Assembly (NCBI GenBank): GCA_964518625.1
Contig: CAZFHC010000001.1
Location: 111 to 64,110, forward strand
From: Candidatus Woesearchaeota archaeon
Lineage (GTDB): Archaea > Nanobdellota > Nanobdellia > Pacearchaeales > GW2011-AR1
Reading direction: 5' to 3'
Length of the DNA: 64,000 nucleotides
In this document: one piece after another, positions 1 through 64,000 of the stretch
Layout of the letters: every line of letters starts with the position of its first letter
How positions within the stretch are numbered: the first letter of the stretch is position 1
Notes under the pieces: generated by a model
What the model saw: the letters and a program-made list of their open reading frames with translations, nothing else
What the model was told of the DNA's origin: nothing
The model's database searches: none
Position numbers and translations under genes: made by a program

Positions 1-1
1 A

Positions 2-1129
2 TCTGGTAAGTCTTATACTATTGGTACTATCGCTGAGGCTTTGGCTGATCTAGGCATAGAGGAATCTGGGAATATTGCTTCTTTAATTTTTGATACTATG
101 GGTATTTATTGGACTATGAAATATAAAAATGAGAAAGATAAAAAATTACTTTCTGATTGGGATTTAAAAGCTAAGCTTCTTCCATTGAAAGTTTTTGCTC
201 CGTTTGGCTATTATCAAGATTATCTAGATAAAGGAATTTCTGTTGATTCCCCATTTGCTATTAAATTATCTGAACTTAATTCATCTGATTGGATTGGTGT
301 GTTTGAATTAAATTTTACTGATTCTGTGGCTATTGCTATTGAGGAAACTATTTCTAAATTAAAGTCTGAAAAGGATAGTTTCGACTTTAAGGATATTTAT
401 AAGAAGTTGGAATCTTTTAAAAATATTAATCAGGAAATTAAAAATGCTGCTGGTGCTTTATTTCGTGCTTCTGAGAGCTGGGGAATCTTTAATGAAGAAT
501 TTGGGACTTCTATCAATGATTTGGTTAAAGCTGGACAAAGTACTATAATTGATTTGTCGATGTATGCTTCTTTAGGAAGTTTTAATATTCGTGCTTTAAT
601 TATTGGTTTAGTTTCTAAAAAATTATTTAATCAACGTATGTTGAGTCGTAAAATAGAAGAGATTCAGGCTGTTCAGCATGGCGAAAATTACAGTCGTTTT
701 AATACTGTTCGTGATATGCCTTTAGTTTGGATTTTTATTGATGAGGCTCATGAGTTTTTACCTAAGGATGGAAAGACTCCTGCATCTGATGCTTTAATTC
801 AGATTCTAAGAGAGGGTCGTCAACCTGGATTGAGTTTGGTTGTTGCGACTCAGCAGCCTGGTAAAATTCATACTGATGCTATTACACAATCTGATATTGT
901 TATTTCTCATAGAGTTACTGCTGCTTTGGATGTTAAAGCATTAAATGATATTAGTCAATCATATTTGTATTCTAGTATTTCTGATAAAATCAATGGGTTG
1001 CCTCATTTGAAAGGTTCTGCTATTATTCTAGATGATAGTTCTGAGAGAATTTACCCTATGAGAGTTCGTCCAAGATTTACTTGGCATGGTGGTGAAGCTC
1101 CTACTGCAATTAGAAAAAATGCTGATTGA
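2..1129 (+). CDS. HerA/FtsK-like P-loop ATPase (DUF87/HerA-type), 5' end truncated by the window edge
   Basis: The frame is open from position 2. A Walker A tail (S-G-K-S/T) sits at nt 2-13. Walker B is IFIDEAHEF followed by VVATQQP. The ORF track only starts at an internal TTG at 41. Confidence 0.6.
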   Translation, partial: SGKSYTIGTIAEALADLGIEESGNIASLIFDTMGIYWTMKYKNEKDKKLLSDWDLKAKLLPLKVFAPFGYYQDYLDKGISVDSPFAIKLSELNSSDWIGVFELNFTDSVAIAIEETISKLKSEKDSFDFKDIYKKLESFKNINQEIKNAAGALFRASESWGIFNEEFGTSINDLVKAGQSTIIDLSMYASLGSFNIRALIIGLVSKKLFNQRMLSRKIEEIQAVQHGENYSRFNTVRDMPLVWIFIDEAHEFLPKDGKTPASDALIQILREGRQPGLSLVVATQQPGKIHTDAITQSDIVISHRVTAALDVKALNDISQSYLYSSISDKINGLPHLKGSAIILDDSSERIYPMRVRPRFTWHGGEAPTAIRKNAD

Positions 1130-1216
1130 TTCTAAAATTTTAAAACATTAATTAAAATCATTATTGAAAAGTTTGATAATAGAATGATTTAAAATATTGT
1201 TTTTTATTTGTAGTTT

Positions 1217-3175
1217 GTGGAAAATATTAAATTTGATTTGAAATCTGGATTTAAACCTGCGGGTTCACAGCCTGAGGCGATTAAAAAATTAGGTGAAGGA
1301 TTAACCGATAATAAAAAATTTCAAACTTTGCTTGGTGTTACTGGTAGTGGTAAAACTTTTTCGATTGCTCATGTTATTAATAATGTTCAGAAAACAACTT
1401 TGGTTCTGGCTCATAATAAAACTTTAGCGGCTCAGTTGTATGAAGAATTGAAAGGATTGTTCCCTAATAATCGTGTTGAATATTTTGTTTCATATTATGA
1501 TTATTATCAACCAGAGAGTTATATGCCGGCAACGGACCAATATATTGATAAAGATAGTAGTGTAAATCCTAAATTGGATCAGTTACGTCTTGCTGCGACT
1601 GCTTCTTTATTGAGTAGAAAGGATGTTATTGTTGTTTCAAGTGTTTCATGTATCTATGGTTTAGGTAAACCTGAAAATTTTGAGATGTTTCGTTTCAGTT
1701 TGAGAGTTGGTGATAACTCTGGACGTAGAAATTTGATAAAGAAATTAGTTCATTCCCAATATGAGAGAAATGATATTGAGTTGCAACCTGGAAAATTTAG
1801 AGTGAAGGGAGATACTGTCGATTTGATTCCTGCTTATATGAATAATATTATTCGAGTTGAATTCTTTGGTGATGAAATCGAAAAAATTTGTGAATTGGAT
1901 AAAATTACTGGTGAAGTTTTAGATAATTATGAGTTTTTTTCTGTTTATCCTGCTAAGCATTTTATGGTTAATGATGATGATACTGAGAATGCTTTGATAT
2001 CTATTGAAAAAGAATTAGAGGAAATTTTACCTAGTATGGAATTGTTAGAAGCTCATAGGTTGAAACAAAGGACTTTGCATGATTTGGAAATGATCAGAGA
2101 AACTGGTTATTGTAAGGGTGTTGAAAATTATTCTAGACATTTTGATAGTAGAAAAGAGGGCGAAAGACCATATTGTTTACTTGATTATTTTCCTGATGAT
2201 TCATTAATTGTTATTGATGAAAGTCATCAGAGTATTCCACAAATTCATGGCATGTATAAGGGAGATAAAGCTAGAAAAAAAAATTTAATTGATTTTGGTT
2301 TTAGGTTACCTAGTGCTTATGATAATCGTCCTTTGAAATTCAATGAGTTTGAAAAATTTATTAGCGAAAAATTCCAGACTATTTTTGTTTCTGCTACACC
2401 TGGTGATTATGAGTTAATGAAGAGTGATGCTATTGTTGAGCAGATTATTCGTCCTACTGGTTTGATCGATCCTAAAGTTATTGTAAAGCCTCTTGATAAT
2501 CAGATTATTGATGTTAAAATTGAAATTGAGAAAGCAATTAAAAATGGTAGTAGAATTTTGTTAACAACTTTAACGAAAAAAATGGCTGAAGAATTGAGTA
2601 ATTATTTAGCTGAACAAAGAATCAAAGCAAGGTATTTGCATTCGGAAATTGATACTTTGGAAAGAATCGAAATTATTCGTGAGTTAAGGTTGGGTGAATT
2701 TGATGTTTTGGTTGGGATTAATTTACTTAGAGAGGGACTGGATATTCCTGAGGTTGGTTTTGTTGGAATTTTAGATGCTGATAAAGAAGGTTTCTTGAGA
2801 AATGATAAGAGTTTGATTCAGACTATTGGGCGTGCGGCTCGTAATAAAGATGCTAAGGTTGTTTTGTATGCTAATGTTATGACAGATTCTATTAAAAGAG
2901 CTTTGAGTGAAACTAAAAGACGTCGTGAATTACAGATTAAATATAATGAAAAATATAATATTACTCCTGTTACTATTGTAAAACCTATTAAGAAAAAGGA
3001 AATTGAAATTCGTGATACTAAGTATATTCCTGATGCTGAAGTCCCTAACTTGATTATTGGATTACAAAAAGATATGGAAGAAGCTGCTGAAAAACTGAAT
3101 TTTGAAAAAGCGATTTTCTTGAGAAACAAAATTAAAGATTTAAAGAAACGTATTTATGAAAAGAACATTTTATAA
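1217..3175 (+). CDS. uvrB: Excinuclease ABC subunit B (UvrB)
   Basis: LLGVTGSGKTF; NKTLAAQLYEELK..FP.NRVEYFVSYYDYYQPESY; VVSSVSCIYGLG; helicase C motifs; C-terminal UvrB/UvrC interaction motif (EAAEKLNFEKAIFLRNKI). GTG start. Confidence 0.9.
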   Translation: MENIKFDLKSGFKPAGSQPEAIKKLGEGLTDNKKFQTLLGVTGSGKTFSIAHVINNVQKTTLVLAHNKTLAAQLYEELKGLFPNNRVEYFVSYYDYYQPESYMPATDQYIDKDSSVNPKLDQLRLAATASLLSRKDVIVVSSVSCIYGLGKPENFEMFRFSLRVGDNSGRRNLIKKLVHSQYERNDIELQPGKFRVKGDTVDLIPAYMNNIIRVEFFGDEIEKICELDKITGEVLDNYEFFSVYPAKHFMVNDDDTENALISIEKELEEILPSMELLEAHRLKQRTLHDLEMIRETGYCKGVENYSRHFDSRKEGERPYCLLDYFPDDSLIVIDESHQSIPQIHGMYKGDKARKKNLIDFGFRLPSAYDNRPLKFNEFEKFISEKFQTIFVSATPGDYELMKSDAIVEQIIRPTGLIDPKVIVKPLDNQIIDVKIEIEKAIKNGSRILLTTLTKKMAEELSNYLAEQRIKARYLHSEIDTLERIEIIRELRLGEFDVLVGINLLREGLDIPEVGFVGILDADKEGFLRNDKSLIQTIGRAARNKDAKVVLYANVMTDSIKRALSETKRRRELQIKYNEKYNITPVTIVKPIKKKEIEIRDTKYIPDAEVPNLIIGLQKDMEEAAEKLNFEKAIFLRNKIKDLKKRIYEKNIL

Positions 3176-3644
3176 ATTGAAGTTTCCTTTGTTTAATATG
3201 AAAAAGAGCTTGATAAAGCATAGAAGAAAAAATGTTCATAGGGCTGTTTTAAAAAAACCTATTATGATTTTGATTGCAATGATTATTATTGGAACATTTT
3301 TTTACCATTTTATTGAGGGTTGGGCTTATTTAGATGCTTTATATTTTACAGCTGTAACTGCTACAACTGTTGGTTATGGTGACTTTCATCCAGAAACATC
3401 GATTGGTAAAATTTTTACTATTGTTTTTTCGTTTGTTGTAATTGCATTGGTATTATATTTCTTTACACTTTTTAGTAAATATATTTTTAGTCGAAGTTTA
3501 CATCAACAGTTAATTGAAGAAGGTAGAATCAGACATAATAAAGGTGTTAGACATGTTAGAAAGAAGTCTAATCTTAAAAATATAAAAACTGTATCTAATA
3601 AATCAAAGACTAGTAAACCAAAGACTAGTGGTGCTAAAGCATAA
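3156..3644 (+). CDS. Small 2-TM potassium channel (pore signature TVGYGD)
   Basis: TATTVGYGDF selectivity filter flanked by two hydrophobic helices. The true start is probably the ATG at 3198 (MKKSLIK). The stop overlaps the start of the next gene by 1 nt (TAATG). Confidence 0.8.
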   Translation: MKRTFYKLKFPLFNMKKSLIKHRRKNVHRAVLKKPIMILIAMIIIGTFFYHFIEGWAYLDALYFTAVTATTVGYGDFHPETSIGKIFTIVFSFVVIALVLYFFTLFSKYIFSRSLHQQLIEEGRIRHNKGVRHVRKKSNLKNIKTVSNKSKTSKPKTSGAKA

Positions 3645-4024
3645 TGAAAATTTATGATGTAATGAATCAGATTGCTATTATTGAAGAAGATATCCCTCTA
3701 CATGAAGCGGCTAATATTATGGCTAAGGAAAATATTGGTAGTTTGGTTTTTGCTCCAAGAAATAGGCCTAAAGGAATTATTACTGAGAGTGATATTGTTA
3801 AACATGTTGATAATACTGAGGCTCTTGTGAGTGAAGTTATGGCTAAGAAATTAATCACTATTGATACAGAAGAGACACTTGAAAAAGCTGCTGAGATCAT
3901 GTCTAGTAATGGTATTAAGAGACTTATTGTTATGGATGGGAAAAAATTAGTTGGGATTATTACTGCTACTGATATTTTGGAAAATGCTGATTTATTAAAT
4001 AAGAATATGGAACTATTCGGATAG
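3644..4024 (+). CDS. CBS domain-pair protein, translationally coupled to the K+ channel
   Basis: Two CBS-like repeats (GSLVF....GIITESDIV; KRLIVMDGKKLVGIITATDIL). Confidence 0.75.
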   Translation: MKIYDVMNQIAIIEEDIPLHEAANIMAKENIGSLVFAPRNRPKGIITESDIVKHVDNTEALVSEVMAKKLITIDTEETLEKAAEIMSSNGIKRLIVMDGKKLVGIITATDILENADLLNKNMELFG

Positions 4025-4042
4025 GTTTTCGCTTCTTTATTA

Positions 4043-4633
4043 TTACTTTATTGAAGGGTCTAAATAAAATTGAATTGAATTTTTTGCTTGCTTTGTTGAA
4101 GCCCCTAATCCTATCATAAAATCTTGTAATATATTTAAATCTATTTTATCTTTTTTGTTTTTTGATAATGTTGCTATTTTTATTTCTGTGTTTGTTTTTT
4201 TACAAATTTTAATATTTTGTATTATTCGTTCTAATCTTAATGCTAATTGCTTATCTTTTGTTCTTTGTAAATCTAAGAAGTCTATTAGTAGTACTATATT
4301 CTTTTCTTTTGCTATTTTTGCTGTTACATGATTTATTCCGGAATCTCGTTGTTTAATTGTGTCTCGTTTTTCGTATTTTTCCGATGATACCAAATAGTTT
4401 ATCTTTAATGTTTCTAGTACTCTTCTGTTGAATATATTATCTTTCCCTATTAATGCTATTATTTTATTTTTTGATTTTAGTGACTCAATTATTCTTCTTG
4501 CTTCTTTTTCATCGCCAAACGTGTCAATTAGATATCCATCTGTTTCATCTTCTTTTAAGATATCAGATTTTTTATATATTTGTTTTAGATATATTGTGCT
4601 ATTTGTTTTGTATAATGTTATATCGTTTTTCAT
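4043..4633 (-). CDS. rnp3: RNase P protein component 3 (Rpp30/Rnp3-like)
   Basis: C-terminal half matches my recollection of archaeal Rpp30 (NHVTAKIAKEKNIVL...; ATLSKNKKDKIDLNILQDFMIGLGASTKQAKNSI against the SSAQ..R.P.DL..LG...G motif). Confidence 0.55.
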   Translation of the reverse strand: MKNDITLYKTNSTIYLKQIYKKSDILKEDETDGYLIDTFGDEKEARRIIESLKSKNKIIALIGKDNIFNRRVLETLKINYLVSSEKYEKRDTIKQRDSGINHVTAKIAKEKNIVLLIDFLDLQRTKDKQLALRLERIIQNIKICKKTNTEIKIATLSKNKKDKIDLNILQDFMIGLGASTKQAKNSIQFYLDPSIK

Positions 4634-4667
4634 ATTTTTTTTAATGTTTATTGGTTAATAAATTTGT

Positions 4668-5357
4668 TTATCCTTCTATTATACTTCCTGATATATCTTT
4701 TTTCTCTAAAATTATCTTATCTAAATCTGTTAAACTTTTTGTTATGTATGTTGTTATTTTATGAGTATTTATTATTTGTGATGCTCGTTGGTCTAACACA
4801 AAATGTTGTCCTGCCGAAAATTTTATCTTTTTTGCTATTTTATTAAAGCCTTCCCATGACATTTGTTTGATAAATTTTGCCTTTGGATTTTTTTTTGGGT
4901 CATCTGTATATATTCCTTTTATATTTGTTATGTTAATAAATGGACATTTTAGATAGGATGCTATTTGTGCTGAATTTGCATCAGTTGTTTGTTTTCTTTT
5001 TGTTAAATGTAATGGTCCTGTAAAAACTACATGATTTTTTCTTAGTAGATTTTTTACTTTTTTTAGTGTTGTTGGATGTACAGAATTTGCTGATTTGCCG
5101 AAATATTCCATCATGAAAAGTGCATGAAATCTCGTTACTGCAATTCCTATTTTGGATTGTTTGTAGAAATTTTTATGCATTTTTTTATATGCATTAATAT
5201 ATTTTCGAGCTGTTGTTCCACCACCAGTTACTACAACAAATTTTGTTTCTTTATGTTTCGTTATTATTTCTTTAAACTTTTTTAAGAATTCATCATCTAC
5301 TTCATTCGGAATTATTCTTGAACCTCCTAAACTTATAACTACTGTTTTTAGAACCAT
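4668..5357 (-). CDS. pyrH: UMP kinase, archaeal type (amino-acid kinase family)
   Basis: VISLGGS N-terminus, VVVTGGG glycine loop, about 229 aa as is typical for archaeal PyrH. Confidence 0.7.
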   Translation of the reverse strand: MVLKTVVISLGGSRIIPNEVDDEFLKKFKEIITKHKETKFVVVTGGGTTARKYINAYKKMHKNFYKQSKIGIAVTRFHALFMMEYFGKSANSVHPTTLKKVKNLLRKNHVVFTGPLHLTKRKQTTDANSAQIASYLKCPFINITNIKGIYTDDPKKNPKAKFIKQMSWEGFNKIAKKIKFSAGQHFVLDQRASQIINTHKITTYITKSLTDLDKIILEKKDISGSIIEG

Positions 5358-5393
5358 AAATATTATAATATGTTTTACTTATTAAAGATTACT

Positions 5394-5675
5394 TCAACAA
5401 ACCGTAAATAATTTATCATCATGAACATCAAAAACTTTTAATCTGACTCCTGAATCTAACCATCCATGTGCATAGTTTAGTGCTGCAAATGCATTTATCC
5501 AATCGTTATTATTAAAGAAGTGATGAGAATCTGATACATAATTAGTTACCATTTCAATTATCTCTTTTGCTTCTGTTTCTTTGCCTATTATTATATTTTT
5601 TTTAACTTCTTTTAATGCAGTTTCTGTAAGATTGAAATATTTTTCTATTTTTTCTTTTTTTATTATGTTATCCAT
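5394..5675 (-). CDS. Small conserved archaeal protein (DUF357-like, AHGWLD motif)
   Basis: The NAFAALNYAHGWLDSGVR motif resembles the DUF357 family. Confidence 0.35.
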   Translation of the reverse strand: MDNIIKKEKIEKYFNLTETALKEVKKNIIIGKETEAKEIIEMVTNYVSDSHHFFNNNDWINAFAALNYAHGWLDSGVRLKVFDVHDDKLFTVC

Positions 5676-5759
5676 ATTGTTTGTTGTTCAGCTCAGTTTA
5701 TATTATTTATTATTATTCTCTATTTGTTTTATAACTCATATAAAATTTAAATAATAAAA

Positions 5760-6416
5760 TCATCTGTTTTGTATTCTGTTTATTGTAAAACTAGATCCAA
5801 CAAGACTTGAACTTACTCCTGAGATAGTCATTCCATTTACTGTTGCATGGAATGGACCCTCAATAAATGGGATATGTGCATCTGTTGCAAATTTTGTTAG
5901 TGAATCGTTTATTTCTTCTTGGGTTAATGTTATTGTTGTTGTTTGTCGTCTACCTCGTTTTACTATTGCTATAGGCTGATTTGGACCTGAACATTGCACA
6001 ATCATTATTGTTGGGTCCATTAAGAATGATTGTAATTTCCCGTATTTTGACATTCCTCCTCTACTACTTATAAACTGTCTTGGCAACCTTGACATTGATG
6101 TTAGAGGTCTATGTTGTGATTGAACTTGTTCTTTTTGAATTGAAGTATTTATTTTTTGTAAAGTTTGTACACTTTGTTGTTGTAATGTATTTGCTGTTTC
6201 ATCTTCTCCTAATTCTTGATGCATATCTACCAATGAGTTTATTCCTTCTTGAGTTGTTGTAATTGCTTGCATTAAATCTTTAGACATTTCTGGTATCATA
6301 TCAGCATTTATTATTTCTGAATTTTTAATATTTAGAGTCGATTTCTGAACTGTTTTGATTATTGCTATTGTAAATTTCTTAACAAAATCTGTATCATACA
6401 AATTAGAATTCGCCAT
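5760..6416 (-). CDS. Hypothetical protein
   Basis: 218-aa ORF with coding-like composition that abuts the next gene. Gln-rich middle. Confidence 0.4.
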   Translation of the reverse strand: MANSNLYDTDFVKKFTIAIIKTVQKSTLNIKNSEIINADMIPEMSKDLMQAITTTQEGINSLVDMHQELGEDETANTLQQQSVQTLQKINTSIQKEQVQSQHRPLTSMSRLPRQFISSRGGMSKYGKLQSFLMDPTIMIVQCSGPNQPIAIVKRGRRQTTTITLTQEEINDSLTKFATDAHIPFIEGPFHATVNGMTISGVSSSLVGSSFTINRIQNR

Positions 6417-6985
6417 TATAATTGTGGTAATGGTTTAGGTTTGTTTGGATTAAATGGTTGTGGGATAAATCCTTGTTGGGGTATTGGTTTAGGTTGAAAT
6501 GTTCTAGGTTGTTGAGATGCTTGAGATCTTGGAAATGTTTGTTGTGGTTCAAATGGATTTATTTTGGTTGCTGAGGGTGTATATTTTGCTTGTCTTTTCA
6601 GTTTATCTTCCATTAAAACTAGTCCTCTTGCTATTGTTTTATTCTGTGATAATAATGAATCTATTTTTTCTCCTACTCCTGAATCTATCTGCTTTTCTGT
6701 TTTCGCTAATGTCTTTGCTGACTCTTCAAATACTTTTAATAATTTTGTGATGTTTTGTGATAATTCTCCAAATTGTATTGACATATTAGTCATTGCATGT
6801 TGTAAATTTACAAAATTTTCAATAAATACTTGTTCATTGTATACAATGCTTTTTTTTGTTGATGCTACTTTTGATTTTGGTCTAGCTTTAGAATTCGTTT
6901 TTTTCTTTGTTGTAGTTTTTGGTTTTACTAACAATGTTGTTGTTGTTGTCTTTTTCTTAGAAGGAGTCTTTACTTTTTTCACCAT
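6416..6985 (-). CDS. Hypothetical protein with Lys-rich N-terminus, coiled-coil middle and Pro/Gln-rich C-terminus
   Basis: Low-complexity KKKTTTT N-terminus and PQQ/PKP-rich tail. Its stop is fused to the start of the 5760..6416 gene. Confidence 0.4.
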   Translation of the reverse strand: MVKKVKTPSKKKTTTTTLLVKPKTTTKKKTNSKARPKSKVASTKKSIVYNEQVFIENFVNLQHAMTNMSIQFGELSQNITKLLKVFEESAKTLAKTEKQIDSGVGEKIDSLLSQNKTIARGLVLMEDKLKRQAKYTPSATKINPFEPQQTFPRSQASQQPRTFQPKPIPQQGFIPQPFNPNKPKPLPQL

Positions 6986-7144
6986 GTTCTAGTAAAGATT
7001 GTCTAGTTTATAAAGTTTTTTTGAAGTTGATTGTAATTAGTTTTTATTATAAAAAACTTTATAAAGGCAAAATATCATGAGTTATTAGGTTAAAGTCATT
7101 TTATGACGATTTACTTTCGAAATGAAAGGCCTGACTAAAAAATA

Positions 7145-7693
7145 ATGGCAAAACAAATATATGCTCAAATTCCAAGTAAGTATATTCCAGCTTTGGCTGA
7201 GGCTTTGAAAAATTTACCTGAGATTGAAGCTCCTGAATGGATCGCTTATGTTAAGACTGGAACTTCTAGAAAAAGGCCTCCTGTAAGTGATAATTTTTGG
7301 TATATTAGAGCTGCTAGTATTTTAAGACAATTGTATATCAAAGGTGTTGTTGGTGTTGGGAAATTACGAACTAGATATGGTTCTAGAAAAGATAGAGGTG
7401 GAAAGCCTGATCATTTTAGGAAAGCTAGTGGTAAGGTTATCAGACTTATTTTACAGCAAGCTGAAAATGCTGGTTTAGTTGAAAAAGTTGATAAAATGCA
7501 ATATGGTAGAAGATTAACTGCTAAAGGTAGAGAATTTTTAGATAGTATTAAGGTAGAGAAAATAGAGGGTTTGTCTTTAGAAGATTCTATTGTTGAGATT
7601 AGTAATGTTCCTCAAGAAGATATTCAAGAATTTGCTGAAACTGAAGTTGAAGAAATTAAAGCAGAAAGTGAGGTTATTTCAGATGGCGAGTAG
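7145..7693 (+). CDS. rps19e: 30S ribosomal protein S19e (eS19)
   Basis: ALKNLPEIEAPEWIAYVKTGTSRKRPP...WYIRAASILRQLYIKG....GGKPDHF is the canonical eS19 core, followed by an acidic C-terminal extension. Confidence 0.85.
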   Translation: MAKQIYAQIPSKYIPALAEALKNLPEIEAPEWIAYVKTGTSRKRPPVSDNFWYIRAASILRQLYIKGVVGVGKLRTRYGSRKDRGGKPDHFRKASGKVIRLILQQAENAGLVEKVDKMQYGRRLTAKGREFLDSIKVEKIEGLSLEDSIVEISNVPQEDIQEFAETEVEEIKAESEVISDGE

Positions 7694-7898
7694 AAAAGCT
7701 ACAATGCGTAGTAGTAAGAAAAGACACTTAGATAAAGTTGGTAAGCAAACAAGATGGGCTCCTTATTGGACTGTTATAAAGAAATATGGTAAGGGTAAAA
7801 AGATTCATCCGTCTAAGCATACTCATGTTAAGAGAAATTGGAGAGTTAGAAAATTAAAATTCAAGCCTAGAAGAGCTAAAAAGAGTTGGCTAGGATAA
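7683..7898 (+). CDS. rpl39e: 50S ribosomal protein L39e (eL39), C-terminally extended
   Basis: KKRHLDKVGKQTRWAPYWTVIKK...KRNWRVRKLK matches the eL39 pattern (KRLAKA.KQNR..P.W...KT....RRHWRRTKL). The ATG at 7683 is preferred over the ORF-track start at 7590, which would overlap S19e. Confidence 0.6.
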   Translation: MASRKATMRSSKKRHLDKVGKQTRWAPYWTVIKKYGKGKKIHPSKHTHVKRNWRVRKLKFKPRRAKKSWLG

Positions 7899-7902
7899 AA
7901 AT

Positions 7903-8619
7903 ATGGTTGAAGAAAAAATAAACAAAACAGAGAAAGTTGAGATAAAGAATGAAGTTAAAGAGACTAAGAAAGCAGTAATAAAACCTGAAGTAAAAAAAAC
8001 TGAATCCAAACCTTCTGTGAAAAAACCTAAAACTAGTAAAGCTAAAACTGAAGAAAAGAAACCTGAATTGGAAAGAATTTATGTTGTTCCATTAAGAAAA
8101 GGATATATGAAAGTTCCTCAATATAAGAGAGCAAAGAAAGCTGTTAAGACTTTGAAAGAATTTTTGGCTAAGCATATGAAAGTTGAAGATAGAGACATTG
8201 ACAAAGTTAAGGTTGATATTTATTTGAATAATGAAATTTGGTTTAAAGGAATTAAGAAACCATTGAATAAGGTTAAGGTTAAAGCTACAAAAATTGATGG
8301 TATTGTTTATGCTGAGTTGGCTGAAGTTCCTGAAATTGTAAAGTTCAAGATGGCTAGAGATGCTAGAAGAGGAACAAAAGTAGATAAAAAAGCACTTGAT
8401 AAAGTTGTTACTCAAGAAGCTGCTGAAGAAAAAATTAAGGAAGAAAGAAGCGATAAAACTGATAAAAAAGAAGAATCTATAAAAGAAAAAGTTAGTATTG
8501 ATGCTAAAGTTGCTAAGCAAAAAATTGATGCTAAAGAAATTAAGCATACAGCAAATCCAAAATCTACAAAGGAAGATAATATGTCTTCTACTACAATGAG
8601 AAAAGCTTTGAAAAAATAA
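7903..8619 (+). CDS. rpl31e: 50S ribosomal protein L31e (eL31) with Lys-rich N- and C-terminal extensions
   Basis: ERIYVVPLRKGYMKVPQYKRAKKAVKTLKEFLAKHMKVE..VKVD..LN..IW..GIKKP is the eL31 core. Confidence 0.75.
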   Translation: MVEEKINKTEKVEIKNEVKETKKAVIKPEVKKTESKPSVKKPKTSKAKTEEKKPELERIYVVPLRKGYMKVPQYKRAKKAVKTLKEFLAKHMKVEDRDIDKVKVDIYLNNEIWFKGIKKPLNKVKVKATKIDGIVYAELAEVPEIVKFKMARDARRGTKVDKKALDKVVTQEAAEEKIKEERSDKTDKKEESIKEKVSIDAKVAKQKIDAKEIKHTANPKSTKEDNMSSTTMRKALKK

Positions 8620-8635
8620 ATTTTAAATTATATTT

Positions 8636-9730
8636 TTAATTACAATTTGTAACTTTTTGAATTACTGGTTTACAATATATAATATCTTTTTTATCTATTA
8701 CTATTGGTTGTGCTTGTATTAATGTTATTTTATCTGAATCTGTGTAATTCCCATTTACCATATATTCATCTCCTGGTTTTATATCTAAAAGTTGTTTATC
8801 TGAAATATACCTTATAGCATTATATTTATATAAATTTTCTACTTCTTCTGATGAAAGAGCTCTATTGTATATTTTTATTTCATCAAGAGTTCCATTAAAA
8901 TCTAAACTATTTAATAAATTGCTATTAGCCCCTATCACAGAATTTAAAGAATTACTAACCAGTTGTCCAGTAATAGGTGCACTTCCTTTAGGCTCATCAT
9001 TAACATAAGTATTCATTATACTCCCATCCCAAGACATTGTAAGCAAATACCATTTATCTAAATCAAATTCATAATAAATATCATTTGCGATTGTCCATCC
9101 GGTTGTACCCGTAGTCCCAATTAAATTTCTAATTGTAGTTCTATTAAGAAAACCTAATTGTAATACCCCATCTTTTCTAAAAATAGGAGATTCTGATACA
9201 AAATCTGAATTTATTTTAACCCAACTAGATATAGTTAATTGATTTTCAAGATCAAAAATATTATTACCTAAATCAATATAATTAGCTTCTCCATCGAAGC
9301 TTCTTGCTCCTCCAATTTTCCCATCCATTATCCAACTAGTTCCATAGTCTTCGCCACCGACTATGTATTTATCATCGAATGTTAAGTCTAATAACAAATC
9401 ATCTGACTTTTTTGTGTAATAAACAGATCTGTCATACATTCCGAATGTAGCATTTGTTTGATTATTAATTTTTGTTTGAACTGATTTTATTGTAAATCTT
9501 CCTGTATTTTTCAATGTATATAAAAAATTATTTGTCGATTCTTGACAGTTATAATTAGTTATTGAAATGGATACTCCATCAGGACATTCTGATATTTCAT
9601 CTGGATTTGTATATAATTTTAGCCAATTAAATACCATTACTGATAAGGAAAGTGTTATACTTATTAGTAGAACATACGCGATTATTGTACTTATTCCTCG
9701 TTTATTATTTGAATACAATAAAGTTCTCAT
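8636..9730 (-). CDS. Pilin-like surface protein with archaeal class III signal peptide and LamG/ConA-like lectin domain
   Basis: The N-terminus MRTLLYSNNKRG|ISTIIAYVLLISITLSL fits a prepilin-peptidase motif ([KR]G then a hydrophobic helix). The C-terminal region has the GTLDEIKIYNRALSSEEVENLY signature typical of LamG domains. Confidence 0.5.
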   Translation of the reverse strand: MRTLLYSNNKRGISTIIAYVLLISITLSLSVMVFNWLKLYTNPDEISECPDGVSISITNYNCQESTNNFLYTLKNTGRFTIKSVQTKINNQTNATFGMYDRSVYYTKKSDDLLLDLTFDDKYIVGGEDYGTSWIMDGKIGGARSFDGEANYIDLGNNIFDLENQLTISSWVKINSDFVSESPIFRKDGVLQLGFLNRTTIRNLIGTTGTTGWTIANDIYYEFDLDKWYLLTMSWDGSIMNTYVNDEPKGSAPITGQLVSNSLNSVIGANSNLLNSLDFNGTLDEIKIYNRALSSEEVENLYKYNAIRYISDKQLLDIKPGDEYMVNGNYTDSDKITLIQAQPIVIDKKDIIYCKPVIQKVTNCN

Positions 9731-10271
9731 CTAATTCCTCCTGTTGTAAAATAAAGATTACTGTGTTTTCTTCTGGGATTGTAAAATAATATACATTGTC
9801 TTCAAATTCTACATTGATATTTTCATTTGGATTTACTATTTCTGTTTTACTACCTACTGTACTTGATGTTGTTAAGCTTCCTGTTTGGACTGTAATTGAA
9901 CTTTGTCGTGATGCAGTCCCTGAGATTGTTTGGTCATCTACTGCTATTCCTTCTGCACCATTATTGTATACTGTTACACTTTTTTTATTCCCGTAAATCA
10001 TTACAAAATTTAAATTTGGATCTTGATCTAAAAGCGTTGCTGAAACTTTACTTACAAAATCTTCTATTTCTTCATCATCTAATTCTGGGTTTTGTTGATA
10101 AACTCTATAATTTTGGATTTGAGCAACTTCCCTGTCTAATATTTCTGAGTAATCGTTTACTTTATTTGATTGGGCTTGTGTTGTTACTTGATTAACTGTT
10201 AAGCTTATACTAAAGATTAATGCTGATATTATTACTGCTGTTAGAATGAAAAACTGACCTCTTTTGTCCAT
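9705..10271 (-). CDS. Pilin-like protein with class III signal peptide
   Basis: MDKRGQ|FFILTAVIISALIFSISL. It overlaps the downstream LamG-pilin gene by 26 nt, so the two are co-transcribed. Confidence 0.45.
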   Translation of the reverse strand: MDKRGQFFILTAVIISALIFSISLTVNQVTTQAQSNKVNDYSEILDREVAQIQNYRVYQQNPELDDEEIEDFVSKVSATLLDQDPNLNFVMIYGNKKSVTVYNNGAEGIAVDDQTISGTASRQSSITVQTGSLTTSSTVGSKTEIVNPNENINVEFEDNVYYFTIPEENTVIFILQQEELDENFIVFK

Positions 10272-10359
10272 GTATTAATGAACGCTAGAGTATTTATAAA
10301 ATACACGTTTCTAACGTCTATAAATATTTAATATATAAGAAAAAAAGAAAAAGAAAAAA

Positions 10360-10500
10360 TTAAAGAATTATTTCGATGCCGTTCTCTGAACGTTCCCATC
10401 TTCCTTGTCCATAAAGACGTTGAAGAAGTTTGTCTAGCTTTGTAGCTTCGACATTAGGATCGTTATTTGGATCATAGAACCTTTGAATTGAAACCTTCAT
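10360..10500 (-). CDS. Small 46-aa protein with strong Shine-Dalgarno, first gene of the pilin-like operon
   Basis: Not in the ORF track because it is under 60 aa. Its sequence is MKVSIQRFYDPNNDPNVEATKLDKLLQRLYGQGRWERSENGIEIIL. GGAGGTGAAAAG lies immediately 5' of the ATG, and a TATA-like TTATATATAAAG lies about 40 nt upstream. Confidence 0.35.
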   Translation of the reverse strand: MKVSIQRFYDPNNDPNVEATKLDKLLQRLYGQGRWERSENGIEIIL

Positions 10501-10534
10501 CTTTTCACCTCCATGATGTACTAAATGAGTATTT

Positions 10535-10548
10535 CTTTATATATAATA
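10535..10548 (-). promoter_or_regulatory. Putative archaeal TATA box for the small-ORF/pilin operon
   Basis: TTATATATAAAG on the minus strand, about 35-48 nt upstream of the ATG at 10500, followed by the SD GGAGGTGA. Confidence 0.35.
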
Positions 10549-10749
10549 TTAAGATTGAAACTATATCTTTCGATAGAATTTTGTTTATATAGTGATTGAC
10601 TTGCTAGTGGTTGTCATGAATTGGAGAGTAGTGCTTTGTAATTTGTAAGTAGAATCGTATTAGATTCCGGTAGTAACTTAAGTTTAAAAGGTCATTTAAA
10701 AGAATGTTGTTTTAAATAAATTTATAAAAGATTTCGCCTAAGATTCTGT

Positions 10750-11019
10750 ATGGATGAGACAACTTGGCATGAGGTTTCTGATAAAGAAAGAGAAGAAATT
10801 AAAAAAAACGCTAAAGATATTTTGAAAGATTTTTCTAAGAAATTGAATGCAATTAATTGTGATAAGAAACATTTTGAGTCTTCTATTAGTAATAATGGTT
10901 TACGTGAAGAAGGAGAATGTTGGGAAACTGAAGAGGATTTTAGAGATTTAACTTTGCTAAATGCTCCATTTGTTGAAGATGAGTTTATTACAGCTGAGAA
11001 AGCAAGTTGGAACAAATAA
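10750..11019 (+). CDS. Hypothetical acidic protein
   Basis: 89-aa ORF with no recognisable motif. Confidence 0.35.
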   Translation: MDETTWHEVSDKEREEIKKNAKDILKDFSKKLNAINCDKKHFESSISNNGLREEGECWETEEDFRDLTLLNAPFVEDEFITAEKASWNK

Positions 11020-11022
11020 TTT

Positions 11023-12465
11023 ATGGTAAAAAATAGTGGTGATAAGTTGGAAGAGGTTATACCTGACCATCCTATTATTGAAAAAAAGATTCAAAAAACT
11101 TTAAAATTGAGTGTTAAGGAGGGTTGTGTTGCAAATATTTCTACTTCATTGGGTCCATCATATTTTGCTCCTTTTGCTCTTGCAGTTGGTGCTACGGCTC
11201 CTCAGATAGGAATCTTAAGTGCTTTTGCTTATTTGCTTCCTGGAATCTCACAATTTAACAATTCTAGAAAATTTAAAGAAAATAAAAAGAAAAAAATCAT
11301 TGTCACTAGAATATTATTGGCTTATTCACTTTTGCTTATTTTGGCTTTTACAGGATTTTTATTTTTAAATAATTTTAATCATCTTGTTTGGGCTATTATT
11401 GCTATTGTTGGTTTATATTATTATATTATCGGTCCTGCCTCTAGTTATTGGTATGTTTGGATGGGAACTCTTGTTAAAGATAATGATAGAGCCAAATATT
11501 TTTCGAATCGTTTGAAGTTAAATCAAACAGCTGGACTTATTGCTATGATTCTATCTGCTTTATTTCTAGATTTTATGAAAAGATATAATCCTAGTTTAAC
11601 TGTTGAATATACTATTTATGCTTTTATTTTATTGTTCTTTCTTTCTTTTTTATTTAGAATAAGAGATGTTTTGTTGTTAAATAAACATTATGAGCCTCAT
11701 TTAAAGATTAAAAAAAAGGAGGAGATTTCATTTAAGAGATTTTTGAAAGAAGAACCAAAAACTCCTTTTGGAAAATTTGTTATGTTTATGGGAGTTTTTA
11801 ACCTTAGTATGGCAATTGCAAGTCCATTTTTTACTCTGTATATGTTACAGGTTTTGAATTTTTCTTATACTTGGTTTATTTTTACAACTATTGGTGCTGT
11901 CCTTTTAAATATTGTAAGCTTACCTTTGCTTAGAAAAATCTCTGATAAATATGGAAGTATCTTTTTAACAAAACTATCTTGTTTTTCTATTAGTTTGATT
12001 CCCTTATTTTGGATTTCTACTTTTTTTATTGTATTGAGTGAATTCTGGCTTTTTACTTATGTTATGTTATTTATGTCAATTCTTTATGGTATTGGAAGTG
12101 CTGGACTTATTTTAGTAGGAAGAACTTATACTTATGATGCAAATAAAACTCAAAATAGAAAATATGCTTTCCCTTATTTAAATTTGGTTGTTGGGATTGG
12201 AGCATTTATTGGTTCATTATTAGGTGCTTTGTTAGCATTCTTAGATATTAATTTGATGGGAAGTAGTTTGTTGATTATTTTTATTGTTTCTTTTGTTTTT
12301 AGAATTGTATCGACAATTGTTGGAAGTAAAAATTTACATGAAGTTAGAAAAACTGATAAATTTAAAGCTGAATATTTTATTCGTGATTTAAAACCATTTC
12401 ATTCTTTGAATAGAGGAAGTCATCGTTTTGGACACCATAATTATGAGGTAGTCCATCACATTTAA
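11023..12465 (+). CDS. Multi-pass membrane transporter (MFS-like)
   Basis: About 12 predicted hydrophobic helices with a central Lys-rich loop. No diagnostic motif. Confidence 0.45.
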   Translation: MVKNSGDKLEEVIPDHPIIEKKIQKTLKLSVKEGCVANISTSLGPSYFAPFALAVGATAPQIGILSAFAYLLPGISQFNNSRKFKENKKKKIIVTRILLAYSLLLILAFTGFLFLNNFNHLVWAIIAIVGLYYYIIGPASSYWYVWMGTLVKDNDRAKYFSNRLKLNQTAGLIAMILSALFLDFMKRYNPSLTVEYTIYAFILLFFLSFLFRIRDVLLLNKHYEPHLKIKKKEEISFKRFLKEEPKTPFGKFVMFMGVFNLSMAIASPFFTLYMLQVLNFSYTWFIFTTIGAVLLNIVSLPLLRKISDKYGSIFLTKLSCFSISLIPLFWISTFFIVLSEFWLFTYVMLFMSILYGIGSAGLILVGRTYTYDANKTQNRKYAFPYLNLVVGIGAFIGSLLGALLAFLDINLMGSSLLIIFIVSFVFRIVSTIVGSKNLHEVRKTDKFKAEYFIRDLKPFHSLNRGSHRFGHHNYEVVHHI

Positions 12466-12489
12466 ATATTCAAATTCATTATTTTAAAT

Positions 12490-13104
12490 ATGAAAAAGCA
12501 AAAATGTCCGTCGTGTGCAAAAAAGATTGAGAAAGATTTTAATTACTGTCCTTGGTGTGGTGCTGGAATTAAGAATATTCAGAAAAAAGATAATTATGGT
12601 ATGCTTGGAACGGATGATAATGTAAATGGGAATATGTTTTCTAAGGAAATTAAGTTGCCTTTTGGAATGGATAAAATGGTTAGCTCTTTAATGAAACAAT
12701 TAGAAAAAGAAATGGGGAATGCTGGTAAAGATATAAACGATATGCCTAAAGGATTTAATATTAAAATTCATACTGGGAAACCTGTTCATATGAATAAAGT
12801 TGTTAATCAAAATAATATTGTCAAAGCTCCAGTTGTTAGTGATGAGGAAAGAATCCGGCGATCTAAATTACCAAGAAAAGAAGCTATTTCTAAAATAAAG
12901 AGATTAGCTGATAGACTTATTTATGAGATTGAAACTCCTGGAATTAAGGATAATTCTCAAGTTGCTATTGCTAAATTGGAAAAAGGATTTGAAATAAGAT
13001 CTTTTACTAAAAATTGTTGTTATATAAAAAATATTCCTTTAAATATGCAATTGATGAATGTTAAAATTAAGAAAGATTTAGTTTTAATTGAATTCAAAAA
13101 TTAA
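12490..13104 (+). CDS. Zinc-ribbon protein (N-terminal CPSC...CPWC) with a C-terminal beta-rich domain
   Basis: CPSCAKKI-x8-CPWCG double-Cys pairs. Confidence 0.45.
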   Translation: MKKQKCPSCAKKIEKDFNYCPWCGAGIKNIQKKDNYGMLGTDDNVNGNMFSKEIKLPFGMDKMVSSLMKQLEKEMGNAGKDINDMPKGFNIKIHTGKPVHMNKVVNQNNIVKAPVVSDEERIRRSKLPRKEAISKIKRLADRLIYEIETPGIKDNSQVAIAKLEKGFEIRSFTKNCCYIKNIPLNMQLMNVKIKKDLVLIEFKN

Positions 13105-14239
13105 TATGAATGTTGAAGATTTTTTTAGTAAATTTAGAAAACGAATTACTTTTAATTATGATAGATTTAAATTGTTTTTTGATGTAAATCAGTTGATTTT
13201 TAGTTCAATTTATGTTGATAAGGGAACTTTGCATTTACTTAACTCTTTTAGGAAAACTTGTAATGTAAATTATGGGCGAATTTTGGATGTTGGCTGTGGT
13301 TATGGTTCAATTGGAATTTATTTAAAAAAGAAATATTTTGATTCTTATGTAGAATGTGTTGATAGGGATGCTTTATCTTTGGAATTTTGTCAACATAATG
13401 CTATTTTAAATAATTGTAATATTAATGTTCATCCTAGTCTAGGATATAATTCTGTTGATGGTAAATTTGATTTGATTTGTTCTAATTATCCTGCTAAGGC
13501 TGGTAAAAATGCTTTGAAAGATTTTGTTTATAATGCTTCTAGATTTTTGGAAAAGGATGGTGTTTTAGCTATTGTAATTGTAAAAGAATTGGTTGAAGAT
13601 TTTAAAGATATATTAAAAGATGAAATCCAAATTATTTATGAAGAAGCCTCTAGTGGGCATGTGGTTTATCATATTAAATTTAGTGATGTTTTGAATTTTG
13701 ATGAGAATAATTATTCTAGAGGTAATAATGAATTTATTATTGGAAATGAAAAATATATTTTGGATTGTGCTTATAATATTGCTGAGTTTGAAGATATTAG
13801 TTTTTCTAGTTGTGCAATTATCGAAATTTTGAAAAATTTATCTACTAAAAAAATTGATGTAATTCGTCCTTTCCAGGGTTATTTGCCATTAGCTATTTCA
13901 TATTATTTGAAACCCGAAAAAATTAATTTAATATCTAGAGATTTGTTATCTTTGACATTCTCTTCTAAAAATTTAGAAACTTTTGGCTTCAAAAATATTA
14001 GAATATTTCATCAGTTTTTAAGTGATAATAGAAAGGGTGAGCTTCTTGTTTGGAATGTTGATAAAGAATTGGAATTTGAACAATTTAAGTTTGAGATTGC
14101 TATGGTTTTGAAAAATTTTGATACTGTTGTTATTGGTGGAAAGAAATCAAAGCTTATGCGTTTTATGAAGGATTCTGGAATTGATTATTCTAAGAAAATT
14201 GAAATTAAAAATGCTGTTGCTTTGATATTAAAAAGTTAA
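13088..14239 (+). CDS. Class I SAM-dependent methyltransferase (RsmC/RlmG-like, possibly tandem domains)
   Basis: ILDVGCGYGSIGIYL is SAM motif I. SNYPAKAG is an N/DPPF-like motif IV variant. A second degenerate half follows. Confidence 0.55.
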   Translation: MNSKINMNVEDFFSKFRKRITFNYDRFKLFFDVNQLIFSSIYVDKGTLHLLNSFRKTCNVNYGRILDVGCGYGSIGIYLKKKYFDSYVECVDRDALSLEFCQHNAILNNCNINVHPSLGYNSVDGKFDLICSNYPAKAGKNALKDFVYNASRFLEKDGVLAIVIVKELVEDFKDILKDEIQIIYEEASSGHVVYHIKFSDVLNFDENNYSRGNNEFIIGNEKYILDCAYNIAEFEDISFSSCAIIEILKNLSTKKIDVIRPFQGYLPLAISYYLKPEKINLISRDLLSLTFSSKNLETFGFKNIRIFHQFLSDNRKGELLVWNVDKELEFEQFKFEIAMVLKNFDTVVIGGKKSKLMRFMKDSGIDYSKKIEIKNAVALILKS

Positions 14240-14820
14240 GATAATTGAAGAGCTTCTTTTATTGAATCAATTGAATCAATTGCTATTTGAAAAAATATTG
14301 AAAGTTCTAATCCTGCTTTTTCTATTTCTTTTATTATTTCTCTGTTACATGTTTGAGCAAATGCTTTATTCTTGAATCTCTTTTTTAGCCCTTTAACTTG
14401 CATGTCAGATATTTTTTTACCTCGCATTAAAGCATATGCATAGATTATTCCAGTTAGTGTTTCTGATGCTGCAAGACAGTATTCTATTTTTTGTGTTCGT
14501 TGTTTATCTTTGAACTCTGGAATAATATCATGTCCATATGTATGGCTTTGCATTATTTTTATTGTCTCTTCATCAAAACCTAATTTTTTTAGCATATTTA
14601 CCATTTGTATTCCATGATTTGCAACATCATTTTTTGTATTTGCCCAATCTATATCATGTAAAAGTCCTAACATTGCCCAATATTCTTCGTTCTCTCCAAA
14701 ATATTTTGCTAATCCTTTCATAATTGCTTCGGATTCTAGATAATGATTCATTTGAGATTGATCATTGTTTAAACTTATCAAGAATTCTATTGCTTGTTCT
14801 CTTGTTATTGGTAGATTCAT
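14236..14820 (-). CDS. HD-domain phosphohydrolase
   Basis: The H...LLHDIDW motif (an HD metal-binding pair). Confidence 0.6.
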   Translation of the reverse strand: MNLPITREQAIEFLISLNNDQSQMNHYLESEAIMKGLAKYFGENEEYWAMLGLLHDIDWANTKNDVANHGIQMVNMLKKLGFDEETIKIMQSHTYGHDIIPEFKDKQRTQKIEYCLAASETLTGIIYAYALMRGKKISDMQVKGLKKRFKNKAFAQTCNREIIKEIEKAGLELSIFFQIAIDSIDSIKEALQLS

Positions 14821-16310
14821 TTTATTGTATTAAGCAATTCTATTATTTTATCTTGTCCTATTGAACGAATAAAACCTGCTAATCTTGGACCTTTTGATTT
14901 ATTAATAATAGCTCTATATGATATATCAAAGAATTCTTTATTTGTAATTCCTGTTTTTTCAAATATTTCATAAAATTCCCCTAACATTTCTTTATCAGTC
15001 TCATATTCTTGAATTTCTAAAACTTTTTTTAATTCTAATAATACTTCTTTTTCTTTATCGGTAAAATTTTCAGTTATTTTTTCTTGCACTGAAAACTTCA
15101 TATCATCTCCAGCATATTTTGATAACCAGTTTGAAACTTTCTCTGCTCTTAATTTGCTCTCTGAATTTAGATCATTTGTTTTACCTAATTGGACTAATGT
15201 GATTAAATGTCTAAACCCTTCTCTTTCTGGTTTTAATTTTGGAATATTTAATACTGAATATTCATAGATCATCTTTTCTTGTGGATTCACTTTTTCTTCA
15301 AAATATTTTGTTTCTAATCTATCAAAATCTTCATAAATTTTTATTACATCATTATCAAAACTTATTTGAAATTTTGACTTTGGTTTTGTTCCTGTAAATA
15401 AATATCTTAAAATACTTGATTCATATACTGACTCAACTTCATCTAATGTCATTGCATTTCCTGAAGAACTTGAAAATTCTCCTCCACCTTTTACACTAAT
15501 CCATTCATAAAATTGATAAATTGGTGGCTCAAATCCAAATATCTCTTGTGATATTTCTTTTGATGTCGTAAAAGATCCTCCATGAACACTATGATCTATT
15601 CCTCCTGGTTCAAAATCTACACCTTCATAATACCATCTTAATGGCCAATCTACTCTCCATTTTATGCTAACAATTCCCTTTTTTCTTATGTCAAATGTTT
15701 CTTTATATCCACATTTACATTCATATTCAATATTATATCCATCAGTTGAAAGTATTTTTGTCATATCTTTTTTACATTTATCACAATATATCATTATTGG
15801 CATCCAATCTTCTGCTAATGGTTCTCTTCTATACTTATCTAAAATATCCATTATTTTTCTTCTTTTTTCTAATGATAATTTTATTAAATCTGCATAAGAT
15901 GATTTCTTATTCATTTTATTTTGATAAATATACTCTGCTTGAATATCTATTTTTGATAGTGATTTTTCAAATACTTTTTCATTGTATTCTGAGTATGTCA
16001 TATTTGGATTATTAGGTGAAGGAATATCACTTATTGGCATTCCTAAATATTTTTCATAATTTACATCTACTCCTTTTGGTACTTTTCTAAATCTGTCATA
16101 ATCATCCCAAGAATAAATAAATCTTACCTTTTTTCCTTTGTCTCGTAATGCTTTTACAACCATGAATGTTGTGATTACTTCTCTAAAATTCCCAATATGG
16201 ACTTGACCTGATGGTGTAATCCCTGATGCACAGACATATTCTTCTTTGTCTCCTTTTTGTTTGATTATGTTCTCTGCAACAGCGTCTGCCCAAAAAAATT
16301 TCTCTGCCAT
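14817..16310 (-). CDS. lysK: Lysyl-tRNA synthetase, class I (archaeal type)
   Basis: PSGQVHIGNFRE is the HIGH motif. GGEFSSSSGNAMT is the class I LysRS KMSSS-type motif. A CxxC...C zinc module is present. Confidence 0.85.
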   Translation of the reverse strand: MAEKFFWADAVAENIIKQKGDKEEYVCASGITPSGQVHIGNFREVITTFMVVKALRDKGKKVRFIYSWDDYDRFRKVPKGVDVNYEKYLGMPISDIPSPNNPNMTYSEYNEKVFEKSLSKIDIQAEYIYQNKMNKKSSYADLIKLSLEKRRKIMDILDKYRREPLAEDWMPIMIYCDKCKKDMTKILSTDGYNIEYECKCGYKETFDIRKKGIVSIKWRVDWPLRWYYEGVDFEPGGIDHSVHGGSFTTSKEISQEIFGFEPPIYQFYEWISVKGGGEFSSSSGNAMTLDEVESVYESSILRYLFTGTKPKSKFQISFDNDVIKIYEDFDRLETKYFEEKVNPQEKMIYEYSVLNIPKLKPEREGFRHLITLVQLGKTNDLNSESKLRAEKVSNWLSKYAGDDMKFSVQEKITENFTDKEKEVLLELKKVLEIQEYETDKEMLGEFYEIFEKTGITNKEFFDISYRAIINKSKGPRLAGFIRSIGQDKIIELLNTIK

Positions 16311-16344
16311 AATATTTTATGTTTATGAGGGTTTTTAAGATTTG

Positions 16345-16623
16345 TTAAAACCTTAGAATTTTAAATTCTTTGAAGTCTCCACTCCATTTCCTTGCTTCTG
16401 CTTGAATGTTTCTTATTTGAGAATGTTTTGGTCCTTTAGCAATTATTTTTGACAATTGTTCTATCATATTATCATCTCCCTCAACTACAATTTCTACATC
16501 ACTGTTTGTCAAATTTCTGATATAACCTTTCAATTTTAACAACTCAGCATTTTCTTTTACAAACTGTCTATAGAAAACTCCTTGAACACTTCCCTGAACT
16601 ATAATTTTAGCAGCTGCTTTCAT
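16345..16623 (-). CDS. acyP: Acylphosphatase
   Basis: VQGSVQGVFYRQF matches the acylphosphatase signature V.G.VQGV.FR. 92 aa. Confidence 0.75.
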   Translation of the reverse strand: MKAAAKIIVQGSVQGVFYRQFVKENAELLKLKGYIRNLTNSDVEIVVEGDDNMIEQLSKIIAKGPKHSQIRNIQAEARKWSGDFKEFKILRF

Positions 16624-16665
16624 ATTGGGAAAAAGTAAAATTTGTTAATAAATGTTTGGGGGATA

Positions 16666-17013
16666 TTAAGTTCGCATTGCAAGATATGAATTTGGATTAT
16701 CTAAAATGGGATCTTGTTGTTCTAAATAAAATTCTTTAAACTCAGTTTTTATACCCAACTTACAACATAAATTATCAATTTCTTGACATTCTTCAAGTCT
16801 CTGAGGATTGTAATTAATTATAGCTTTAGAATTATTTTTGTCATAATTTAAAAAAAATATATTTTCCTCTCCGATTTCTATATGTGGAGTCGATTTTACT
16901 ATTATTTTATAATTTTTTATTTCTATTGATGGTGTAGTGTAATTATGTGAATTAAAAACTTCAAAAACTTTAGTCTTTATTTTTAAAAAATCTTTATTCT
17001 CTAATTTTGACAT
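16666..17013 (-). CDS. Hypothetical protein
   Basis: 115-aa ORF in operon-like spacing with acyP and the trmY-like gene. Confidence 0.35.
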   Translation of the reverse strand: MSKLENKDFLKIKTKVFEVFNSHNYTTPSIEIKNYKIIVKSTPHIEIGEENIFFLNYDKNNSKAIINYNPQRLEECQEIDNLCCKLGIKTEFKEFYLEQQDPILDNPNSYLAMRT

Positions 17014-17095
17014 TTTCTTTTTAGGTACGTTGAGTTTATAAAATTTATGTTAATCTGTTATAATGTTTCATCTCTCTTTTAGGTCTATCTTAATA

Positions 17096-17671
17096 TTATC
17101 CTCTATCAATCTCATTATGAATAATTATCATCACTTGAGATGCAAATAGAGTTTTTGGACCTACTGTCATCCTATCAATTTGTTTCAGAAATTTTTGTTT
17201 ATCTCTTGGGAAACCTTCATGGTCTCCTATTATGAATACTTCGTTCCCTTTTAACTCCATTTCTCGTATATCCTTTCCTTTTTTATCTAAGAGAAAAATA
17301 TTTTTTCCTTCCTTATCTAAATCTTGAATTAATTTCTCAAATGATTTTTTTTCTATTGAACATCCTGGCATTATTTCTTTTAATCCTTCTTTTCTTGGAG
17401 ATTTGTAAAGCATTTTTTTTATTAATCCTGCTACATCTTTTTTTGAAATTGGCATTTTTTCATTTGATTCTAGAACTAGATGTCTTGGTGGATTAGGTTG
17501 TCCTTCAAATATTAAATGTAGTTTTATATCGTCTCGCATTGCATTTGAAACAAAGAGTGTTGAAATTATAACATTACAAACTATATCCATTCGTCCTGCT
17601 TTCATCAAGTTTTCTTTAATTAAATTACCTGCGGTTACTGCATGTTGGGAATAATAAATAAATTCTCTCAT
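17096..17671 (-). CDS. SPOUT-class methyltransferase, TrmY-like (tRNA pseudouridine54 N1-methyltransferase family, DUF358)
   Basis: The N-terminal MREFIYYSQHAVTAGN...KAGRMDIV pattern and overall length resemble archaeal TrmY as I remember it. No search was run. Confidence 0.4.
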   Translation of the reverse strand: MREFIYYSQHAVTAGNLIKENLMKAGRMDIVCNVIISTLFVSNAMRDDIKLHLIFEGQPNPPRHLVLESNEKMPISKKDVAGLIKKMLYKSPRKEGLKEIMPGCSIEKKSFEKLIQDLDKEGKNIFLLDKKGKDIREMELKGNEVFIIGDHEGFPRDKQKFLKQIDRMTVGPKTLFASQVMIIIHNEIDRG

Positions 17672-17728
17672 AAAATATTTAATAATTAGGAATATATAAG
17701 TTCGATTATAAGGTTTAATAAAAGTAGT

Positions 17729-19156
17729 CTATTTTTTCTTCTTCTTTGTGTAAAACTTAATTGCTTCTGCTAGTTCTTTGTGATTTTTTGCATATGTTTT
17801 GATACTGATTCCTTTTTTATATGCTTCACATGATTGTACTAAAGCTTTTGCTCCTGCTTTTGTTCCTTTTGGATGTGCATGACATCCTGCACCCATTGTT
17901 GTTATGAAGTCTATGCTTCCTAGAATATCTATGAATGGTTTCAATAATGTTGGATCTAATCCTCCCGAAATTATTGGAGCACATTTTTTTACACCTCTCC
18001 ATGAATCATCTTCTAATATAAGATGATGAGCCATATCTTTATGTGTTAATTTTATTGAATCTCTATCTTTTGCAGGGATTTTAGACCATGATTGTTCAAA
18101 GAAATGACCTTTTGCTTGAAATTGTAATATTCCTCTTGCTGATGTTGCATCTTCTGTTGGTGTTCCTGCCATTTTACCTACCCCTGCTGTTCCTGTGTGA
18201 ATTCCTGATGCTCCTGCTAATCTTGCAAATTTTGACAAAACCAATACTGTCATCCCTATTGGGTTTTCTGGCCTTGTAAAAGCTCCATGAGCTGCTCTAT
18301 GGAAGTGTATGAAGACCTCTGGATATCTTCTTCGTAATGTTTGTACTGCCATCCAACCTGCTGTTATACCATCTATTAAAAAAGCATAACTTCCTGGCTC
18401 AAATCCGGCATTTTTAATCATTTCACATCTTTTAATCATTGTATCAAAATCTGCAGCAGATACATTAAATGAATGAACTTTCTTCTTTTTTGTTTTCTTC
18501 ACAGCTTTGTCCATTGCTTCTTTTACATGAGCAACCATTTTTTCATAAGGACAAAAATCTTGATCTGCTTGTGGTTCATCATTTTTTACAAAATCTCCAC
18601 CACCAACCCAAAAGTCATAACAGACTTCTGCATATTCTGCTGATGTTAATCCCATCTTTGGTTTTACAATTGTTCCTAATATTGGTCTATTATAAACATT
18701 CAAATATTTTCGCATATCATCTATTGTATAACTTGGTCCATCATATTGTTCTAGCATTGCTTCTGGAAACCAAACATCTAATAATTTTAATGCTGATACT
18801 TCTTTCATCCCTAACACATTTCCTATAATGTATGTTAATATGTTTTGAACATTTCCTGTTCTATCGAATAATCTCCATGGATATGCTATCCAAACCAAAT
18901 CCCTTTTTTGATCAATTTGATAAATTAAAGCGTTCATTTCTCTTGAAAATGCTGTTTCTGTTTGAACTTTAAAGTTTGTTCCTGTTGAAGATTCTGCTGC
19001 AATTTCCGAGGCTGCTTGTAGAATATTTAATCCCTCTCCTGCTTTTAGTGTAAAAATTCCTAGAAGATATTCACCATTTTTTACATTTGGTATATCAAAG
19101 TTTACATACGCTTTTTGCTTATCATTAAGTGTTTCATAAAGTTCTTTTATATCCAT
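17729..19156 (-). CDS. rbcL: Ribulose-1,5-bisphosphate carboxylase large subunit, type III (archaeal/II-III-like)
   Basis: GGGDFVKNDEP matches the GGLDFTKDDEN active-site region. Catalytic-loop motifs (KPK.GL; HFHRAAHGA; GGLDP) are present. No small-subunit gene is nearby. Confidence 0.85.
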   Translation of the reverse strand: MDIKELYETLNDKQKAYVNFDIPNVKNGEYLLGIFTLKAGEGLNILQAASEIAAESSTGTNFKVQTETAFSREMNALIYQIDQKRDLVWIAYPWRLFDRTGNVQNILTYIIGNVLGMKEVSALKLLDVWFPEAMLEQYDGPSYTIDDMRKYLNVYNRPILGTIVKPKMGLTSAEYAEVCYDFWVGGGDFVKNDEPQADQDFCPYEKMVAHVKEAMDKAVKKTKKKKVHSFNVSAADFDTMIKRCEMIKNAGFEPGSYAFLIDGITAGWMAVQTLRRRYPEVFIHFHRAAHGAFTRPENPIGMTVLVLSKFARLAGASGIHTGTAGVGKMAGTPTEDATSARGILQFQAKGHFFEQSWSKIPAKDRDSIKLTHKDMAHHLILEDDSWRGVKKCAPIISGGLDPTLLKPFIDILGSIDFITTMGAGCHAHPKGTKAGAKALVQSCEAYKKGISIKTYAKNHKELAEAIKFYTKKKKK

Positions 19157-19329
19157 ATCGTCTCTCTTGATTTGTTAAAGGAGATGTTCTTTTTAAAAGT
19201 TTGGAGGATTTGAATTATTTTTTTATGTTTTAAATTTAATATTTTCTATTTAGACTGTATAAAATTTAACTTAATACTAGTATCATACGTCTTATTATAA
19301 CAAAAATTAATAAATAATCAAACTAAACA

Positions 19330-19338
19330 TTTATAAAG
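19330..19338 (+). promoter_or_regulatory. Archaeal TATA box (TTTATAAAG) about 25 nt upstream of the rpl35ae ATG, implying a leaderless transcript
   Basis: Canonical TTTATAAA at 19330-19337. The ATG is at 19359. Confidence 0.5.
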
Positions 19339-19358
19339 AAATTTTATGACAATTTAAT

Positions 19359-19625
19359 ATGGTAAATGCAAAAGTTGTGCAATTTAGAAGAGGAAGAAAA
19401 ACATTCAAGCCTAAACATTTTTTGATTGAAATTGATGGTATTGATAGTAGAGATAAAGCGAAAGAGTTTGTTGGTAAAAATGTTAGTTGGACTTCTACTG
19501 GTAAAGAACCTAAAATTATTGATGGTATTATAAAATCTGCTCATGGGAATAGTGGTGTTGTTAGAGCACTTTTCGAGCGTGGTTTACCTGGTCAGTCTAT
19601 TGGTACAGAGGTAAAGATAGAATAA
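19359..19625 (+). CDS. rpl35ae: 50S ribosomal protein L35Ae (eL33)
   Basis: KVVQFRRGRKTFKPKHFLIEIDGIDSRDKAKEFVGKNVSW....IIKSAHGNSGVVRALFERGLPGQSIG is the eL33 signature. Confidence 0.8.
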   Translation: MVNAKVVQFRRGRKTFKPKHFLIEIDGIDSRDKAKEFVGKNVSWTSTGKEPKIIDGIIKSAHGNSGVVRALFERGLPGQSIGTEVKIE

Positions 19626-20155
19626 TGGCACTTAGGAAAGGATCTGCATATTCAAAAAGAAAGGCAAGACCTTATACTAGAAAATCTAAAGTTAGAAGTA
19701 AATCTTATATTAAAACTATTCCAAACTCAAAAGTTGTTAAATATAAGATGGGTGATATTAAAGGTTTTATTGATGAACAATTTCCTATCCAAATTCATGT
19801 TATTGCAAAGACTAGATCTCAAATCAGAGATAATCCACTTGAAGCTGTTAGACAGTATTTGAACAGATGGTTACAAAAAAAAGTTGGTAAGGATTTCTAT
19901 TTAGAAGTTAAGGTTTATCCACATCATATTTTAAGAGAAAATAAAATGCTTACTGGTGCTGGAGCTGATCGTATGCAAACTGGTATGGCTCGTGCTTTTG
20001 GAAAATCTATGGGTAGAGCTGCTATAGTAAAACCTGGACAGACACTTTTTATTGTTGGTGTTAAAACTGTAAAACATGAGATTGAAGCTAGAAAATTGAT
20101 TAAATCTATTAAAGCTAGATTACCTTGTAGTGTTGGAACAGTAACTATTAACTAA
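19625..20155 (+). CDS. rpl10e: 50S ribosomal protein L10e (uL16)
   Basis: ARPYTRKSK..YIK..P..KVVKY.MGD; GADRMQTGM..AFGK..G.AA.VKPGQ.LF is the uL16/L10e signature. Confidence 0.85.
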   Translation: MALRKGSAYSKRKARPYTRKSKVRSKSYIKTIPNSKVVKYKMGDIKGFIDEQFPIQIHVIAKTRSQIRDNPLEAVRQYLNRWLQKKVGKDFYLEVKVYPHHILRENKMLTGAGADRMQTGMARAFGKSMGRAAIVKPGQTLFIVGVKTVKHEIEARKLIKSIKARLPCSVGTVTIN

Positions 20156-20249
20156 ATTTGAATTTTTAGTAGTTTTGTAAATTTTTTTATAGAACAATTA
20201 TATTGTATAAAGTTATTTTATATTGCATTTTTACCCATGTCACCTTTAA

Positions 20250-20867
20250 GTGACTACAAACAAAAAGGCTTTTAAAGCTATTATTATTACTATAACTATG
20301 TTAAAAAATAAAAAAGATTTAGAAGAACTCTGTAAAGATAAGGATGTAATTATTATGGTTCCTACAGCTGGTCCTCGTTTTGATAAATATAGAGCTAAGG
20401 CGGCTGTGATTGCTGAAAAAAAAGCAACTTGTAATTATGAAGGTTTAAATTTGCCTTATATTGTTAGCGGAGCTATTAAAAAAGACGACAAATATCTTCC
20501 TAATGAGAGAATGATTAGCTTACTAGAAAACTATGGTGTTTCTAAAGAAGCTATTTTTGAAGAACATAGTTCTCATAATACAGCAGAAAATCTTTACGAA
20601 ACTGTTAAATTTGCAAAAGAAATGAACATAAAGGATATTGCGATATCCACTGGAACATCTCATTATTTGAGATTTAAAGTTGATCTGAAACATTTAAAAT
20701 CTTTAGGATTGGTTAATAAAGATACAAAGATATACCCTATTCCTATATCTTATAAAGGAGCTAAAGTAGAATATAATCTTAAAAGAGAGGCTAGAAATGT
20801 ACTTGCTCTTGCTAAAGCTATCTTTTTAGATTGTCATAATTATAAATTTTCTACTAATGCTAGTTAG
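20250..20867 (+). CDS. DUF218 (YdcF/ElyC/SanA-like) domain protein
   Basis: The EEHSSHNTAENLYETVKF motif (conserved E..S.NT.EN of DUF218). Confidence 0.55.
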   Translation: MTTNKKAFKAIIITITMLKNKKDLEELCKDKDVIIMVPTAGPRFDKYRAKAAVIAEKKATCNYEGLNLPYIVSGAIKKDDKYLPNERMISLLENYGVSKEAIFEEHSSHNTAENLYETVKFAKEMNIKDIAISTGTSHYLRFKVDLKHLKSLGLVNKDTKIYPIPISYKGAKVEYNLKREARNVLALAKAIFLDCHNYKFSTNAS

Positions 20868-20897
20868 ATTTAAAACACCCATTATTTTATAATTACT

Positions 20898-21971
20898 ATG
20901 AAACATTTTTTTATTTTAGGACGTAATCCAAAATTATCGAGAGAAGAAATTTTTGCTTTTTTGAAGTGTCGAAAGATTGATTATAAGGAAATTCTTTTTG
21001 AAGATAACCAACTTGTTCTTGAAGGAGATTTTAATATTAATATTCAGGAACTTGGTGGAACTATTGAGATTGGGAATATCCTTTTTGATGATAATGCTAA
21101 TAAATTTGAAGATTTTTTAAATTCTCAAGATCTTGTTAATGAGAATAAATTTAATTATTCTGTTATTGGAAATATGGATCCTGAACCAATTAAGAATTAT
21201 TTCAAATCAAATAAACAAAAGGCTGGTTTGAAACATGGTAGAGATAAATTAAGATTTCAGGAAGGTGGTTTTAATTATTTAGCTAAGACTAAATATACTT
21301 ATTTTTTATATGAGGAGAATAATAGAGTTTTATTTGGTGAGGTAACACAAGATTTTGATTCTACTGAGGTTGAGAGAAGAGATATGAAAAAACCGGTTCG
21401 TCGTGAAGCTCTTGCTATTTCCCCTAGACTTTCTAAAATTTTGATTAATTTGAGTGGAGCTAATCCTAGAAGTTTAATGGGTGATCCTTTCTGTGGAGTT
21501 GGTGGTATTTTACAAGAAGCTTTGTTGAAAAATATTAAAGTTTATGGTAGTGATAATGATTATAAGGCTATTTTAGATGCTAAACGAAATTTAAAGTGGA
21601 TAAAGGATCAATATGATGTTAATACAAAATTCAATGTTGAAAGACGTGATGTTAGAAGTTTAGCAAATAAACAATTTGATGCTATTGCAACAGAAACTCC
21701 TTTGGGTGATGTTATTAAGAAAAAATTAGATGATAGACGTGCTGAAAATGAGATTCGAAAATTTGAGAGTTTTATTATCCCTGCACTTAGATCTATTAGA
21801 AGTGTTAAGAGAAATAAAGCACTTATTGCTATTACTTTTCCTAAGATTAGAAGATTTGGAGTAGATTATGATAGGATTATTGAAAATACTGGTTTAAGAA
21901 TTGTAATGAAACCTATAGAGGAATCTAAGAGTGGTCAGTTTATTGGTAGAGATGTTATCGTTTTTCAATAA
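20898..21971 (+). CDS. trm11: tRNA (guanine10-N2)-methyltransferase Trm11/TrmG10 (THUMP + class I MTase)
   Basis: MKHFFILGRNPKLSREEI is a Trm11-type N-terminus. DPFCGVGGILQEA is the SAM-binding motif. Confidence 0.7.
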   Translation: MKHFFILGRNPKLSREEIFAFLKCRKIDYKEILFEDNQLVLEGDFNINIQELGGTIEIGNILFDDNANKFEDFLNSQDLVNENKFNYSVIGNMDPEPIKNYFKSNKQKAGLKHGRDKLRFQEGGFNYLAKTKYTYFLYEENNRVLFGEVTQDFDSTEVERRDMKKPVRREALAISPRLSKILINLSGANPRSLMGDPFCGVGGILQEALLKNIKVYGSDNDYKAILDAKRNLKWIKDQYDVNTKFNVERRDVRSLANKQFDAIATETPLGDVIKKKLDDRRAENEIRKFESFIIPALRSIRSVKRNKALIAITFPKIRRFGVDYDRIIENTGLRIVMKPIEESKSGQFIGRDVIVFQ

Positions 21972-22041
21972 GAGTCTATTTTTCTAGAGGTATTGACTTA
22001 ACTCCCACAATGTTTAAATATTAAATTTACAATTTATCTTT

Positions 22042-22764
22042 ATGATTGTTAAATTAGATACGCCAAAGTTATTGTCTGACGCTGTTGCTGTAATTTCTGA
22101 ACTTGTTACAGAAGTTAAAATAAAACTTTTAGAAGATGGTATGAGTATTATTGCTGTTGATCCTGCAAATGTTGCTATGGTTATTTTTAAATTACCTCGT
22201 GAAAGTTTCTCTAGTTATGAAGCTAATAATGATGTTTGGGGTATTAATTTGGAAAGTTTGAAGAGAATTTTAAAAAGAGCTTCTGGAGCTGCTAGTATTA
22301 TATTTGAGCAGGAAGATAATAAGTTAAATATTGCTATTTATGATAAAGTAAAAAGAAATTTTACATTATCTTTAATTGATGTTGATTCTGAGGAAAAAGA
22401 TGAACCTAGTTTAGAATTTTCGACTACTGTTGAATTGAATTCCACTGAGCTTGTCCAGTCTATTGAAGATTGTGCTGTTGTTGCTGAAAGTTGTTCGTTT
22501 ATTGCTGGAGAGAATTTTTTTGTTGTTGAAGCTAGTGGTTCAATTAATTCCTTTAGAGCTGAATTTAATGATGATAATGGAGAGATTAATGGTATTGGTA
22601 AAGCTAAATACTCTTTGGAATATTTGAATAAGTTTATCAAAGCTCAAAAAATTTCTAATAAAGTTATTTTAAGATTCTCTGATGATTATCCTTTAAGGAT
22701 GGATTTCCCTGGAGAAAAAATGGGAATTGGTTTTGTATTAGCACCAAGAGTTGAAAACGATTAA
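22042..22764 (+). CDS. pcn: DNA polymerase sliding clamp PCNA
   Basis: About 240 aa with a two-domain PCNA pattern (KLL.DAV..ISELVTEV.IK..EDGMSI.AVDPANVAMV...L), an acidic interdomain loop, and a C-terminal LAPRVE. Confidence 0.75.
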   Translation: MIVKLDTPKLLSDAVAVISELVTEVKIKLLEDGMSIIAVDPANVAMVIFKLPRESFSSYEANNDVWGINLESLKRILKRASGAASIIFEQEDNKLNIAIYDKVKRNFTLSLIDVDSEEKDEPSLEFSTTVELNSTELVQSIEDCAVVAESCSFIAGENFFVVEASGSINSFRAEFNDDNGEINGIGKAKYSLEYLNKFIKAQKISNKVILRFSDDYPLRMDFPGEKMGIGFVLAPRVEND

Positions 22765-22768
22765 ATTT

Positions 22769-23635
22769 TTATTTATACAAATATTTTAGTTCTTTAATTG
22801 CTGGGTTTTGAAATAATTTTTTTAATGCTTTTTTTTGAATTTGTTCTATACGTTGTTTTGTAAGATTATACTTTTTACCGATTTCCTGAAAAGTTTTTTC
22901 GTTTTCTTCTGAATTTATTCCAAATCTTTCTTTTATAATATCTGCCTCTCTTTCATTTAAACTTGAATTAATTATTTTTTCTATATCAGAAACACCGCTA
23001 CTTGATTTTAATCTATCAATATCCTTTGTTGGACTATAATAATTAGTTCCTATATTATCAACTAAAGATGTATTATCCTCTAATATTGGGTAATCTAGAG
23101 AAAGAACAGTTTTTCCAATTTCAAGTAAAGAGTTTAGTTCTTTTTTTGTCTTTGATAAAATTTTTGAAATTTTTTCTATAGAATACCCTTCTGAACGATA
23201 TACTTTTACTTTACTTAATATTTCTCTTTTTTTAAGTGGTATTCTTATGCCATATGCATTTTCACCCAATGCCTTATAAATTGATTCTTTTATCCAATTT
23301 ACACTATATGTCGATAAAGTACCAATGGAAGGATCATATTTATCTATAGCTTTCATTAAACCAATATTCCCTTCTTGAATTAAATCTATTAACTCCATAC
23401 CTTTATTTTGGTAATTTTTAGCTATGGAAAATACAAAAAATAACTGAGATTTAACCAAAACATCTCTATACTCAGGAGTCATACCTTCTTCTAGTATTTT
23501 CTTACCTATCTCTTTTTGTTCTTCAACAGATATCCTATATTTATCAGCTTCATTCAAATATATTTCTAAATTATTTTTTTTATCAGTATTCAAATATATT
23601 TCTGAATGTTCTTTATTATTAATCATATCTTTCAA
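22769..23635 (-). CDS. Bacterial-type sigma-70 family RNA polymerase sigma factor (group 3/FliA-SigB-like size)
   Basis: Region 2 is LIDLIQEGNIGLMKAIDKYDP...TYSVNWIKESIYKAL. Region 4 is LNEREADIIKERFGINSEENEKTFQEIGKKYNLTKQRIEQIQKKALKKL. Confidence 0.8.
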   Translation of the reverse strand: MKDMINNKEHSEIYLNTDKKNNLEIYLNEADKYRISVEEQKEIGKKILEEGMTPEYRDVLVKSQLFFVFSIAKNYQNKGMELIDLIQEGNIGLMKAIDKYDPSIGTLSTYSVNWIKESIYKALGENAYGIRIPLKKREILSKVKVYRSEGYSIEKISKILSKTKKELNSLLEIGKTVLSLDYPILEDNTSLVDNIGTNYYSPTKDIDRLKSSSGVSDIEKIINSSLNEREADIIKERFGINSEENEKTFQEIGKKYNLTKQRIEQIQKKALKKLFQNPAIKELKYLYK

Positions 23636-23815
23636 TTTAACTTATTGTTTATAAACTTTTTCAATTGTAACTATTTTATAGTTGTTACTTGTTGTGGAAA
23701 GATGTTTAGTATATTTCATTTCTGTTTTAAAATAGTGAAAAAGCTATTGGATTAAATTGTATAATAGTTTATAATCTTTCTAAAAATTTAAAAACTTCAT
23801 AGTTGTAATTATTTT

Positions 23816-24511
23816 ATGAAAAAGAGAGATGATTTTGGTGACCATACTGATATTCCTAGTTCTAATGAAATTTCTGATGTTTTGTTGAAGAAAAGTTTAA
23901 ATCGTGGAGAGAAAGTTAATAAAAATAAAAAGAAATCTAAAAATAAAAAATTTACTTTTAGTAAGAATAAAGTAAAAAAGAAAATGGAAAAAGAGTCCAA
24001 AAATAAAAAAACACGAGATATTGTAAAGAGAACTAAACCGATTAAAAATAAAAATGAATCAAAAGTGAAGAATAAGAAACATATTGAGATTCATGCTAAG
24101 ATATTTGTAGTTATTGTATGTGTTTTAGTTATTTTAGGAGTTTTGAGTTATTTTACTATTATTAATTTTGATGTTGTTAAAAATGGATTTATTTCGACTT
24201 CTGGATTTTTTTTAAATATTATTACTACTTCTAGTTCTGATTTGGATGAAATTGATTTTTCTGATGTTAAAATCGATAAGTTGAATATTGATTTATTAAC
24301 TGAAAATATTGAGCTTGAAACTAAAGTTACTAGTCAATTAAATTCTAAGTGTAATGATGAGAAAAGCACATTGGAAGCTAATATTAGGAAAGATGAGCAA
24401 GCTAAATGTAAAATTGAAACTGATGTTTTAAGTAATGAGATTGATGAGTGGACAACAAAGTATAATAGTTGTAGTGATGATTTAGATGAGTGCGAAGAGG
24501 GTAATGAATAA
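23816..24511 (+). CDS. Membrane protein with Lys-rich cytoplasmic N-terminus, single TM, and coiled-coil Cys-containing ectodomain
   Basis: About 90-aa K-rich N-region, then TM IFVVIVCVLVILGVLSYFTII, then an acidic coiled-coil C-terminal segment. Divergent from the sigma factor gene. Confidence 0.45.
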   Translation: MKKRDDFGDHTDIPSSNEISDVLLKKSLNRGEKVNKNKKKSKNKKFTFSKNKVKKKMEKESKNKKTRDIVKRTKPIKNKNESKVKNKKHIEIHAKIFVVIVCVLVILGVLSYFTIINFDVVKNGFISTSGFFLNIITTSSSDLDEIDFSDVKIDKLNIDLLTENIELETKVTSQLNSKCNDEKSTLEANIRKDEQAKCKIETDVLSNEIDEWTTKYNSCSDDLDECEEGNE

Positions 24512-24783
24512 TGAAAGTAAAAAAAGATAAATTTGTAAAGAAGCACCATGTTTGGGGTGGTATCGGAATTATTATTGGTATTGTAATTACAATTGTTGTT
24601 ATTGGTATTTTTAGTTACAAGTATGTGCATTATGTTGAACAGGAAGGGTATGTTAAAGGTGGTGAAGATATGGCTAGATTGATTTATGATAATGTTGCTG
24701 AATATGGAGGAGCATCGATTGAAGTTGGTGGAGAAAAAATTATTGTTGCGAAATATGAGAAACCGATTGGTGGTATTGAGTAG
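24511..24783 (+). CDS. Small membrane protein
   Basis: One TM (GGIGIIIGIVITIVVIGIF). The start overlaps the upstream stop (ATGA). Confidence 0.4.
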   Translation: MKVKKDKFVKKHHVWGGIGIIIGIVITIVVIGIFSYKYVHYVEQEGYVKGGEDMARLIYDNVAEYGGASIEVGGEKIIVAKYEKPIGGIE

Positions 24784-24785
24784 TT

Positions 24786-26261
24786 ATGGTTGTTTTGTCT
24801 AAATCTGGTTATTTAGCTGGTTTGCAATGTCATAAATTACTTTGGGTGAAAGCTAAAGATAAAGCGAGATTCCCTAAGATTGGTGAATTTAAGCAATCTA
24901 TTTTTGATAATGGTCATGTTGTTGGTCAATTGGCAAAAAAACTTTTTCCTGAAGGGATTGAACTTTCTGATGAGAATTTTTCTGAGAATTTAAAATTGAC
25001 AAAAGAAAATTTGGATAAAAAAAGACCTTTGTTTGAGGCTGCTTTTATGGTTGATGAATTATATTCTAGAGCTGATATTCTGAGTCCTAATGATGATGGG
25101 AGTTGGGACATCTATGAGGTTAAATCATCTACAAAAGTTAAGGAAATTAATTTACATGATGTTAGTTTTCAGAAGTATGTTTATGAATTAGCAGGTTTGA
25201 ATATTCGGAAATGTTTTTTAGTTCATATTAATAATAAATATATTAAACAGGGTGAGTTGGATGTTCAAGGATTTTTTCATATTAGTGATGTTAGTCATGA
25301 TATCGAACCATATTTTGAGAATATTGAATCTAGGGTTTTACAAATGTTGAGTATTATGATGGGAGATGAACCTAATGTTGAAATTGGAGAGCATTGTTCT
25401 TCGCCCTATTCTTGTGATTTAGAACCAAATTGTTGGAAGTTTATTAAGGAAGGTAGTGTATTTGATTTGTATAGGGGTGGTTCTAGATCTTTTGATTTAT
25501 TTGAGAATGGTATTGTTGCCTTAAAAGATATTCCTGATTATTATAGGTTATCTGAAATCCAAATGATTCAAAGAGATGTTGCAATTAAGGAAGAGACCTA
25601 TGTGAATAAAGAGGGTCTAAAAAACTTTTTGAATAAATTACAATATCCTATTTATTATTTAGATTTTGAAACGATTAATCCTGTTATTCCTAAGTTTGAT
25701 GGGATGAAGCCTTATCAAAGAATCCCATTTCAATTCTCGTTACATATTCAGAAAAGTATTGGTAGTGAATTGGAACATGTTTCTTTCTTACATAAGAATC
25801 GTGATGATTCACGTAAATCTTTTATGCAAGCTCTAAAAGATAATCTTGGTGAAGTTGGAACTATTTTAGTTTATAATCAAAGTTTTGAGATTGGTGTAAT
25901 GAGAGAATCTTCTTATGCTTTTTATGAATTTAAAGATTGGTTTGCTGAGATTCAGCCTCGTATACTTGATTTATTGGTTCCATTTAAAAATTTTGATTAT
26001 TATAATGCCAAGCAAAAAGGCTCTTGTTCTATTAAAGCTGTTTTACCTGTCTTTTCGGATTTGAATTATAAAGATTTAGAAATTGGGAATGGTGCTATTG
26101 CAAATTTGCTTTATGAAAAAGCTACATTTAGTGATATGAATGATACCGCGAAAAAGAAAATTTATGATGATTTAGAAGTATATTGTCATCAAGATACGTT
26201 GGCTGAAGTTAAAATTATTGATGGATTATATAAGATTACAGAAAACGATATAGTTAATTAA
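24786..26261 (+). CDS. Cas4-like PD-(D/E)xK nuclease fused to a DUF2779 (DnaQ-like exonuclease-fold) domain
   Basis: N-terminal Y..GLQCHK, D-IYEVK (D...E.K) and a 4-Cys cluster (C...CSSPYSC....C) resemble Cas4/RecB-family nucleases. The C-terminal YYLDFETINP...QFSLHI resembles a DEDD exonuclease motif. Confidence 0.6.
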   Translation: MVVLSKSGYLAGLQCHKLLWVKAKDKARFPKIGEFKQSIFDNGHVVGQLAKKLFPEGIELSDENFSENLKLTKENLDKKRPLFEAAFMVDELYSRADILSPNDDGSWDIYEVKSSTKVKEINLHDVSFQKYVYELAGLNIRKCFLVHINNKYIKQGELDVQGFFHISDVSHDIEPYFENIESRVLQMLSIMMGDEPNVEIGEHCSSPYSCDLEPNCWKFIKEGSVFDLYRGGSRSFDLFENGIVALKDIPDYYRLSEIQMIQRDVAIKEETYVNKEGLKNFLNKLQYPIYYLDFETINPVIPKFDGMKPYQRIPFQFSLHIQKSIGSELEHVSFLHKNRDDSRKSFMQALKDNLGEVGTILVYNQSFEIGVMRESSYAFYEFKDWFAEIQPRILDLLVPFKNFDYYNAKQKGSCSIKAVLPVFSDLNYKDLEIGNGAIANLLYEKATFSDMNDTAKKKIYDDLEVYCHQDTLAEVKIIDGLYKITENDIVN

Positions 26262-26932
26262 TTGCCGCCGTATCGCCTATTTCTTCTTGAATATTCTTTG
26301 ACTGCTTTTTGTAAATCTTTTGTTTTGAAACTTGGAAAGAATCTTTTTGTAAAATATAATTCTGAATATACTGATTGGTATGGCATAAATCCTGATAACC
26401 TCTTTTCTCCACCTGTTCTTATTATTAAATCTGGATTTGGTATATTTGCTGTATCTAAATTTTTGTAGAAGTTCTCTATTGTGACTTGCTTTTTATCAGT
26501 TTTTTTTATTGCTCTAATTATTTCATCTTGTCCACCATAATCTATCGCTAAGATTAAAGTAAATTTGTTATTTCTAGTTTCTTTTTCTATTTTTGATAGT
26601 TTTATTCTAAGTGATTTTGGAATTCTATCTTTTCTTCCTATGTGTATTAATTTATATTTTAATGTTTTTTTAGTGAATAAGTCATCTATTAACTTTTCAA
26701 TTATATGCATTATTATTTCAATTTCTTTTTCTGACCTTTTCCAATTTTCTGTTGAAAATCCCCATGCCGATATATATTCTATACCTAATTTTTGAGCTGC
26801 TTCGCAAAGTTCTATTATATTTGTATATGTTCCAGCTTTTTCGTGTCCTTTCGTTCCGACTAGTCCTCTTCTTTTTGCCCAACGCCTATTCCCATCTGGA
26901 ATAATTGCTACATGTTTTGGTATTTTATTCAT
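26258..26932 (-). CDS. uppS: Undecaprenyl/di-trans,poly-cis-prenyl diphosphate synthase (cis-prenyltransferase)
   Basis: HVAIIPDGNRRWAKRRGL plus conserved downstream motifs (ISAWGFSTENWKRS; RTGGEKRLSGF). Confidence 0.85.
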   Translation of the reverse strand: MNKIPKHVAIIPDGNRRWAKRRGLVGTKGHEKAGTYTNIIELCEAAQKLGIEYISAWGFSTENWKRSEKEIEIIMHIIEKLIDDLFTKKTLKYKLIHIGRKDRIPKSLRIKLSKIEKETRNNKFTLILAIDYGGQDEIIRAIKKTDKKQVTIENFYKNLDTANIPNPDLIIRTGGEKRLSGFMPYQSVYSELYFTKRFFPSFKTKDLQKAVKEYSRRNRRYGGN

Positions 26933-28172
26933 TTTCTTTTATAATATAAAGATCTGTTCCTTCTTTACAAGTCGGAAGTTTTATTAAAATTTCGTCTCCT
27001 TTTTTTGCTGTTTTTACATTCCTATTATTTTTCTTAATTGATTTTAATTTGATTTTTTTTATTGCATCTTCTTGGTTTAGTAAATATACTTCATCTCCTA
27101 ATTTTATTTTACCTGCATGCATTATTACTTGAGCTGCTTTTAAATTTGAGAAATATTGTTTTACTCTTCCTACATATTCTTTATGTTGTGTTTGTTCTCC
27201 ATTCTCTGTGTATGAAAAATCGTCTGAAGTTGGCATTTTAAAATAAAAACCGGATGAGAATCCTCTGTTGTAAACTTTTTTTAATTCTGTAATTGATTTT
27301 TCAATTTCTTTTGGTGTTAATTTTTTATCTAGTGCTTTTCTATATATTTTAACTACTGTTGATACATATTCTGGAGATCTGTTTCGCCCTTCTATTTTGA
27401 ATGATTGTATTCCTGCTTTTTTCATTTGTTCAATAAATGGTAATGTACAAAGATCTTTTGCTGACATTACTTTATTATTTTGTAATTTTAGTTGTTTCCC
27501 TGAGTCATCTGTGACTGTCCAGCTTCTTCTGCATGGATGAGCACATTGTCCTCTGTTAGCTGAATATCCTTGCATAAATTGTGATGTAAAACATCTTCCT
27601 GAGATTGCAACACACATCGCACCGTGACAAAAACATTCTACTCTTATGATTTTTGATACTTGTTTTATTTGTTTTAGATTTAATTCTCTTGCTAATACTA
27701 GTGTTGTTGCTCCAAGTTTTTTATAGTATTGTGCTGATTCTTTATTTGAGATTGAGGCTTGTGTTGATATGTGGATTGGAACTTTGTATTTTTGACATAG
27801 TCTTATTATTGATGGATCCCAGCAAATTATTGCATTAATGTAAGATTTTGCTTTTTTGATTATTGTTTCTATTTTTTTTAATTCTGAATCATATACTACT
27901 GTATTTAATGTTAGATATCTTTTCACTTTTTTTAATTCGCAAATTTCTTTTATTTTTGGAAGATCTTTTATTGTGAAGTTTCTTGCACCTTCTCGCATAT
28001 TGAATCCTTTTATTCCAAAATAGACTGCATCTGTACCAGCTTCAATTGCTGAGTAAAGCATTGGATAATTTCCTACGGGTGCTAATAATTCGTATTTTTG
28101 TTTCATATAATAATTTAGTTTTTCTATTTTAAGAGTTTTTTGGTTAATTTTGTTATAATTATCAAATGACAC
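26925..28172 (-). CDS. Peptidase U32 family protein (RlhA/YegQ-like)
   Basis: YELLAPVGNYPMLYSAIEAGTDAVYFG is the U32 N-terminal signature. A Cys-rich central region is present. Confidence 0.75.
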   Translation of the reverse strand: MSFDNYNKINQKTLKIEKLNYYMKQKYELLAPVGNYPMLYSAIEAGTDAVYFGIKGFNMREGARNFTIKDLPKIKEICELKKVKRYLTLNTVVYDSELKKIETIIKKAKSYINAIICWDPSIIRLCQKYKVPIHISTQASISNKESAQYYKKLGATTLVLARELNLKQIKQVSKIIRVECFCHGAMCVAISGRCFTSQFMQGYSANRGQCAHPCRRSWTVTDDSGKQLKLQNNKVMSAKDLCTLPFIEQMKKAGIQSFKIEGRNRSPEYVSTVVKIYRKALDKKLTPKEIEKSITELKKVYNRGFSSGFYFKMPTSDDFSYTENGEQTQHKEYVGRVKQYFSNLKAAQVIMHAGKIKLGDEVYLLNQEDAIKKIKLKSIKKNNRNVKTAKKGDEILIKLPTCKEGTDLYIIKENE

Positions 28173-28432
28173 TTATACGAAAACTTTATAAAGAACCTTG
28201 TGTTGGATTTATTATGAGAAAATCACCTGAATATGTTGAAAAAAATGTTTCTGCTAGTTTCGGTTATGTTAAGAAAGATATGCTTATGTTGAATGATTCA
28301 TTTAGTGAGTTGAATGATAAATTTGAAAGATTATTAGGTCAGTATCAAAACTTAGTTGATGAAGTTACAAAGATTAAGAATTCTTTACCAAAGAAAAAAG
28401 TTGTAAAGAAAAAAAGTATTGCAAAAAAATAG
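28166..28432 (+). CDS. Hypothetical protein
   Basis: 88-aa ORF with a Lys-rich tail. Confidence 0.3.
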   Translation: MTLIRKLYKEPCVGFIMRKSPEYVEKNVSASFGYVKKDMLMLNDSFSELNDKFERLLGQYQNLVDEVTKIKNSLPKKKVVKKKSIAKK

Positions 28433-28440
28433 AATTTATT

Positions 28441-28938
28441 ATGGCTATTGATGATTATTTGAATTCTCCCAATACTGGAATTATTATTGTTGATATGCAA
28501 AAATATTTTGTAGATCAATTACCTAATTTTAAATCTTTAATTAATAAGCAAATTAATATTCTTAAATTTCATCCTAAAATATTTATAGTTAATTTAGAAT
28601 TTAAGCCATCAAGATATGGATATACTTTACCATTAATAAAAAATGAAATTAATAATAATAACCGTTCTTTTAAAACAATTAAAAAAAATTATATGAATGG
28701 TTTTAAAAGAACTAAACTTAATAAAATTTTAAAGGAATATGAGATACATAATATACTTATTATGGGATGTAATACTTCTTTTTGTGTTTTCTCTACTGCA
28801 AAAAGTGCTAGTAATTTAGGATATACATTAGCTACTTCAAAAAATTTAGTATCACAATCGGGTTATACTTCTAGCCAAAAATATGATTTTTTAGAAGAAG
28901 CGGTAAATTGGTATAAAAAAAATACAATTTTATTTTAG
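28441..28938 (+). CDS. Isochorismatase-like cysteine hydrolase
   Basis: GIIIVDMQKYF...ILIMGCNTSFCV is the isochorismatase family catalytic Cys context. Confidence 0.5.
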   Translation: MAIDDYLNSPNTGIIIVDMQKYFVDQLPNFKSLINKQINILKFHPKIFIVNLEFKPSRYGYTLPLIKNEINNNNRSFKTIKKNYMNGFKRTKLNKILKEYEIHNILIMGCNTSFCVFSTAKSASNLGYTLATSKNLVSQSGYTSSQKYDFLEEAVNWYKKNTILF

Positions 28939-28940
28939 AA

Positions 28941-29291
28941 TTAATTCCATCTACCTAATTCTAATTCTACTTTGTTTGTCCATGATTTGACTATGTCTAG
29001 TATCATATTTTTTATTGCTAAGTTATTTTTAGATTTGTAAACGAAAATATATCCACCTGGTGATAGATTAATTTGTTTTCTAATCACTAATTGTTTATTT
29101 CTTAGTTTTTTTAGACTTCTTTGAGCTGTTGAAATATCTACTTTAATTAATTTAGATATTTCTTCGCTAGATCTGTACTCTTCTGAATCAAATAAAAGTA
29201 ATTTTAAAATATTATAATCGGATTTTGTAAGGCCAAGGCTACACTTAATTACTTCGTTTAAATCAAATTGTCGGCAAGCAAAATCTATCAT
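28941..29291 (-). CDS. Winged-helix transcriptional regulator (TrmB/MarR-like)
   Basis: The helix-turn-helix pattern SSEEISKLIKVDISTAQRSLKKLRNKQLV. Confidence 0.4.
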   Translation of the reverse strand: MIDFACRQFDLNEVIKCSLGLTKSDYNILKLLLFDSEEYRSSEEISKLIKVDISTAQRSLKKLRNKQLVIRKQINLSPGGYIFVYKSKNNLAIKNMILDIVKSWTNKVELELGRWN

Positions 29292-29302
29292 AAAAAAAAC
29301 AA

Positions 29303-29623
29303 TTAGTTTATGATGCTGTCGATTTTTTGTTTTAGTGCATCTTTTGGGTTATATCCTATAATGTCACCTAATACTGTTCGGCCATTGAATATTTTCAATG
29401 CTGGGATTCCCATTATACCGAATTGTGCAGCGAATGCATTATGTTCTTCAACATCAAGTTTTGCAAACTTCAATTTTCCTTTATATTCTGCAGATAGTTC
29501 TTCAAATATTGGTCCCATCATCTTACAAGGTCCACACCATGGAGCCCAGAAATCAACGATTACTGGCATATCTGATTCAAAGACTTCTTTTACAAAATTT
29601 TCTGGATTTAAATTTTTTACCAT
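29303..29623 (-). CDS. trxA: Thioredoxin
   Basis: WAPWCGPCK active site. 106 aa. Confidence 0.85.
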
Positions 29624-29774
29624 ATTGTTCTCCTTAATTTAATTATACTGTGATAAATTAACAATACTATTTAAAAGCTTTGAACTTCGCTAAAAATTGT
29701 ATTTTTTTTGCAGTTCTATTTATTAACTTAATTACAATTAAACTTATAAAGGAGATTAACTTTGGAATAGTAAC

Positions 29775-30446
29775 ATGAAAGGAGCTATCAAGAAACTAGT
29801 TATTGGAGGGATTTTAATGGCAATGCCTGTTATAGTCGCTGCTGCTGTAACAAAAGAGGATAGGAATGAATTTAATACTTATGGAATAAATTTACCAATA
29901 TCTAATGAATCTGAAAATAATAATAATCCAGAAGTTATTTATCAAATTAATCAAGAGGATTCAAAATTAGAAAAAAAAATAACAAATACACCTGTAATAC
30001 AAACCCAACGTGAAGAAAATAAAAATTTATATCAAAATTTTGTTGAAGAAAATAAAAATTTATATATTATTCAGAAACAAAAAAACATTTTAGGTATTTT
30101 AAATGATATTGATCCTGTTAAGATTGAAGATTTAAGTAAAAAAGAATTAGAAAATTTGGTTAATATTGATTATGCTTCTATTAATAATAAACCTCTTTTA
30201 GATTTAGATTTACTAGACAAACAAAGTAACAAAAGTGGAAAAACTCTTGATCTGTATTTAACTGATAAAATTCAAGTAAATAGTTCAAATATTAAACTTA
30301 TGGAACAATATGCTGATGTAAACAAATCTATTTTTGATAATTATTTATTAAATAACCAAAATTTTGCAAATTATTTTATAGAAAATGGAGCAGTTAATTT
30401 GGGAAAAGGTTTATTGGATAATGATATTACATATACTGGATCATAA
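29775..30446 (+). CDS. Secreted protein (signal peptide, internal EENKNLY repeats)
   Basis: N-terminal MKGAIKKLVIGGILMAMPVIVAAA. Asn/Lys-rich. A TATA (ACTTATAAAGG) lies about 30 nt upstream. Confidence 0.45.
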   Translation: MKGAIKKLVIGGILMAMPVIVAAAVTKEDRNEFNTYGINLPISNESENNNNPEVIYQINQEDSKLEKKITNTPVIQTQREENKNLYQNFVEENKNLYIIQKQKNILGILNDIDPVKIEDLSKKELENLVNIDYASINNKPLLDLDLLDKQSNKSGKTLDLYLTDKIQVNSSNIKLMEQYADVNKSIFDNYLLNNQNFANYFIENGAVNLGKGLLDNDITYTGS

Positions 30447-30488
30447 TATCATAAAAAAGTTTCAAAAGCAGCAAAAGAAAAAGAAGAA

Positions 30489-30686
30489 ATGGCAAATTAT
30501 AAGAAAAATCATAAGACAAATTATATAACACCTACGACAGAAATTATTATTACGCCGGAAGGACCTGTTGTACAACCTATTGATGGATATATCTCAGGAA
30601 GTGATTCTATTGATGGCGATGGTGGGAGTGCATCTGTTGGAGGATATAGCTCTGGTGGAAGTGGATCTGTCGGAGGAGGGAATTAG
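30489..30686 (+). CDS. Small Gly/Ser-rich peptide
   Basis: 65-aa ORF ending in GGSASVGGYSSGGSGSVGGGN. It sits immediately upstream of a surface protein gene. Coding status uncertain. Confidence 0.3.
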   Translation: MANYKKNHKTNYITPTTEIIITPEGPVVQPIDGYISGSDSIDGDGGSASVGGYSSGGSGSVGGGN

Positions 30687-30687
30687 T

Positions 30688-32073
30688 ATGAAAAGTAATA
30701 ATTTAATTCTACTTGGGATGTTGTTTTTGTTTAGTCTTGCTTTTGTTAGTGCTAATATTAATGTTAGATATACTGTTTATGAAGCTGAACTTAATGATAC
30801 TAATGATTTGATTGAGACCAGTAATATTGTATCTGGATTTAATGTTGATGTATATACATGTGCTAATTTAAATTGTTCTTTGAAAGGAGCTGAAGTTACA
30901 TCTCTTTCAACTAGTACAAGTGTAGATAATGTTGTTATTAGTTATCCAACTGTTCGATTAAGTGATTATGGTTATGCTTTATATTTTTATGATGAAGATT
31001 ATATTGGTTATCAAGTATGGGGTGAGAAAGCTCAAGGAGATTCTACTGATACTTTTGATGCTCCTAATGTATATTTAGCTAAAAAAACAAATAGATGGTT
31101 ACCTATAAAATCATTTGATGGTGTTTCTAATACTTTAATTGGAAATATCCTTAAATTTAATACAACTGTTGGATTTAGTTCTGCTGATCTATTTTTACCT
31201 GACACAAGACATGTTGATATTGATTTGAAAGAAAATATTAGTGGTTTGGTAACATTTAGTGTGATTGATACTAGTGATTTAAGTGTTGTTTATACTCAAG
31301 TTAAAAATATTGTTTTAGATTATGATGCTGAGACAGATTTAGATTTTGATTATAATTTTAGTAGTATTGGAATTTACAATGTTTGGATTACGACTGAAAT
31401 TGATGACTTAAAAATTATTAATAAAAATTTAGAAAAAGATGTTGTGCAAGTAAAAGTTGTTGAGACTACTAATAATAATTATTCTTTTTCTGAATTAAAT
31501 ATTGATAGAATTTCTGATAACACACCTCAAGTTAATGAAGAAATTGAAATTGATTATTCATATAAATCTAGATATGTTGATGAATTTGGTATTAAGCAAA
31601 AATCAAATTCTACAATTGTTATTAGAATTGATGATTCTTCCAATAATGAAATTTATAATTTTACAGCCTCCTTTAATGATACTGGGAAAAATAAGTTTGT
31701 TTATACATTTAATGATGCTGAAAATTATTTGATAAAAATGAGTATATGTCCTGAAAGAATTGATGGAAATTATAGTTTGTGTTATGAGGAAAATATAACT
31801 ATTTCTGTATGGGAAATTTATGATGGTGATGATGATGATGATGATAGTAGCACTAGCTCTAACAGTGAAATAAAGATTGATATATCGAAAAAATCTACTA
31901 AAGATATTGTATCCGATTTTGTTGTCAGTACTTCTAATTCATACTCTGGAATAGATAAAAGTGAAAACTTCTATCAAGAATTAGAAAATAATTGGCCTGT
32001 TGTGCTTACATTTACTGTTGGGAATCTTCTTTTGATTGGATTGATTGCCTTCTACTTTTTAAAACCATTTTAG
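30688..32073 (+). CDS. Surface/cell-wall protein with signal peptide, poly-Asp stretch and C-terminal TM anchor
   Basis: The start at 30688 (MKSNNLILLGMLFLFSLAFVSA) is preferred over the ORF-track start at 30568. DDDDDD falls at the (GAT)6 repeat. The C-terminus is WPVVLTFTVGNLLLIGLIAFYFL. Confidence 0.5.
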   Translation: MKSNNLILLGMLFLFSLAFVSANINVRYTVYEAELNDTNDLIETSNIVSGFNVDVYTCANLNCSLKGAEVTSLSTSTSVDNVVISYPTVRLSDYGYALYFYDEDYIGYQVWGEKAQGDSTDTFDAPNVYLAKKTNRWLPIKSFDGVSNTLIGNILKFNTTVGFSSADLFLPDTRHVDIDLKENISGLVTFSVIDTSDLSVVYTQVKNIVLDYDAETDLDFDYNFSSIGIYNVWITTEIDDLKIINKNLEKDVVQVKVVETTNNNYSFSELNIDRISDNTPQVNEEIEIDYSYKSRYVDEFGIKQKSNSTIVIRIDDSSNNEIYNFTASFNDTGKNKFVYTFNDAENYLIKMSICPERIDGNYSLCYEENITISVWEIYDGDDDDDDSSTSSNSEIKIDISKKSTKDIVSDFVVSTSNSYSGIDKSENFYQELENNWPVVLTFTVGNLLLIGLIAFYFLKPF

Positions 32074-32114
32074 TTTTTCTAAAGATATAAATACCTTATT
32101 TTATTTGTTATTTT

Positions 32115-33182
32115 ATGAATAATGAAATTATTGCAGATAATGCTAAGCTTGTAAAAGAGTTTGGTGCGAAAGATATAAATGACTTAGCAGAGCTACCAAA
32201 CTTGTATACTTTTAAGAAAGGATTAATTTACTCTCATAGAGATTTTGATAGATTCTTTAAGGCTTTAAAAAATGGAGAAGAGTCTGCTATTGTTTCTGGT
32301 ATTAATGCTTCTGGAACTTTACATTTAGGACATAAATTAGTTTTTGATACAAATCTATTTTTCCAAAAAGAATATGGAGTAAAAGTTTTTATCCCAATTT
32401 CTGATGATGAAAGTTTTGTTGCTGGTAAAGTTGATACACAAGAAGAAGCTAAAAATAATGCAATGAAACTTGCTAAAGAAATGTTAGCTTATGGATTTGA
32501 TCCTAAAAAAACATTTTTTATTATTGATAATATTTATACAAATATTTATAATTTGGCTTTTAAAATGAGTAAAAAAATCAATTATTCTGAGATTAAAGCA
32601 ACTTATGGTTATTCTCCTGATAAAAATATTGGTTTACATTTTTATCCTGCGGTTCAGACTGCTCATGTTTTATTTCCTCAAGAGAGGTTTAATATTAAGA
32701 ATGTTTTAGTCCCTATTGGACCTGATGAAGATGCTCATTTAAGAATTGCTCGTGATATTGCTAGTCGTTATGGAATTCCCAAACCTGCTGTAATTCATGT
32801 AAAGTTTTTACCTGGCTTGGATGGTGAAAAAATGAGTAAATCTAAAAATAATGCTATTTTTTTAGACGATAATATAAAAAGTGTGAAAAGAAAATGTAAT
32901 AAAGCGTTATCCGGTGGACAGGAAAAGGTAGAAGATCATAGGAAATTGGGTGGAAATCCTGATATTGATATGGCTTGTCAGTATTTAAAAAATTTCTTTT
33001 TAGATGAGAAAGGAAGTGAAGACTTGTTTAATAAATATAAAAAAGGCCAATTATTAAGTTCCGATATCAAAAATATACTTTATGAACACATTTCAAAATT
33101 TATTATGGATTTTCAAAAGAAAGTTGAAAAAGTTGATGGAAAAATATTGGATGAATGTATTCTAAAAAATTCTTTAAATTAA
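32115..33182 (+). CDS. trpS: Class I aminoacyl-tRNA synthetase of the Trp/Tyr family, likely tryptophanyl-tRNA synthetase
   Basis: SGINASGTLHLGH is the HIGH motif. KMSKSKNN is the KMSKS motif. The size and N-terminus resemble archaeal TrpRS. Trp versus Tyr is not resolved. Confidence 0.6.
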   Translation: MNNEIIADNAKLVKEFGAKDINDLAELPNLYTFKKGLIYSHRDFDRFFKALKNGEESAIVSGINASGTLHLGHKLVFDTNLFFQKEYGVKVFIPISDDESFVAGKVDTQEEAKNNAMKLAKEMLAYGFDPKKTFFIIDNIYTNIYNLAFKMSKKINYSEIKATYGYSPDKNIGLHFYPAVQTAHVLFPQERFNIKNVLVPIGPDEDAHLRIARDIASRYGIPKPAVIHVKFLPGLDGEKMSKSKNNAIFLDDNIKSVKRKCNKALSGGQEKVEDHRKLGGNPDIDMACQYLKNFFLDEKGSEDLFNKYKKGQLLSSDIKNILYEHISKFIMDFQKKVEKVDGKILDECILKNSLN

Positions 33183-33907
33183 AAATTATATAATTTTAAT
33201 ATTGTGTTTGTTGTTATTTTCTTTACTGACTTATCTAAGACTTTTTCACTTAAGTTTATTTCTTTTATAATTTCTTTTGCTTCATTCTTTGTTTTTCCTT
33301 GTTCTACTAATGAATATATTATTGCATTCTTTGTTTTTCCATTTTTTTGTAAGATTGATTTTATTAGTTGTGTTTTTAAATTTTGTTCTCTTGATGTTAA
33401 TTTAATTAACCATGAATTTACTCTTGGTGATGGAATAAATTCTTTTTTATCAATTTTTTTGATATAATTAATTTGATAAAAGATATTTGCCAAAACTCCT
33501 GACTTTGTTTTGTTATTTTCAAGAATTATTTTAAATTTTTCTCCTACAATTAATGTTAAGGATGAAATATCCTCGATTATTGACTTGTTTAAAATTTGTT
33601 CTGAAAGATTGTATGGGATATTCGCAATTATTTTATTGTAATTTATCCATGGAAAAATTATTGCATTGTCATAAATTATTGTAAGATTTTTTGATTTAAT
33701 TGGTTCTAATTTATCTTTGTATTGTTTATCTATTTCAAATATTAAAATTTTATTTGATAACTTTGCTAATTCTTTTGTTAGAGCACCTTCCCCTGCACCG
33801 ATTTCTATTATTTTATCTGTTGATTTTATATCGGAAATTTCAATTTCTTTTTGAATTATTTTAGGATTAGTTAAGAAATGTTGTCCTTTTTGTAAATTTT
33901 GTGACAT
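33179..33907 (-). CDS. ksgA: 16S rRNA (adenine1518/1519-N6)-dimethyltransferase KsgA/Dim1
   Basis: KGQHFLTNPKIIQKEIE....KIIEIGAGEGALTKEL; IANIPYNLS. Confidence 0.85.
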   Translation of the reverse strand: MSQNLQKGQHFLTNPKIIQKEIEISDIKSTDKIIEIGAGEGALTKELAKLSNKILIFEIDKQYKDKLEPIKSKNLTIIYDNAIIFPWINYNKIIANIPYNLSEQILNKSIIEDISSLTLIVGEKFKIILENNKTKSGVLANIFYQINYIKKIDKKEFIPSPRVNSWLIKLTSREQNLKTQLIKSILQKNGKTKNAIIYSLVEQGKTKNEAKEIIKEINLSEKVLDKSVKKITTNTILKLYNF

Positions 33908-34013
33908 AACTAAGAAAGAAGATTCTGGTTTAATTGTTTAACGGTTTATTATAAATAAAATTAATATTAATTAAAATACTTAACTTTATTAATGGTTTTT
34001 TCGAATTTTTTCT

Positions 34014-35387
34014 ATGAATAAAAAGAACACAAATAAATCTAGAAAAAATCTTATTTTAGATGGTCCTATTGTTAAAACATTGGTTTCTCTTGCGATGCCT
34101 ATTATTTTTGCAATGGTTTTGCAGATGATTTATAATTTAACTGATACTTTTTGGGTTGGTCGTTTAGGTGCTAATGCGGTTGCATCTGTTTCTTTAAGTT
34201 GGCCTATTCTGTTTTTGATTACTTCTTTTGGTAATGGTCTAGGTATTGCTGGAACTATTTTAGTTTCTCAATATAAAGGTAAAAAAGATCATAGAAATGT
34301 CGATTTTATTTCTGCTCAGACTATTAGTGCAATGTTCTTGATTTCTGCTGTTGTTGGAGTTTTTGGTTTTTTAATTTCTGGACCTTTGATTGGTTTAATG
34401 GGAGCTTCTCCTAGTGTTATTCCTGATGCTGTTAAATATTTGAAAATCTCATTTTTAGGTGTTTTATTTTCTTATATCTATTTTAGTTTTCAGTCTTTGA
34501 TGAATGGTATTGGTGAGGTAAAGATTCCTTTGTATATTGTTCTTTGTTCGGTTCTATTGAACTTGGTATTGGATCCTTTATTCATTATGGGTTGGAATTT
34601 TATACCTAGTTTTGGTGTTGCAGGTGCTGCTTGGACTACAATTATTTCTCAGGCTTTGTCTTCTCTTGTCGGAATTATAATTTTGATTAAAGGAAGTCGT
34701 GGCATTAAGATGCATTTTAAAGATTTGATTCCACATGTTGGAATTTTTAAGAAAATGTTTAAATTAGGAACACCTGCTGGTATCTCTCAATCTGTACGTG
34801 CATTAAATATGGTTCTTATTACTTTTCTTGTTGTTGGTTTTGGTACAATTTCAGTAGCAGCATTTGGTTTGGGTGTTCGTATTTTAGGATTAATTATTGT
34901 TCCTGGGATGGGATTTTCTATAGCGATTTCTACTATGGTTGGTCAAAATATGGGAGCTAAAAAGATTGATAGAGCAGCACATGTTTCGAATAGGGGAATG
35001 TTACTTGCTTTTGTTACTTTGACTTTGTTTGGAATTATTATGTTTATTGCTGCTAAAAGTGTTGCTAGTGTCTTTGTCCCTGGTGAGATTGAAGTTATTA
35101 GACAGAGCGCTTATTTTATTCGTGCTATGGCTTTGACTTTCGGGTTTATTGGTCTGAATATGGCGATAATCGGTGTTTTTAATGGCTCTGGGAATACACA
35201 TAATGGAATGTTTCTATCTGTTTTGTCTTTGGTTTTTTTGTTTTGTTTTGGGTTCGGATTATCTAGATTTACTTCCTTAGGGATTAATGGCGTTTGGATT
35301 GCTTATCCTATTTCTAATATTTTAACCGGCTTGATTTCGTTTATTTGGATTAAGAGAAGTCGTTGGAAAGAGATAAAAATTATTTAA
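34014..35387 (+). CDS. MATE family efflux transporter
   Basis: 457 aa with 12 TM. The N-terminal P.......LA.P......LQ.....D..WVGRLG pattern is typical of MATE. Confidence 0.7.
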   Translation: MNKKNTNKSRKNLILDGPIVKTLVSLAMPIIFAMVLQMIYNLTDTFWVGRLGANAVASVSLSWPILFLITSFGNGLGIAGTILVSQYKGKKDHRNVDFISAQTISAMFLISAVVGVFGFLISGPLIGLMGASPSVIPDAVKYLKISFLGVLFSYIYFSFQSLMNGIGEVKIPLYIVLCSVLLNLVLDPLFIMGWNFIPSFGVAGAAWTTIISQALSSLVGIIILIKGSRGIKMHFKDLIPHVGIFKKMFKLGTPAGISQSVRALNMVLITFLVVGFGTISVAAFGLGVRILGLIIVPGMGFSIAISTMVGQNMGAKKIDRAAHVSNRGMLLAFVTLTLFGIIMFIAAKSVASVFVPGEIEVIRQSAYFIRAMALTFGFIGLNMAIIGVFNGSGNTHNGMFLSVLSLVFLFCFGFGLSRFTSLGINGVWIAYPISNILTGLISFIWIKRSRWKEIKII

Positions 35388-36078
35388 ATTCTGGTTTAGA
35401 TATTTCTTGAATTTGACCTTCCCCTAAATCACCTAATCCTAAATCACCTATTTTTGTTCTCTTTAACATAAATATTCTATACCCTAAAAAATCTTGTAAC
35501 ACTCGTCTTATTATTCTATTTCTTCCTTCATGGATTGTTATATCAAAGGTATTATCTCTCCTATTTGTAATTTCACCATCAAAATTTATTCCATCAATTC
35601 TCATTCCATGTTCTATTTGTGCAATATCTGTTTTTTTGATTTTTGGATCTGTTCTTATTTTATATTTTTTTTCTACATGGTTTTTAGGATGTGTTAATTT
35701 GTTTGTAAGTTCTCCATCATTTGTTAATAATAACAATCCTTCACTCAGTCCATCTAATCTTCCTACGTAATTTAGATTAAATTTCAATTTTTTTTTCAAT
35801 TGCTGTAATGATTCTAAATCATAAATTGTTTTTCTTTTTTCTGGGTCATCTTTTGTTACGAGATATGTTTTAGGTTTATTTAGAATGTAGTAGTGTTTTT
35901 TTTCTTGTATTGTAATTGGGGTATCGTTTATTAGAATAATGTCTGTTTCTTCTGCTTTATCTCCTAATTTTGCTATTTCACCGTTAAGCTTAACTTTTCC
36001 TTCTTCTATTAACTTTTCTGCTTTTCTTCTTGAGCATTTTCCTGTTGAAGCGATTATCTTTTGAATTCTTTGTTCCAT
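35380..36078 (-). CDS. RsuA/RluB-family pseudouridine synthase (S4 domain + catalytic domain)
   Basis: S4-like N-terminus (RIQKIIASTGKCSRRKAEKLIEEGKVKLNG) and the catalytic VGRLDGLSEGLLLLTNDGEL. Confidence 0.75.
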   Translation of the reverse strand: MEQRIQKIIASTGKCSRRKAEKLIEEGKVKLNGEIAKLGDKAEETDIILINDTPITIQEKKHYYILNKPKTYLVTKDDPEKRKTIYDLESLQQLKKKLKFNLNYVGRLDGLSEGLLLLTNDGELTNKLTHPKNHVEKKYKIRTDPKIKKTDIAQIEHGMRIDGINFDGEITNRRDNTFDITIHEGRNRIIRRVLQDFLGYRIFMLKRTKIGDLGLGDLGEGQIQEISKPEFK

Positions 36079-36100
36079 ACTTAATTAAAGAAATATTGGT

Positions 36101-36589
36101 TTATGAGGCTTTGGTTTTAAAATTTAGATTAAATATCATCCATTCTGTTCCAGAGACCTTTGATGGGGTAAAAGATAAATCATCTGTTTGGTGAAATCCA
36201 TAATGTTCATAAATTTTTATTGCATTTTCATTTCGTTTATCAACTTCTAACAATACTTGAGTTATGTTCTTTTCTTTAGTATATTTTAATAGCTCGTTAA
36301 ATGTAGCATGAAATATACCTTTATTTTGTTGATAAGATTCTACATAATCTATAAACATTGGTCCTTGGATCCTCTCATTAAAAAGATATTCTAATCTTCC
36401 TATTTCTTGGTCATTGTTATCATATGCTAAAATTTGTGAAGAGCCAACCTCCGTTGTGTATTCTAATGAATTTTGCTGTTTAGAATTATTGATAGGTATC
36501 TTTTCACATAATAATTTTGCTGTTTCGGAATCTATTTCTCCATTTAATAATTTATCTGCTATTGTTTCTAATGTTTCTGAATTTCTCAT
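36101..36589 (-). CDS. GNAT-family N-acetyltransferase
   Basis: C-terminal Q/R..G.G..L and ENAIKIYEHYGF pattern. Confidence 0.45.
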   Translation of the reverse strand: MRNSETLETIADKLLNGEIDSETAKLLCEKIPINNSKQQNSLEYTTEVGSSQILAYDNNDQEIGRLEYLFNERIQGPMFIDYVESYQQNKGIFHATFNELLKYTKEKNITQVLLEVDKRNENAIKIYEHYGFHQTDDLSFTPSKVSGTEWMIFNLNFKTKAS

Positions 36590-36694
36590 AGTATTATATT
36601 GATAATAATACTTTTAAAACTTTGGTTATGGAGTTATTATAAAGTAGTTACATATTATATTTTATCGTTGAAATTTTTCTAGAAAATAAATTAT

Positions 36695-37246
36695 TCATTC
36701 AATTTTACTATTTTCAATAAAGACATAACTTGAATCTTTTGCTTGATATAATTCCCTATGTTGACAAATACCCATTGCAAAATTATTTGATTCATTAACT
36801 TTTAATAATGTCTCAATTTTATTTTTTGTTGATCCTAACTCTATTGCTTCATCTATTAACATTTTAGTTATATACTTCTTGTCTAAAGAATAATCTTGTT
36901 CTTTTTTATAAACCTTTATTTCATCTATAAACATTAGTTCTTTTTTTATATCATTAAAATGATATTTTAATTTACCAACTTCTTCATTATTATCATTATA
37001 TACTACAATTCTAGAAGTTTTAGGTATACTTAATACTGTATATTCTGAGGATTTAATATTATTATATAAATCTTCTGCTGATTTTAATGATTCTGGAGTA
37101 ATTTTTGAATTTTGAGAAAAATTTGGTATTAATTCTAAATCTTGTAAAGGTATTATTCTTTCTTCTAAACCTAAACAACACTCTCCTCTTACTAAAGGAT
37201 TTTCGTTATCTTCTAAATCTTCTAAAATTGATTCAAAACATGTCAT
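36695..37246 (-). CDS. Hypothetical protein (possibly acyltransferase-like)
   Basis: 183-aa ORF with no clear motif. Confidence 0.3.
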   Translation of the reverse strand: MTCFESILEDLEDNENPLVRGECCLGLEERIIPLQDLELIPNFSQNSKITPESLKSAEDLYNNIKSSEYTVLSIPKTSRIVVYNDNNEEVGKLKYHFNDIKKELMFIDEIKVYKKEQDYSLDKKYITKMLIDEAIELGSTKNKIETLLKVNESNNFAMGICQHRELYQAKDSSYVFIENSKIE

Positions 37247-37361
37247 ATTATTTTATATATTATAATGTTTTTAAACCTTTAGGTATGTCATTATATAATA
37301 ACTACATAAACTACATTTTTTGCACAGATATCTTTAAAAAGATAATCTTGATAATTCTTGC

Positions 37362-37919
37362 ATGGGATTTGGTTTTTTGATTTTGCCAACTTTGATTTTT
37401 TTATCTAGAATTTGTGATGTTACTCTTGGAACTATTAGAATTATTTTTGTAGCTAAGGGGAAAAAATATTTGGCTCCTGTTCTTGGATTTTTTGAGGTTT
37501 TGATTTGGTTAATTGCAATGCAACAGATTATGAGTAATGTTACGAATATTTGGTTATATATTACTTATGCTGCAGGTTTTGCTGCGGGAAATTTTGTTGG
37601 GATTATGATTGAAGATAAATTATCTATTGGGAAAATTATGATTAGAATTATTACCCAGAATGGTGCAGATGATTTAATTGATGTTTTGAAAGATAAGGAA
37701 TATCGATTAACTTATGTAAATGCTCATGGTCGTGATAATAAAGTTAAAATTATTTTTTCTATAATTGATAGAAAAAAAATTAAGGATATAACAAGTATTA
37801 TTCATAATATTAATCCTAAAGCATTTTATAGTATTGAAGATATTAGATTTGCTCGTGAGGTTGATCAGAATAATCCATTATTTTTCAATTCATTTGGATA
37901 TTATACAAAGTGTAGATAA
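37362..37919 (+). CDS. UPF0316/DUF2179 family membrane protein
   Basis: The NIWLYITYAAGFAAGNFVGIMIEDKLSIGKIMIRI and NPKAFYSIEDIRF segments align with the B. subtilis UPF0316 protein pattern as I recall it. Confidence 0.55.
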   Translation: MGFGFLILPTLIFLSRICDVTLGTIRIIFVAKGKKYLAPVLGFFEVLIWLIAMQQIMSNVTNIWLYITYAAGFAAGNFVGIMIEDKLSIGKIMIRIITQNGADDLIDVLKDKEYRLTYVNAHGRDNKVKIIFSIIDRKKIKDITSIIHNINPKAFYSIEDIRFAREVDQNNPLFFNSFGYYTKCR

Positions 37920-37940
37920 TGGACTTAGAGTCCATTTGTT
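37918..37940. repeat. Copy 1 of the 23-nt palindromic motif (AATGGACTTAGAGTCCATTTGTT)
   Basis: A perfect 6-bp stem ATGGAC/GTCCAT with a 5-nt loop. It overlaps the stop codon of the UPF0316 gene, at the convergent junction with the 37962..38339 gene. Confidence 0.6.
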
Positions 37941-37961
37941 AAATAAAAAAAATTGTTGATT

Positions 37962-38339
37962 TTACTCAACTAAGTTTCTAGCTTGAAAATGATTCATTCT
38001 TTTTTGGAAATTATTTTCAAATTCACCATTTTCTCTTGCTAAAATATTATTTTCATGATTTGCAACTAATTCTTTAAAATCATCTTCTGTCAAACTTTCT
38101 TGCATTCTAGCAATTCTGTCTTCCATTAGTGATTTCCAAGTACTATAATCTTCATTTTCTATTGCTGTTCTCATTACTTCTCTTTCATCTAGAAATAATT
38201 CTTGATCTTCATCAGACATTCTATTAAATCCAAATCCTTGAGCAGCTACTAAACTTATACTAAATAAAGCGATTAAAGATATTGCAAACACTCCTGTTAT
38301 TTTTTTATTATCCATTTTACCTCCTTTCATGTTTTCCAT
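37962..38339 (-). CDS. Small secreted acidic protein (signal peptide)
   Basis: N-terminal ITGVFAISLIALFSISLVAAQG. It is flanked on both sides by copies of the 23-nt motif. Confidence 0.4.
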   Translation of the reverse strand: MENMKGGKMDNKKITGVFAISLIALFSISLVAAQGFGFNRMSDEDQELFLDEREVMRTAIENEDYSTWKSLMEDRIARMQESLTEDDFKELVANHENNILARENGEFENNFQKRMNHFQARNLVE

Positions 38340-38371
38340 AATTAACTTTAGTTTTTTTATTTTATAAGTAG

Positions 38372-38394
38372 AGTGGATTTGCGGTCCATTGGTT
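38372..38394. repeat. Copy 2 of the 23-nt motif (AGTGGATTTGCGGTCCATTGGTT), degenerate left arm
   Basis: It shares GGTCCATTGGTT with copy 3 and lies in the divergent promoter region between the 38339(-) and 38423(+) gene starts. Confidence 0.5.
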
Positions 38395-38422
38395 TTATAT
38401 AGTTTCTAAAGTTATTTTTTTT

Positions 38423-39118
38423 ATGGATAAGATAGGAATTGGGATGGGTATGAGGCACTTGGCTGAGGTAACTTTAGGAACAGAAATTTTGTATTCATTT
38501 GTAATTATTGCCTGTTGTTTAATTATTTATTTTGGAACTAAAGAGTTATATGAATTAAGTTCTCATAAGGGAATTAAATATTTCAGATTATCCTTTTTGT
38601 ATTTTGCTATTGCTTACTTTTTTAGATCATTTTTGAAGTTTGTTTTGACAACAATTAGTAAAACGGATGTTTTTGCTTTTCCTACTAGGAGTCTTGGAAT
38701 GGTTAGTTTACCTTTGTTTATTTATTTTAGTTCTATGTCTGTTATGTACTTATTATATAGCACATTGTATAAGAGAATAAAATTAAAAATAAATTTAGAT
38801 ATTTTATTGAATTTTATTGCCATTGGATTAGCAATTATAAGTTTGGTAATTAGAAATCCTATTTTTAATTTCTATTTACATTTGTTATTTTTTATTATAA
38901 TTATTACGTCTGTTATCATTGCTAAGATTTCGGAAAAGAAAAAACACAATCATTTGTATGTTGTGTATTTGATGTTGTTGTTTTTTTGGGGATTAAATAT
39001 TCTTGGGATGATTATTCCTACTTTCTTTCAAACTATTCAGATGTTGATTTATTTGGCTTCTATTTCTATCTTTTTAATAATGTTATATAAAGTTATTAAA
39101 AATACTGGAGGACATTAA
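38423..39118 (+). CDS. Polytopic membrane protein
   Basis: 231 aa with about 6 hydrophobic helices. Confidence 0.4.
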   Translation: MDKIGIGMGMRHLAEVTLGTEILYSFVIIACCLIIYFGTKELYELSSHKGIKYFRLSFLYFAIAYFFRSFLKFVLTTISKTDVFAFPTRSLGMVSLPLFIYFSSMSVMYLLYSTLYKRIKLKINLDILLNFIAIGLAIISLVIRNPIFNFYLHLLFFIIIITSVIIAKISEKKKHNHLYVVYLMLLFFWGLNILGMIIPTFFQTIQMLIYLASISIFLIMLYKVIKNTGGH

Positions 39119-39390
39119 TGGCGAAGAGAGGAAAACTTGAAATCATTAGAGACATTTTATTTATAATTCAAGAAAATCGTAATTCTATTAAGAAAACTCC
39201 ATTAATTAGAAAGTCTAATTTGTCGACTGGTAGATTTAATGAATATTATTCTGATTTGATGAGGAAGCGATTTGTTATTGAGATTGTTAACAATAAGAGT
39301 GGAAAAGTTGTTTCGTTGAGTGAGAAGGGACGTAAATTTTTAGAAAAATATCAGGTTATTGTAAGTTTTATTGATGAATTTAATTTGTAA
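39118..39390 (+). CDS. Small winged-helix-like DNA-binding protein
   Basis: 90 aa. Its start overlaps the upstream stop (ATGG). Basic HTH-like segment. Confidence 0.35.
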   Translation: MAKRGKLEIIRDILFIIQENRNSIKKTPLIRKSNLSTGRFNEYYSDLMRKRFVIEIVNNKSGKVVSLSEKGRKFLEKYQVIVSFIDEFNL

Positions 39391-39484
39391 ATTACTAATC
39401 CTGAAACTTTAATATTAGAATTTTCTGCTACTCATATTAAAAAAGAAATAAGCCTCTAAAGAATAAAAGAGTAAAATAAAAAAA

Positions 39485-40738
39485 CTATTCGTATCTTAGT
39501 GCATCTACTGGTTTCATTTTTGAAGCATTGTAAGCTGGTATAACTCCTGCAATCATTCCTACTATTACTGAGAATAATAATGCCCCGATTAATAGTTCTG
39601 GTGTTATTGTAGTACTTCCGAACATTTTACCTGCCATTCCACCTGTATCACTCATAGAACTTACTAAATTTGACCCGAAGATCCCTAATATGACTCCTCC
39701 TAGTCCACCAACAAATCCTATCAATCCTGAATTAAATAAAAATATTAGCAATATATCTTTATTTTGAGTTCCTATTGCTTTCATAATTCCTATATCTTTT
39801 GTTTTTTCTAAGACTGATGTGAACATAGTGTTTGCTATTCCTACTGCTCCTACTAATAAGGAAATTGCAGCTATTGCTGTTAAAAACAAAGTCATTGTGT
39901 TCATTGTTTCTTGTATTGTTTCTTGCATTTCACTAGGATCAGTTACTGTAAAATCTTGATCTGTTTCTGAGAGAATACCTCTTGAATTTAATAGAGTTTC
40001 TGTTATTTCATTCACTGTTTCATTACTGATATCTATATCATTTATTTTTACAGATATCGAATCAAATTCTTTATCTCCAACATCATCTAAAATTATACGT
40101 GCTATTTCTATTGGCATATATATTGTTGAACCTGAATCTAGGATCCCAACAACTTTAAATGTTTTATCTTCAATCACAATTTTACTGTTTAATGGAATTC
40201 CATCTTCAAATGTATTAGTTACAATATTTCCACCTATTACAACTGAATATGTATCACTGTTAATTAGATATCTACCTGATTCTAATTCTTCTGTTGTTAT
40301 TTCTTTCCAATTTTCAGTTTCTACTCCGTTAATAGTTGATGTTGCTGATTTAGTGAGATATTCTATTGTTCCTTTTTCTGAAACTTTTCCCATTACGCAA
40401 TCAATATTGTCAACCGTTGTTAATGATAGAATATCCCTTGATGTTAGATTTTCTTGTTCATCATCATTAGAGGATGTATCTTTTAGATCTCGTCCCATTC
40501 CGCCACCAAAACCACCAGATGACCCTTTAGCAACGGAATATCCTGGTGTTACTGTTAATATATCAGCTCCAAGACCTCCTAATTGTTCTTCTAGATTTGC
40601 CTCAGCTCCTTGAGTTATTGAGACAATAGATACAACTGCTGCAATACCAATTACTATTCCTATTATTGTTAGCCAGCTACGTAGTTTTCCATGCATAAGG
40701 ATATTAAATGCTAATTGAAATGATTTTTTTATTTTCAT
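39485..40738 (-). CDS. ABC transporter permease, FtsX/MacB-like (large extracytoplasmic domain + 4 TM)
   Basis: N-terminal TM, a long periplasmic-type domain, then a C-terminal 3-TM FtsX-like region ending in ..DALRYE. Confidence 0.6.
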   Translation of the reverse strand: MKIKKSFQLAFNILMHGKLRSWLTIIGIVIGIAAVVSIVSITQGAEANLEEQLGGLGADILTVTPGYSVAKGSSGGFGGGMGRDLKDTSSNDDEQENLTSRDILSLTTVDNIDCVMGKVSEKGTIEYLTKSATSTINGVETENWKEITTEELESGRYLINSDTYSVVIGGNIVTNTFEDGIPLNSKIVIEDKTFKVVGILDSGSTIYMPIEIARIILDDVGDKEFDSISVKINDIDISNETVNEITETLLNSRGILSETDQDFTVTDPSEMQETIQETMNTMTLFLTAIAAISLLVGAVGIANTMFTSVLEKTKDIGIMKAIGTQNKDILLIFLFNSGLIGFVGGLGGVILGIFGSNLVSSMSDTGGMAGKMFGSTTITPELLIGALLFSVIVGMIAGVIPAYNASKMKPVDALRYE

Positions 40739-40758
40739 TTTAGAGTGTACTAAGAGAA

Positions 40759-41739
40759 TTATTTACTATTTTCTTTTGTAATCCAAGTTGGAACTTTTGA
40801 AGAAGATGTTTTTTTGTTTTTCTTAAACTTCTTCTTCAAATTATCTACTCCTATTTTCTTATATATAGTATAGAACGCTCCTAATATTGCTATAACAACA
40901 ATATACCAAATCCAATTATTGTTTGAATTTGAAGTTTCTTCTCCTTTTTTCATACCTATACCTTCTCCAGGCATAAAAGTTGCATTCATTAAATTTTGAT
41001 TCATGTTAAGATTCAATTCCATGTTTACAATTCTTCGTTCTCCTAAGCTATCTGTATAGTATATGTCAAAATCAAAGTTATTAGTATCTTCTGCATCTCG
41101 TTGTGGAATTGCTGTTATGTCGAAATTAACAATTGCATAATCTCCACTATCTAGATTTCCTACCATTTGTCCATCTGTACTAGTTGCCTTGAAGTTATCT
41201 TGTTCTGGAACTCTTACAACAACTGAGTTAGCTGTATATTTACCGATATTAGCAATTGCAATAGATATTTCTGTTGAACTAGAATCTTGAATTACTGCAT
41301 CAAAATCTGTCCTTAGATCTTCTATCTTAATATCAAATTCCTCAACAACATTTCCTCGTTCTTCTCCATATTTTACACTAATTGTTGAATTTGCATCTAT
41401 TGCATCTGAATCAACTCGTAATGTTATTGGAATCATCCATTCTGTTTTTGAATTTGATACCCATGTACTCCCTTCTAATTTATGGATTAATTCCTCATCA
41501 CTATCTACTGAAAATGGATATGATGGAACTAATTCAAAATATGCACCAGTACATTCTGAATTATCTATACCTGAAATTTGGAATAAGACATCAACATATT
41601 CTCCTTGTGTTGCAGGATATGAATCTTGATTTACCATTGTTACACTTAAATCACAATTTTCAGATGCTGAAACTTGACTTATTAGAATTAGACTTAGTAA
41701 TAGAAATAAACTTGTAGAATACTTGTATTTGTTTTTCAT
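40759..41739 (-). CDS. Secreted beta-rich protein with C-terminal TM anchor, encoded between the ABC ATPase and permease
   Basis: Signal peptide (LFLLLSLILISQVSASE). C-terminal anchor WIWYIVVIAILGAFYTIYKKIG followed by a basic tail. Confidence 0.45.
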   Translation of the reverse strand: MKNKYKYSTSLFLLLSLILISQVSASENCDLSVTMVNQDSYPATQGEYVDVLFQISGIDNSECTGAYFELVPSYPFSVDSDEELIHKLEGSTWVSNSKTEWMIPITLRVDSDAIDANSTISVKYGEERGNVVEEFDIKIEDLRTDFDAVIQDSSSTEISIAIANIGKYTANSVVVRVPEQDNFKATSTDGQMVGNLDSGDYAIVNFDITAIPQRDAEDTNNFDFDIYYTDSLGERRIVNMELNLNMNQNLMNATFMPGEGIGMKKGEETSNSNNNWIWYIVVIAILGAFYTIYKKIGVDNLKKKFKKNKKTSSSKVPTWITKENSK

Positions 41740-41768
41740 TATCTTAATTAAAATGGATTTTACCCCAT

Positions 41769-42461
41769 TTATTTTTTAACCTCCCTTTCAATTCTTCCGT
41801 CTTTTATGTAGACTATTCTTTTGGCATATTTTACCAATTCTAAATCGTGAGTAATTAATATTATTGTTTTTCCTTTTTTGTTTAAATCTATTAAAAAGTC
41901 CATCACAAATTTACCGGTTTTACTATCTAAATTTCCGGTTGGTTCATCTGCTAATATAATCTCTGGATTATTTGAAAGTGATCGTGCTATAGCAACTCTT
42001 TGTTGTTGTCCTCCTGATAGTTCTGATGGTTTATGATGAAGTCTATCTCCCAAACCTAGATCTGTTAATAATTTTACTGACTTTTCTTTCGCTATATTTT
42101 CTTTCGTATTTATTACTTCCATTGGAAGCATCACATTTTGTAGAGCACTTAAAGTTGGAAGCAAATTAAATTGTTGGAAAATAAAACCTATTGTTTCTCC
42201 TCGTAAAATTGATAGTGTTGATTCATTCATTTTTGAGATGTCTTTATTATCTAAATACACTGTCCCCCATGATGGTTTATCTAATGCCCCTACTATATTC
42301 ATCATTGTACTTTTTCCACTACCAGAAGGCCCTGTAATCGCAATAAAATCACCTTTTTGAATTTCTAAATTAATTTCTTTTAATACAACTAATGGATCTG
42401 CTTTACCCATATCGTATTTTTTCCATACATTATCAATTTTAATCACTGATTCTTTTTTCAT
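41769..42461 (-). CDS. ABC transporter ATP-binding protein (MacB/LolD-like)
   Basis: GPSGSGKST is Walker A. LSGGQQQRVAIARSL is the ABC signature. ILADEPTGNLD is Walker B. Confidence 0.85.
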   Translation of the reverse strand: MKKESVIKIDNVWKKYDMGKADPLVVLKEINLEIQKGDFIAITGPSGSGKSTMMNIVGALDKPSWGTVYLDNKDISKMNESTLSILRGETIGFIFQQFNLLPTLSALQNVMLPMEVINTKENIAKEKSVKLLTDLGLGDRLHHKPSELSGGQQQRVAIARSLSNNPEIILADEPTGNLDSKTGKFVMDFLIDLNKKGKTIILITHDLELVKYAKRIVYIKDGRIEREVKK

Positions 42462-42493
42462 AATACTACTCCTTTTTTTTTATATATAAAGAG

Positions 42494-42516
42494 AATGGAC
42501 TTTTGGTCCATTGGTT
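42494..42516. repeat. Copy 3 of the 23-nt motif (AATGGACTTTTGGTCCATTGGTT), perfect 7-bp inverted repeat
   Basis: AATGGAC-TTTTG-GTCCATT. It lies between the MMPL operon stop (42574) and the ABC ATPase start (42461). A second palindrome, TCCATGGA, lies at 42543-42550. Confidence 0.6.
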
Positions 42517-42573
42517 AAAAGAATTATAAATTTTAGGACTCCATGGATTAAAAAATATTAAATAAAGAATCTT

Positions 42574-43674
42574 TTATTTCTTATCTTTTGTTAGAATTAC
42601 TAATAAACTTGGTACTATTGTAATTGCTGCTAGCATACAGAAGATAACTCCGTAGCTCATGATTATTCCCATTTCTGCCATCACTGAAAGTTCTCCTAAT
42701 CCCATTGCTCTAAAACCAATTAAGCATGCTAATGTTGTTGTTAATATTGGCACTAATATCCCGTTTAGTGTTTTTGACATTGCTGCTTTTTTATCGTTCT
42801 TTTTCAATTCTTGATTGTAACGACTCATTACTTGAATTCCAAAATCTATTCCTATTCCCATTATCATTGAGATTGCTCCGCTTGTCATTGAAGATAATCC
42901 GCTTCCTGTTAATCCCAAGAATCCCATTGTCCACATAATTCCAAAAATGATTGTCATTAAAGGTAGAGCGACTCCTTTTACTGACCTAAAAATTAAAATT
43001 AAAATTAAAATTATGGCTATCATTGAGAACATTGAAGTCCTATTCATATCTGGCCCAATTTGTTCCTTTATTATTACATCTTGGAATATTTCTCCTGATA
43101 AACTAATTTTAATTCCTGCTGGTTTGTCTATTTGATTTATTAATTCTGATATTTCATTTGTAATTTCTTCACTCTCAACCTCATCATCGAATGTTATTTT
43201 TATTAATAGCATAGATTCGTCTTCTGATACATAACTTTTTCCTACAAAACTTTTCGAAATTGTTTCTATTTCTAATTGAGTATTTGGAATTTGTCCATAT
43301 TGTTTCTCTATTATTTGTCCCATTCCATTGATTTCTTCAACATTGTTTGAGTTTGTTAGATATGTTTCTAGTAATAATGAATATCTTATTAGTATTGGTT
43401 CTGTTACTTTTTTTACTTCATTAGAATTTACATAGTTGTTATCTATTTCTATTACGATTGTTCCTGAATTTGTTCCACCAAAGTCATCTGATATCAACGA
43501 AAAGGCTTTAATTACGTCATAGTCGTCAGGTAACATGTCTTCGTAATTCATATCTTGGGTTTGCATTAGTTGTATTCCAACAAACATTATTAGTGTTAGA
43601 ACTAGGCTTAGAACTAAGACAATTGCTGAATTTTGGCTTACGAAATCTGCATATTTTTTAGTGATTTTTTTCAT
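42574..43674 (-). CDS. MMPL/RND-superfamily exporter, C-terminal half-transporter
   Basis: N-terminal TM, an extracytoplasmic domain, then 5 TM with GIGIDFGIQVMSRYNQE (an MMPL-type motif). Confidence 0.55.
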   Translation of the reverse strand: MKKITKKYADFVSQNSAIVLVLSLVLTLIMFVGIQLMQTQDMNYEDMLPDDYDVIKAFSLISDDFGGTNSGTIVIEIDNNYVNSNEVKKVTEPILIRYSLLLETYLTNSNNVEEINGMGQIIEKQYGQIPNTQLEIETISKSFVGKSYVSEDESMLLIKITFDDEVESEEITNEISELINQIDKPAGIKISLSGEIFQDVIIKEQIGPDMNRTSMFSMIAIILILILIFRSVKGVALPLMTIIFGIMWTMGFLGLTGSGLSSMTSGAISMIMGIGIDFGIQVMSRYNQELKKNDKKAAMSKTLNGILVPILTTTLACLIGFRAMGLGELSVMAEMGIIMSYGVIFCMLAAITIVPSLLVILTKDKK

Positions 43675-44836
43675 TTAGTGCTTTTTGTTTTGCATGTTGT
43701 TTAGTTTTTTCTGTGAGTCTTTTGTGTTTCTTTTCTGTTATTAGATGCTCAAATCTCTCTTCTAATACAATTAATGCAGGGTTGATGAATATTGCTGCCG
43801 TTAGTGAGAAAGCTATTCCTAAAGCTAGTGAGAGTCCTAAGTCTCGAAGCATTGGCATCATTGAAAATGTTAATGCTAAAAATCCCATTATTGTTGTTGT
43901 TCCACTTCCTAAGACTGAACTTCCTACTTCTTGTACTGTGATTTTTAGTGATTTTTTTGAACTTTTATTCTCTCTTTCTTCGCTATAACGACTTACTATG
44001 AATACCCCATATTCGACTCCTAGTCCTAGAATCATTGCTCCTATCCCAACGGTTGCAACTGATAATTGGATATCTAACCATCCCATTGTTCCTAGTGTCC
44101 ATGAAATTCCAAAAAGGAGTGGTGTGAATATTAGTAATGCTTTTGTTGCTGATTTTTCTAAAATTATTAGTAATACTAAAATCATTAGTGCTGCAATTAA
44201 AATTGTGAATACTGCATCGCTTGCTAGTAAATCTAAAATCATTGATCTTATTTGTGGTGTTCCTGTTATATAAACTGTTACTCCATCTGGCTTTGAAGTT
44301 TCTGATAGTGCTTCATTAATTATACTATCTAATTCTTTTATTTTATCTTCGCCACCGCCTAAATCTGAAGAAATTATCATCATCGTTGCTGAATAGTCTT
44401 TATTGAAGAATGCATTAACGCCTGCGATGCTTGAAAATATTTGTTTTGAGTAATCTAAAGTTGGTGGGATTGTGTCTATTGTAAACATTGCTCCTATTGA
44501 TTGTGTTGATTCTATTAAATCTTCTTTTTCTAATTTTGTTTTTAATTCTACTAAAAATTCTATAATTCTTGGATCTCTTATATCGTATACTCCATTTTCT
44601 TCTGGTTCTTCTATTCTAATTAATACGAAACTTCCATCTTGACCACCGAAATTATCTTGGATTCTATCTTCTACTTTAAAAATTTCTAAATCTTGAGGCA
44701 TCATTTGATCCATATCTGATTGCATTGAAACTTTTGATATCCCAATTCCTAATACCGTTGTTATTATTAGTGCAATTAATAAAATCCATGCTGCATGTTT
44801 GTATTGAAATGATGATAATTTTTCTAACACTTTCAT
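43658..44836 (-). CDS. MMPL/RND-superfamily exporter, N-terminal half-transporter
   Basis: Same architecture as the other half. GVEYGVFIVSRYSEERE motif. Overlaps the downstream half by 17 nt. Confidence 0.55.
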   Translation of the reverse strand: MKVLEKLSSFQYKHAAWILLIALIITTVLGIGISKVSMQSDMDQMMPQDLEIFKVEDRIQDNFGGQDGSFVLIRIEEPEENGVYDIRDPRIIEFLVELKTKLEKEDLIESTQSIGAMFTIDTIPPTLDYSKQIFSSIAGVNAFFNKDYSATMMIISSDLGGGEDKIKELDSIINEALSETSKPDGVTVYITGTPQIRSMILDLLASDAVFTILIAALMILVLLIILEKSATKALLIFTPLLFGISWTLGTMGWLDIQLSVATVGIGAMILGLGVEYGVFIVSRYSEERENKSSKKSLKITVQEVGSSVLGSGTTTIMGFLALTFSMMPMLRDLGLSLALGIAFSLTAAIFINPALIVLEERFEHLITEKKHKRLTEKTKQHAKQKALNEKNH

Positions 44837-45318
44837 TTTAGCTTCTTCATTTTATTTATTGCTTCTTTTATTATTACTTTTATTTTTGTTTGATTGTTTT
44901 TTATGTCTAATGAATTTATTGCTTTTTCCAAATCAATCAATTCTTCAGTTATTGGTATTAATTTTAAATGTTTTTTATCAAAATTATCGATAATATTATT
45001 AATACAATCTTCTTCTCCTAATAATTTTAGAAATTTTACTCCCTCTTCTATCTTCTTTAAAATTTCATTTTTCTTTTTATCGGATTCTCTTAGAAATCGG
45101 TTCCCTTTTAATGTTATTGAATATATTTTCGTATTGGATTGTTTTTTTACTGATGTTAATTTTAAATTTACTAGTTCTTGCATTAAAGGATATAGTGAAC
45201 CTGGGGAAACTTTCCATCCTGTTTTATCTTCTATTGTTTTAGAAATTTGGCTACCTTTCCTTTTTTCTGTTGATAAGACTTTTAGTACCAGTAATTTTAA
45301 GGCACCATTTACTGCCAT
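44833..45318 (-). CDS. PadR-family transcriptional regulator
   Basis: LKLLVLKVLSTEKRKGSQISKTIEDKTGWKVSPGSLYPLMQELV matches the PadR wHTH signature (G.....I.........S.G.LYP.L..LE). Confidence 0.55.
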   Translation of the reverse strand: MAVNGALKLLVLKVLSTEKRKGSQISKTIEDKTGWKVSPGSLYPLMQELVNLKLTSVKKQSNTKIYSITLKGNRFLRESDKKKNEILKKIEEGVKFLKLLGEEDCINNIIDNFDKKHLKLIPITEELIDLEKAINSLDIKNNQTKIKVIIKEAINKMKKLK

Positions 45319-46494
45319 TTAAGCTCTCCTTATTACATATATAGATAGAACGATTAAAAGTATTGTTATAATTACTATTCCTACAAATAAATAAAGTTTC
45401 ATGTCTAATGTTTTTGTTGTTACATTGATGTTTGATGTTACATCATCTACTAAGACTGAATCTCCTGAGATTGATCTTACTTGATAGTTTAATATATATG
45501 ACATTGGTGTTGCATCTTTATCTACTTCAAAATCAAATATTGCATAACCTGTCTCTCCTACATCTAAGCTTCCAACATAAGAAGACTTTTCTGTAAATGA
45601 AAATGGTTGATCACTTCGTTCATATACTTTTAAACTTACATCTTTTGAGTTTTCTCCACCTATATTTTGGATTGCTAGTCTTACTTTTGTAGTTGACCCT
45701 GGGTATATTCCTTCTGTTAATATTTTTACATTCGTAATTTCAAATTGTGGGATTGAGAATACTGGTAGTTCTATTTCTAATGTTTTTGTTTCATCATTTC
45801 CTTCTGATGTATAATCTAAATCTAATGTTGCTGTGTAACTTGCTTCTGATAGTGTTTTATCTGTGTCAAAATAGAATGTTAATGTTTTGGATATTCCTGA
45901 GGCTAAATCACCTAAATGCACTTTGTCTGAATATGAACTTGATGGAGAGAACCCTTCTGGTAAGTTTAATGTTGCGATTAAGTTTTCTGATGTATAATCA
46001 CCTGAATTCTTTATTGTTACATCAAATTTTACCTCTTGTGAATTTGGTATGATTTTTTTTGGGGCTGAAATAATTTCTCCTAGTGTTATTTCTACTGTAT
46101 CACTGATTATTCTTAATTTAAATTCATCATTCCAGTCATCTGATCCGTCATCTAGATTAAATTCTAAATCATAAGATTTTGAGTCTGCATCTTTATCTAC
46201 TTCTATCCTGAAATTGAAAGTCTTTGTCTCACTTGAATTGATTAACGTTGTAATTTCATCATCTGTTATAAATTCAAATGGATCATCTTCTTTGAAGTCT
46301 AATGTCAGATTTTTTGCTATGCTTGCATCGTTTGTTATTTTTAATGTTAACGTAAAAATATCATCTACAGTTGCTGAGTCATAGCTTATTTCTAAGTCAT
46401 AGTCTTCTACGTATACTGAGTCTGAATATGCGCTTACTGTTGCTAGAAGCATTAGTGTTGCAAACATTATTGTTAATACATTATTTACTCTCAT
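45319..46494 (-). CDS. Cell-surface protein (signal peptide, repeated beta-rich domains, C-terminal TM anchor), first gene of the PadR-MMPL operon
   Basis: N-terminal MRVNNVLTIMFATLMLLATVSA. C-terminal YLFVGIVIITILLIVLSIYVIRRA. Abuts the PadR gene. Confidence 0.5.
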   Translation of the reverse strand: MRVNNVLTIMFATLMLLATVSAYSDSVYVEDYDLEISYDSATVDDIFTLTLKITNDASIAKNLTLDFKEDDPFEFITDDEITTLINSSETKTFNFRIEVDKDADSKSYDLEFNLDDGSDDWNDEFKLRIISDTVEITLGEIISAPKKIIPNSQEVKFDVTIKNSGDYTSENLIATLNLPEGFSPSSSYSDKVHLGDLASGISKTLTFYFDTDKTLSEASYTATLDLDYTSEGNDETKTLEIELPVFSIPQFEITNVKILTEGIYPGSTTKVRLAIQNIGGENSKDVSLKVYERSDQPFSFTEKSSYVGSLDVGETGYAIFDFEVDKDATPMSYILNYQVRSISGDSVLVDDVTSNINVTTKTLDMKLYLFVGIVIITILLIVLSIYVIRRA

Positions 46495-46496
46495 AC

Positions 46497-46514
46497 TTTA
46501 TCGGTTCCGATAAA
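46497..46514. promoter_or_regulatory. Perfect 8-2-8 palindrome TTTATCGG-TT-CCGATAAA between the TATA box and start codon of the surface-protein/PadR/MMPL operon; candidate operator
   Basis: The palindrome begins 3 nt upstream of the ATG at 46494. A TATA-like CTTTATAAGG lies at 46516-46525, giving a leaderless geometry with the palindrome over the predicted transcription start. Confidence 0.45.
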
Positions 46515-46614
46515 CCTTTATAAGGTTTATTGTTCTAAAATGAATATGTTGTAAAAGATAAATTGGTTATGGATTAAACATAATGAGTTCTAAGTTCTTT
46601 ATTTGTTATTTCTT

Positions 46615-47616
46615 TTAGAAAAGATAGGTATTATCGTAATAAAATAGATCTGGTTTCTTTTTTTCTATTTCTTCTATTATTTCCCATGATTTTATTGCTT
46701 GTTCAATTGTTGGAAAGAAATTTTTTTCGTTATTTATAAATTTTTTAAATATTTCTAAGTATTCATTCCCTATTCCAAATTTATATTTAGTCCTATTTAT
46801 TGTTAGAAAGCTTTCTTTCTGATTTAGTGCTTTTCCTGTTGTAAATATTAGTTCTTTGTTATTTAATTTTAATTTTAATTTTACGAATGTTTCTATTATT
46901 GATTTTTTTCCTAGTTCTTTTGAATAATTTTTATATTGCCCTCTTTTGAATTCTAATATTTCGATTTTGTCTTTTAATTCTTCTTTTGATATTTTCTGTG
47001 TTATATTCAGAAAATGACTTTGTACCATATCTTTTAAGGCTCCGACTGAATTGTAATATGTTGTTCTACCTTCTAAACCTACTTCTTCTGTTGATTTGAT
47101 TTCTAGTTTTGTGAAATCTTGCTTTGGAAGATTAATTATATTTTGCTTGAATAAATAGTGATCTGATAAAAAGATGTCTTTTCCCAGATTGTTTTCTTCT
47201 ATTAATTGCTTTAATTCTTTAGCTTCTAGTAGATTACTTCCAAATGGTTTTTCTATTAATATTTTTATTGAATAGTTTAGTTCTTTGAATTTTTTTAAAG
47301 AATAAAGAATTTTTTTAATTTGTGATGGGGGAAGTGATATGTAAACATAGTTTGTTTTATTTTGGTCAAAATTTGCAATACATTTTTTCCCACAGATATC
47401 TTCTTTGTCAAAATTTAGTTTTATGTATTTGATTGATTCTTGGAATATTGGTGTACATCTATCTTCTGAACATACGTGATGTAAATATTTCTCTTGTGTT
47501 ATATTTTTTCTTCCTATTGCATAAATTTCTAATTTTTCACTATTAAAATTTTGTAAAGCTGGTAAAACTTTTCTATTAACTAAATCACCTGTTGATCCGA
47601 ATATAAAAAGTTTCAT
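46615..47616 (-). CDS. Glucose-6-phosphate dehydrogenase (Zwf)-like protein, unusually short (333 aa)
   Basis: IFGSTGDLVNRKVLPAL is the NAD(P)-binding N-terminus. IEKPFG and DHYLFKQ correspond to the G6PD EKPFG and DHYLGKE motifs. QSHFLNI matches QNHLLQ. Confidence 0.5.
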   Translation of the reverse strand: MKLFIFGSTGDLVNRKVLPALQNFNSEKLEIYAIGRKNITQEKYLHHVCSEDRCTPIFQESIKYIKLNFDKEDICGKKCIANFDQNKTNYVYISLPPSQIKKILYSLKKFKELNYSIKILIEKPFGSNLLEAKELKQLIEENNLGKDIFLSDHYLFKQNIINLPKQDFTKLEIKSTEEVGLEGRTTYYNSVGALKDMVQSHFLNITQKISKEELKDKIEILEFKRGQYKNYSKELGKKSIIETFVKLKLKLNNKELIFTTGKALNQKESFLTINRTKYKFGIGNEYLEIFKKFINNEKNFFPTIEQAIKSWEIIEEIEKKKPDLFYYDNTYLF

Positions 47617-47689
47617 AATTGTGACAGTTTGTATTGGTTTAAAAATTTTGGTAAAGATGGTAAAAATTATTCAATATTTGCAAAACTAT

Positions 47690-48483
47690 TTATGGATGTT
47701 TATGACAGATATCTACCATTTTCTCTAAAGATTCATTGACTTCATTACCCATATACTCAAAAAAGTTATGTTCTCCTTTAGACAATTCGGATTCCCTACC
47801 CTCTGCTCTATTACTCTTATATCCTTCTACTGCTTCTTCTAAATATGTATAATAGTCACCTTTTTCAAAAGCATTAATTACTGGAACAGGTATCCCATAA
47901 TAATTTAAAATTATATTTTGGATAGACCTTGCAGTTCTACCATTTCCATCTAAAAATGCATGTATTCTTGCTATATCAAAATGAGCATAAGTTGATGCGT
48001 TTATTACATCAATTGGATTAATATTTAATTGATTTCCAATATATTCAAACTGTTTGTTTAAATTTTTTATAAATTTGGGTATTTCAAAATAGATAATTTT
48101 TCTGGTGTTGGCATAACTCTTGTCATTTTTTTGCCTCCTACATAAGCTTGAGAAGTTCTATATTGAGGAACAGAATTTTTATGAATTTCTGGTAATATTT
48201 TCCCATTTATTTCTCTAATAAATGACTCCTCAAAATTATATGGGTCAAAATTAGATATTCCCCATATCCATGCATCATTCAAATTCCTTTTTAATTTTCG
48301 CATTCTATGTTTTGGAATATTAGAATCTTCTTCAATTATCAATGACTGATGATGGGCATCTTTAATTTGTCTATTATAAACTAATTTTTGATATTTTAGA
48401 TAAAAATAACAACTATGATCTGTTTTTATTTCATTATAATTTTTTTTTAAATCTATACATAATTCTTTAGATAAATATTCCAT
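47690..48483 (-). pseudogene. Fic/Doc-family (HxFx(D/E)GNGR) protein gene interrupted by a frameshift in an A/T homopolymer
   Basis: The N-terminal 138 aa (48067..48483) end at TAA. A frame shifted by one base continues without stops and encodes ...ARIHAFLDGNGRTARSIQNIILNYYGIPV... (the Fic motif) down to the stop at 47690. The two frames overlap at the run AAATTTTTTAT (48060-48070). Confidence 0.6.
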
Positions 48484-48567
48484 ATTATTCTTAATTAATG
48501 TGTCTTTTTAAAATGATACTAATTTCGCAACTAACTATACTTAAATAAAAAATAAAAAATTGCTTAA

Positions 48568-49233
48568 TTATAGCTTTTTATGACATAACCACCAATCATA
48601 ACATTCAAATTCTCCTGCTGCACTTTTTTCAAGCCTTTCTTTTGCTGTCTTTGTGTCAGTTGCAGGTGGAATGATTACATGATCTCCTACAAGTTCACTA
48701 TTTGGCCAGTTTGCAGGCATTGCTACATTATTTAGATCAGATATTTGCATTGCTTTTACTGATCTTAAAATTTCATCCATATTTCTTCCAAGTTCTTGTG
48801 GATAATAAAAAATTATTCTAATTTTTGAATCTGAATCCACAATAAACACTGCTCTAACTGTGTTTGTTCCTTTCCCTGGATGTATTAATCCTAATGTTTC
48901 AGCAACAGCTCCGGTATCTGCAATAATTGGAAATTCTATTTGAACATCTAATTTTTCTTTAATCCATTCTTCCCACTTAATATGTGCAAATACTTGGTCA
49001 ACACTTAAACCAATAAGATCACAATTCAATTCTTTGAATTGAGAATATCTTTTTTGAAACGCAACAAATTCAGTAGTACAAACTGGAGTAAAATCTGCAG
49101 GATGACTAAATAATACGAACCATTTTCCCTTCATATCTTCTGGCAAATTCATTGAACCATGAGTTGTTTGAACTTGCATTGAAGGGAATTTATCTCCTAA
49201 GAGTGGCATATTGTTTGTTTTTTGTTCTTCCAT
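48568..49233 (-). CDS. Peroxiredoxin (Prx6-like thiol peroxidase)
   Basis: FTPVCTTE peroxidatic Cys motif. The start at 49233 (MEEQK) with an AAAGGAGGA SD 7 nt upstream is preferred over the ORF-track start at 49251. Confidence 0.85.
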
Positions 49234-49490
49234 TTTTGTTCCTCCTTTCATTTCTTCATTTTATAATGTATTGAAATTATAAAAATATACTTATTTAAGT
49301 TGTATTTAGTTTTTAAGATGATTGAAGTTTGGTAGAATATTGCTATTTTTTTACAGTACTATTTAATATTTAGAGTCTTCTTTCATCTAGTGATAATTGA
49401 TTCGGCTTACATTTTAGTATATCATTTTTAGATTCGTCTATTGCAATTAGGAAAACCTTATATAATTATTTAATGTTTTAATTCAATAAA

Positions 49491-50129
49491 ATGAAAACTT
49501 TAACTTTTGCTACGATTCTTTTGATTATTTTTTCATTTTTAATTGCATTATATTCTTATTCTGAAATTGATGAAGATATTGTTGCATCTCATTGGAATTC
49601 TGCGGGAGAAATTGACAATTATATGCCTAAATTTATTGGTTTATTTTTATTTCCTTTTATTTTAATTGGATTATATTTGTTATTTATTGGGATTCCCAAA
49701 GTAGATCCATTCAAAAAGAATATTGAATCATTTAGAGATAGTTATGATAAATTTATTTTTATGTTTTTTTTATATATTTTTTATGTTTTTTTATTAAGTA
49801 TTTTAGTTAATTTAGGTTACGAATTAAATATGAATCTTTTTATTATTCCTTCTCTTGGATTGTTATTTTTTTGTATTGGATTATTTATGAAAAAATTTAA
49901 AAGAAATTGGTTTATTGGGATTAGAACTCCATGGACTATTAGTAATGAAAAAGTTTGGATAAAAACTCATGAATTAGGTGCTAAACTTTTCAAAATTTTA
50001 GGAATTATTATTTTATTTAGTATATTCTTTAATCCTGAATATTTGGTCTGGTTTATCCTAATTCCTACATTTATTATCACATTTTGGTTAATATTGTATT
50101 CTTATCTAGAATTTAAAAAATTAAATTAA
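49491..50129 (+). CDS. SdpI/YhfL-family membrane protein with N-terminal DUF1648
   Basis: SHWNSAGEIDNY is the DUF1648 motif. NWFIGIRTPWTISNEKVW is the SdpI-type motif. Confidence 0.5.
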   Translation: MKTLTFATILLIIFSFLIALYSYSEIDEDIVASHWNSAGEIDNYMPKFIGLFLFPFILIGLYLLFIGIPKVDPFKKNIESFRDSYDKFIFMFFLYIFYVFLLSILVNLGYELNMNLFIIPSLGLLFFCIGLFMKKFKRNWFIGIRTPWTISNEKVWIKTHELGAKLFKILGIIILFSIFFNPEYLVWFILIPTFIITFWLILYSYLEFKKLN

Positions 50130-51184
50130 ATTTTTTCTATAAATTTTTTTAACGTTGTTTGATTATTTGATTCGTCTAAAAAATTACTTATTTTTACTCC
50201 TATTAATCTGATTGGCCACTCTTTTTGATAGTTTTGTTTTAATGCTAATTGTGTTATTTCTTTGATTTTTTCTAATGAATTTGTCATAGTATTTATTGAA
50301 TAGTCTCTTGTAATAGTTCTAAAATTTTTATATCGTAATTTTATTGAAATTGTTTTGAAGTATTTTTCTTTTATTCTTGGATGAATATTCTCGCACATTT
50401 CATTTATTGTTTTTTTTAGTTTTTCTATGTCTGTTGTATCTTTAATGAATGTATGTTCTGTTGATATCGATTTTCTACTTTTAGAATGAATTAGTTTTGT
50501 TTTTCTTTCGCCCTTTGCTATTTGTTGATATTTTATCGCTTGTAGTCCCCCGATATCCATTAATTTGAAGATATTTGCTTCTGCTAGATCAGCAATTGTA
50601 TTAATATTCTTGTTATAATATTTACTTACTGATTTTTTCCCTATTCCTGGTATCTTCTTGATATTTAGTGGAGCTAAAAATTCTTTTTGATTTTTTACAA
50701 TTGTGAATCCATTAGGTTTATTGAAATCACTTGCTATTTTTGCTGTTATTCGGCATTCGGCGATTCCTATTGAGCAGGTTAGTTTGGTTTTATTTTTGAC
50801 TGTATCTTTTATATATACTGCCATTTCTTCTAAAGTTTTAAATTGTTTTGCGAATTTTGTTAAATCAAGATATGCTTCATCGACTGAAGTTTGAATTACG
50901 TCATCTGAAAATGTATGTAAGATTTCCATTATCTGATTTGATTCTTTTTTGTATAATTGCATATTAACTGGTAAAAAATTTCCTTTTGGACAAAGTTTTT
51001 TTGCTATTTTGCCTGATGTTGCTGAGAATATACCATATTTTCTTGCTGGATAATTTGCTGCACTTACTACACCTCGTTCTGAGGTTCCTCCTACGATTAC
51101 TGGTGTTCCTTTAAGTTTTGGTTGATATTTTTCTTCACAAGCACAGAAGAAACAGTCCATATCGATATGTCCTATTATAGTCAT
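50126..51184 (-). CDS. dinB: Y-family DNA polymerase IV (DinB/Dpo4)
   Basis: IIGHIDMDCFFCACEEKY...PVIVGG; RGVVSAANYPARKYGI; SVDEAYLD; PGIGKKS. Confidence 0.85.
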   Translation of the reverse strand: MTIIGHIDMDCFFCACEEKYQPKLKGTPVIVGGTSERGVVSAANYPARKYGIFSATSGKIAKKLCPKGNFLPVNMQLYKKESNQIMEILHTFSDDVIQTSVDEAYLDLTKFAKQFKTLEEMAVYIKDTVKNKTKLTCSIGIAECRITAKIASDFNKPNGFTIVKNQKEFLAPLNIKKIPGIGKKSVSKYYNKNINTIADLAEANIFKLMDIGGLQAIKYQQIAKGERKTKLIHSKSRKSISTEHTFIKDTTDIEKLKKTINEMCENIHPRIKEKYFKTISIKLRYKNFRTITRDYSINTMTNSLEKIKEITQLALKQNYQKEWPIRLIGVKISNFLDESNNQTTLKKFIEKI

Positions 51185-51232
51185 CTAAATTTGTGGAGTC
51201 GATTGTTTAAAATTCTGATGATACTTGATATT

Positions 51233-51451
51233 TTATTTATTTGAATTATTTTGATTTTTTTGATTTTTTTTAAATTTGATTAATCCTAAAATTATACCTA
51301 TTGATACAGAAATTGTTATTGAAACATAGGTTGTTAAATGAAGTGATGGATATAATACTGTTAAAAAAGATAAAACTAAGTATAGAAGTACTGTATATGT
51401 GATAAAAAGTCTGTATGGTTTTATTATTTTTTTATAGATATTCTTTTTCAT
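51233..51451 (-). CDS. Small membrane protein
   Basis: 72 aa with two hydrophobic helices. Confidence 0.3.
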   Translation of the reverse strand: MKKNIYKKIIKPYRLFITYTVLLYLVLSFLTVLYPSLHLTTYVSITISVSIGIILGLIKFKKNQKNQNNSNK

Positions 51452-51571
51452 ATAATAAAATAGATTATTCTATTTAAAAAATTTATTCCTCTTCTTGGAT
51501 AATGTTTTTTTATTTTTTTATTTAAAATAACTATCTACTTACTTTAAAAAGGCAGTTTTTGGTATTATTAT

Positions 51572-53080
51572 ATGGAATTTAAATCATTAGGAATAATTGA
51601 ACCTATTTTAGTTGCGCTTGCACAAAAAGGTTATGTAGAGGCGACTCCGATACAGGAAAAAGCTATTCCTTTGTTATTAGAAGGGAAAGATGTTGTTGGG
51701 ATTGCTCAAACTGGTACTGGTAAGACTGCTGCATTTAGTATTCCTGTTTTACAAAAATTAAGTGAGAATCGTAGTAATGGACAGGGTCCAAGAGCTTTAA
51801 TATTGGCTCCTACACGAGAACTTGCTGCGCAAATAGTTGAAGAATTCAAGGTTTATGGTAAATTATTGGATTTTACTTATCTTGCTGTTTATGGTGGAGT
51901 TGGAATAATCCCTCAGATTAAGTCTTTGAAACGAGGAGTAGATATTTTGATTGCTACACCTGGTAGACTTCTTGATTTGATTAATCAAAAAAAGGTTAGT
52001 TTGACTAATGTTGAGTTTTTAGTTTTGGATGAGGCAGATAGAATGCTTGATATGGGATTTTTAAAAGATGTTGATAAAATTGTAAAGATGGTTCCAGAAA
52101 AGAAACAAACTTTATTCTTTTCGGCTACTATGTCTAAGGAAATTAATGAATTAAGTAAAAGATTTTTAGATGATCCTGTGAAGATTGAAATCACTCCACA
52201 ATCTACGCCTATTGATAAAATAGAGCAGTGTGTATTTTTTGTTGATAAAGAGCATAAAGATGAATTATTGCTAGATTTGATTGAACAACAAAAAATGAGT
52301 TGTGTTTTGGTCTTTGTGGGGATGAAACATAGGGCAAATAAGGTAGCTATGATATTAAGTCGTAATGGTATTTGGACTTCCGCTATTCATGGAAATAAAA
52401 CTCAAATTCAAAGAGAAAAAGCTTTGAGAGATTTTAAGTCTGGTAAAATTAAGGTTTTGGTTGCTACTGATATTGCTGCAAGAGGAATTGATGTTCAAAA
52501 TATTAGTCATGTTATTAATTATGATTTACCTAATGAATCTGAAAATTATGTTCATCGTATTGGGCGTACTGCAAGAGCTGGAAATGATGGTGTTGCATAT
52601 TCTTTTTGTTCAGCTGAAGATAGAAATTATTTAAATCAAATTGAGAGAATTATTAAGAAAAAAATTGAGCAAGCAGAACATAAATGGCATTCTATTAATG
52701 CTAAAAATGCTAAAGGAGTTAATGCAAAACCTAGATCGAGAAGTGGTAGTGGGAGCAGAGGTCCAGGAAGAAGTAGTAATAGTCGTTCATATAGCCGAGA
52801 TAGAAATAGTAGTCCTAGTCGAAGTAGAGATGGTAGAGATAGTCATTCTAGAGGAAGTAGTTATGGAAAATCTAATGGAGATAATTCAAGTTCTGGAAGA
52901 GTAAGAGCTGGTAGAACAAGTTCTAGAAGTGATGATTCAAGGTCTAGAAGTAGTGGATATCGTAGAGGAAGTTCTTCATCATCAGGTTCAAGTGGTTTTA
53001 GGGGAAGGACATCTAGAGATCAAGGAAGATCGTCTGGTTCTAGAAGAGTTGCAATGGGTAGAACAAGTAATAGAAGATAA
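51572..53080 (+). CDS. DEAD-box ATP-dependent RNA helicase with about 130-aa Arg/Ser/Gly-rich low-complexity C-terminal tail
   Basis: Q motif (ATPIQEKAIP), AQTGTGKT, PTRELA, the DEAD box in VLDEADRM, SAT, HRIGRTARAG. The tail is RS/RG repeats. Confidence 0.9.
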   Translation: MEFKSLGIIEPILVALAQKGYVEATPIQEKAIPLLLEGKDVVGIAQTGTGKTAAFSIPVLQKLSENRSNGQGPRALILAPTRELAAQIVEEFKVYGKLLDFTYLAVYGGVGIIPQIKSLKRGVDILIATPGRLLDLINQKKVSLTNVEFLVLDEADRMLDMGFLKDVDKIVKMVPEKKQTLFFSATMSKEINELSKRFLDDPVKIEITPQSTPIDKIEQCVFFVDKEHKDELLLDLIEQQKMSCVLVFVGMKHRANKVAMILSRNGIWTSAIHGNKTQIQREKALRDFKSGKIKVLVATDIAARGIDVQNISHVINYDLPNESENYVHRIGRTARAGNDGVAYSFCSAEDRNYLNQIERIIKKKIEQAEHKWHSINAKNAKGVNAKPRSRSGSGSRGPGRSSNSRSYSRDRNSSPSRSRDGRDSHSRGSSYGKSNGDNSSSGRVRAGRTSSRSDDSRSRSSGYRRGSSSSSGSSGFRGRTSRDQGRSSGSRRVAMGRTSNRR

Positions 53081-53153
53081 TTAAGAATTTTAGATTTATT
53101 ATTATAAAAAATATTTAGGATAATTACTTATACCAATAAAAACTTATATATTT

Positions 53154-53858
53154 ATGGATGAATTAAAACGTATTAATAAGTATATTAGCGAATCCGGAAT
53201 GTGTTCAAGACGTGCTGCTGATGATTTAATTGAGAGGGGTCATGTTTTAGTTAATGGAAAAGTTGCGACAATTGGTACAAAAATTTCAATTACTGATAAT
53301 GTTTCTGTAGATGGAAAATTAATCAATACTAATATTAAAAAAATCTATTTGGCTTTTAATAAACCTATTTTAGTTACTTGTACTACTGATTCTCGTGATC
53401 CAGATAATATTATAGATTTTATTGGATATAAGGAAAGGATTTTCCCTATTGGTAGACTTGATAAGATGTCTGAAGGATTGATTTTTTTGACTAATGATGG
53501 TGATATCGTAAATAAGATTCTTCGTTCAGAAAATAAGAAAGAGAAAGAATATATTGTAAAAGTTGACAAAGGAATAACGAAAGATTTTTTGGATAAAATG
53601 TCTAGAGGTGTTAAAATTTTAAATACTATAACCATGGAATGTAAAATCTATAAAATAAATAAATATGAATTTGGAATTATTTTGACTCAAGGTATTAATA
53701 GACAAATTCGGCGAATGTGTGAAGTTCTGGGATATAGAGTTAAACAATTAAAGCGTATTAGAATAATGAATATAGAATTAGAGAATCTTGGTGTTGGAAA
53801 ATTAAAAGTTTTAAGAGATTCTGAGGTAAAAGGATTGTTGAATAACTTATCTGGTTAA
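53154..53858 (+). CDS. RsuA/RluB-family pseudouridine synthase (second copy)
   Basis: S4-like N-terminus (RINKYISESGMCSRRAADDLIERGHVLVNG). The catalytic IGRLDKMSEGLIFLTNDGD. Confidence 0.75.
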   Translation: MDELKRINKYISESGMCSRRAADDLIERGHVLVNGKVATIGTKISITDNVSVDGKLINTNIKKIYLAFNKPILVTCTTDSRDPDNIIDFIGYKERIFPIGRLDKMSEGLIFLTNDGDIVNKILRSENKKEKEYIVKVDKGITKDFLDKMSRGVKILNTITMECKIYKINKYEFGIILTQGINRQIRRMCEVLGYRVKQLKRIRIMNIELENLGVGKLKVLRDSEVKGLLNNLSG

Positions 53859-54132
53859 GATTCTATATTATAATATACGTCATATAAATGGAAGGAAAAA
53901 CTTCTAAACTGTTTAATTATTTAAAATAATAAAAATGAGAGCACAAATTTTTACGTTACCTCTCTCAAGCTTAGCCGAAACCAAACATACAGCCAGGTTG
54001 AAGTTAAAAAGGTAACAACAAATGAGCTGAACATAATCATAATAAATATTAAACTATTTAAACACTCCGAAAGTAAAACATTGGTATTTTTCAATTCTAA
54101 AATTATATAAAACCTGTTATTTAATAATCTCT

Positions 54133-54855
54133 ATGGAGTATAAGGCTTATAGTTTTGATTTAGATGATAACTTGTTAAAGTTGCCAACTTGCGTTTCCTT
54201 AAGAGACAAAAGTAATAATATACAAGAATTTTCAACTTTGGAATTTGAAAAAATTCGACCAAATTTAGAGAAGTTGAATCTTTATATTACCAAAAATTCC
54301 TTTAAGCAATTTTCTGATGACAATCAATTTATTATTGATATAAATAAAGCTACTAAGTGTGGTAGTTGGAGAAATCTAGAAAAATGTATTATTAAACATA
54401 CTAGTATTTTCGCTATTATAACGGCCCGAGGACATAGTATTGAGACAATTAAGGCTGGTATTAATATTGCTATTTTTAAAAATATCTCTAAAGAAAATTT
54501 GGAAATCTTCAGACTAAATTTTTTAGAGAAGTATAATATAAAATTAAAAGATACTAGCTTAAAAAATGTAATGAGTGAATATTTGAATCTATGTAAATTT
54601 TATCCTGTAAACAATAAGGAAATTAAAAAAGAATTTGGAAGCAATGATATTAGTGAATTGAAATCGCTTTGTTTTCAAGAATTTAGGAATTATATTCTAA
54701 AATATGTTAAAGATAATTTTGAGAAAGATATGAAAGTGAAAATTGGATTTAGTGATGATTCCACCTCTCATTTAGATAGAATGGTTCATGATGCATTAAA
54801 AAAACATGGTTTGTTTTTTTATAAGTCTGATAAGACCGGAAAAACGAGATATTAA
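54133..54855 (+). CDS. HAD-superfamily hydrolase-like protein
   Basis: YSFDLDDNLL resembles HAD motif I (DxDx[T/N]). IITARGHS resembles motif II. Confidence 0.35.
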   Translation: MEYKAYSFDLDDNLLKLPTCVSLRDKSNNIQEFSTLEFEKIRPNLEKLNLYITKNSFKQFSDDNQFIIDINKATKCGSWRNLEKCIIKHTSIFAIITARGHSIETIKAGINIAIFKNISKENLEIFRLNFLEKYNIKLKDTSLKNVMSEYLNLCKFYPVNNKEIKKEFGSNDISELKSLCFQEFRNYILKYVKDNFEKDMKVKIGFSDDSTSHLDRMVHDALKKHGLFFYKSDKTGKTRY

Positions 54856-54905
54856 TTCATTAAACAAGAACGTTCTACACTAATAAATATAAATTATAAC
54901 AAAAA

Positions 54906-56651
54906 CTATTTTTTATCTTCGGCTGCTTTAGCTGCATTCTCGTAAATCTTGATTCCAATCTCTTCAGAAGCACTTTTAAAATAATCAATTTCATCGTGAA
55001 TTTTTTTTGTCTTGCCAGATTCAATAGCTTTAACTAAGAATCCCATTGCATCTTCAACTTTAGTAATTGTTGCAGAATCTATTTTATCTTTATACTCCGC
55101 TATCATCTTCAAAGTTGAATAAATAATTCCTTCAGCTTCGTTTTTTGCTAATATAAAATCTCTCTTTGCTTCATCTTCAGCCTTATGATCCTTAGAATCT
55201 TTAATCATTTTCTGAATTTGTTCTTCTGATAATGATCCACCTGTTACAGTAATCTTTTGTTCTTTACCTGTTCCAAGGTCTTTAGCAGAGACATTAACTA
55301 TACCATTAGTATCAATATCGAAAGTTACTTCAACTTGAGGTATTCCTCGTGGTACTGGTAAAATACCAGCTAATTCAAATGTCCCTAAAGATTGATTGTC
55401 TGCAGCAAATTCTCTTTCTCCCTGTAAAACATTAATTGTAACTGTCTCTTGATAATCAACAGTTGTTGTAAATATATCACTCTTCTTTGTTGGGATTGTA
55501 GTGTTTCTGTCAATTAATGTTGATTTTAAACCACCATCTACTTCAATTCCAAGTGTTAATGAGGTTACATCAAGAAGTAAAATATCCTGAATATCACCGC
55601 TAATAATTGCACCTTGAATTACAGCACCTAATGAAACAGCTTCATCTGGATTAATAGAATTATCAGGAGCCATACCTGTCATCTCTTCAACGATTTCTTT
55701 AACCTTAGGAATTCTAGTACTTCCACCGACTAAAATTACTTTATCAATTTTAGGTGATTTAGCATCTTTGATTGCTTGCGTAATTGGAGCTTTTAATCTT
55801 TCGAAAATTGATTCACAAATTTCTTCAAATTTTTCTCTAGTTAAATCAATATCTAAATGTTTTGCACCATTATCATTTGTAATGATATAAGGAATCGCAA
55901 TATTTGTCTTTACTGAAGAACTTAATTCAATTTTTGCATTTTCTGCAGCTTCTCGTAATCTTTGTAATGCAATTAGATCAGAAGATAAATCAATATCATT
56001 TTCTTTTTTAAATTCTTCAATCATATAATCAATTAAAGCATTATCAATATCATCACCACCAAGATAATTATCTCCGCTTGTAGATTTAACCTCAAAAACT
56101 CCACCACCTAATTCTAAAATAGAAACATCGAATGTTCCACCACCAAAATCAAAGACTAAGATAGTATGATCATATTCTTCTTTAAGACCGTATGCTAAAG
56201 CAGCTGCTGTTGGTTCATTTATAATTCTTTTAACGTTTAAACCAGCAATAACACCTGCATCTTTTGTTGCATTTCTTTGTGCATCTCCAAAATAAGCAGG
56301 GACTGTAATTACAGCATCAGTTACTTCATGACCTAAATATTCTTCAGCGTCTTTTTTTAATTTTTTTAGAATCATAGCTGATATTTGTTCTGGGGAATAT
56401 TCTTTTTCACCAACCTTGGTTATTTTTTTAGTACCCATAAGTCTCTTAATACTTCTAATTGTTCCTTTTGGATTTGCGACTGCTCCTCTCTTTGCTATAT
56501 CACCAACAACAACTTTATCTTCTTCAATAGAAACTACGCTAGGAGTAGTATTATGCCCTTCTGTATTTTTGATTATTTTTGGTACACCACCTTCCATAAC
56601 GCTAACCGCGGAAAAAGTAGTACCTAAATCAATTCCAATTATTTTACTCAT
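54906..56651 (-). CDS. dnaK: Chaperone DnaK (Hsp70)
   Basis: [15 protein letters not shown]; [12 protein letters not shown]; [13 protein letters not shown]; C-terminal lid. Confidence 0.95.
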
Positions 56652-57088
56652 TGTGTTACCTTTACAATCTTAACTTTTGAAGCCCTTAAAAGCTTATCGT
56701 TTAGTAGATATCCTTTCTGAATCTCTTCAATGATTTTCCCATCCTTTTTACCAGGAACTTGCATTATTGCTTCATGGACATTTGGATTAAAAGTGTTGGT
56801 AGTATTAATATATTTAAGTCCATTCCTTTCTAAAATTTTAGTGAATTGGTTGTAGATTAGTTTAACTCCTTTGTCTTTACTATGTTTAAAAGATAATTCA
56901 AGGTTGTCTAAGACATCAAGCAATTGTAATACGAGATTTGCATTTGCATTTGCTAAGATATCTGTGTTTTCTTTCTCTGTTCTTTTACGAAAATTTTCAA
57001 ACTCAGCTTGCATTCGCTGTAGTCTTTCAATAAGTTCTTCTTTTGTTGGCTCTTTATTTTTTTCTTCTACCATATATTCTTTTCTCAA
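56648..57088 (-). CDS. grpE: Nucleotide exchange factor GrpE
   Basis: 146 aa. A coiled-coil N-terminus and GrpE-type beta C-terminus (GKIIEEIQKGYLLNDKLLRASKVKV). Overlaps the dnaK start. Confidence 0.75.
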   Translation of the reverse strand: MRKEYMVEEKNKEPTKEELIERLQRMQAEFENFRKRTEKENTDILANANANLVLQLLDVLDNLELSFKHSKDKGVKLIYNQFTKILERNGLKYINTTNTFNPNVHEAIMQVPGKKDGKIIEEIQKGYLLNDKLLRASKVKIVKVTQ

Positions 57089-57159
57089 AAGCCTCTTTTA
57101 AGGCTTATGTTAGTGTCCATGACAGAAATCATTTGTATGCTCAAACTTAAAAACCCAAA

Positions 57160-57708
57160 ATGAACTATATTATTATGTTAAAAATAAAAGGTAACGAAAT
57201 TGAAGAACCAAGTATTACAAACTCATTTGGTCGTAGAGCAGTCCAGCTTCAGAATAAAATTATAAATGTATTAAAGCAATTGGGAGTTGATCGTGATTAT
57301 GTAGATTTAAAGATAGAGAATATTCCGCAAAAGAAAGCTCCAGCTTCGGTATCATGGTATTATAATGGTCGTAATTTGAAATATACTTATTCACTTATGC
57401 CAAGATTTATTGAAAATCTTTATGTTATTAATAAAGTTCTAACATTAGAAGTCGAAAAATTGTTATCAGGAGAAATCACAAAAGATAAATTTGGTAGAGA
57501 ATTCTCTGAAGATGATAATTTATCTGATCAATTAACAGAAGCAAGAAAAACATTAGAAGTTAGTCCAACAGAAACTGATTTTGAAGTTATAAGTAAAAGT
57601 TACAAAAAACTCGCAAGAAAATATCATCCAGATATGTCTACTGGAGATCATAAACTATTTTTGGAAATTAATGCTGCACATAAATTGATTAATAAAGAAT
57701 TAAATTAA
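57160..57708 (+). CDS. J-domain protein with the J domain at the C-terminus (non-canonical DnaJ-like co-chaperone)
   Basis: The C-terminal DFEVISKSYKKLARKYHPDMSTGDHKLFLEINAAHKLI carries the HPD tripeptide in J-domain helix II/III context. No Zn-finger or DnaJ C-terminal domains. Confidence 0.55.
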   Translation: MNYIIMLKIKGNEIEEPSITNSFGRRAVQLQNKIINVLKQLGVDRDYVDLKIENIPQKKAPASVSWYYNGRNLKYTYSLMPRFIENLYVINKVLTLEVEKLLSGEITKDKFGREFSEDDNLSDQLTEARKTLEVSPTETDFEVISKSYKKLARKYHPDMSTGDHKLFLEINAAHKLINKELN

Positions 57709-57926
57709 ATCTTGATTTATAAAAATTCTTCTAGACATTTCTATACTAAATTAAATAATTAAATAAACACAATCTTGGATAATTTTATATTAAAAATTAC
57801 TTTTAAATCTCTGAAACGACTTTGGTATACCAAATGTCTCTACTAGACACTGACGACTTTATTGAACAAAACTTATAAGCAGATAAAGACTTTAATATAT
57901 ACATTAAATAGTATATAATACACAAT

Positions 57927-58193
57927 ATGGAAAAAAACTTTAATTTGTTCTTCAGAAGAAAGCCAGCAATGATGTTGATTGCTTTGAAAAAAGGGAGTAG
58001 AGCTAAATATGGTTCCCAATTGGCAAAAGAAATTGATTGTACATATTCTCATGCTGTAAAAATTTTACAGACATTAGAGAAGATTGGACTTGTCTCCTTT
58101 GAAAAAACAGGAAGAGTCAAGATAATTAATCTGGCCAAGAAGGGTGCTGATGTAGCAACTCATATAGAAGCAATAAAAAAAATAGTTGAATAA
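57927..58193 (+). CDS. Small winged-helix DNA-binding protein
   Basis: 88 aa with an HTH-like segment (GSQLAKEIDCTYSHAVKILQTLEKIGLV). Confidence 0.4.
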   Translation: MEKNFNLFFRRKPAMMLIALKKGSRAKYGSQLAKEIDCTYSHAVKILQTLEKIGLVSFEKTGRVKIINLAKKGADVATHIEAIKKIVE

Positions 58194-58268
58194 ACTAAAT
58201 AATTTATCTGAAAATTATTAATCCAAATTATATTTTTAGTATTATAAACTTATTTTATGGTTTTTATT

Positions 58269-59540
58269 TTAAGAAATTGATTCTATAATCTCATCTTTTA
58301 TGTCATCGTTAAACCCAGAGTAAGCCTTGTCTTTAATAAAAATTATTGGATAATATTCAAACATTTTAGAGACACCTTCACTAGATTCATAAATATCTTT
58401 AACTTCGCCCAAATTAATGTAAAAATTTTCATCTGTTGTTAAGTGTTGCTCAAAAGAATAATCAATGGTGTCAATAAACTCAAGTGCCTCAAGACACATT
58501 GGCCCTTCCCCATTGTGATACATAACTATTTTTTCTCCAACATATTCCTTAGTTATCTCTTTAGTTATCTCTTCACTTGATAATTTACCAATATTAATAA
58601 CAGCACAAGGATTTTGAACTTTTTGTTCATCTTCATAAGAAGTTGCCTCTTGCAATTTTTCTACAGTATATGGTGAATTTTTATTCAAAGGAATTTGCCA
58701 TAATGGAATTATCCAATCAGGATTTTCCATAAACGTATCTAAATTAACCCATTCCACTTTTGATGTATCCCAAAATCCGGTCCACATATCCATCCAAGGT
58801 TTTAGATATCCACCAATTCTCGTATGGGAAACCGGAGTGATTTTATTAGTTTCTCCAAACCTTTCTTTTTCTTTATCTGTAAGTGGTTCTACCGCTCTAT
58901 TTAATTCTTCTAACATATCATAAGGGGAACCTCCTCTTTCAAAAAAGGAATAATCACAAAGACTTCCATATTTGAATGTTACTAAGGGAATATTTGAAAC
59001 AGATAATACTTTTATATTATATCCTTCTGGTTGATAAACTGTTGCTTTTGTATCAGTAGTTCCTCTTGCTGTAATATATGGTATTCCCAATTCTTCTGCA
59101 ACTTTTATTGTAGTCAAATCTGAAGCCATATAACGTGAAGATATAATTCTTACTGGAACACCAGTACAAGACTCTATTCCATCAACCATTTCAATTATTC
59201 TTGATTTTTGATCTTCATAGGAAATATCCCAGAAAGGACCTTGAACATTACTCGCAACTATTTCAACATCATGTTTTATTATTTCTTTAATATCTTCACA
59301 ATTCTCTTGAACAAATTCTGGTGTAACCATTAAAAGCCCAGAAATATTTCTTTTTTCCAATTCATTAACAAAATTACTTAATCCTACAGTATCTTGATAT
59401 TCAATAAGAATCATAATCCCCTGTGTAGTCTCAGACTCTTTTTCTATTGGGAAATAAGTAAAAGAAACATAAGAAATTATAGAAATCATAATAACAACTA
59501 TTACTGTTATTAATATTTGATTTAATTTCTTTGCTTTCAT
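58269..59540 (-). CDS. Membrane-anchored extracytoplasmic protein of unknown function
   Basis: The start at MKAKKLNQ (59540), with a TM ILITVIVVIMISIISYVSF, is preferred. Large soluble domain with no motif I can name. Confidence 0.4.
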   Translation of the reverse strand: MKAKKLNQILITVIVVIMISIISYVSFTYFPIEKESETTQGIMILIEYQDTVGLSNFVNELEKRNISGLLMVTPEFVQENCEDIKEIIKHDVEIVASNVQGPFWDISYEDQKSRIIEMVDGIESCTGVPVRIISSRYMASDLTTIKVAEELGIPYITARGTTDTKATVYQPEGYNIKVLSVSNIPLVTFKYGSLCDYSFFERGGSPYDMLEELNRAVEPLTDKEKERFGETNKITPVSHTRIGGYLKPWMDMWTGFWDTSKVEWVNLDTFMENPDWIIPLWQIPLNKNSPYTVEKLQEATSYEDEQKVQNPCAVINIGKLSSEEITKEITKEYVGEKIVMYHNGEGPMCLEALEFIDTIDYSFEQHLTTDENFYINLGEVKDIYESSEGVSKMFEYYPIIFIKDKAYSGFNDDIKDEIIESIS

Positions 59541-59679
59541 CTTTCTTACTTCTAGTTGATATAATAATAAGTATAAAAAGATATCCTTAATTAAAACAAG
59601 TATAATCACTAGAAATAATATTAATATATTTATTATGATAAAGTATTAAAAGAGCAAGTTCTACTAATTATTATATAAA

Positions 59680-61065
59680 ATGGAAATAAAAATTTTAGGA
59701 GCAGCAAAAGAAGTAACAGGTTCTTGTTATAGCGTCTCAACTACAGATGAGAAAGTATTAGTTGATTGTGGGATGTTCCAAGGTGATGAAGAATTAGAAA
59801 AATTAAATTCTGAGAATTTTGCTTTTGATCCAAAAAGATATGATGCATTGTTGCTAACTCATGCGCATTTAGATCATTGTGGTAGAATCCCTCGTCTAAT
59901 AAGTTCTGGATTTAAGGGAAAAATATATGCAACAGATGCAACTAAAGAATTAGCATTCATAGTAATGGCAGACTCTGCAAAAATTGCAGTAGAAGAAGCT
60001 GAAGATGATAATAAAAAAAGGTTAAAAGGGAATTTACCACAAATAAAACCTGCCTATAATATGAATGATGTAATAAAAGCAATGAAACTATTTGTTATTG
60101 TGAAATATGAAGAATTAATTAAAGTAACAGAACATATATCAGCAAAATTTTATGATGCAGGACATATTTTAGGGTCTTCTTCAATACAGATACTTGTAAA
60201 TGATGGGAGTAAAAAAAAGACAGCAGTTTTTTCTGGAGATCTAGGACAATCAAATTCAATACTTATGAAAAGTATAGAACCTATAACTGATGCGGATTAT
60301 GTTTTTATGGAATCCACCTATGGAGATAGATTACATCAAAATTTAGATGGAAGACGAAAAAAATTAGCACAAGTGATTAATGAAACATATGATAAGGGTG
60401 GGAGACTAATGATCCCGGTTTTTGCAATAGAAAGAACACAAGAAATATTGTATTATATTAGAGAGCTAATGGCAGATGGAATGATTCCTAAAATGCCAGT
60501 TTTTCTAGATTCTCCAATGGCTACACGTGCAACAGAGGTATTTAAGAAATTTCCCATGTATTTTAATGACAAAGTGAAGTTAGAGCTTGAAGAAACAAAT
60601 GATGTTTTTAATTTCCCAGAATTAAAAATAACAAAAGATAGAGCATCTTCTATCGCGATAAATAGTATAAAGACTCCTTGTATAGTCCTCGCAGGAAGCG
60701 GTATGTGTACAGGTGGTAGAATAAAACATCATATATCTAATAATATTGAGAATAAAAATAATACCTTATTGTTTGTTGGTTATCAAGTGAAAGGAACATT
60801 GGGGAATCTCATACAATCAGGAGCAAAATTAATAAGTATATTAGGTAAAAATGTAAAAGTTCTTGCTAGAATAGAATCCGAAGAAGGATTCTCTGCACAT
60901 GCTGATAAAAATGGATTGTTAGAATGGTTGAATAATTTTAAAGGAAACCCAAAAGTATTCTTAATACATGGAGACGAAGAACAACAAATAGCATTAGAAA
61001 AAACTTTAAAAGATAAAGGATTTGATTGCCACATACCTTCGCTAAATGAAGTAATAGATTTATAA
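59680..61065 (+). CDS. Metallo-beta-lactamase/beta-CASP family ribonuclease (RNase J / aCPSF-like)
   Basis: LLLTHAHLDHCGRIP is the HxHxDH motif. A DAGH motif. beta-CASP motifs (ESTYGD; FSAHAD). 461 aa. Confidence 0.75.
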   Translation: MEIKILGAAKEVTGSCYSVSTTDEKVLVDCGMFQGDEELEKLNSENFAFDPKRYDALLLTHAHLDHCGRIPRLISSGFKGKIYATDATKELAFIVMADSAKIAVEEAEDDNKKRLKGNLPQIKPAYNMNDVIKAMKLFVIVKYEELIKVTEHISAKFYDAGHILGSSSIQILVNDGSKKKTAVFSGDLGQSNSILMKSIEPITDADYVFMESTYGDRLHQNLDGRRKKLAQVINETYDKGGRLMIPVFAIERTQEILYYIRELMADGMIPKMPVFLDSPMATRATEVFKKFPMYFNDKVKLELEETNDVFNFPELKITKDRASSIAINSIKTPCIVLAGSGMCTGGRIKHHISNNIENKNNTLLFVGYQVKGTLGNLIQSGAKLISILGKNVKVLARIESEEGFSAHADKNGLLEWLNNFKGNPKVFLIHGDEEQQIALEKTLKDKGFDCHIPSLNEVIDL

Positions 61066-61155
61066 TATATTTGAAAAAGCTTAATTTAAAAATATTTTAA
61101 TGCCATAATTAAATCTTCAAAGGGAAATATTGTATTTAAGGATAAATAAATCATT

Positions 61156-62268
61156 TTATACCATTCCTAACTTTACTGCTATTAACATCCCAATTCCCAA
61201 TGCTATAATAATAATTCCAGCTATTAAATGTAAAATTTTCAATTTTTTCTGTCGTAATTTTTCAGCTTTTTCTGTTGTTGTAAATCCAAAGAATATTGCT
61301 AAATTAATTAATATCATTGGCGAAATAAAAATAAGGTTATATAATAATAGTAAAAATACTGCATAGGATTTTGTTGTTGCTTGAGATAAAAGTCCTAAAA
61401 TTACAATATATGGACCTGATGTACATGGTAATAAGAAAAGACTTACTACAAATCCTACAGCAAAAGCACCAGGAACAGATGTTACATTTGTTATCAGTTT
61501 TTTCATTTTTGGTCTCCATGAATCTGGGACTTCCATTTTAAACCACCTACCATACCAGAGATAATCCTTTAGATTAAACATACCAATAAAGATTGCTAGA
61601 ATTGCTACAATTAAATAAAAAGTGTGACTAAGTCCTGTAGCTTGGATTGCTGTATAGAGCCCTATACCCATTAAAAAATATGATATAAAAATTGAGGCTG
61701 AGAATGCTAATCCTGCGAATAAAGACTTCTTCTTGTTTTTAGAGACCAAAATTGTTGACATTAAAATGATTAGAACTGCAAATGCACATGGATTGATAGC
61801 ATCAACTAATGCTGCTGATAAAACTGCTGGAATTGTTAATTTTTGTAATTTTGTTTTATTTTTGGTATTTACATTCTGGAGAGGATCTTCACATCCATAA
61901 ATTGAACAATTATTAATTATTTCTTTTATTTTAAGTTTTATATCATTACTAAAACCTACTAATATTTGATCGTCAATAAATATAGTAGGCACACCTTCTA
62001 TAGTATAATTATAATATTTTGCTGTTTGTTGAAATAATTCTCTTTCTTGATCATCATGATATGTTTCATGTTTTTCTATAATTAATGTTGGATATTCATC
62101 TTGAAGTATTACTAATGATTCTAAAGCTTTACCACAATGAGGACACCCTTCGCCATAAAAAATATGTAAGTTTATTTCATTGTCTTCGCTTTCTAATGCA
62201 GATATAAAAGAAATTAAGCTAATTATTAATAAACTTACTATAAATAAATTGAGTATCCCTTTTTTTAT
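61156..62268 (-). CDS. Thioredoxin-fold (CPHC) domain fused to a CcdA/DsbD-like transmembrane thiol-disulfide transporter; start codon uncertain
   Basis: The reading frame is open from just after a TAA at 62272-62274. It encodes (ATA)KKGILNLFIVSLLIISLISFISA, which looks like a signal peptide. Then ...FYGEGCPHCGKAL, a Trx-like CxxC. Then a CcdA-type membrane domain (LVDAINPCAF; LPCTSGPYIVILG). The first canonical start is a GTG at 61992. ATA sits where an ATG would be expected. Confidence 0.55.
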   Translation of the reverse strand: MKKGILNLFIVSLLIISLISFISALESEDNEINLHIFYGEGCPHCGKALESLVILQDEYPTLIIEKHETYHDDQERELFQQTAKYYNYTIEGVPTIFIDDQILVGFSNDIKLKIKEIINNCSIYGCEDPLQNVNTKNKTKLQKLTIPAVLSAALVDAINPCAFAVLIILMSTILVSKNKKKSLFAGLAFSASIFISYFLMGIGLYTAIQATGLSHTFYLIVAILAIFIGMFNLKDYLWYGRWFKMEVPDSWRPKMKKLITNVTSVPGAFAVGFVVSLFLLPCTSGPYIVILGLLSQATTKSYAVFLLLLYNLIFISPMILINLAIFFGFTTTEKAEKLRQKKLKILHLIAGIIIIALGIGMLIAVKLGMV

Positions 62269-62432
62269 ATGTTAATAATAATCTCAAACTTTAAAAAGCT
62301 TAACAAGACAAACTGGTCCAATAGAATAAATTTTTTAATTTGGGAATAGAAAGTAGTGTTTTAATATTATAATTTTTATCATATAAGTTTTATAACAATT
62401 ATAATTAAAAAGAAAGATTAATATTTTATGTT

Positions 62433-62882
62433 ATGTTTACTCATAGAAATAAGAATAATCTTCATAAAAAACGTGAACCAAAAAAACCAAAAAGCAAAGA
62501 AGATACTCATAAAAATGTTCTAGAAGATATAGCTAATCATCCAGATTTAATAAAAATATGTACATCTCATTTACAAGAAACTGTTAAAGAACCAAGAATA
62601 TTCAAATACTGTAGTAAACATCAAGAGAGTCAATGTGATATAGTTTTTATATATGACAATCAACAAAAAAGATATAGTATACTAGTAGAAATCAAACCAG
62701 ATAAAGAATATCCAAGTATGAAAGCCTATAATCAATTAAAAAATACTAGCAGGATGTATTGTGATAGGAATGGATGTCCAGCAACATATCTGATGATAGT
62801 TTATTATCCATCAATGAAGACAGAAGAATTTTTAGAAAATATATTAGACAGTCATATAAATTACACATATATGAAAAAATAA
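62433..62882 (+). CDS. Hypothetical basic protein
   Basis: 149-aa ORF with a Lys-rich N-terminus and several Cys. Confidence 0.3.
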   Translation: MFTHRNKNNLHKKREPKKPKSKEDTHKNVLEDIANHPDLIKICTSHLQETVKEPRIFKYCSKHQESQCDIVFIYDNQQKRYSILVEIKPDKEYPSMKAYNQLKNTSRMYCDRNGCPATYLMIVYYPSMKTEEFLENILDSHINYTYMKK

Positions 62883-64000
62883 TTATTTTTTGTAACAAGA
62901 ATTTTTTATGTGTTTTTTTGCCGCGAATGTTTTTGTAAATTTTAACCAATCTCTTGATGGACCATTAGATTTTGAAGATACAATTATTTCTACTATATCT
63001 TCGTTCTTTAATGTAGTTGACAAAGCTACCATTTTACCATTTACTTTTGCTCCCATACATTTATTCCCAATTTCTGTATGAATCGCATATGCGAAATCTA
63101 CCGGAGTTGAATCTTTTTGTAAATGGATAATTTTGCCTTTTGGAGATTGAACAAATATTTCACCTTCATACAAATCTACCTTAAATGCATTAATTAATTC
63201 TTCATTTGTCATTGAATTACTTTGTTCAATTAATTCTCTTATCTGTTTTAGTTTTGTATCAAAAGAATTCATTTTTATTCTTTTTTCTTTGTAAACCCAA
63301 TGAGCTGAAATCCCAAATTCAGAATTTTTATGCATTTCAAATGTTCTTATTTGTATTTCTACTGGTATTGAATTGAATAGAACAGTTGTATGAAGTGACT
63401 GATATCCATTAAATTTTGGAAGAATTATATAATCTTTAAATCGCCCTATTAATGGAGTAAATTCTTCTTGTATTTTCCCTAAGACTGTATAACATTCTGG
63501 AATAGTCTTTACTAATATTCTAAATGCTATCATATCATAAATTTGACTTAAATCGCAATTTTTATTCATTGTTTTTCTATATATACTATAAATATGTTTT
63601 TTACGTCCCATAACTTCTCCATCAACATTTAATAACTTTAACATAGAAGTAAGATTTTTATTAATTGATGCGATTATTATTTTCGATCCTTTAAACTCTT
63701 CATCAATCTTTGTCTCTATTTTTTCATATATTTTTGGATTTAAAACCTTAAATGACCTATCTTCAAGTTCACTTTTTATCTTTGACAATCCCAAATTTGA
63801 TGCAAGTGGAGCAAAAATATCTAAATTGATTTTAACTTTATATTCTTGTTCTTTTTTTGTATACATATTTATACTTCGCATTTCTGCCAAAGCAAAAGCT
63901 AGTCTAATAAATATAACTCTTATATCTCTTGAAATCGCTAGAAACATACGTCTAATATTTTTGGCTTCGTCTTTTTTATTAGTATTAAGATTCGTTTTAT
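62883..64000 (-). CDS. RelA/SpoT-family (p)ppGpp synthetase/hydrolase with TGS domain, N-terminus beyond the window edge
   Basis: The end of the HD domain (NIRRMFLAISRDIRVIFIRLAFALAEMRSI, against the RelA pattern DIRVILIKLADRLHNMRTL). The synthetase domain (GRKKHIYSIYRKTMNK....IYDMIAFRILV; YQSLHTTV; IQIRTFEMHKNSEFGISAHWVYKE). The TGS domain (IFVQSPKGKIIHLQKDSTPVDFAYAIHTEIGNKCMGAKVNGKMV). The frame stays open past nt 64000. Confidence 0.75.
   Translation of the reverse strand, partial: KTNLNTNKKDEAKNIRRMFLAISRDIRVIFIRLAFALAEMRSINMYTKKEQEYKVKINLDIFAPLASNLGLSKIKSELEDRSFKVLNPKIYEKIETKIDEEFKGSKIIIASINKNLTSMLKLLNVDGEVMGRKKHIYSIYRKTMNKNCDLSQIYDMIAFRILVKTIPECYTVLGKIQEEFTPLIGRFKDYIILPKFNGYQSLHTTVLFNSIPVEIQIRTFEMHKNSEFGISAHWVYKEKRIKMNSFDTKLKQIRELIEQSNSMTNEELINAFKVDLYEGEIFVQSPKGKIIHLQKDSTPVDFAYAIHTEIGNKCMGAKVNGKMVALSTTLKNEDIVEIIVSSKSNGPSRDWLKFTKTFAAKKHIKNSCYKK

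Follow-up and report, generated by a model that had tools for sequence, protein, structure and literature searches.

We examined if three consecutive minus-strand genes within a 64-kb window of archaeal DNA (the whole stretch analysed) encode parts of a type IV pilus, and if the LamG domain borne by the last of them could make it an adhesive pilin. The closest relatives of the locus were Candidatus Woesearchaeota MAGs, in agreement with the DPANN lineage named in the original prediction, and the three ORFs, with the 26-nt overlap of the last two, were exactly those first reported (Table 1). DPANN archaea live attached to hosts; to our knowledge, their mode of attachment and the determinants of host specificity are largely unknown, and a two-gene pilin cassette with a module that varies among close relatives is a concrete candidate for such an attachment determinant. 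It seems to us rather probable that the overlapping genes form a detached adhesin cassette of type IV pilin-like surface proteins, i.e., a minor pilin and a lectin-bearing pilin; a role of the pair in adhesion and host attachment is what we infer for it.

Table 1. Genes, domains and sequence signals of the locus, in window positions (a slash within a protein sequence marks the proposed cleavage site)
Feature	Position	Strand	Basis or remark
AT-rich box 1, CTATATAAAC (GTATATAA in relatives)	10583..10592	(-)	~-95 from small ORF ATG; conserved in 6 lineages
Box 2, GATATAG	10561-10567	(-)	imperfect inverted repeat with box 1
TATA-like box of small ORF, AATATTATATATAAAG	10535..10550	(-)	starts ~46 nt before ATG; near-invariant in 5-6 aligned loci
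Shine-Dalgarno (SD) of small ORF, GGAGGTGA	10505..10512	(-)	4 nt before ATG; only copy in the 64-kb window
46-aa protein-coding gene	10360..10500	(-)	ORF; without signal peptide or transmembrane segment
T-rich tract, TTTTTTCTTTTTCTTTTTTTC	10339..10359	(-)	directly after small-ORF stop; candidate archaeal oligo-T terminator
TATA box of pilin pair, TTTTATAAATA	10291..10302	(-)	begins ~-29 from 188-aa gene ATG; leaderless geometry
188-aa protein gene, N-terminus MDKRGQFFIL	9705..10271	(-)	class III-type N-terminus MDKRG/QFFILTAVIISALIFSISLTV
AGGAGG SD of 364-aa gene	9737-9742	(-)	inside upstream 188-aa gene
Overlap of 188-aa and 364-aa genes, 26 nt	9705..9730	(-)	ORF coordinates
364-aa modular type IV pilin gene, starts MRTLLYSNNKRGISTII	8636..9730	(-)	class III signal NNKRG/ISTIIAYVLLISITLSLS, four-cysteine core and LamG
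Whole insert relative to LamG-less orthologue, residues ~105-313	8792-9418	(-)	alignment to 159-aa orthologue
LamG / concanavalin-A-like domain, residues 146-297	8840..9295	(-)	Pfam PF13385 Laminin_G_3

Class III signals and the two pilin-like proteins

The whole window was scanned in six frames with a FlaFind-like rule requiring [KR][GA], a permitted +1/+2 pair and 20 hydrophobic residues, all near a start codon. Class III motifs were found at the N-terminus of two ORFs only, those of 188 aa (KRG/QFFILTAVIISALIFSIS) and 364 aa (KRG/ISTIIAYVLLISITLSLS), and the other three matches were internal transmembrane segments or a shadow ORF, so that the class III-type N-termini claimed for both genes were recovered by rule. 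Each N-terminus has a charged leader of 4-11 residues and a hydrophobic stretch of ~21 residues directly after KRG, and neither of the pilin-like proteins has an AxA-type site following that stretch. The +2 residue of the 188-aa protein is F, which lies outside the strict FlaFind set. The motif was conserved in 60 representatives of the 188-aa family and in 16 orthologues of the 364-aa protein, the consensus of the former having K in 56, G or A in 59 and Q in 59 of the 60, followed by FF. Because of this consensus, K-[RK]-[GA]/Q-F-F, and because the signal region aligns with KKG/vS of the pilin, the 188-aa protein is likely cleaved at G/Q, and not at Q/F as first supposed. The Gln at +1 recalls the EppA-processed pilins.

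The 188-aa family comprised 665 representatives (50% identity) at E<=1e-3, mostly full-length and ~190-200 aa; searches of Pfam and PDB gave no relatives, and no pilin model or structure was matched. Two weak Pfam matches, DUF7261 (E 0.011) and NA-iREase3 (E 0.006), were discarded as noise or transmembrane-helix similarity since both fell below cutoff and were seen in only 2/60 and 1/60 members, respectively. The AF2 model, built from a 5-sequence alignment, was poor (mean pLDDT 46; a long N-terminal helix at residues 3-50, then strands), and the Foldseek matches that it gave (cytochrome oxidase subunit II, aminopeptidases) are meaningless at that pLDDT. Using hhalign, the protein aligned to the pilin core over the signal/transmembrane region only, and paralogy of the 188-aa and 364-aa proteins was rejected on this account. 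On sequence grounds the 188-aa family is a previously unannotated one that provides the first gene of DPANN type IV filament loci, and we propose that the protein is a minor pilin and the partner of the 364-aa pilin.

The LamG domain that had been noticed in the distal gene was matched well above the gathering cutoff by the Pfam model (E 7.9e-23; 81.7 bits vs a cutoff of 27.6; model positions 1-150 of 151). An orthologue of 159 aa (L001/L014), found in three independent assemblies, is without LamG and aligns to residues 1 to ~104 and ~314 to 364; the 364-aa protein is made up of a pilin moiety of this type plus ~210 residues with LamG, which fits the definition of a modular pilin. The pilin core contains four cysteines (Cys49, 62, 355 and 363), with the LamG inserted in a variable loop. 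These four Cys, together with Ser+2 and Tyr+7, were invariant across the 16 orthologues, and the invariant Cys fit an extracellular disulfide-bonded domain. Curated pilin models scored below their cutoffs (NCBIfam UpsA, E 8e-7, 29 bits, cutoff 130; NCBIfam arch_flag_Nterm, 18 bits, cutoff 20), and Pfam Pilin_N gave no match to the 364-aa protein at E<=1. The core-family profile matched the archaeal type IV pilus subunit 8fk7_A (E 3.5e-5) over positions 7-85, i.e., beyond the transmembrane helix, and, more weakly, Natrinema PilA2 (8gi2) and 9myg.

The position and kind of the module varied among the relatives. LamG was internal to the second-gene pilin in the window and in loci L015, L016 and L018, and C-terminal in L017 and L041; the domain itself was detected in the orthologues from L016, L017, L041, L004 and L006. 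In L027 the second-gene pilin has CDMETDGGGWT, a motif related to fibrinogen; further modules of no recognised type are present on the pilin core of other loci, and ~20 loci have no module. An adhesin that is exposed and changes fast would be expected to vary in this way. The four-cysteine core with Tyr +7 and variable modules is a distinct DPANN pilin subfamily. LamG domains are not always lectins. An origin of the locus from phage or defence genes was rejected: PADLOC gave nothing, and PHROGs were matched only through the LamG domain.

Filament machinery in related loci and comparison with known systems

The window genes that were annotated or scanned included no T2SSE ATPase, T2SSF platform protein or A24-type peptidase, as the original prediction had stated, and the window holds no A24-type or GxGD multi-transmembrane peptidase candidate. 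Filament machinery and prepilin peptidase were likewise absent from the flanks of the closest relatives (8-10 kb on each side, less at contig ends). Relatives of the 188-aa gene were collected from 34 loci in Woese-, Pace- and Nanoarchaeota MAGs, and in 32 of these a pilin-core gene follows directly. In many relatives the pair sits among housekeeping genes; in several it stands at the head of a complete set of type IV filament genes. Downstream of the pair, L031 has further pilins, an ATPase of the T2SSE family (Pfam, E 2e-30) and two platform genes of the T2SSF family (E 9e-15 and 5e-17); L042 has a T2SSE ATPase at E 3e-34 (Pfam), and about a dozen other loci match L031 in gene order and sizes. 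Where relatives have such machinery, two to four canonical small pilins, the ATPase and the platform genes share the orientation of the pair; the downstream genes of three such filament loci were sampled and contained no prepilin peptidase.

We suppose that both proteins would enter the membrane and be processed by a class III signal peptidase whose gene lies elsewhere, and that a type IV filament machine, also encoded elsewhere, would incorporate both, most plausibly as a complex located at the tip. The disulfide-bonded core of the 364-aa pilin would display the LamG lectin-like module, and the tip complex would present this bulky module to bind the glycans of a host cell or another surface. 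The LamG-bearing pilin is thus probably a swappable sticky tip of a pilus whose motor is encoded elsewhere.

Two other explanations of the pair were weighed. Class III-signal proteins can serve as surface-anchored binding proteins, as do the Sulfolobus sugar-binding proteins of the bindosome, and in such an arrangement the LamG would take up its glycans or substrates on the surface of the cell and not at a pilus tip. The bindosome, which uses class III signals and depends on an ATPase, is an accepted non-pilus system (PMC4858521; 10.64898/2026.04.22.720090), and this explanation would suit a pair that is detached from machinery in the window and placed among housekeeping genes in many relatives, with a first protein lacking homology to known pilins. 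We consider it unlikely, however, as the core of the second protein is related to solved archaeal pilus subunits beyond the transmembrane helix, the relatives in which the pair is co-oriented with small pilins, ATPase and platform genes have the layout of a pilus locus, and no ABC-transporter partner adjoins the pair. It is far less probable still that each N-terminus is a plain Sec signal or an anchor left uncleaved, and that the proteins are generic surface proteins, secreted or anchored, unrelated to type IV filaments. The hydrophobic residues directly after KRG, the short charged leader and the missing AxA-type site all speak against this, as do the near invariance of K-[RK]-[GA]-Q-F-F in 60 diverged family members and the T2SSE ATPase and T2SSF platform proteins encoded in the loci of distant relatives; the lack of a nearby peptidase gene and the sub-cutoff scores of the curated pilin models are what can be said in its favour.

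The pilin and lectin-pilin pairing that we prefer has a counterpart in Streptococcus sanguinis, where the ConA-like lectin pilin PilC sits at the pilus tip and is stabilised there by PilA (PMC9934059). Both systems combine a small pilin-like partner with a pilin bearing a concanavalin-A-like/LamG-superfamily module, i.e., an adhesive module grafted on a pilin scaffold. PilA and PilC form a glycan-binding tip complex; the streptococcal system is bacterial and monoderm, and its pilin moieties have no sequence relationship to the pair. The PilC modules are C-terminal grafts, whereas the window LamG lies inside the four-cysteine core (that of the relatives L017 and L041 is C-terminal), and the S. 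sanguinis genes are inside the pil locus, whereas the window pair is detached from machinery. Archaea commonly have stand-alone pilin genes that depend on ATPase/TadC loci far away (Makarova, Koonin & Albers 2016, PMC4858521). With the archaeal Pilin_N / UpsA / PilA pilins of the TFF superfamily the pair shares the [KR][GA] class III signal, the hydrophobic alpha-1 helix and, for the core of the second protein, the profile similarity to 8fk7, 8gi2 and 9myg, but the second protein scores below the arch_flag_Nterm and UpsA cutoffs and the first (KRG/QFF) matches no described pilin family.

The full loci of the relatives, in which the T2SSE ATPase is single and the platform is encoded by two genes apart, resemble in gene content those of the Methanococcus maripaludis Epd pili / TFF 'system 1 / 4A' (10.64898/2026.04.22.720090); from loci of this type, class III proteins that bear sugar-binding domains have been reported (same source). 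Unlike the Epd pili, the relatives' loci examined have no dedicated peptidase, and the DUF361 motif QxSxExxxL is absent here. In DPANN archaea, as illustrated by Mia14, jelly-roll LamG proteins are expanded, some adjoin type IV pili loci, and a part in host interaction was proposed for them (PMC5498576); in the portion of that report concerned with these proteins they are linked to pili loci and are not described as class III-signal pilins, whereas the window LamG is inside the pilin polypeptide. The advance made here is incremental, because stand-alone pilins are already established for archaea, as are lectin pilins of modular build and LamG proteins encoded close to DPANN pili loci. Three unannotated families, i.e., the 188-aa KRG/QFF proteins, the four-cysteine scaffold and the tiny but conserved family of the 46-aa protein, would improve the annotation of Woese- and Pacearchaeota.

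The 46-aa gene and the transcription signals of the locus

By codon-level criteria the 46-aa ORF is a real, clade-specific coding gene under purifying selection: dN/dS was 0.12-0.22, with synonymous sites near saturation, and the length was 46-47 codons in every lineage carrying the gene, so that the refuting condition first set for it, a lack of conservation and of codon-level constraint, did not apply. Only 10 clusters, all of 46 aa, were found among 5.8 billion proteins, and MAG contigs provided two more relatives of 47 aa. The gene was present in 6 of the 34 loci having 188-aa relatives, all in the nearest clade; being confined to this clade, it does not belong to the pilin module in general. 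In every locus carrying it, the gene is co-oriented with the pilin pair and 55-121 nt upstream, and the outer neighbours of the trio vary. Protein identity was 52-67% for the small protein, 38-71% for the 188-aa protein and 31-58% for the 364-aa protein, the small protein evolving slowest. No match was found for it in Pfam, NCBIfam, PDB, PHROGs or PADLOC; the HMM search that had been proposed as a check thus matched no family model. An identity as DUF2283 or AbrB, suggested by the motifs 'YDP..D' and 'GIEIIL', was rejected (no Pfam match at E<=1, no PDB match). Its AF2 model (pLDDT 70.6) has a strand, a helix at residues 15-30 and a hairpin at residues 34-45, and a fold search with this model gave no match.

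Among 74 window ORFs, 64 had no SD match of >=4 nt and 3 had a 5-mer, with none longer, and TATA-like hexamers peaked at -30 to -25 from the ATG (30 among 64 genes vs ~5 per other bin); these counts confirm the first reading of the window as leaderless and poor in SD sites. Complementarity was judged against the canonical anti-SD CCUCC, which was assumed because the organism's 16S 3' end lies outside the window (the window is without rRNA). The single copy of the small-ORF SD is not significant by itself, since 35 of 100 shuffles hold at least one. Its core, GGAGGTGAA, did not differ among the first five loci aligned and was also retained in L016 and L017, and L021 has a slightly changed form (GGAGGGTGAG), so that the SD is near-invariant across 8 loci; the strong SD and TATA-like box first remarked on for this ORF were both near-invariant among the aligned loci. 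Compared with the TATA peak of the whole window, the TATA-like box is displaced ~16 nt away from the ATG, and at ~46 nt it implies a leader of ~15 nt, which carries the SD.

The 46-aa ORF had been taken to head the pilin operon. This is doubtful, as a T-tract and a separate TATA box at leaderless distance precede the 188-aa gene. Comparable T-tracts were present between the small-ORF stop and the downstream TATA box in 8/8 small-ORF loci, directly 3' of the stop in most loci and ~65 nt after it in L021. Oligo-T has a known role in archaeal transcription termination, and by analogy the tract is a candidate terminator. The TATA motif of the pair, (C)AACATAATTTTATAAA, was kept with small variations in all small-ORF loci, and its position coincides with the window-wide peak. 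Because a T-run and then a separate conserved TATA box follow the small ORF, two transcription units are more likely than one, and the small gene is probably transcribed separately from the pilin pair. We picture the 46-aa cytoplasmic protein as made from a short leadered, SD-dependent transcript that would end at the T-run, and the pair as transcribed from its own TATA box into a leaderless bicistronic mRNA, the bounds of both transcripts being read from the signals in the DNA.

The second pilin gene would be translated by coupling, through the conserved 26-nt overlap and the internal SD. The ATG giving exactly this overlap was found in at least 18 of 33 loci, and the rest have overlaps of 1-4 nt or gaps of <=34 nt; in close relatives an SD-like GGAGG, GGTGG or GGGAG stands 5-8 nt upstream of the second pilin gene. 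In this mostly leaderless genome, a strong SD would mark the leadered monocistronic small gene, and weaker SDs the internal cistrons.

The tie of the small protein to pili is synteny inside one shallow clade. We suggest that it regulates the cassette or assists it as an accessory factor. There is a real chance, though short of even, that the gene is functionally unrelated to the pair and adjoins it through synteny in a young clade, or, the opposite, that it is a regulatory uORF whose translation decides if transcription runs past the T-run into the pilin genes. A functionally separate gene would agree with its presence in 6/34 loci of the nearest clade only, its own TATA box, leader and SD followed by the T-run, the absence of a signal peptide or any similarity to pilus components, and its slower evolution relative to either pilin; against this, the gene is always immediately upstream of the pair and co-oriented with it even though the outer flanks differ. 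The strongly conserved amino acids and the predicted compact fold oppose its being a mere spacer ORF. More speculative, and in our estimate doubtful, is that the trio is a self-contained, relocatable Woesearchaeota tip-adhesin cassette, in which a 46-aa controller or chaperone of new fold would act with KRG/QFF initiator-like minor pilins and with a four-cysteine scaffold that takes lectin modules in a loop or C-terminally; the swapped module would set the host or surface to which the episymbiont attaches, and the whole would plug into a filament machine encoded elsewhere.

RNA structure in the small-ORF leader was considered and rejected (RNAalifold -0.44 kcal/mol; no Rfam match in the window). 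Upstream of the small gene, box 1 was conserved in the same 6 lineages in which the non-coding flanks around it vary, and it may be a second promoter or an operator.

The pilin-like gene pair and its relatives

The three consecutive minus-strand ORFs were recovered exactly where the original prediction had placed them, with the 188-aa and 364-aa genes overlapping by 26 nt (9705-9730) and an AGGAGG located 6 nt upstream of the ATG of the latter. A rule modelled on FlaFind, applied to the whole 64-kb window in six frames, detected an N-terminal class III (prepilin-type) motif in these two ORFs and in no others, in agreement with the signals claimed for both. The distal protein likewise carried the LamG/ConA-like domain ascribed to it (Pfam Laminin_G_3, residues 146-297, E 7.9e-23).

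Coordinates of features in the window and in related loci (L-numbered contigs of other assemblies; L009 is the window's own contig)
Feature	Source	Position	Strand	Description
Small ORF	window	10360-10500	-	46 aa, without signal peptide
Small ORF	L009	~9630-9770		same ORF
First pilin-like gene	window	9705-10271	-	188 aa, N-terminus MDKRGQFFILTAVIISALIFSISLTV
LamG pilin	window	8636-9730	-	364 aa, N-terminus MRTLLYSNNKRGISTIIAYVLLISITLSLS
AT-rich boxes	window	10561-10592	-	CTATATAAAC ... GATATAG
89-aa gene	window	10750-11019	+	divergent from the three genes
RuBisCO large subunit	window	17729-19156	-	
PCNA	window	22042-22764		
Sigma-70-like gene	window	22769-23635	-	288 aa
Putative surface protein	window	40759-41739	-	326 aa
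Putative surface protein	window	45319-46494	-	391 aa, CARDB/DUF11
SRP RNA	L041	6056-6305	+	Rfam SRP models
SRP RNA	L031	9757-9853	+	Rfam SRP models
SRP RNA	L029	4576-4672	+	Rfam SRP models
~175-aa class III protein	L031	12972-13502		also in L019, L020, L026, L039, L043, L047

An exhaustive profile search recovered 665 representatives of the 188-aa family at E<=1e-3, of which 156 reached E<=1e-10; the majority were 190-200 aa long and matched from end to end. Their N-terminal consensus was M-[ND]-K-[RK]-[GA]-Q-F-F-[LI]-L-A-A-V-I-I-S (K in 56/60, G or A in 59/60, Q in 59/60), and from the K-[RK]-[GA]-Q within it cleavage of the 188-aa protein is expected at G|Q and not at Q|F, where it had been predicted; in a profile-profile alignment the G|Q site was aligned with KKG|vS of the pilin. 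Pfam has no model for the family, and no solved structure was related to it in sequence. The AlphaFold2 model of the 188-aa protein was unreliable (pLDDT 46), showing just a long N-terminal helix followed by strands, and a fold search with it gave uninformative matches.

Relatives of the 188-aa protein were encoded at 34 loci when one genome per species was scanned, nearly all of them in MAGs named Woesearchaeota, Pacearchaeota or Nanoarchaeota, and the DPANN origin is thereby confirmed. At 32 of these loci the very next gene encoded a protein homologous to the 364-aa protein's pilin core; the exceptions were L023, without an adjacent pilin, and L032, where one long ORF was seen on a short contig. 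At least 18 of 33 loci had an ATG that yields the exact 26-nt overlap, and the remainder had overlaps of 1-4 nt or small gaps.

Homologues were also found on bacterially binned contigs. Two of these, L021 (a Cyanobacteria MAG, carrying the pair together with the small ORF) and L032 (a Bacteroidetes MAG), are short and look mis-binned; the pilin-less copy in L023, a 6.48-Mb Desulfatiglandales contig, could represent transfer or a chimeric assembly. In several distant relatives an SRP (7S) RNA gene lay directly 5' of the 188-aa-family gene, and spurious 'CPVRSCSCETGQALIGAAL'-type ORFs suggest that it occupies the same site in L034, L035, L039, L040, L043, L046 and L047. SRP RNA was not found in the window, and in the window's clade the small ORF takes the site directly upstream of the pair.

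LamG modules, filament machinery and the likely role of the pair

The pilin core, as defined from 16 short orthologues (156-190 aa), had Ser at +2, Tyr at +7, an N-x-G-x-F motif and four invariant cysteines. Its profile matched the solved archaeal filament subunit 8fk7_A (E 3.5e-5) over positions 7-85, past the transmembrane helix, with weaker matches to Natrinema PilA2, 9myg and Iho670. The 364-aa protein itself matched NCBIfam UpsA at E 8e-7, below cutoff, and arch_flag_Nterm at 18 bits (cutoff 20). In the close relative L001/L014 (71% identity in the first protein, same synteny as the window) the orthologue was 159 aa long and aligned to residues 1-~104 plus ~314-364, so that LamG in the window's clade is a ~210-residue insertion between two cysteine pairs; the LamG-less form was present in three independent assemblies. 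LamG lay inside the core in the window, L015, L016 and L018, and C-terminally, behind a complete core, in L017 and L041. In L027 the C-terminal module instead bore a fibrinogen-related motif, CDMETDGGGWT (Pfam E 3.7e-6), the modules of L026, L031, L035, L037 and L039 were without a Pfam match, and ~20 loci had no module. Such a conserved scaffold with interchangeable lectin-like modules is what would be expected of an exposed adhesin.

No candidate ATPase, platform protein or peptidase was found among the annotated or scanned genes of the 64-kb window, as had been stated. In L038-type loci, as in the window, the pair stood alone among housekeeping genes (ArgRS, Mre11/Rad50, proteasome, FttA), and in L019 it was divergent from the remaining locus. 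At about 12 loci (L020, L026, L030, L031, L036, L039, L042-L047) the pair headed a longer co-directional cluster. Between one and three additional small pilins (ISPLIATVLLIG type) belong to it, as does a class III protein that opens with G|QVW(V/I)ETVIYT; a protein of at least ~510 aa, reaching ~1,500 aa at some loci, comes next in the list, in most cases together with two membrane proteins. In L031 Pfam assigned these last to the T2SSE ATPase family (E 2e-30) and, for two of them, to the T2SSF platform family (E 9e-15 and 5e-17), and in L042 it recognised T2SSE (E 3e-34). An arrangement of one ATPase and two platform genes is described for archaeal TFF system 1 and for subsystem 4A in a recent preprint, with both reported from DPANN (10.64898/2026.04.22.720090). 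The class III protein with the K(R)G|QVW(V/I)ETVIYT start, of ~175 aa and with Glu at +5 like bacterial type IV pilins, was conserved just 5' of the T2SSE ATPase in full filament loci and had no significant Pfam match.

We consider it probable that both proteins are prepilins built into a filament by a machine encoded elsewhere; stand-alone archaeal type IV pilins serviced by distant ATPase/TadC loci are well documented (PMC4858521). A class III signal peptidase would cut both after Gly and the distant machine would incorporate them, the bulky LamG pilin being placed at the tip alongside its 188-aa partner, where the LamG module may bind glycans on a surface or host. The tip placement is by analogy with Streptococcus sanguinis, where the small minor pilin PilA stabilises the ConA-like lectin pilin PilC at the pilus tip (PMC9934059). 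The main competing explanation is a non-filament, bindosome-like surface display of both proteins, which would suit the isolated pairs among housekeeping genes; we regard this as rather improbable, given the T2SSE and T2SSF linkage within the family and a second-protein core that resembles a solved filament subunit. The hydrophobic N-termini might also be ordinary Sec signals or membrane anchors, and the NCBIfam pilin matches did fall below cutoff; with a near-invariant K-[RK]-[GA]-Q-F-F motif in the 188-aa family and its linkage to T2SSE and T2SSF genes in distant relatives, this seems very unlikely.

The general ideas of archaeal type IV pilins and stand-alone pilins (PMC4858521), modular lectin pilins (PMC9934059) and DPANN LamG proteins are already published; in PMC5498576, LamG proteins are described as abundant in DPANN and sometimes adjoining pili loci. 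Our literature search found no paper joining an archaeal type IV pilin with LamG. New here are the LamG module inside a pilin polypeptide in two topologies, the large unannotated KRG|QFF partner family preceding the 364-aa-type pilin (32/34 loci), the conserved 26-nt overlap, and the clade-specific 46-aa protein with its uniquely strong Shine-Dalgarno (SD) sequence.

The 46-codon ORF and its expression signals

The small ORF is a real gene. It had exactly 46 codons in five diverged loci, with pairwise dN/dS of 0.12-0.22 and synonymous sites near or beyond saturation, and thus the conservation and codon-level constraint on which the original prediction was to stand or fall were both found. A profile search of 5.8 billion proteins gave 10 clusters only, all of 46 aa, and two more distant copies (47 aa) occurred in L017 and L021. 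The protein had no match in Pfam, NCBIfam, PDB sequences, PHROGs or PADLOC; its AlphaFold2 model from 10 sequences was moderate (pLDDT 70.6; a short strand, a helix at 15-30 and a hairpin at 34-45) and had no significant fold match in the PDB. The gene caller missed the ORF on L009 and called it on the related contigs L001, L004 and L006, a case of small-gene annotation loss. It was present in only 6 of 34 related loci, all of the nearest clade. Wherever it occurred, it was co-oriented with the 188-aa gene and 55-121 nt 5' of it, with neighbours of the three genes that changed from lineage to lineage. With this constant adjacency set against the narrow distribution, we think it possible, if somewhat doubtful, that the small protein is functionally unrelated to the cassette or that the ORF is merely a regulatory upstream ORF.

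The window was leaderless and SD-poor as described: 64 of 74 ORFs had no SD match of 4 nt or more, and a 5-mer, the longest otherwise seen, preceded three of the 74, the LamG gene and other second-in-operon genes among these. TATA-like hexamers were concentrated at -30 to -25 from the ATG (30 occurrences in 64 genes, versus ~5 per bin elsewhere), which is the signature of leaderless mRNAs. The strong SD claimed for the small ORF, GGAGGTGA, occurred once in the window, 4 nt before its ATG, and recurred in related loci. The TATA-like box of this ORF began at -46, implying a leader of ~15 nt that bears the SD; the 188-aa gene had leaderless geometry, with TTTATAAATA beginning at -29. A T-rich tract (T6CT5CT7C) lay immediately 3' of the small ORF's stop. 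The SD, the small-ORF TATA box, the T-tract and a box AACATAATTTTATAAA 5' of the 188-aa gene all recurred in related loci, as did two more AT-rich boxes at about -95 and -65 upstream of the small ORF, and the non-coding sequence around the promoter, SD and T-tract elements was divergent. From these motifs we infer that the small ORF and the pilin pair are transcribed as distinct units, the former short and leadered, the latter leaderless and bicistronic. The small ORF, proposed as operon head, does have its own SD and TATA-like box, but the motifs point to a transcript separate from that of the pair.

The AT-rich boxes at 10561-10592 sit 5' of the small ORF's TATA box, ~20 nt apart, as an imperfect inverted repeat kept in six lineages; they may serve as an additional promoter or as the operator of a dimeric regulator. 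The divergent 89-aa gene has its own TATA box at about -30. It adjoins the three genes in L004 too, where its counterpart had a weak GatC match, and is one gene removed in L001.

Other genes in the window

Immediately 3' of the gene for the putative 391-aa surface protein, and in its orientation, come a PadR regulator and two MMPL genes. The other putative surface protein, of 326 aa, has a signal-like segment at its N-terminus and a transmembrane helix at its C-terminus, and is encoded between ABC ATPase and MacB/FtsX permease genes. A class III signal was found in neither. The RuBisCO gene, whose counterpart on L009 matched PF02788 and PF00016, would fit the form III enzyme common in Woese-/Pacearchaeota. 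The 288-aa protein matched bacterial Sigma-70 regions 2, 3 and 4 (Pfam E 4e-14, 7e-14 and 7e-4), the region 3 match being under its cutoff. Its gene neighbours PCNA in a genome otherwise clearly archaeal (ribosomal proteins L31e, S19e), and a sigma-factor-like gene is unusual in a DPANN archaeon.

Follow-up and report, generated by a model that had tools for sequence, protein, structure and literature searches.

Our analysis places an intact sigma-70 family gene on a genuine archaeal chromosome, and we regard this identity, together with the history proposed here in which the gene entered the chromosome as a single-gene insertion, as probable. The gene lies at 22769..23626 on the minus strand of the window (the whole 64,000-nucleotide stretch of Candidatus Woesearchaeota DNA that was analysed) and encodes 285 amino acids from an ATG at 23626, with regions 1.2, 2, 3, and 4 and without region 1.1. 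Translation from a TTG further upstream, at 23635, would yield 288 amino acids (ORF 22769-23635, minus strand), the ATG being the more likely start because it agrees with P0001, a database protein, and places a TATA-like element at –29/–27. The protein is an unambiguous member of the sigma-70 family. Regions 2 and 4, recognized in an earlier sequence-only reading, both pass their Pfam cut-offs (Sigma70_r2, 52.6 bits vs 24; Sigma70_r4, 51.4 bits vs 24.1), Sigma70_r3 remaining below its own (20.2 bits vs 25.3), and the ORF aligns over its full length to the NCBIfam RpoD/RpoS models at about 157 bits. Solved RpoD/SigA chains align with it from region 1.2 to region 4.2, the AF2 model resolves sigma2, sigma3, and sigma4 domains at pLDDT 83–98 around a disordered 3.2 linker, and the top Foldseek matches are all sigma factors.

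Because the assembly is metagenomic and the family otherwise bacterial, the sigma segment could in principle have been mis-joined into an archaeal contig or come from bacterial contamination, an explanation to which we give virtually no credence. The window encodes the archaeal markers PCNA, L10e, S19e, L31e, class I LysRS, and a form III-type RuBisCO, and the earlier judgement that the gene has archaeal flanks of the same composition holds: tetranucleotide correlation across the locus is 0.979–0.989 against a window mean of 0.978, the codon usage of the sigma gene (correlation 0.92, GC3 0.128) ranks with the most host-like of the window, and neither composition nor codon usage breaks at the sigma locus. 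The sigma stop codon is 4 nt from that of PCNA, and an independent Logan contig spans DUF218-UPF0020-PCNA-sigma-TM231-TM90-nuclease, the sigma ORF being identical in the two assemblies. The gene also carries an archaeal-type TATA-like element, related sigma genes sit on other archaeal contigs, and published work on DPANN sigma genes has excluded mis-binning (PMC8204110). The contig is a genuine Pacearchaeota-like (DPANN) chromosome without a mis-join.

Comparison of 48 related loci anchored on PCNA (22042..22764, plus strand; Pfam PCNA_N and PCNA_C) points to a lineage-specific arrival of the sigma gene. In the closest relative, L177, whose PCNA is 88% identical, PCNA is followed by a 47-bp spacer, TM231, TM90, uppS, and U32, with neither sigma nor nuclease. 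Homology to L177 (blastn) stops at 22769 and picks up again in TM231, the spacer corresponding by eye to about 23775–23815 of the window, and both flanks, including the undecaprenyl-diphosphate synthase family gene uppS on the right (26258..26932, minus strand), keep their synteny with L177 as far as the sigma gene. The segment not found at the syntenic position in relatives thus covers about 1.0 kb (22765..23774, the right boundary being approximate), that is, sigma and about 140 bp upstream of it. L176 and a 261-kb JGI contig carry PCNA, a TM231-like ORF of 192 amino acids, a TM90-like ORF of 132 amino acids, and the nuclease, again with no sigma; L222 has the order PCNA, TM231, TM90. Not one of 38 full-length PCNA loci from relatives contains sigma; downstream of PCNA, the sequence continues for 1.5 kb or more in 27 of them. 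Since the PCNA-TM231-TM90 order of the relatives, whether followed by the nuclease or not, lacks sigma, the simplest history is a lineage-specific insertion of this single gene, about 1 kb in length, and the divergent pairing of sigma with its neighbors would then be incidental. Loss of sigma in three relatives would be the less parsimonious history; in its favor, the related sigma gene P0340, in another Pacearchaeota MAG, lies 5 kb from an L35Ae-L10e-UPF0020 cluster, the same cluster as in the window.

This distribution bears directly on the proposal of the sequence-only reading that a single co-regulated module for regulation or defence, acquired horizontally, comprises sigma, TM231 as an anti-sigma-like protein, TM90, and the nuclease. 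The layout invites such a view: the genes are divergent around a shared 180-bp intergenic region, and the trio is tightly packed as that reading described, the TM231 stop overlapping the TM90 start at 24511 and 2 nt separating TM90 from the nuclease; the coordinates given for all four ORFs are correct. The comparative data largely refute the proposal, and we consider it very unlikely. TM231 (23816..24511, plus strand) is, as had been described, a Lys-rich single-pass membrane protein, with one TM helix at residues 88–106, an N-terminal cytoplasmic tail of net charge +21, and an acidic ectodomain of net charge –17 with four Cys. Like RseA/RsiW-type membrane anti-sigma factors it has cytoplasmic and extracytoplasmic parts and adjoins a sigma gene. 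Unlike them it has no anti-sigma domain (Pfam, NCBIfam), its cytoplasmic part is a low-complexity basic tail of variable length among homologs, and its gene is kept after PCNA in genomes without sigma at the locus (152 bits in L177, 68 bits in L222, and more weakly 33 bits in L176). TM231 therefore does not qualify as a dedicated anti-sigma factor and is a lineage-conserved gene following PCNA. TM90 (24511..24783, plus strand), also correctly read as a small membrane protein, has one TM helix and a conserved Y-[IV]-KGG-[EQ]-D...GG domain, and is the partner of TM231, its homologs directly following those of TM231 (L177, 128 bits; L222, 71 bits; L176, 32 bits).

The intergenic region likewise gives the module little to rest on. 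Sigma and TM231 each appear to carry an ordinary archaeal TATA element: TTTATAAA (23648..23655, minus strand), at –29/–27 of the sigma ATG in a putative leaderless promoter, and TTTAAA (23787..23792, plus strand), at –29 of the TM231 start, with the same element and spacing in L177. A survey of 52 genes in the window puts the peak of TATA-like hexamers at –30 to –26 (31 of 74 matches), with an SD-like motif in only five of the genes, so the sigma element occupies the position modal for the leaderless genes. Matches to sigma-70-type promoters are at background (35 found vs 29.4 ± 6.3). The imperfect inverted repeat GTAACTATTTTATAGTTGTTAC noted earlier is present in the divergent region (23667..23688), but its perfect core, AACTAT-N3-ATAGTT, is no commoner than chance (1 found vs 0.76 expected); the half-site ATAGTTGTWAY occurs five times vs 0.46 expected, a pattern defined after two copies had been seen.

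The third gene of the trio (24786..26261, plus strand) was rightly recognized as a Cas4-like/DEDD double nuclease. It joins an N-terminal Cas4/EXO5-like, four-Cys PD-(D/E)xK domain to a C-terminal DUF2779 (DEDD, RNase T-like) exonuclease domain scoring 132.6 bits in Pfam; C15/C204/C210/C216, D97/E111/K113, D293/E295, and Y466/D470 are invariant in the family alignment, and in the AF2 model (pLDDT 92) the N-terminal half matches Cas4, EXO5, and AdnAB, the C-terminal half RNase T. This architecture is already published (PMC3985635, PMC13621843): the DUF2779/UU173/MMSYN1_0389 nucleases likewise combine a solo Cas4-like domain bearing the D...ExK motif with a DEDD-type, RNase H-like 3'-5' exonuclease domain. 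In the subfamily observed here, from DPANN and bacteria, the four cluster cysteines are all retained, whereas MMSYN1_0389 reportedly keeps only two, and our protein scores 34.8 bits against the NCBIfam UU173 cut-off of 225. More than 5000 homologs were found; the best 120 listed are 49–58% identical, those with a named source being Pacearchaeota, Nanoarchaeota, or 'archaeon', and a collection of species-representative genomes holds at least 595 nuclease loci, many of them bacterial. Genes resembling restriction-modification genes, judged by N-terminal sequences only, are frequent neighbors of the nuclease in other DPANN loci, an observation that could favor a defence module. None of 80 nuclease loci contained TM231, TM90, or PCNA, and a sigma-like ORF was present in only two, L043 (a Dehalococcoidia bacterium) and L019 (an archaeon-labelled MAG with a weak 30.8-bit match 2.4 kb away). 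The nuclease is widespread in DPANN and bacteria and, in these loci, shows no link to sigma elsewhere.

Five short sigma-70 sequences (the query, P0340, P0271, P0291, and P0276) share a region-3 deletion, a 'READI' segment, and a 2-aa insertion, features not seen in the bacterial and phage comparators examined, which suggests that our gene groups with a few other short homologs, one traced to a named genome. That one, P0340, carries the NCBI name of a sigma-70 family factor, with a Pacearchaeota archaeon as its source, and lies in MAG GCA_023136775.1 among eRF1, RadA, L35Ae, and L10e, with sigma and nuclease on separate contigs, a further point against a joint module. Among the contigs of the indel-sharing homologs, that of P0340 is verified as archaeal, that of P0271 is ambiguous, and that of P0276 is uninformative. 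A second archaeal sigma, P0269, adjoins L7Ae, S28e, and L24e. The grouping draws on the five sequences and their shared indels; the NJ tree is star-like. Phage-like contigs (L002/L003, L005/L006) carry several of the non-archaeal relatives with the best scores, the protein matches phrog_351 at 168.6 bits, and IMG/VR holds at least 557 homologs; these findings and the single-gene insertion itself could mean that sigma was brought in by a virus or mobile element to redirect transcription and left behind after the element decayed. We find this improbable, since viral homologs are only 30–40% identical, the locus has no integrase, att-like repeats, capsid, or other viral genes, L177 synteny on both flanks reaches the sigma gene, the composition of the gene is fully host-like, and the indel-sharing homologs sit among housekeeping genes. 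Phage sigma-70 proteins (PHROG 351) are similarly short, sigma-only, and at a similar sequence distance, but the phage comparators examined do not have the group-specific indels.

The sequence itself has diverged strongly. The protein is no more than 44% identical to any of 1.84 billion representatives, stands as a singleton at 50% identity, and matches 46 of 66 near-invariant columns where its homologs match 50–66 (median 65), the 20 changes making it the most divergent member of its neighborhood. Most residues that read the canonical –10, extended –10, and –35 elements are replaced (W433N, Q437E, T440Y, H455K, R584K, E585Q, R588E), key DNA-melting residues being among those substituted, and about 7 aa are deleted in region 3. 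Region 2.2, by contrast, is 13/14 identical to E. coli. In bacteria, the region 2.2 helix binds the RNA polymerase clamp. Its conservation here could also stem from folding constraints. The divergence, the absence of sigma from the closest relatives, and the lack of an anti-sigma factor or conserved partner at the sigma loci looked at, here and in PMC8204110, would also fit a non-functional or nearly neutral passenger, transferred horizontally and drifting with no partner RNA polymerase. We rate this as fairly unlikely: the ORF is intact and identical in two assemblies, its three domains are all predicted to fold, region 2.2 is retained, codon usage is host-like, the TATA-like element occupies the modal position, and at least one other Pacearchaeota genome has kept related genes intact.

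Sigma-70 homologs have been reported in DPANN archaea as fam00359 (Castelle 2021, PMC8204110), so a sigma factor in an archaeon is not the surprise that the sequence-only reading took it for. Our gene fits these reports, sharing with fam00359 a bona fide DPANN contig and no anti-sigma factor nearby; it differs in its low identity to any known protein, in the exceptional divergence of its –10/–35-reading residues, and in being, on the simplest history, a lineage-specific single-gene insertion with an archaeal TATA-like element. With bacterial group 1/2 factors (RpoD/SigA, RpoS), its best HMM and PDB matches, it shares the domain order 1.2-2-3-4 and a near-identical region 2.2, but its score of 157 bits is far below the equivalog cut-offs (354–555 bits), and its host has archaeal transcription signals. 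We propose a role in the archaeal cell that is tentative and, taken alone, on balance doubtful. The analysis covered 64 kb of the genome, and a bacterial-type RNA polymerase could be encoded outside this stretch. The gene would be transcribed by the archaeal TBP/TFB machinery, and its product would keep the sigma fold, the region 2.2 helix, and the sigma4 helix-turn-helix. With most promoter-reading residues replaced, it is probably not a classical promoter-specificity subunit and more likely a re-purposed DNA-binding regulator, possibly docking on the homologous clamp coiled-coil of the archaeal RNA polymerase. Independently of sigma, the nuclease would most likely process DNA ends, for repair or for defence. 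What this locus adds to the DPANN sigma-70 genes already described is a singleton with altered promoter-reading residues, an archaeal TATA element, and a position that points to insertion relative to its relatives.

The gene at the centre of this analysis is an ORF at 22769-23626 on the minus strand (285 aa from the ATG at 23626), which lies between PCNA (22042-22764, plus strand) and three plus-strand genes, two encoding the small membrane proteins TM231 (23816-24511) and TM90 (24511-24783) and one encoding a nuclease (24786-26261). The four ORFs from this gene to the nuclease were found where the sequence-only reading had placed them, and its description of their sequences was correct. The three genes from TM231 to the nuclease lie very close together. 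Its assignment of the first to the sigma-70 family was borne out by Pfam HMMs: Sigma70_r2 scored 52.6 bits against a cut-off of 24 and Sigma70_r4 51.4 against 24.1, with Sigma70_r3 at 20.2 bits, under its cut-off of 25.3. The protein's alignments to the NCBIfam models for RpoD and RpoS run end to end and reach about 157 bits; scores so far under the equivalog cut-offs (157.7 vs 555, 157.0 vs 354 and 156.6 vs 378.7) indicate a sigma-70 family protein that is no ortholog of RpoD or RpoS. Residues 23-284 align with regions 1.2 to 4.2 of RpoD/SigA chains in a phmmer search of PDB sequences. An AlphaFold model (57 sequences) contains confident modules for sigma1.2/sigma2 (14-127), sigma3 (131-172, three helices, pLDDT 83-95 in the AF2 model) and sigma4 (209-284), the last two joined by a disordered 3.2-type linker, and its top Foldseek matches are all sigma chains in holoenzymes (E ~1e-11, probability 1.00). 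We rejected membership of the MZA anti-phage system: the protein scored 146 bits on the MzaA equivalog against a cut-off of 800, its PADLOC match covers the generic sigma part only, and none of the partner genes MzaB-E is adjacent. A separate feature of the gene is a 36-nt tandem duplication (78% identity, 23536-23607); it encodes the 'EIYLN...' repeat peptide of the N-terminus, which runs from just ahead of region 1.2 into it.

The contig carrying this gene is archaeal, as had been proposed: the window encodes PCNA, L10e, S19e, L31e, class I LysRS, a form III-type RuBisCO and an archaeal-type RNA methyltransferase. A Pacearchaeota-like assignment of the window rests on the named homologs of the nuclease and sigma, the nuclease being closest to proteins named Pacearchaeota, Nanoarchaeota or Woesearchaeota. 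The view that the segment is not a mis-join also withstood a composition check, with GC at 25-31% throughout the window and tetranucleotide correlation with the whole window at 0.979-0.989 over the locus, against a mean of 0.978 (3.5-kb windows). The sigma gene itself has a GC3 of 0.128 and a codon usage (r = 0.92) among the most host-like. In the Logan assembly of SRR8862237, a separate 5.7-kb contig carries the same join, in the order DUF218, UPF0020, PCNA, sigma, TM231, TM90, nuclease. Among the ORFs scanned within the 64-kb window, none encodes a bacterial RNA polymerase subunit.

Several other genes of the window deserve mention in their own right. A 362-aa ORF at 41-1129 (plus strand) has a borderline Zot-like P-loop match (20.9 bits, cut-off 20.3); the Zot family is known from filamentous phages. 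A 354-aa RelA/SpoT-family protein (62883-63947, minus strand; RelA_SpoT 126 bits, TGS 83.5 bits), whose N-terminus holds the tail of an HD domain only, is another bacterial-type regulatory enzyme, of (p)ppGpp metabolism, on the archaeal contig that carries sigma. A bacterial-type chaperone cluster at 54906-57708, with DnaK and GrpE on the minus strand and a divergent DnaJ-domain protein on the plus strand, fits the theme of bacterial systems in DPANN (PMC8204110).

Sigma-70 genes were reported earlier from DPANN genomes, especially Woesearchaeota; the authors ruled out mis-binning, detected no anti-sigma factor and did not settle the mechanism (Castelle et al., 2021; PMC8204110). The gene described here is of the same type, a sigma-70 HMM match on a contig whose other genes are archaeal. 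Its sequence is very divergent. A word-indexed search returned the protein itself and then matches of at most 42% identity, and no protein among 1.84 billion representatives exceeded 44% in an exhaustive HMMER search, the sole near-identical copy being the same protein sequence and the related homologs saturating at 35-40% identity. Scanning the species-representative genome collection with sigma alone gave no relative. A lesser rival explanation holds that the gene is a viral remnant: several high-scoring relatives sit on phage-like or bacterial contigs, and IMG/VR contains many homologs, only at 30-40% identity. The best full-length match (P0269) is on an archaeal contig, beside L7Ae, S28e, L24e and Kae1, and a further homolog, P0340, lies among eRF1, RadA, L35Ae and L10e in the Pacearchaeota MAG GCA_023136775.1 and is named by NCBI as a sigma-70 family factor of a Pacearchaeota archaeon. 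On one phage-like contig (L005), we also observed a sigma homolog that comes immediately after a small protein carrying the C-terminal domain of RNA polymerase alpha, the pair occupying 7295-7849 and 8001-8951.

A neighbor-joining tree of the top 146 homologs was discarded for placement since it was star-like, with distances of 0.62-0.64, and the placement relies on shared indels. The query, P0340 and three further homologs (P0271, P0291 and P0276) have four features in common in a curated alignment: the loss of about 7 residues from region 3, a 'Y-x-P-x-E' segment, the motif 'READI[IL]K-R-x-G-x-N' and 2 residues inserted ahead of region 4.2. All four are missing from the bacterial and phage comparators. 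A profile of the five sequences scored P0340 at 407 bits, the query at 380, a further protein (P0413) at 307 and, well below these, ordinary RpoD (about 255); this spread indicates that the group is small. Beyond three strong matches, the search with this profile was dominated by Firmicutes RpoD. Archaeal context was verified for P0340 alone among the indel-sharing homologs, the short contig of P0271 being ambiguous and that of P0276 uninformative.

Related loci suggest how the gene came to lie beside PCNA. A metagenome scan with PCNA recovered 48 related loci, 38 with a full-length PCNA, of which 27 carry at least 1.5 kb downstream of it; sigma is present in none of the 38. In the closest relative (L177, an 86-kb contig with a PCNA 88% identical to ours) the order is UPF0020, PCNA, TM231 homolog (152 bits), TM90 homolog (128 bits), the undecaprenyl-diphosphate synthase family gene uppS and U32, with neither sigma nor nuclease. 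A second relative (L222) has PCNA, TM231, TM90. At the locus of the closest nuclease relative (P0147, 58% identical), the order is L35Ae, L10e, UPF0020, PCNA, a 192-aa ORF, a 132-aa ORF and the nuclease, the two ORFs being weak homologs of TM231 and TM90; this locus is on a JGI 261-kb contig whose ENA copy (L176) begins after PCNA. DNA homology with L177 stops at 22769, restarts inside TM231 and skips 24786-26247, and the 47-bp PCNA-TM231 spacer of L177 matches, by eye, about 23775-23815. These boundaries imply about 1.0 kb of extra sequence here, the sigma gene plus about 140 bp upstream. The most parsimonious account is that sigma was inserted, as a single gene, into a PCNA-TM231-TM90(-nuclease) string already in place, and that the L177 lineage lost the nuclease. 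The alternative, independent loss of sigma in three relatives, is less parsimonious. The sigma gene of the P0340 MAG (L093, 8001-8795) lies 5 kb from an L35Ae-L10e-UPF0020 cluster (13600-15545), the cluster that precedes PCNA-sigma in the window, and this nearness could reflect an ancestral linkage or be coincidental. Independently of sigma, the DUF218 gene between L10e and UPF0020 (20250-20867, plus strand) is present in three related loci (L178, L179 and L217) and absent from L177, and is another presence/absence difference in an otherwise syntenic block.

The putative promoters of the locus look archaeal. Among 52 window genes, 31 of 74 TATA-like hexamers fall within one 5-nt bin at -30 to -26 from the start codon, which is the geometry of archaeal leaderless transcription, and a Shine-Dalgarno-like motif precedes only 5 of the 52; the transcripts of the genome seem to be mostly leaderless. 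With the ATG at 23626 as start, the sigma gene has TTTATAAA at -29/-27, and TTTAAA stands at -29 of TM231, likewise in its L177 homolog. Matches to sigma-70-type -35/-10 elements across the locus are at background (35 vs 29.4 +/- 6.3). TATA-like elements at this spacing together with background levels of bacterial-type promoter matches make both divergent genes look like ordinary archaeal transcription units. The imperfect inverted repeat noted earlier in the region between them is present, but an operator role did not hold up, its perfect core being found once against 0.76 expected, as by chance. We also noted an 11-mer, ATAGTTGTWAY, that occurs 5 times against 0.46 expected, a pattern defined after the two intergenic copies had been seen; its sites are 23678, 23799, 43432, 48406 (minus strand) and 59491 (minus strand), the three beyond the intergenic pair lying inside coding regions.

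The sequence-only reading had seen TM231 as resembling an anti-sigma factor. The N-terminal tail of TM231 is rich in lysine (net +21); after it come a single TM helix and an acidic C-terminal region containing four cysteines. Among homologs the basic tail varies from about 33 to 87 residues, and what is conserved is the extracytoplasmic four-Cys domain, an acidic, heptad-like ectodomain in which the four cysteines are kept. TM90 combines a single TM helix with a conserved Y-[IV]-KGG-[EQ]-D...GG domain. In several related archaea the two genes are conserved as a pair immediately after PCNA (23816-24783 in the window, 8763-9745 in L177, 302-1122 in L222 and 52-1025 in L176). Neither Pfam nor NCBIfam detected an anti-sigma domain in TM231, no sigma gene adjoins its homologs in L177, L222 or L176, and no TM231 homolog was found at three archaeal sigma loci (L089, L091 and L093). 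Since TM231 exists without an adjacent sigma, it is no dedicated anti-sigma factor, and we abandon that assignment.

The nuclease had been described as a fusion of a Cas4/RecB-like domain with DUF2779, and this description is upheld by a DUF2779 (PF11074) score of 132.6 bits against a cut-off of 23.3 and by a Cas4-like fold and motif. Across 31 sequences the N-terminal half keeps C15, C204, C210, C216, D97, E111 and K113 invariant, so that the four cluster cysteines and the D...ExK motif are both present, and the C-terminal half keeps D293, E295, Y466 and D470. A PDB sequence-profile search with the family gave only a weak match, to the Pol I exonuclease region, and a fold search was therefore needed to reveal the Cas4-like half. 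In the model (pLDDT 92) the N-terminal half matches Cas4 (8d3l_I, E 1e-4, TM (target) 0.54; also 4ic1 and 4r5q), human EXO5 and AdnAB, and the C-terminal half RNase T (E 3.5e-3, probability 0.98); PADLOC also gave a Cas4 match (E 1.8e-4). No CRISPR array-like repeats or Rfam matches were found in the window and no cas gene among the scanned ORFs; this is a 'solo' Cas4-like domain. A 2014 paper (PMC3985635) had already linked DUF2779, an RNase H-like 3'-5' exonuclease, to a PD-(D/E)xK domain, and in 2026 the Cas4-like + DUF2779 fusion was reported for MMSYN1_0389 (PMC13621843).

The distribution of the nuclease separates it from its present neighbors. Its homologs number more than 5000, with 49-58% identity over the full length among the 120 best listed, and it has at least 595 loci in the species-representative genome collection, ranked with DPANN archaea first and then Chloroflexota, Omnitrophota, Verrucomicrobiota and others at 40-48%. 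Its neighbors vary from locus to locus, and 0 of 80 fetched loci have a TM231, TM90 or PCNA homolog nearby. A sigma-like ORF occurs within 10 kb at two of the 80, in a Dehalococcoidia bacterium (L043) and in a 30%-GC MAG labelled 'uncultured Methanosarcinales archaeon' (L019), the sole archaeon-labelled locus with such a match, where the weakly matching ORF (7364-8584, minus strand; 30.8 bits) and the nuclease are 2.4 kb apart. In the Pacearchaeota MAG with P0340, the nuclease is on another contig than sigma. The proposal that sigma, an anti-sigma factor and the nuclease form one acquired module is thus not supported, since TM231-TM90 follow PCNA without sigma and nuclease loci occur without TM231 and TM90. 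Most plausibly, the nuclease is a stand-alone DNA-end-processing enzyme for repair or defense, unrelated to sigma. In other DPANN genomes it often stands beside genes that, by their N-termini, resemble those for Dcm-type methyltransferases, HsdR, SbcCD or type III restriction-modification enzymes (L007 3783-4847; L026 3080-4129; L016 6296-9107 and 10735-13074; L064 7339-11760), and these neighbors hint that it may reside in defense islands.

The residues of the sigma protein, which we mapped onto E. coli sigma-70 (rpoD), bear on what it might do. Region 2.2 (L402-A415), the main contact with the beta-prime clamp helices, is identical to E. coli 402-415 at 13 of 14 positions and is conserved in all five indel-sharing sequences. 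The changes lie at positions whose part in reading DNA is known: N383Q and R385F in region 2.1, W433N, Q437E, T440Y and R441K at -10 melting/recognition, H455K at extended -10, and R584K, E585Q and R588E at -35 recognition. W433, Q437, T440, R584, E585 and R588 are the canonical -10/-35 reading residues. The W, Q, E and R at the matching columns are 95-100% conserved in the 119 nearest homologs. The five indel-sharing sequences carry N, S, D, Y or W at position 433 and E, G, S, E or Q at 437. The main rival to a functional regulator is that sigma is a neutral passenger gene. The query agrees with the 119 homologs at 46 of the 66 columns conserved to at least 90% among them; the homologs themselves agree at 50-66 (median 65). 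The pattern is one in which DNA reading has changed or relaxed and the polymerase-binding surface is preserved, and not one of uniform decay.

We consider a re-purposed DNA-binding regulator the likeliest function. The gene is intact and host-adapted, and the archaeal machinery probably expresses it. The product should retain a sigma fold, keeps the clamp-binding helix and the sigma4 helix-turn-helix, and would no longer be able to read canonical bacterial promoters. The clamp coiled-coil of archaeal Rpo1N (A') is a homolog of the bacterial beta-prime clamp helices, and the protein could possibly contact this coiled-coil on the archaeal RNA polymerase. We hold it improbable that a small group of archaeal sigma-70 descendants has been co-opted in this way, with region 2.2 docking on Rpo1N and re-specified sigma4/sigma2 surfaces binding new DNA motifs. 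Such a co-opted sigma would not melt promoters but would instead influence initiation, for instance in competition with TFE or Spt5.

The headline phenomenon, sigma-70 in DPANN, has already been published, and what is new here is limited in extent: the protein is a highly diverged member of a small group of sigma-70 homologs, archaeal at least in part, and the evidence of single-gene insertion and an archaeal-type promoter make the locus a clean, datable example. The locus reveals no new defense or regulatory module, and it shows that the neighboring genes are no partners of sigma. With its polymerase-binding helix kept and its promoter-reading residues replaced, the protein offers a testable hypothesis of a bacterial factor re-purposed in an archaeal cell. 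Sigma factors define bacterial transcription initiation, and archaea use TBP and TFB; if true, co-option would mean a bacterial initiation factor working with an archaeal, Pol II-like polymerase.

Follow-up and report, generated by a model that had tools for sequence, protein, structure and literature searches.

At one edge of a 64,000-nucleotide stretch of archaeal DNA (hereafter the window), an open reading frame runs off the end that would encode most of a RelA/SpoT homologue (RSH), the family that makes and degrades the bacterial alarmone (p)ppGpp. The locus raises the question of whether an archaeon carries a working enzyme of this kind, which of its activities have been retained, and from where it was acquired.

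Recovery of the full-length gene

The RSH frame lies on the minus strand, where translation gave 371 stop-free codons from 62883–63998, open at the window edge. The peptide stretches GRKKHIYSIY, QIRTFEMH and AHWVYKE, by which a synthetase domain had been recognized in a first-pass annotation that did not name the strand, all fall within this translation. The stop codon is TAA (the reverse complement of "tta" at 62883–62885) and is immediately adjacent to that of a convergent 149-aa ORF, with no intervening nucleotide. The rest of the gene was taken from ENA contig k141_643719 (locus L001), which was found via the neighbouring 149-aa protein and matches the final 8 kb of the window without a single mismatch. 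The full frame beyond position 64000, which the first-pass annotation had wished to see, was recovered on this contig: the complete gene comprises 456 codons and encodes a protein of 456 aa (P0001), with a TTG start at window-equivalent position 64253, beyond the window. This start position is common to P0001 and its orthologues. Coordinates of the features are collected in Table 1.

Table 1. Features of the RSH locus, in window coordinates
Feature	Coordinates	Strand	Basis
RSH gene, C-terminal 371 codons and stop	62883..64000	-	Open frame; full gene on identical contig L001
Pseudo-hydrolase (HD_4 fold) domain, C-terminal half	63786..63986	-	Pfam HD_4, E = 4e-13
RelA_SpoT/SYNTH (p)ppGpp synthetase domain	63282..63608	-	PF04607, E = 1e-36
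TGS domain (beta-grasp)	62982..63158	-	PF02824, E = 1e-23
Short C-terminal tail, residues 425-456	62886..62981	-	Ends where AH starts in bacterial relatives
SYNTH motif GRKKHIYSIYRK	63573-63608	-	Alignment
SYNTH motif IYDMIAFRI (D264 equivalent)	63516-63542	-	Alignment
SYNTH motif RFKD	63432-63443	-	Alignment
SYNTH motif NGYQSLHT (Y308 equivalent)	63387-63410	-	Alignment
SYNTH motif EIQIRT (E324 equivalent)	63342-63359	-	Alignment
TGS motif DFAYAIHTEIGN, keeps B. subtilis Rel H420 equivalent	63063-63098	-	Alignment
Convergent 149-aa ORF, context only	62433..62882	+	Stop abuts RSH stop; function unassigned by Pfam

Host and integrity of the assembly

The host is a DPANN archaeon of the Pacearchaeota type, as judged by its archaeal marker set and the relatives of its lysyl-tRNA synthetase (LysRS). 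The window, with a GC content of about 28%, encodes S19e, L10e, PCNA, a class-I LysRS and a form III RuBisCO, and the LysRS is 63–81% identical to >120 protein clusters, the named ones of which are labelled "Candidatus Pacearchaeota archaeon" or "Nanoarchaeota archaeon". The same five genes confirm that the RSH frame belongs to a truly archaeal genome, as had been assumed at first reading.

A chimeric contig end, or contaminating bacterial DNA, would also account for an RSH gene at this place, given that it sits at the window edge and that its nearest relatives outside a five-member clade (see below) are bacterial. Against this, the ORF–RSH junction recurs in independent ENA and Logan assemblies, and a JGI assembly carries a protein identical to P0001. 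Furthermore, the ENA contig runs 8.9 kb past the window with equally low GC, and the gene itself is typical of the host in composition, with a GC3 of 0.153 (window genes, 0.163 ± 0.027) and a codon-usage distance to the window mean that is among the smallest of 43 genes. The orthologues, in turn, are embedded in contigs that reach 134 kb and 635 kb. On the strength of the recurring junction, the 0-mismatch ENA contig and the host-like codon usage, this explanation was rejected as extremely unlikely; bacterial mis-assembly at the contig end, which the first-pass annotation had named as a way in which its reading might fail, is excluded for practical purposes.

Domain architecture

Pfam analysis of the RSH fragment within the window identified the C-terminal part of an HD_4 domain (PF13328; profile positions 89–155 of 156), followed by complete RelA_SpoT and TGS domains, with the E values listed in Table 1. 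The NCBIfam spoT_relA model matched the fragment with E = 2e-121, and the top solved-structure match by sequence was B. subtilis Rel (6yxa, E = 3e-99). The Pfam and 6yxa scores are far beyond chance. With the full protein, TIGR00691 (spoT_relA) gave 428 bits (E = 5e-128), short of the curated cut-off of 499 owing to the missing C terminus; P0006, a protein from the sister bacterial group, passes the same cut-off (559 versus 499). An AlphaFold model of P0001 (pLDDT 83, pTM 0.77) is all-helical over residues 1–207, corresponding to the pseudo-HD domain, and continues with an alpha/beta SYNTH domain and a beta-grasp TGS domain. The top Foldseek matches of this model were B. subtilis Rel (6yxa, 2e-29), ribosome-bound RelA and SpoT.

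P0001 thus has the SYNTH domain of the RSH superfamily together with its catalytic residues, and, as in the long RSH class, an HD_4-type domain upstream of SYNTH and a TGS domain after it. Translation, Pfam and structure matches all bear out the earlier description of a long-RSH-type frame reaching the window edge with HD fold, synthetase and TGS. As a label for the whole protein, "long RSH" holds only in part: the HD fold, SYNTH and TGS are present, and the C-terminal AH, RIS/ZFD and ACT/RRM domains of that class are absent.

The protein ends 32 aa past TGS, in a tail formed by residues 425–456, and a search of P0001 with PF19296, PF28438 and ACT profiles found no AH, RIS/ZFD or ACT/RRM domain. 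The five archaeal orthologues terminate at one common alignment position, whereas their bacterial sisters run ~150 aa further, through AH and RIS. A split gene, with AH and RIS encoded downstream as in the bacterial protein P0055 (locus L017), was considered and rejected, as no AH/RIS remnant was found beside any of the archaeal copies. Further short proteins of HD-SYNTH-TGS composition came to light, namely P0314 (484 aa) and P0326 (504 aa). These have intact HD motifs and are only ~38–40% identical, and for both reasons they were set aside as unrelated truncations and not as kin of the truncated archaeal RSH.

The hydrolase site

The state of the hydrolase site was assessed by HMMER alignment to solved Rel/RelA structures and by a 55-sequence MAFFT alignment, using Rel_Seq / B. 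subtilis residue numbering. In the archaeal RSH proteins R44, H53, H77, D78, E81, D82, D144 and N148 are all replaced, the residues found at these positions being S/N/E/K, I, Y/F, F/I, T/A/V/S, H, F and E, respectively. LYFPYTHNH stands in place of FLHDVVEDT (window-equivalent 64074–64100, just outside the window), so that the HD-motif positions read Y-F, and AFALAEMRS (63873–63899) in place of ADRLHNMRT, with F and E at the equivalents of D144 and N148. The replacements extend to all five archaeal proteins and to all those sampled from the sister bacterial group, whereas the hydrolase residues are intact in canonical Rel from four bacterial loci (L008–L011) and in B. subtilis. Residues 1–55 of the B. 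subtilis reference were cross-checked against canonical Rel in the same four loci.

As the whole checked catalytic set is replaced, an active hydrolase in P0001 was rejected, and the active HD catalytic set that characterizes bifunctional Rel and SpoT is absent. The "HD hydrolase" of the first-pass annotation, and with it the bifunctional reading, gives way to a pseudo-hydrolase. Judged by its residues, P0001 is a predicted synthetase-only protein, not a bifunctional (p)ppGpp enzyme.

The synthetase site and the TGS histidine

The SYNTH domain retains the G-R-x-K-H loop (G240, R241 and K243), D264, R269, the RxKD motif, Y308, Q309, H312, E324, Q326 and R328. Conservation of the synthetase catalytic residues, which had been singled out as a point to verify, is complete: they are invariant across the 49 sequences of alignment A1. 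Degeneration of the catalytic residues of both domains, the outcome that had been named as fatal to the first reading, therefore applies to the HD domain and not to the synthetase. The charge motif of the archaeal clade is RFKD or RYKD, that is, the RxKD of Rel and not the ExDD of RelA. The TGS domain keeps the histidine that recognizes the tRNA 3'-CCA end in RelA and Rel.

In some small RSHs (Tas1; FaRel2/CapRel), (pp)pApp and tRNA chemistries are carried out by the same SYNTH fold. On that precedent, and since TGS binds tRNA CCA ends in relatives, the archaeal enzyme might be supposed to make (pp)pApp, or to pyrophosphorylate tRNA 3' ends, instead of producing (p)ppGpp. The residues that contact guanine or act in catalysis in Rel and RelA (Y308, Q309, H312, RxKD and E324) are invariant, however, and the protein is 36% identical to B. 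subtilis Rel over 480 aligned columns (Foldseek), with a HMMER alignment spanning residues 32–451, all of which makes a different product unlikely.

Relatives and origin of the archaeal RSH

Among 5.8 billion proteins, close relatives of P0001 fell into only five clusters, of 454–462 aa. The five archaeal orthologues share 74–78% identity over the 371-aa fragment and 70–75% over the full protein. The next matches, at ≤55% identity, are proteins of 600–700 aa, the named ones of which come from Christensenellales or Clostridia MAGs; these Clostridia-type relatives have AH and RIS and the same dead hydrolase site. When the library was clustered at 50% identity, the archaeal clade formed one cluster (representative P0003), and the next representative was 50% identical and bacterial-like.

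A neighbour-joining (distance) tree was built from 437 columns with 200 bootstraps, using a sample of the matches. The five archaeal proteins are monophyletic in this tree (200/200 bootstraps), and their sister is a group that includes a "Christensenellales bacterium" protein, a placement with support of only 79%. The RSH phylogeny that the first-pass annotation had proposed puts the archaeal clade and its sister within a Clostridia clade of pseudo-HD proteins that excludes canonical Rel and E. coli RelA, and the bacterial origin behind the suspected horizontal transfer is upheld. The contig of a sister-clade member is itself bacterial, carrying GreA and HolB (DNA polymerase III delta'). The archaeal orthologues lie on contigs of 24–30% GC; one, of 134 kb, carries the archaeal markers S19e, L31e and EF-1alpha, and another, of 635 kb, shares with the window a single protein, at 51% identity. 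Pairwise comparison of the orthologue flanks revealed partial synteny, in the form of a shared NTP-transferase (81% identity) and a shared Na/Ca exchanger (45%). A scan of GTDB genomes returned bacterial loci only (Clostridia, Polyangia, Myxococcota, Saccharibacteria and Spirochaetaceae), which were used as comparators and not as relatives.

Within the archaeal clade the best-conserved parts are TGS (84% identity) and SYNTH (80%), and pairwise dN/dS between the orthologues is 0.08–0.19, which places the gene under purifying selection. These values bear on the idea that the protein is a decaying relic, or a tRNA- or nucleotide-binding protein devoid of enzymatic activity. Such a fate might be suspected of a protein that has already lost hydrolysis and ribosome docking and that is rare relative to its host lineage, with 5 RSH clusters against >120 LysRS clusters at similar divergence. 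Yet five lineages, divergent at 22–30% of residues, all preserve an intact ORF and a low dN/dS, all synthetase catalytic residues are invariant, and the hydrolase loss predates the transfer and is common to a large bacterial clade. We consider a relic about as unlikely as a change of chemistry.

Taken together, the comparisons fit a single old transfer from a Clostridia/Christensenellales-like bacterium to the ancestor of a small Pacearchaeota sub-clade. The simplest history would be one transfer, one C-terminal truncation and vertical descent thereafter. That the hydrolase was lost before the transfer, the donor copy being dead already, is strongly supported by the occurrence of the same loss throughout a large conserved bacterial clade. 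ACT, likewise, is already absent in the nearest bacterial relatives.

Genomic neighbourhood

Immediately upstream of the RSH gene, past the window edge, this strain carries a SoFic/PDC-S04-like Fic protein, an AbiEi/AbiEii pair and repeated intergenic elements. The GC-rich intergenic repeats form a weak hairpin, and no covariation indicative of a conserved RNA structure was found in them; neither the window nor the flanking region gave a match in tRNA and Rfam scans. On the other side, a Pfam scan of the convergent 149-aa ORF gave no match, and PADLOC matched it weakly to PDC-M47B (E = 9e-5). This ORF is not conserved beside the RSH orthologues.

With such neighbours, a role in defence by abortive infection has to be weighed. 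The enzyme would be held off until virus attack, whereupon a flood of alarmone or modification of tRNA would arrest growth, in the manner of toxSAS/CapRel. The bordering variable region with Fic and AbiEi/AbiEii and the PDC-M47B match of the adjoining ORF are in keeping with this role; in addition, the orthologue at locus L014 adjoins type I restriction fragments and a T4SS/integrase element, and the SYNTH domain matches the PADLOC candidate PDC-S33 (E = 9e-14). That last match, however, covers the shared SYNTH domain only, and both the architecture and the phylogeny are those of a housekeeping long Rel, not of a single-domain toxSAS. A conserved adjacent antitoxin-like gene is absent, the neighbours vary among orthologues, and at two further loci (L012 and L013) the orthologues sit among ordinary genes. 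A defence role is accordingly regarded as improbable.

The first-pass annotation had also raised interference with a bacterial host or partner. This suggestion found no support, since no N-terminal signal peptide was evident in P0001 on reading the sequence by eye and none of the genes around it points to an export system.

Proposed function

The reading that we prefer is that P0001 is probably a long-RSH derivative with pseudo-HD, SYNTH and TGS domains that works as a monofunctional alarmone synthetase, was acquired in one bacterial transfer and acts independently of the ribosome. In the proposed mechanism, the SYNTH domain would use ATP to pyrophosphorylate GDP or GTP at the 3'-OH, giving (p)ppGpp. 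The role of the pseudo-HD domain would be limited to that of a scaffold, structural or allosteric, and hydrolysis of the product by this protein should be impossible. Without the domains that anchor long RSHs to the 70S ribosome, synthetase activity is expected to be ribosome-independent, and activation by ribosome-bound deacylated tRNA is unlikely, given the loss of the docking domains and an archaeal host ribosome. Control might instead be exerted via expression level, via the retained TGS domain, or both; TGS may bind uncharged tRNA 3'-CCA ends off the ribosome, or it may autoinhibit the catalytic half.

Removal of the product would fall to another enzyme, such as a small alarmone hydrolase or a Nudix enzyme, or to dilution. 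A partner hydrolase was not found in the window, which covers less than about 10% of the genome. The sole HD protein encoded there (14236–14820) has a generic PF01966 HD domain and was rejected as the partner, as it is not of the HD_4 type. Synthetase without hydrolase is toxic in bacteria (PMC3153485), and unregulated activity of the archaeal enzyme would therefore be a problem.

More tentatively, the Pacearchaeota sub-clade could be running an alarmone system in which a ribosome-independent, TGS-gated synthetase converts the level of uncharged tRNA into (p)ppGpp, although we regard this extended scheme as doubtful. If true, it would be the first alarmone system in Archaea, with (p)ppGpp acting on archaeal GTPases or nucleotide metabolism, and a bacterial stringent-response sensor would have been rewired to run without the bacterial ribosome.

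Comparison with known systems

An early survey of the family did not find long RSHs in Archaea, its archaeal members being limited to a handful of small synthetases or hydrolases from euryarchaea (Atkinson et al. 2011, PMC3153485), and (p)ppGpp has gone undetected in archaeal model organisms (PMC8646023). More recently, RelA/SpoT of predicted bacterial origin was recorded in 69% of Diapherotrites, 42% of Woesearchaeota, 21% of Pacearchaeota and 19% of Nanoarchaeota (Li et al. 2021, PMC8407392). In view of these frequencies, the first-pass remark that RSH homologues are confined to a few archaea no longer holds for DPANN. The DPANN proteins of that survey represent the same phenomenon as P0001; the survey gives frequencies, without architecture, catalytic residues or donor lineage. 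As clustering at 50% identity leaves the archaeal clade described here on its own, RSHs elsewhere in DPANN were probably acquired separately.

The general phenomenon of bacterial-origin RelA/SpoT in DPANN is already published, and P0001 is in that respect unsurprising to specialists. New here are the architecture limited to pseudo-HD, SYNTH and TGS, the prediction from individual residues that the enzyme is a synthetase only, the likely donor lineage, and the evidence for one transfer followed by vertical inheritance. The value of P0001 is tempered by this precedent in the literature (PMC8407392) and by the organism being uncultured. It nevertheless offers a short (456 aa) candidate, under purifying selection and with its synthetase site intact, for testing (p)ppGpp in Archaea, and, having lost the hydrolase site as well as the ribosome-docking domains, it amounts to a natural experiment on the regulation of a long RSH by TGS alone.

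Among known proteins, the RSHs of Clostridia and Christensenellales (P0006, P0015 and P0244; ~600–700 aa) come nearest in sequence, at 48–55% identity, and make up the sister and enclosing clades. One of them, P0015, is annotated as [quoted passage not shown]. They share with the archaeal proteins the replaced hydrolase residues, the synthetase residues, RxKD and the TGS histidine. They differ in that their hosts are bacterial and that they continue with RelA_AH and RelA_RIS, whereas the archaeal proteins stop at the first helix past TGS; P0244 (682 aa) has about 80 additional C-terminal residues, possibly ACT. Firmicutes Rel (6yxa; Rel_Seq, 1vj7) is the best match by sequence and by structure (E = 2e-104; Foldseek 2e-29), and has in common with P0001 the succession of HD fold, SYNTH and TGS as well as the RxKD motif. 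In contrast to P0001, Rel has an active hydrolase as well as AH, RIS and ACT, and the archaeal N terminus is about 24 aa shorter. The small alarmone synthetases, SAS and toxSAS (RelQ/RelP, FaRel and CapRel), resemble P0001 in the SYNTH fold (Foldseek 1e-6 to 1e-7) and in the absence of a working hydrolase. They are single-domain proteins, whereas P0001 keeps pseudo-HD and TGS and branches within the long RSHs; neither the lone SYNTH domain nor the conserved adjacent antitoxin of that class was found.

Functionally, the nearest parallel is E. coli RelA, a monofunctional synthetase with a pseudo-HD domain, as P0001 is proposed to be. Orthology with the beta/gamma-proteobacterial RelA group was nevertheless rejected, as P0001 has RxKD in place of ExDD, RelA lies outside its clade in the tree, and the score of 296 with the RelA equivalog model NF008124 is short of the cut-off of 728. 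Hydrolase loss in the archaeal/Clostridia group and in RelA is independent. [quoted passage not shown] The length of RelA' almost equals the natural 456 aa of P0001, and by analogy this fragment would be the closest functional analogue of the archaeal enzyme.

Bacterial-type and metabolic genes in the archaeal window

The window is archaeal and is dotted with bacterial-type genes, the coordinates of which are collected in the table together with those of features from related contigs. Those of bacterial type include the DnaK/GrpE/DnaJ cluster, the putative UvrB-like gene and the DinB/IMS polymerase. Another such gene is a Sigma70 open reading frame, which matched regions 2 and 4 (E = 4e-14 and 8e-14, respectively) and, with a score under the Pfam cut-off, region 3 (E = 7e-4). 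This gene adjoins PCNA, the rest of the window being archaeal, and is a further bacterial import; a bacterial-type sigma factor has no obvious RNA polymerase partner in an archaeon.

The homologue of the RuBisCO large subunit, which adjoins a SAM-dependent RNA methyltransferase, looks like a form III enzyme, a type common in DPANN nucleotide salvage. For the glucose-6-phosphate dehydrogenase-like reading frame, a full match to G6PD_N was obtained and G6PD_C was matched at positions 20–60 only, of 296, and the encoded enzyme may have been truncated or have diverged. At the start of the window, the reading frame with a Zot-like P-loop may represent a virus- or plasmid-derived gene, the match being weak and barely over the 20.3-bit cut-off. 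No tRNA genes were found across the whole 64 kb (positions 1–64000), nor were any Rfam families at the gathering threshold over the same interval.

Features of the window and of related contigs
Feature	Sequence	Position	Strand	Remarks
ORF with Zot-like P-loop match	window	41-1129	+	E = 3e-4, 20.9 bits
UvrB-like gene (putative, from sequence)	window	1217-3175
RuBisCO large-subunit homologue	window	17729-19156	-	475 aa; RuBisCO_large E = 3e-89
Sigma70 ORF	window	22769-23635	-	288 aa; regions 2, 3, 4
Glucose-6-phosphate dehydrogenase-like ORF	window	46615-47616	-	333 aa only
DinB/IMS polymerase	window	50126-51184
DnaK/GrpE/DnaJ cluster	window	54906-57708		Pfam
Region upstream of the RSH gene	L001	11923-20450		window-equivalent about 64355-72882; Fic, 144-aa ORF, peptidase S9, GNAT, AbiEii plus AbiEi
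300-nt direct repeat flanking Fic	L001	11923-12222, 13667-13966		copies 95% identical
Three 36-nt repeats	L001	12337-12547		period 87-88 nt
GGDEF-domain protein	L012	19724-20416		on contig with P0003
Gene set beside P0004	L014	11406-21365		type I restriction fragments, VirB4/TraC-like ATPase, TrbC/T4SS pilin, N6/N4 methyltransferase, phage-type integrase

Other RSH proteins and the neighborhoods of archaeal orthologues

Two other proteins of the long-RSH class, P0314 (484 amino acids) and P0326 (504 amino acids), are naturally short HD–SYNTH–TGS proteins that end directly past the TGS domain, and in both the HD motif is intact (GLLHDTVEDT / ADRTHNMRT); AH, RIS, and ACT have therefore been lost more than once among long RSHs. 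The orthologue P0003 is carried on L012, a contig of 635 kb that we infer to be archaeal because its GC content is low and it shares with the window one protein, at 51% identity. The GGDEF protein of this contig gives the same lineage, besides the RSH, another bacterial-type enzyme for a nucleotide second messenger. The genes beside the orthologue P0004, on the low-GC, Pacearchaeota-like contig L014, look like an integrated conjugative element.

Cassette-like region upstream of the RSH gene

Just past the window edge, on the overlapping contig L001, the RSH gene is preceded by a variable, cassette-like region. Its Fic gene lies between the two copies of a direct repeat, and each of the three 36-nt repeats of this contig ends in GGGGACTGAAAGGTCAAAA. 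The longest contig given in the protein-cluster record measures 66,558 nt; were it the source contig of the window, its end would fall within these repeats. Between the genes of the region, a GC-rich element of 60–90 nt (consensus ..CACACTCCAACCGCGTAGACAGCAGCGGGTGCCGGATTTAAGGGTGGAG..) recurs in 5–7 copies; it was absent from the 64-kb window (0 copies) and from all loci other than L001. The element gave no Rfam match and folds into a weak hairpin only, without covariation. Because integrons are known in archaea (PMC9668308), the region may be an attC-like cassette array.
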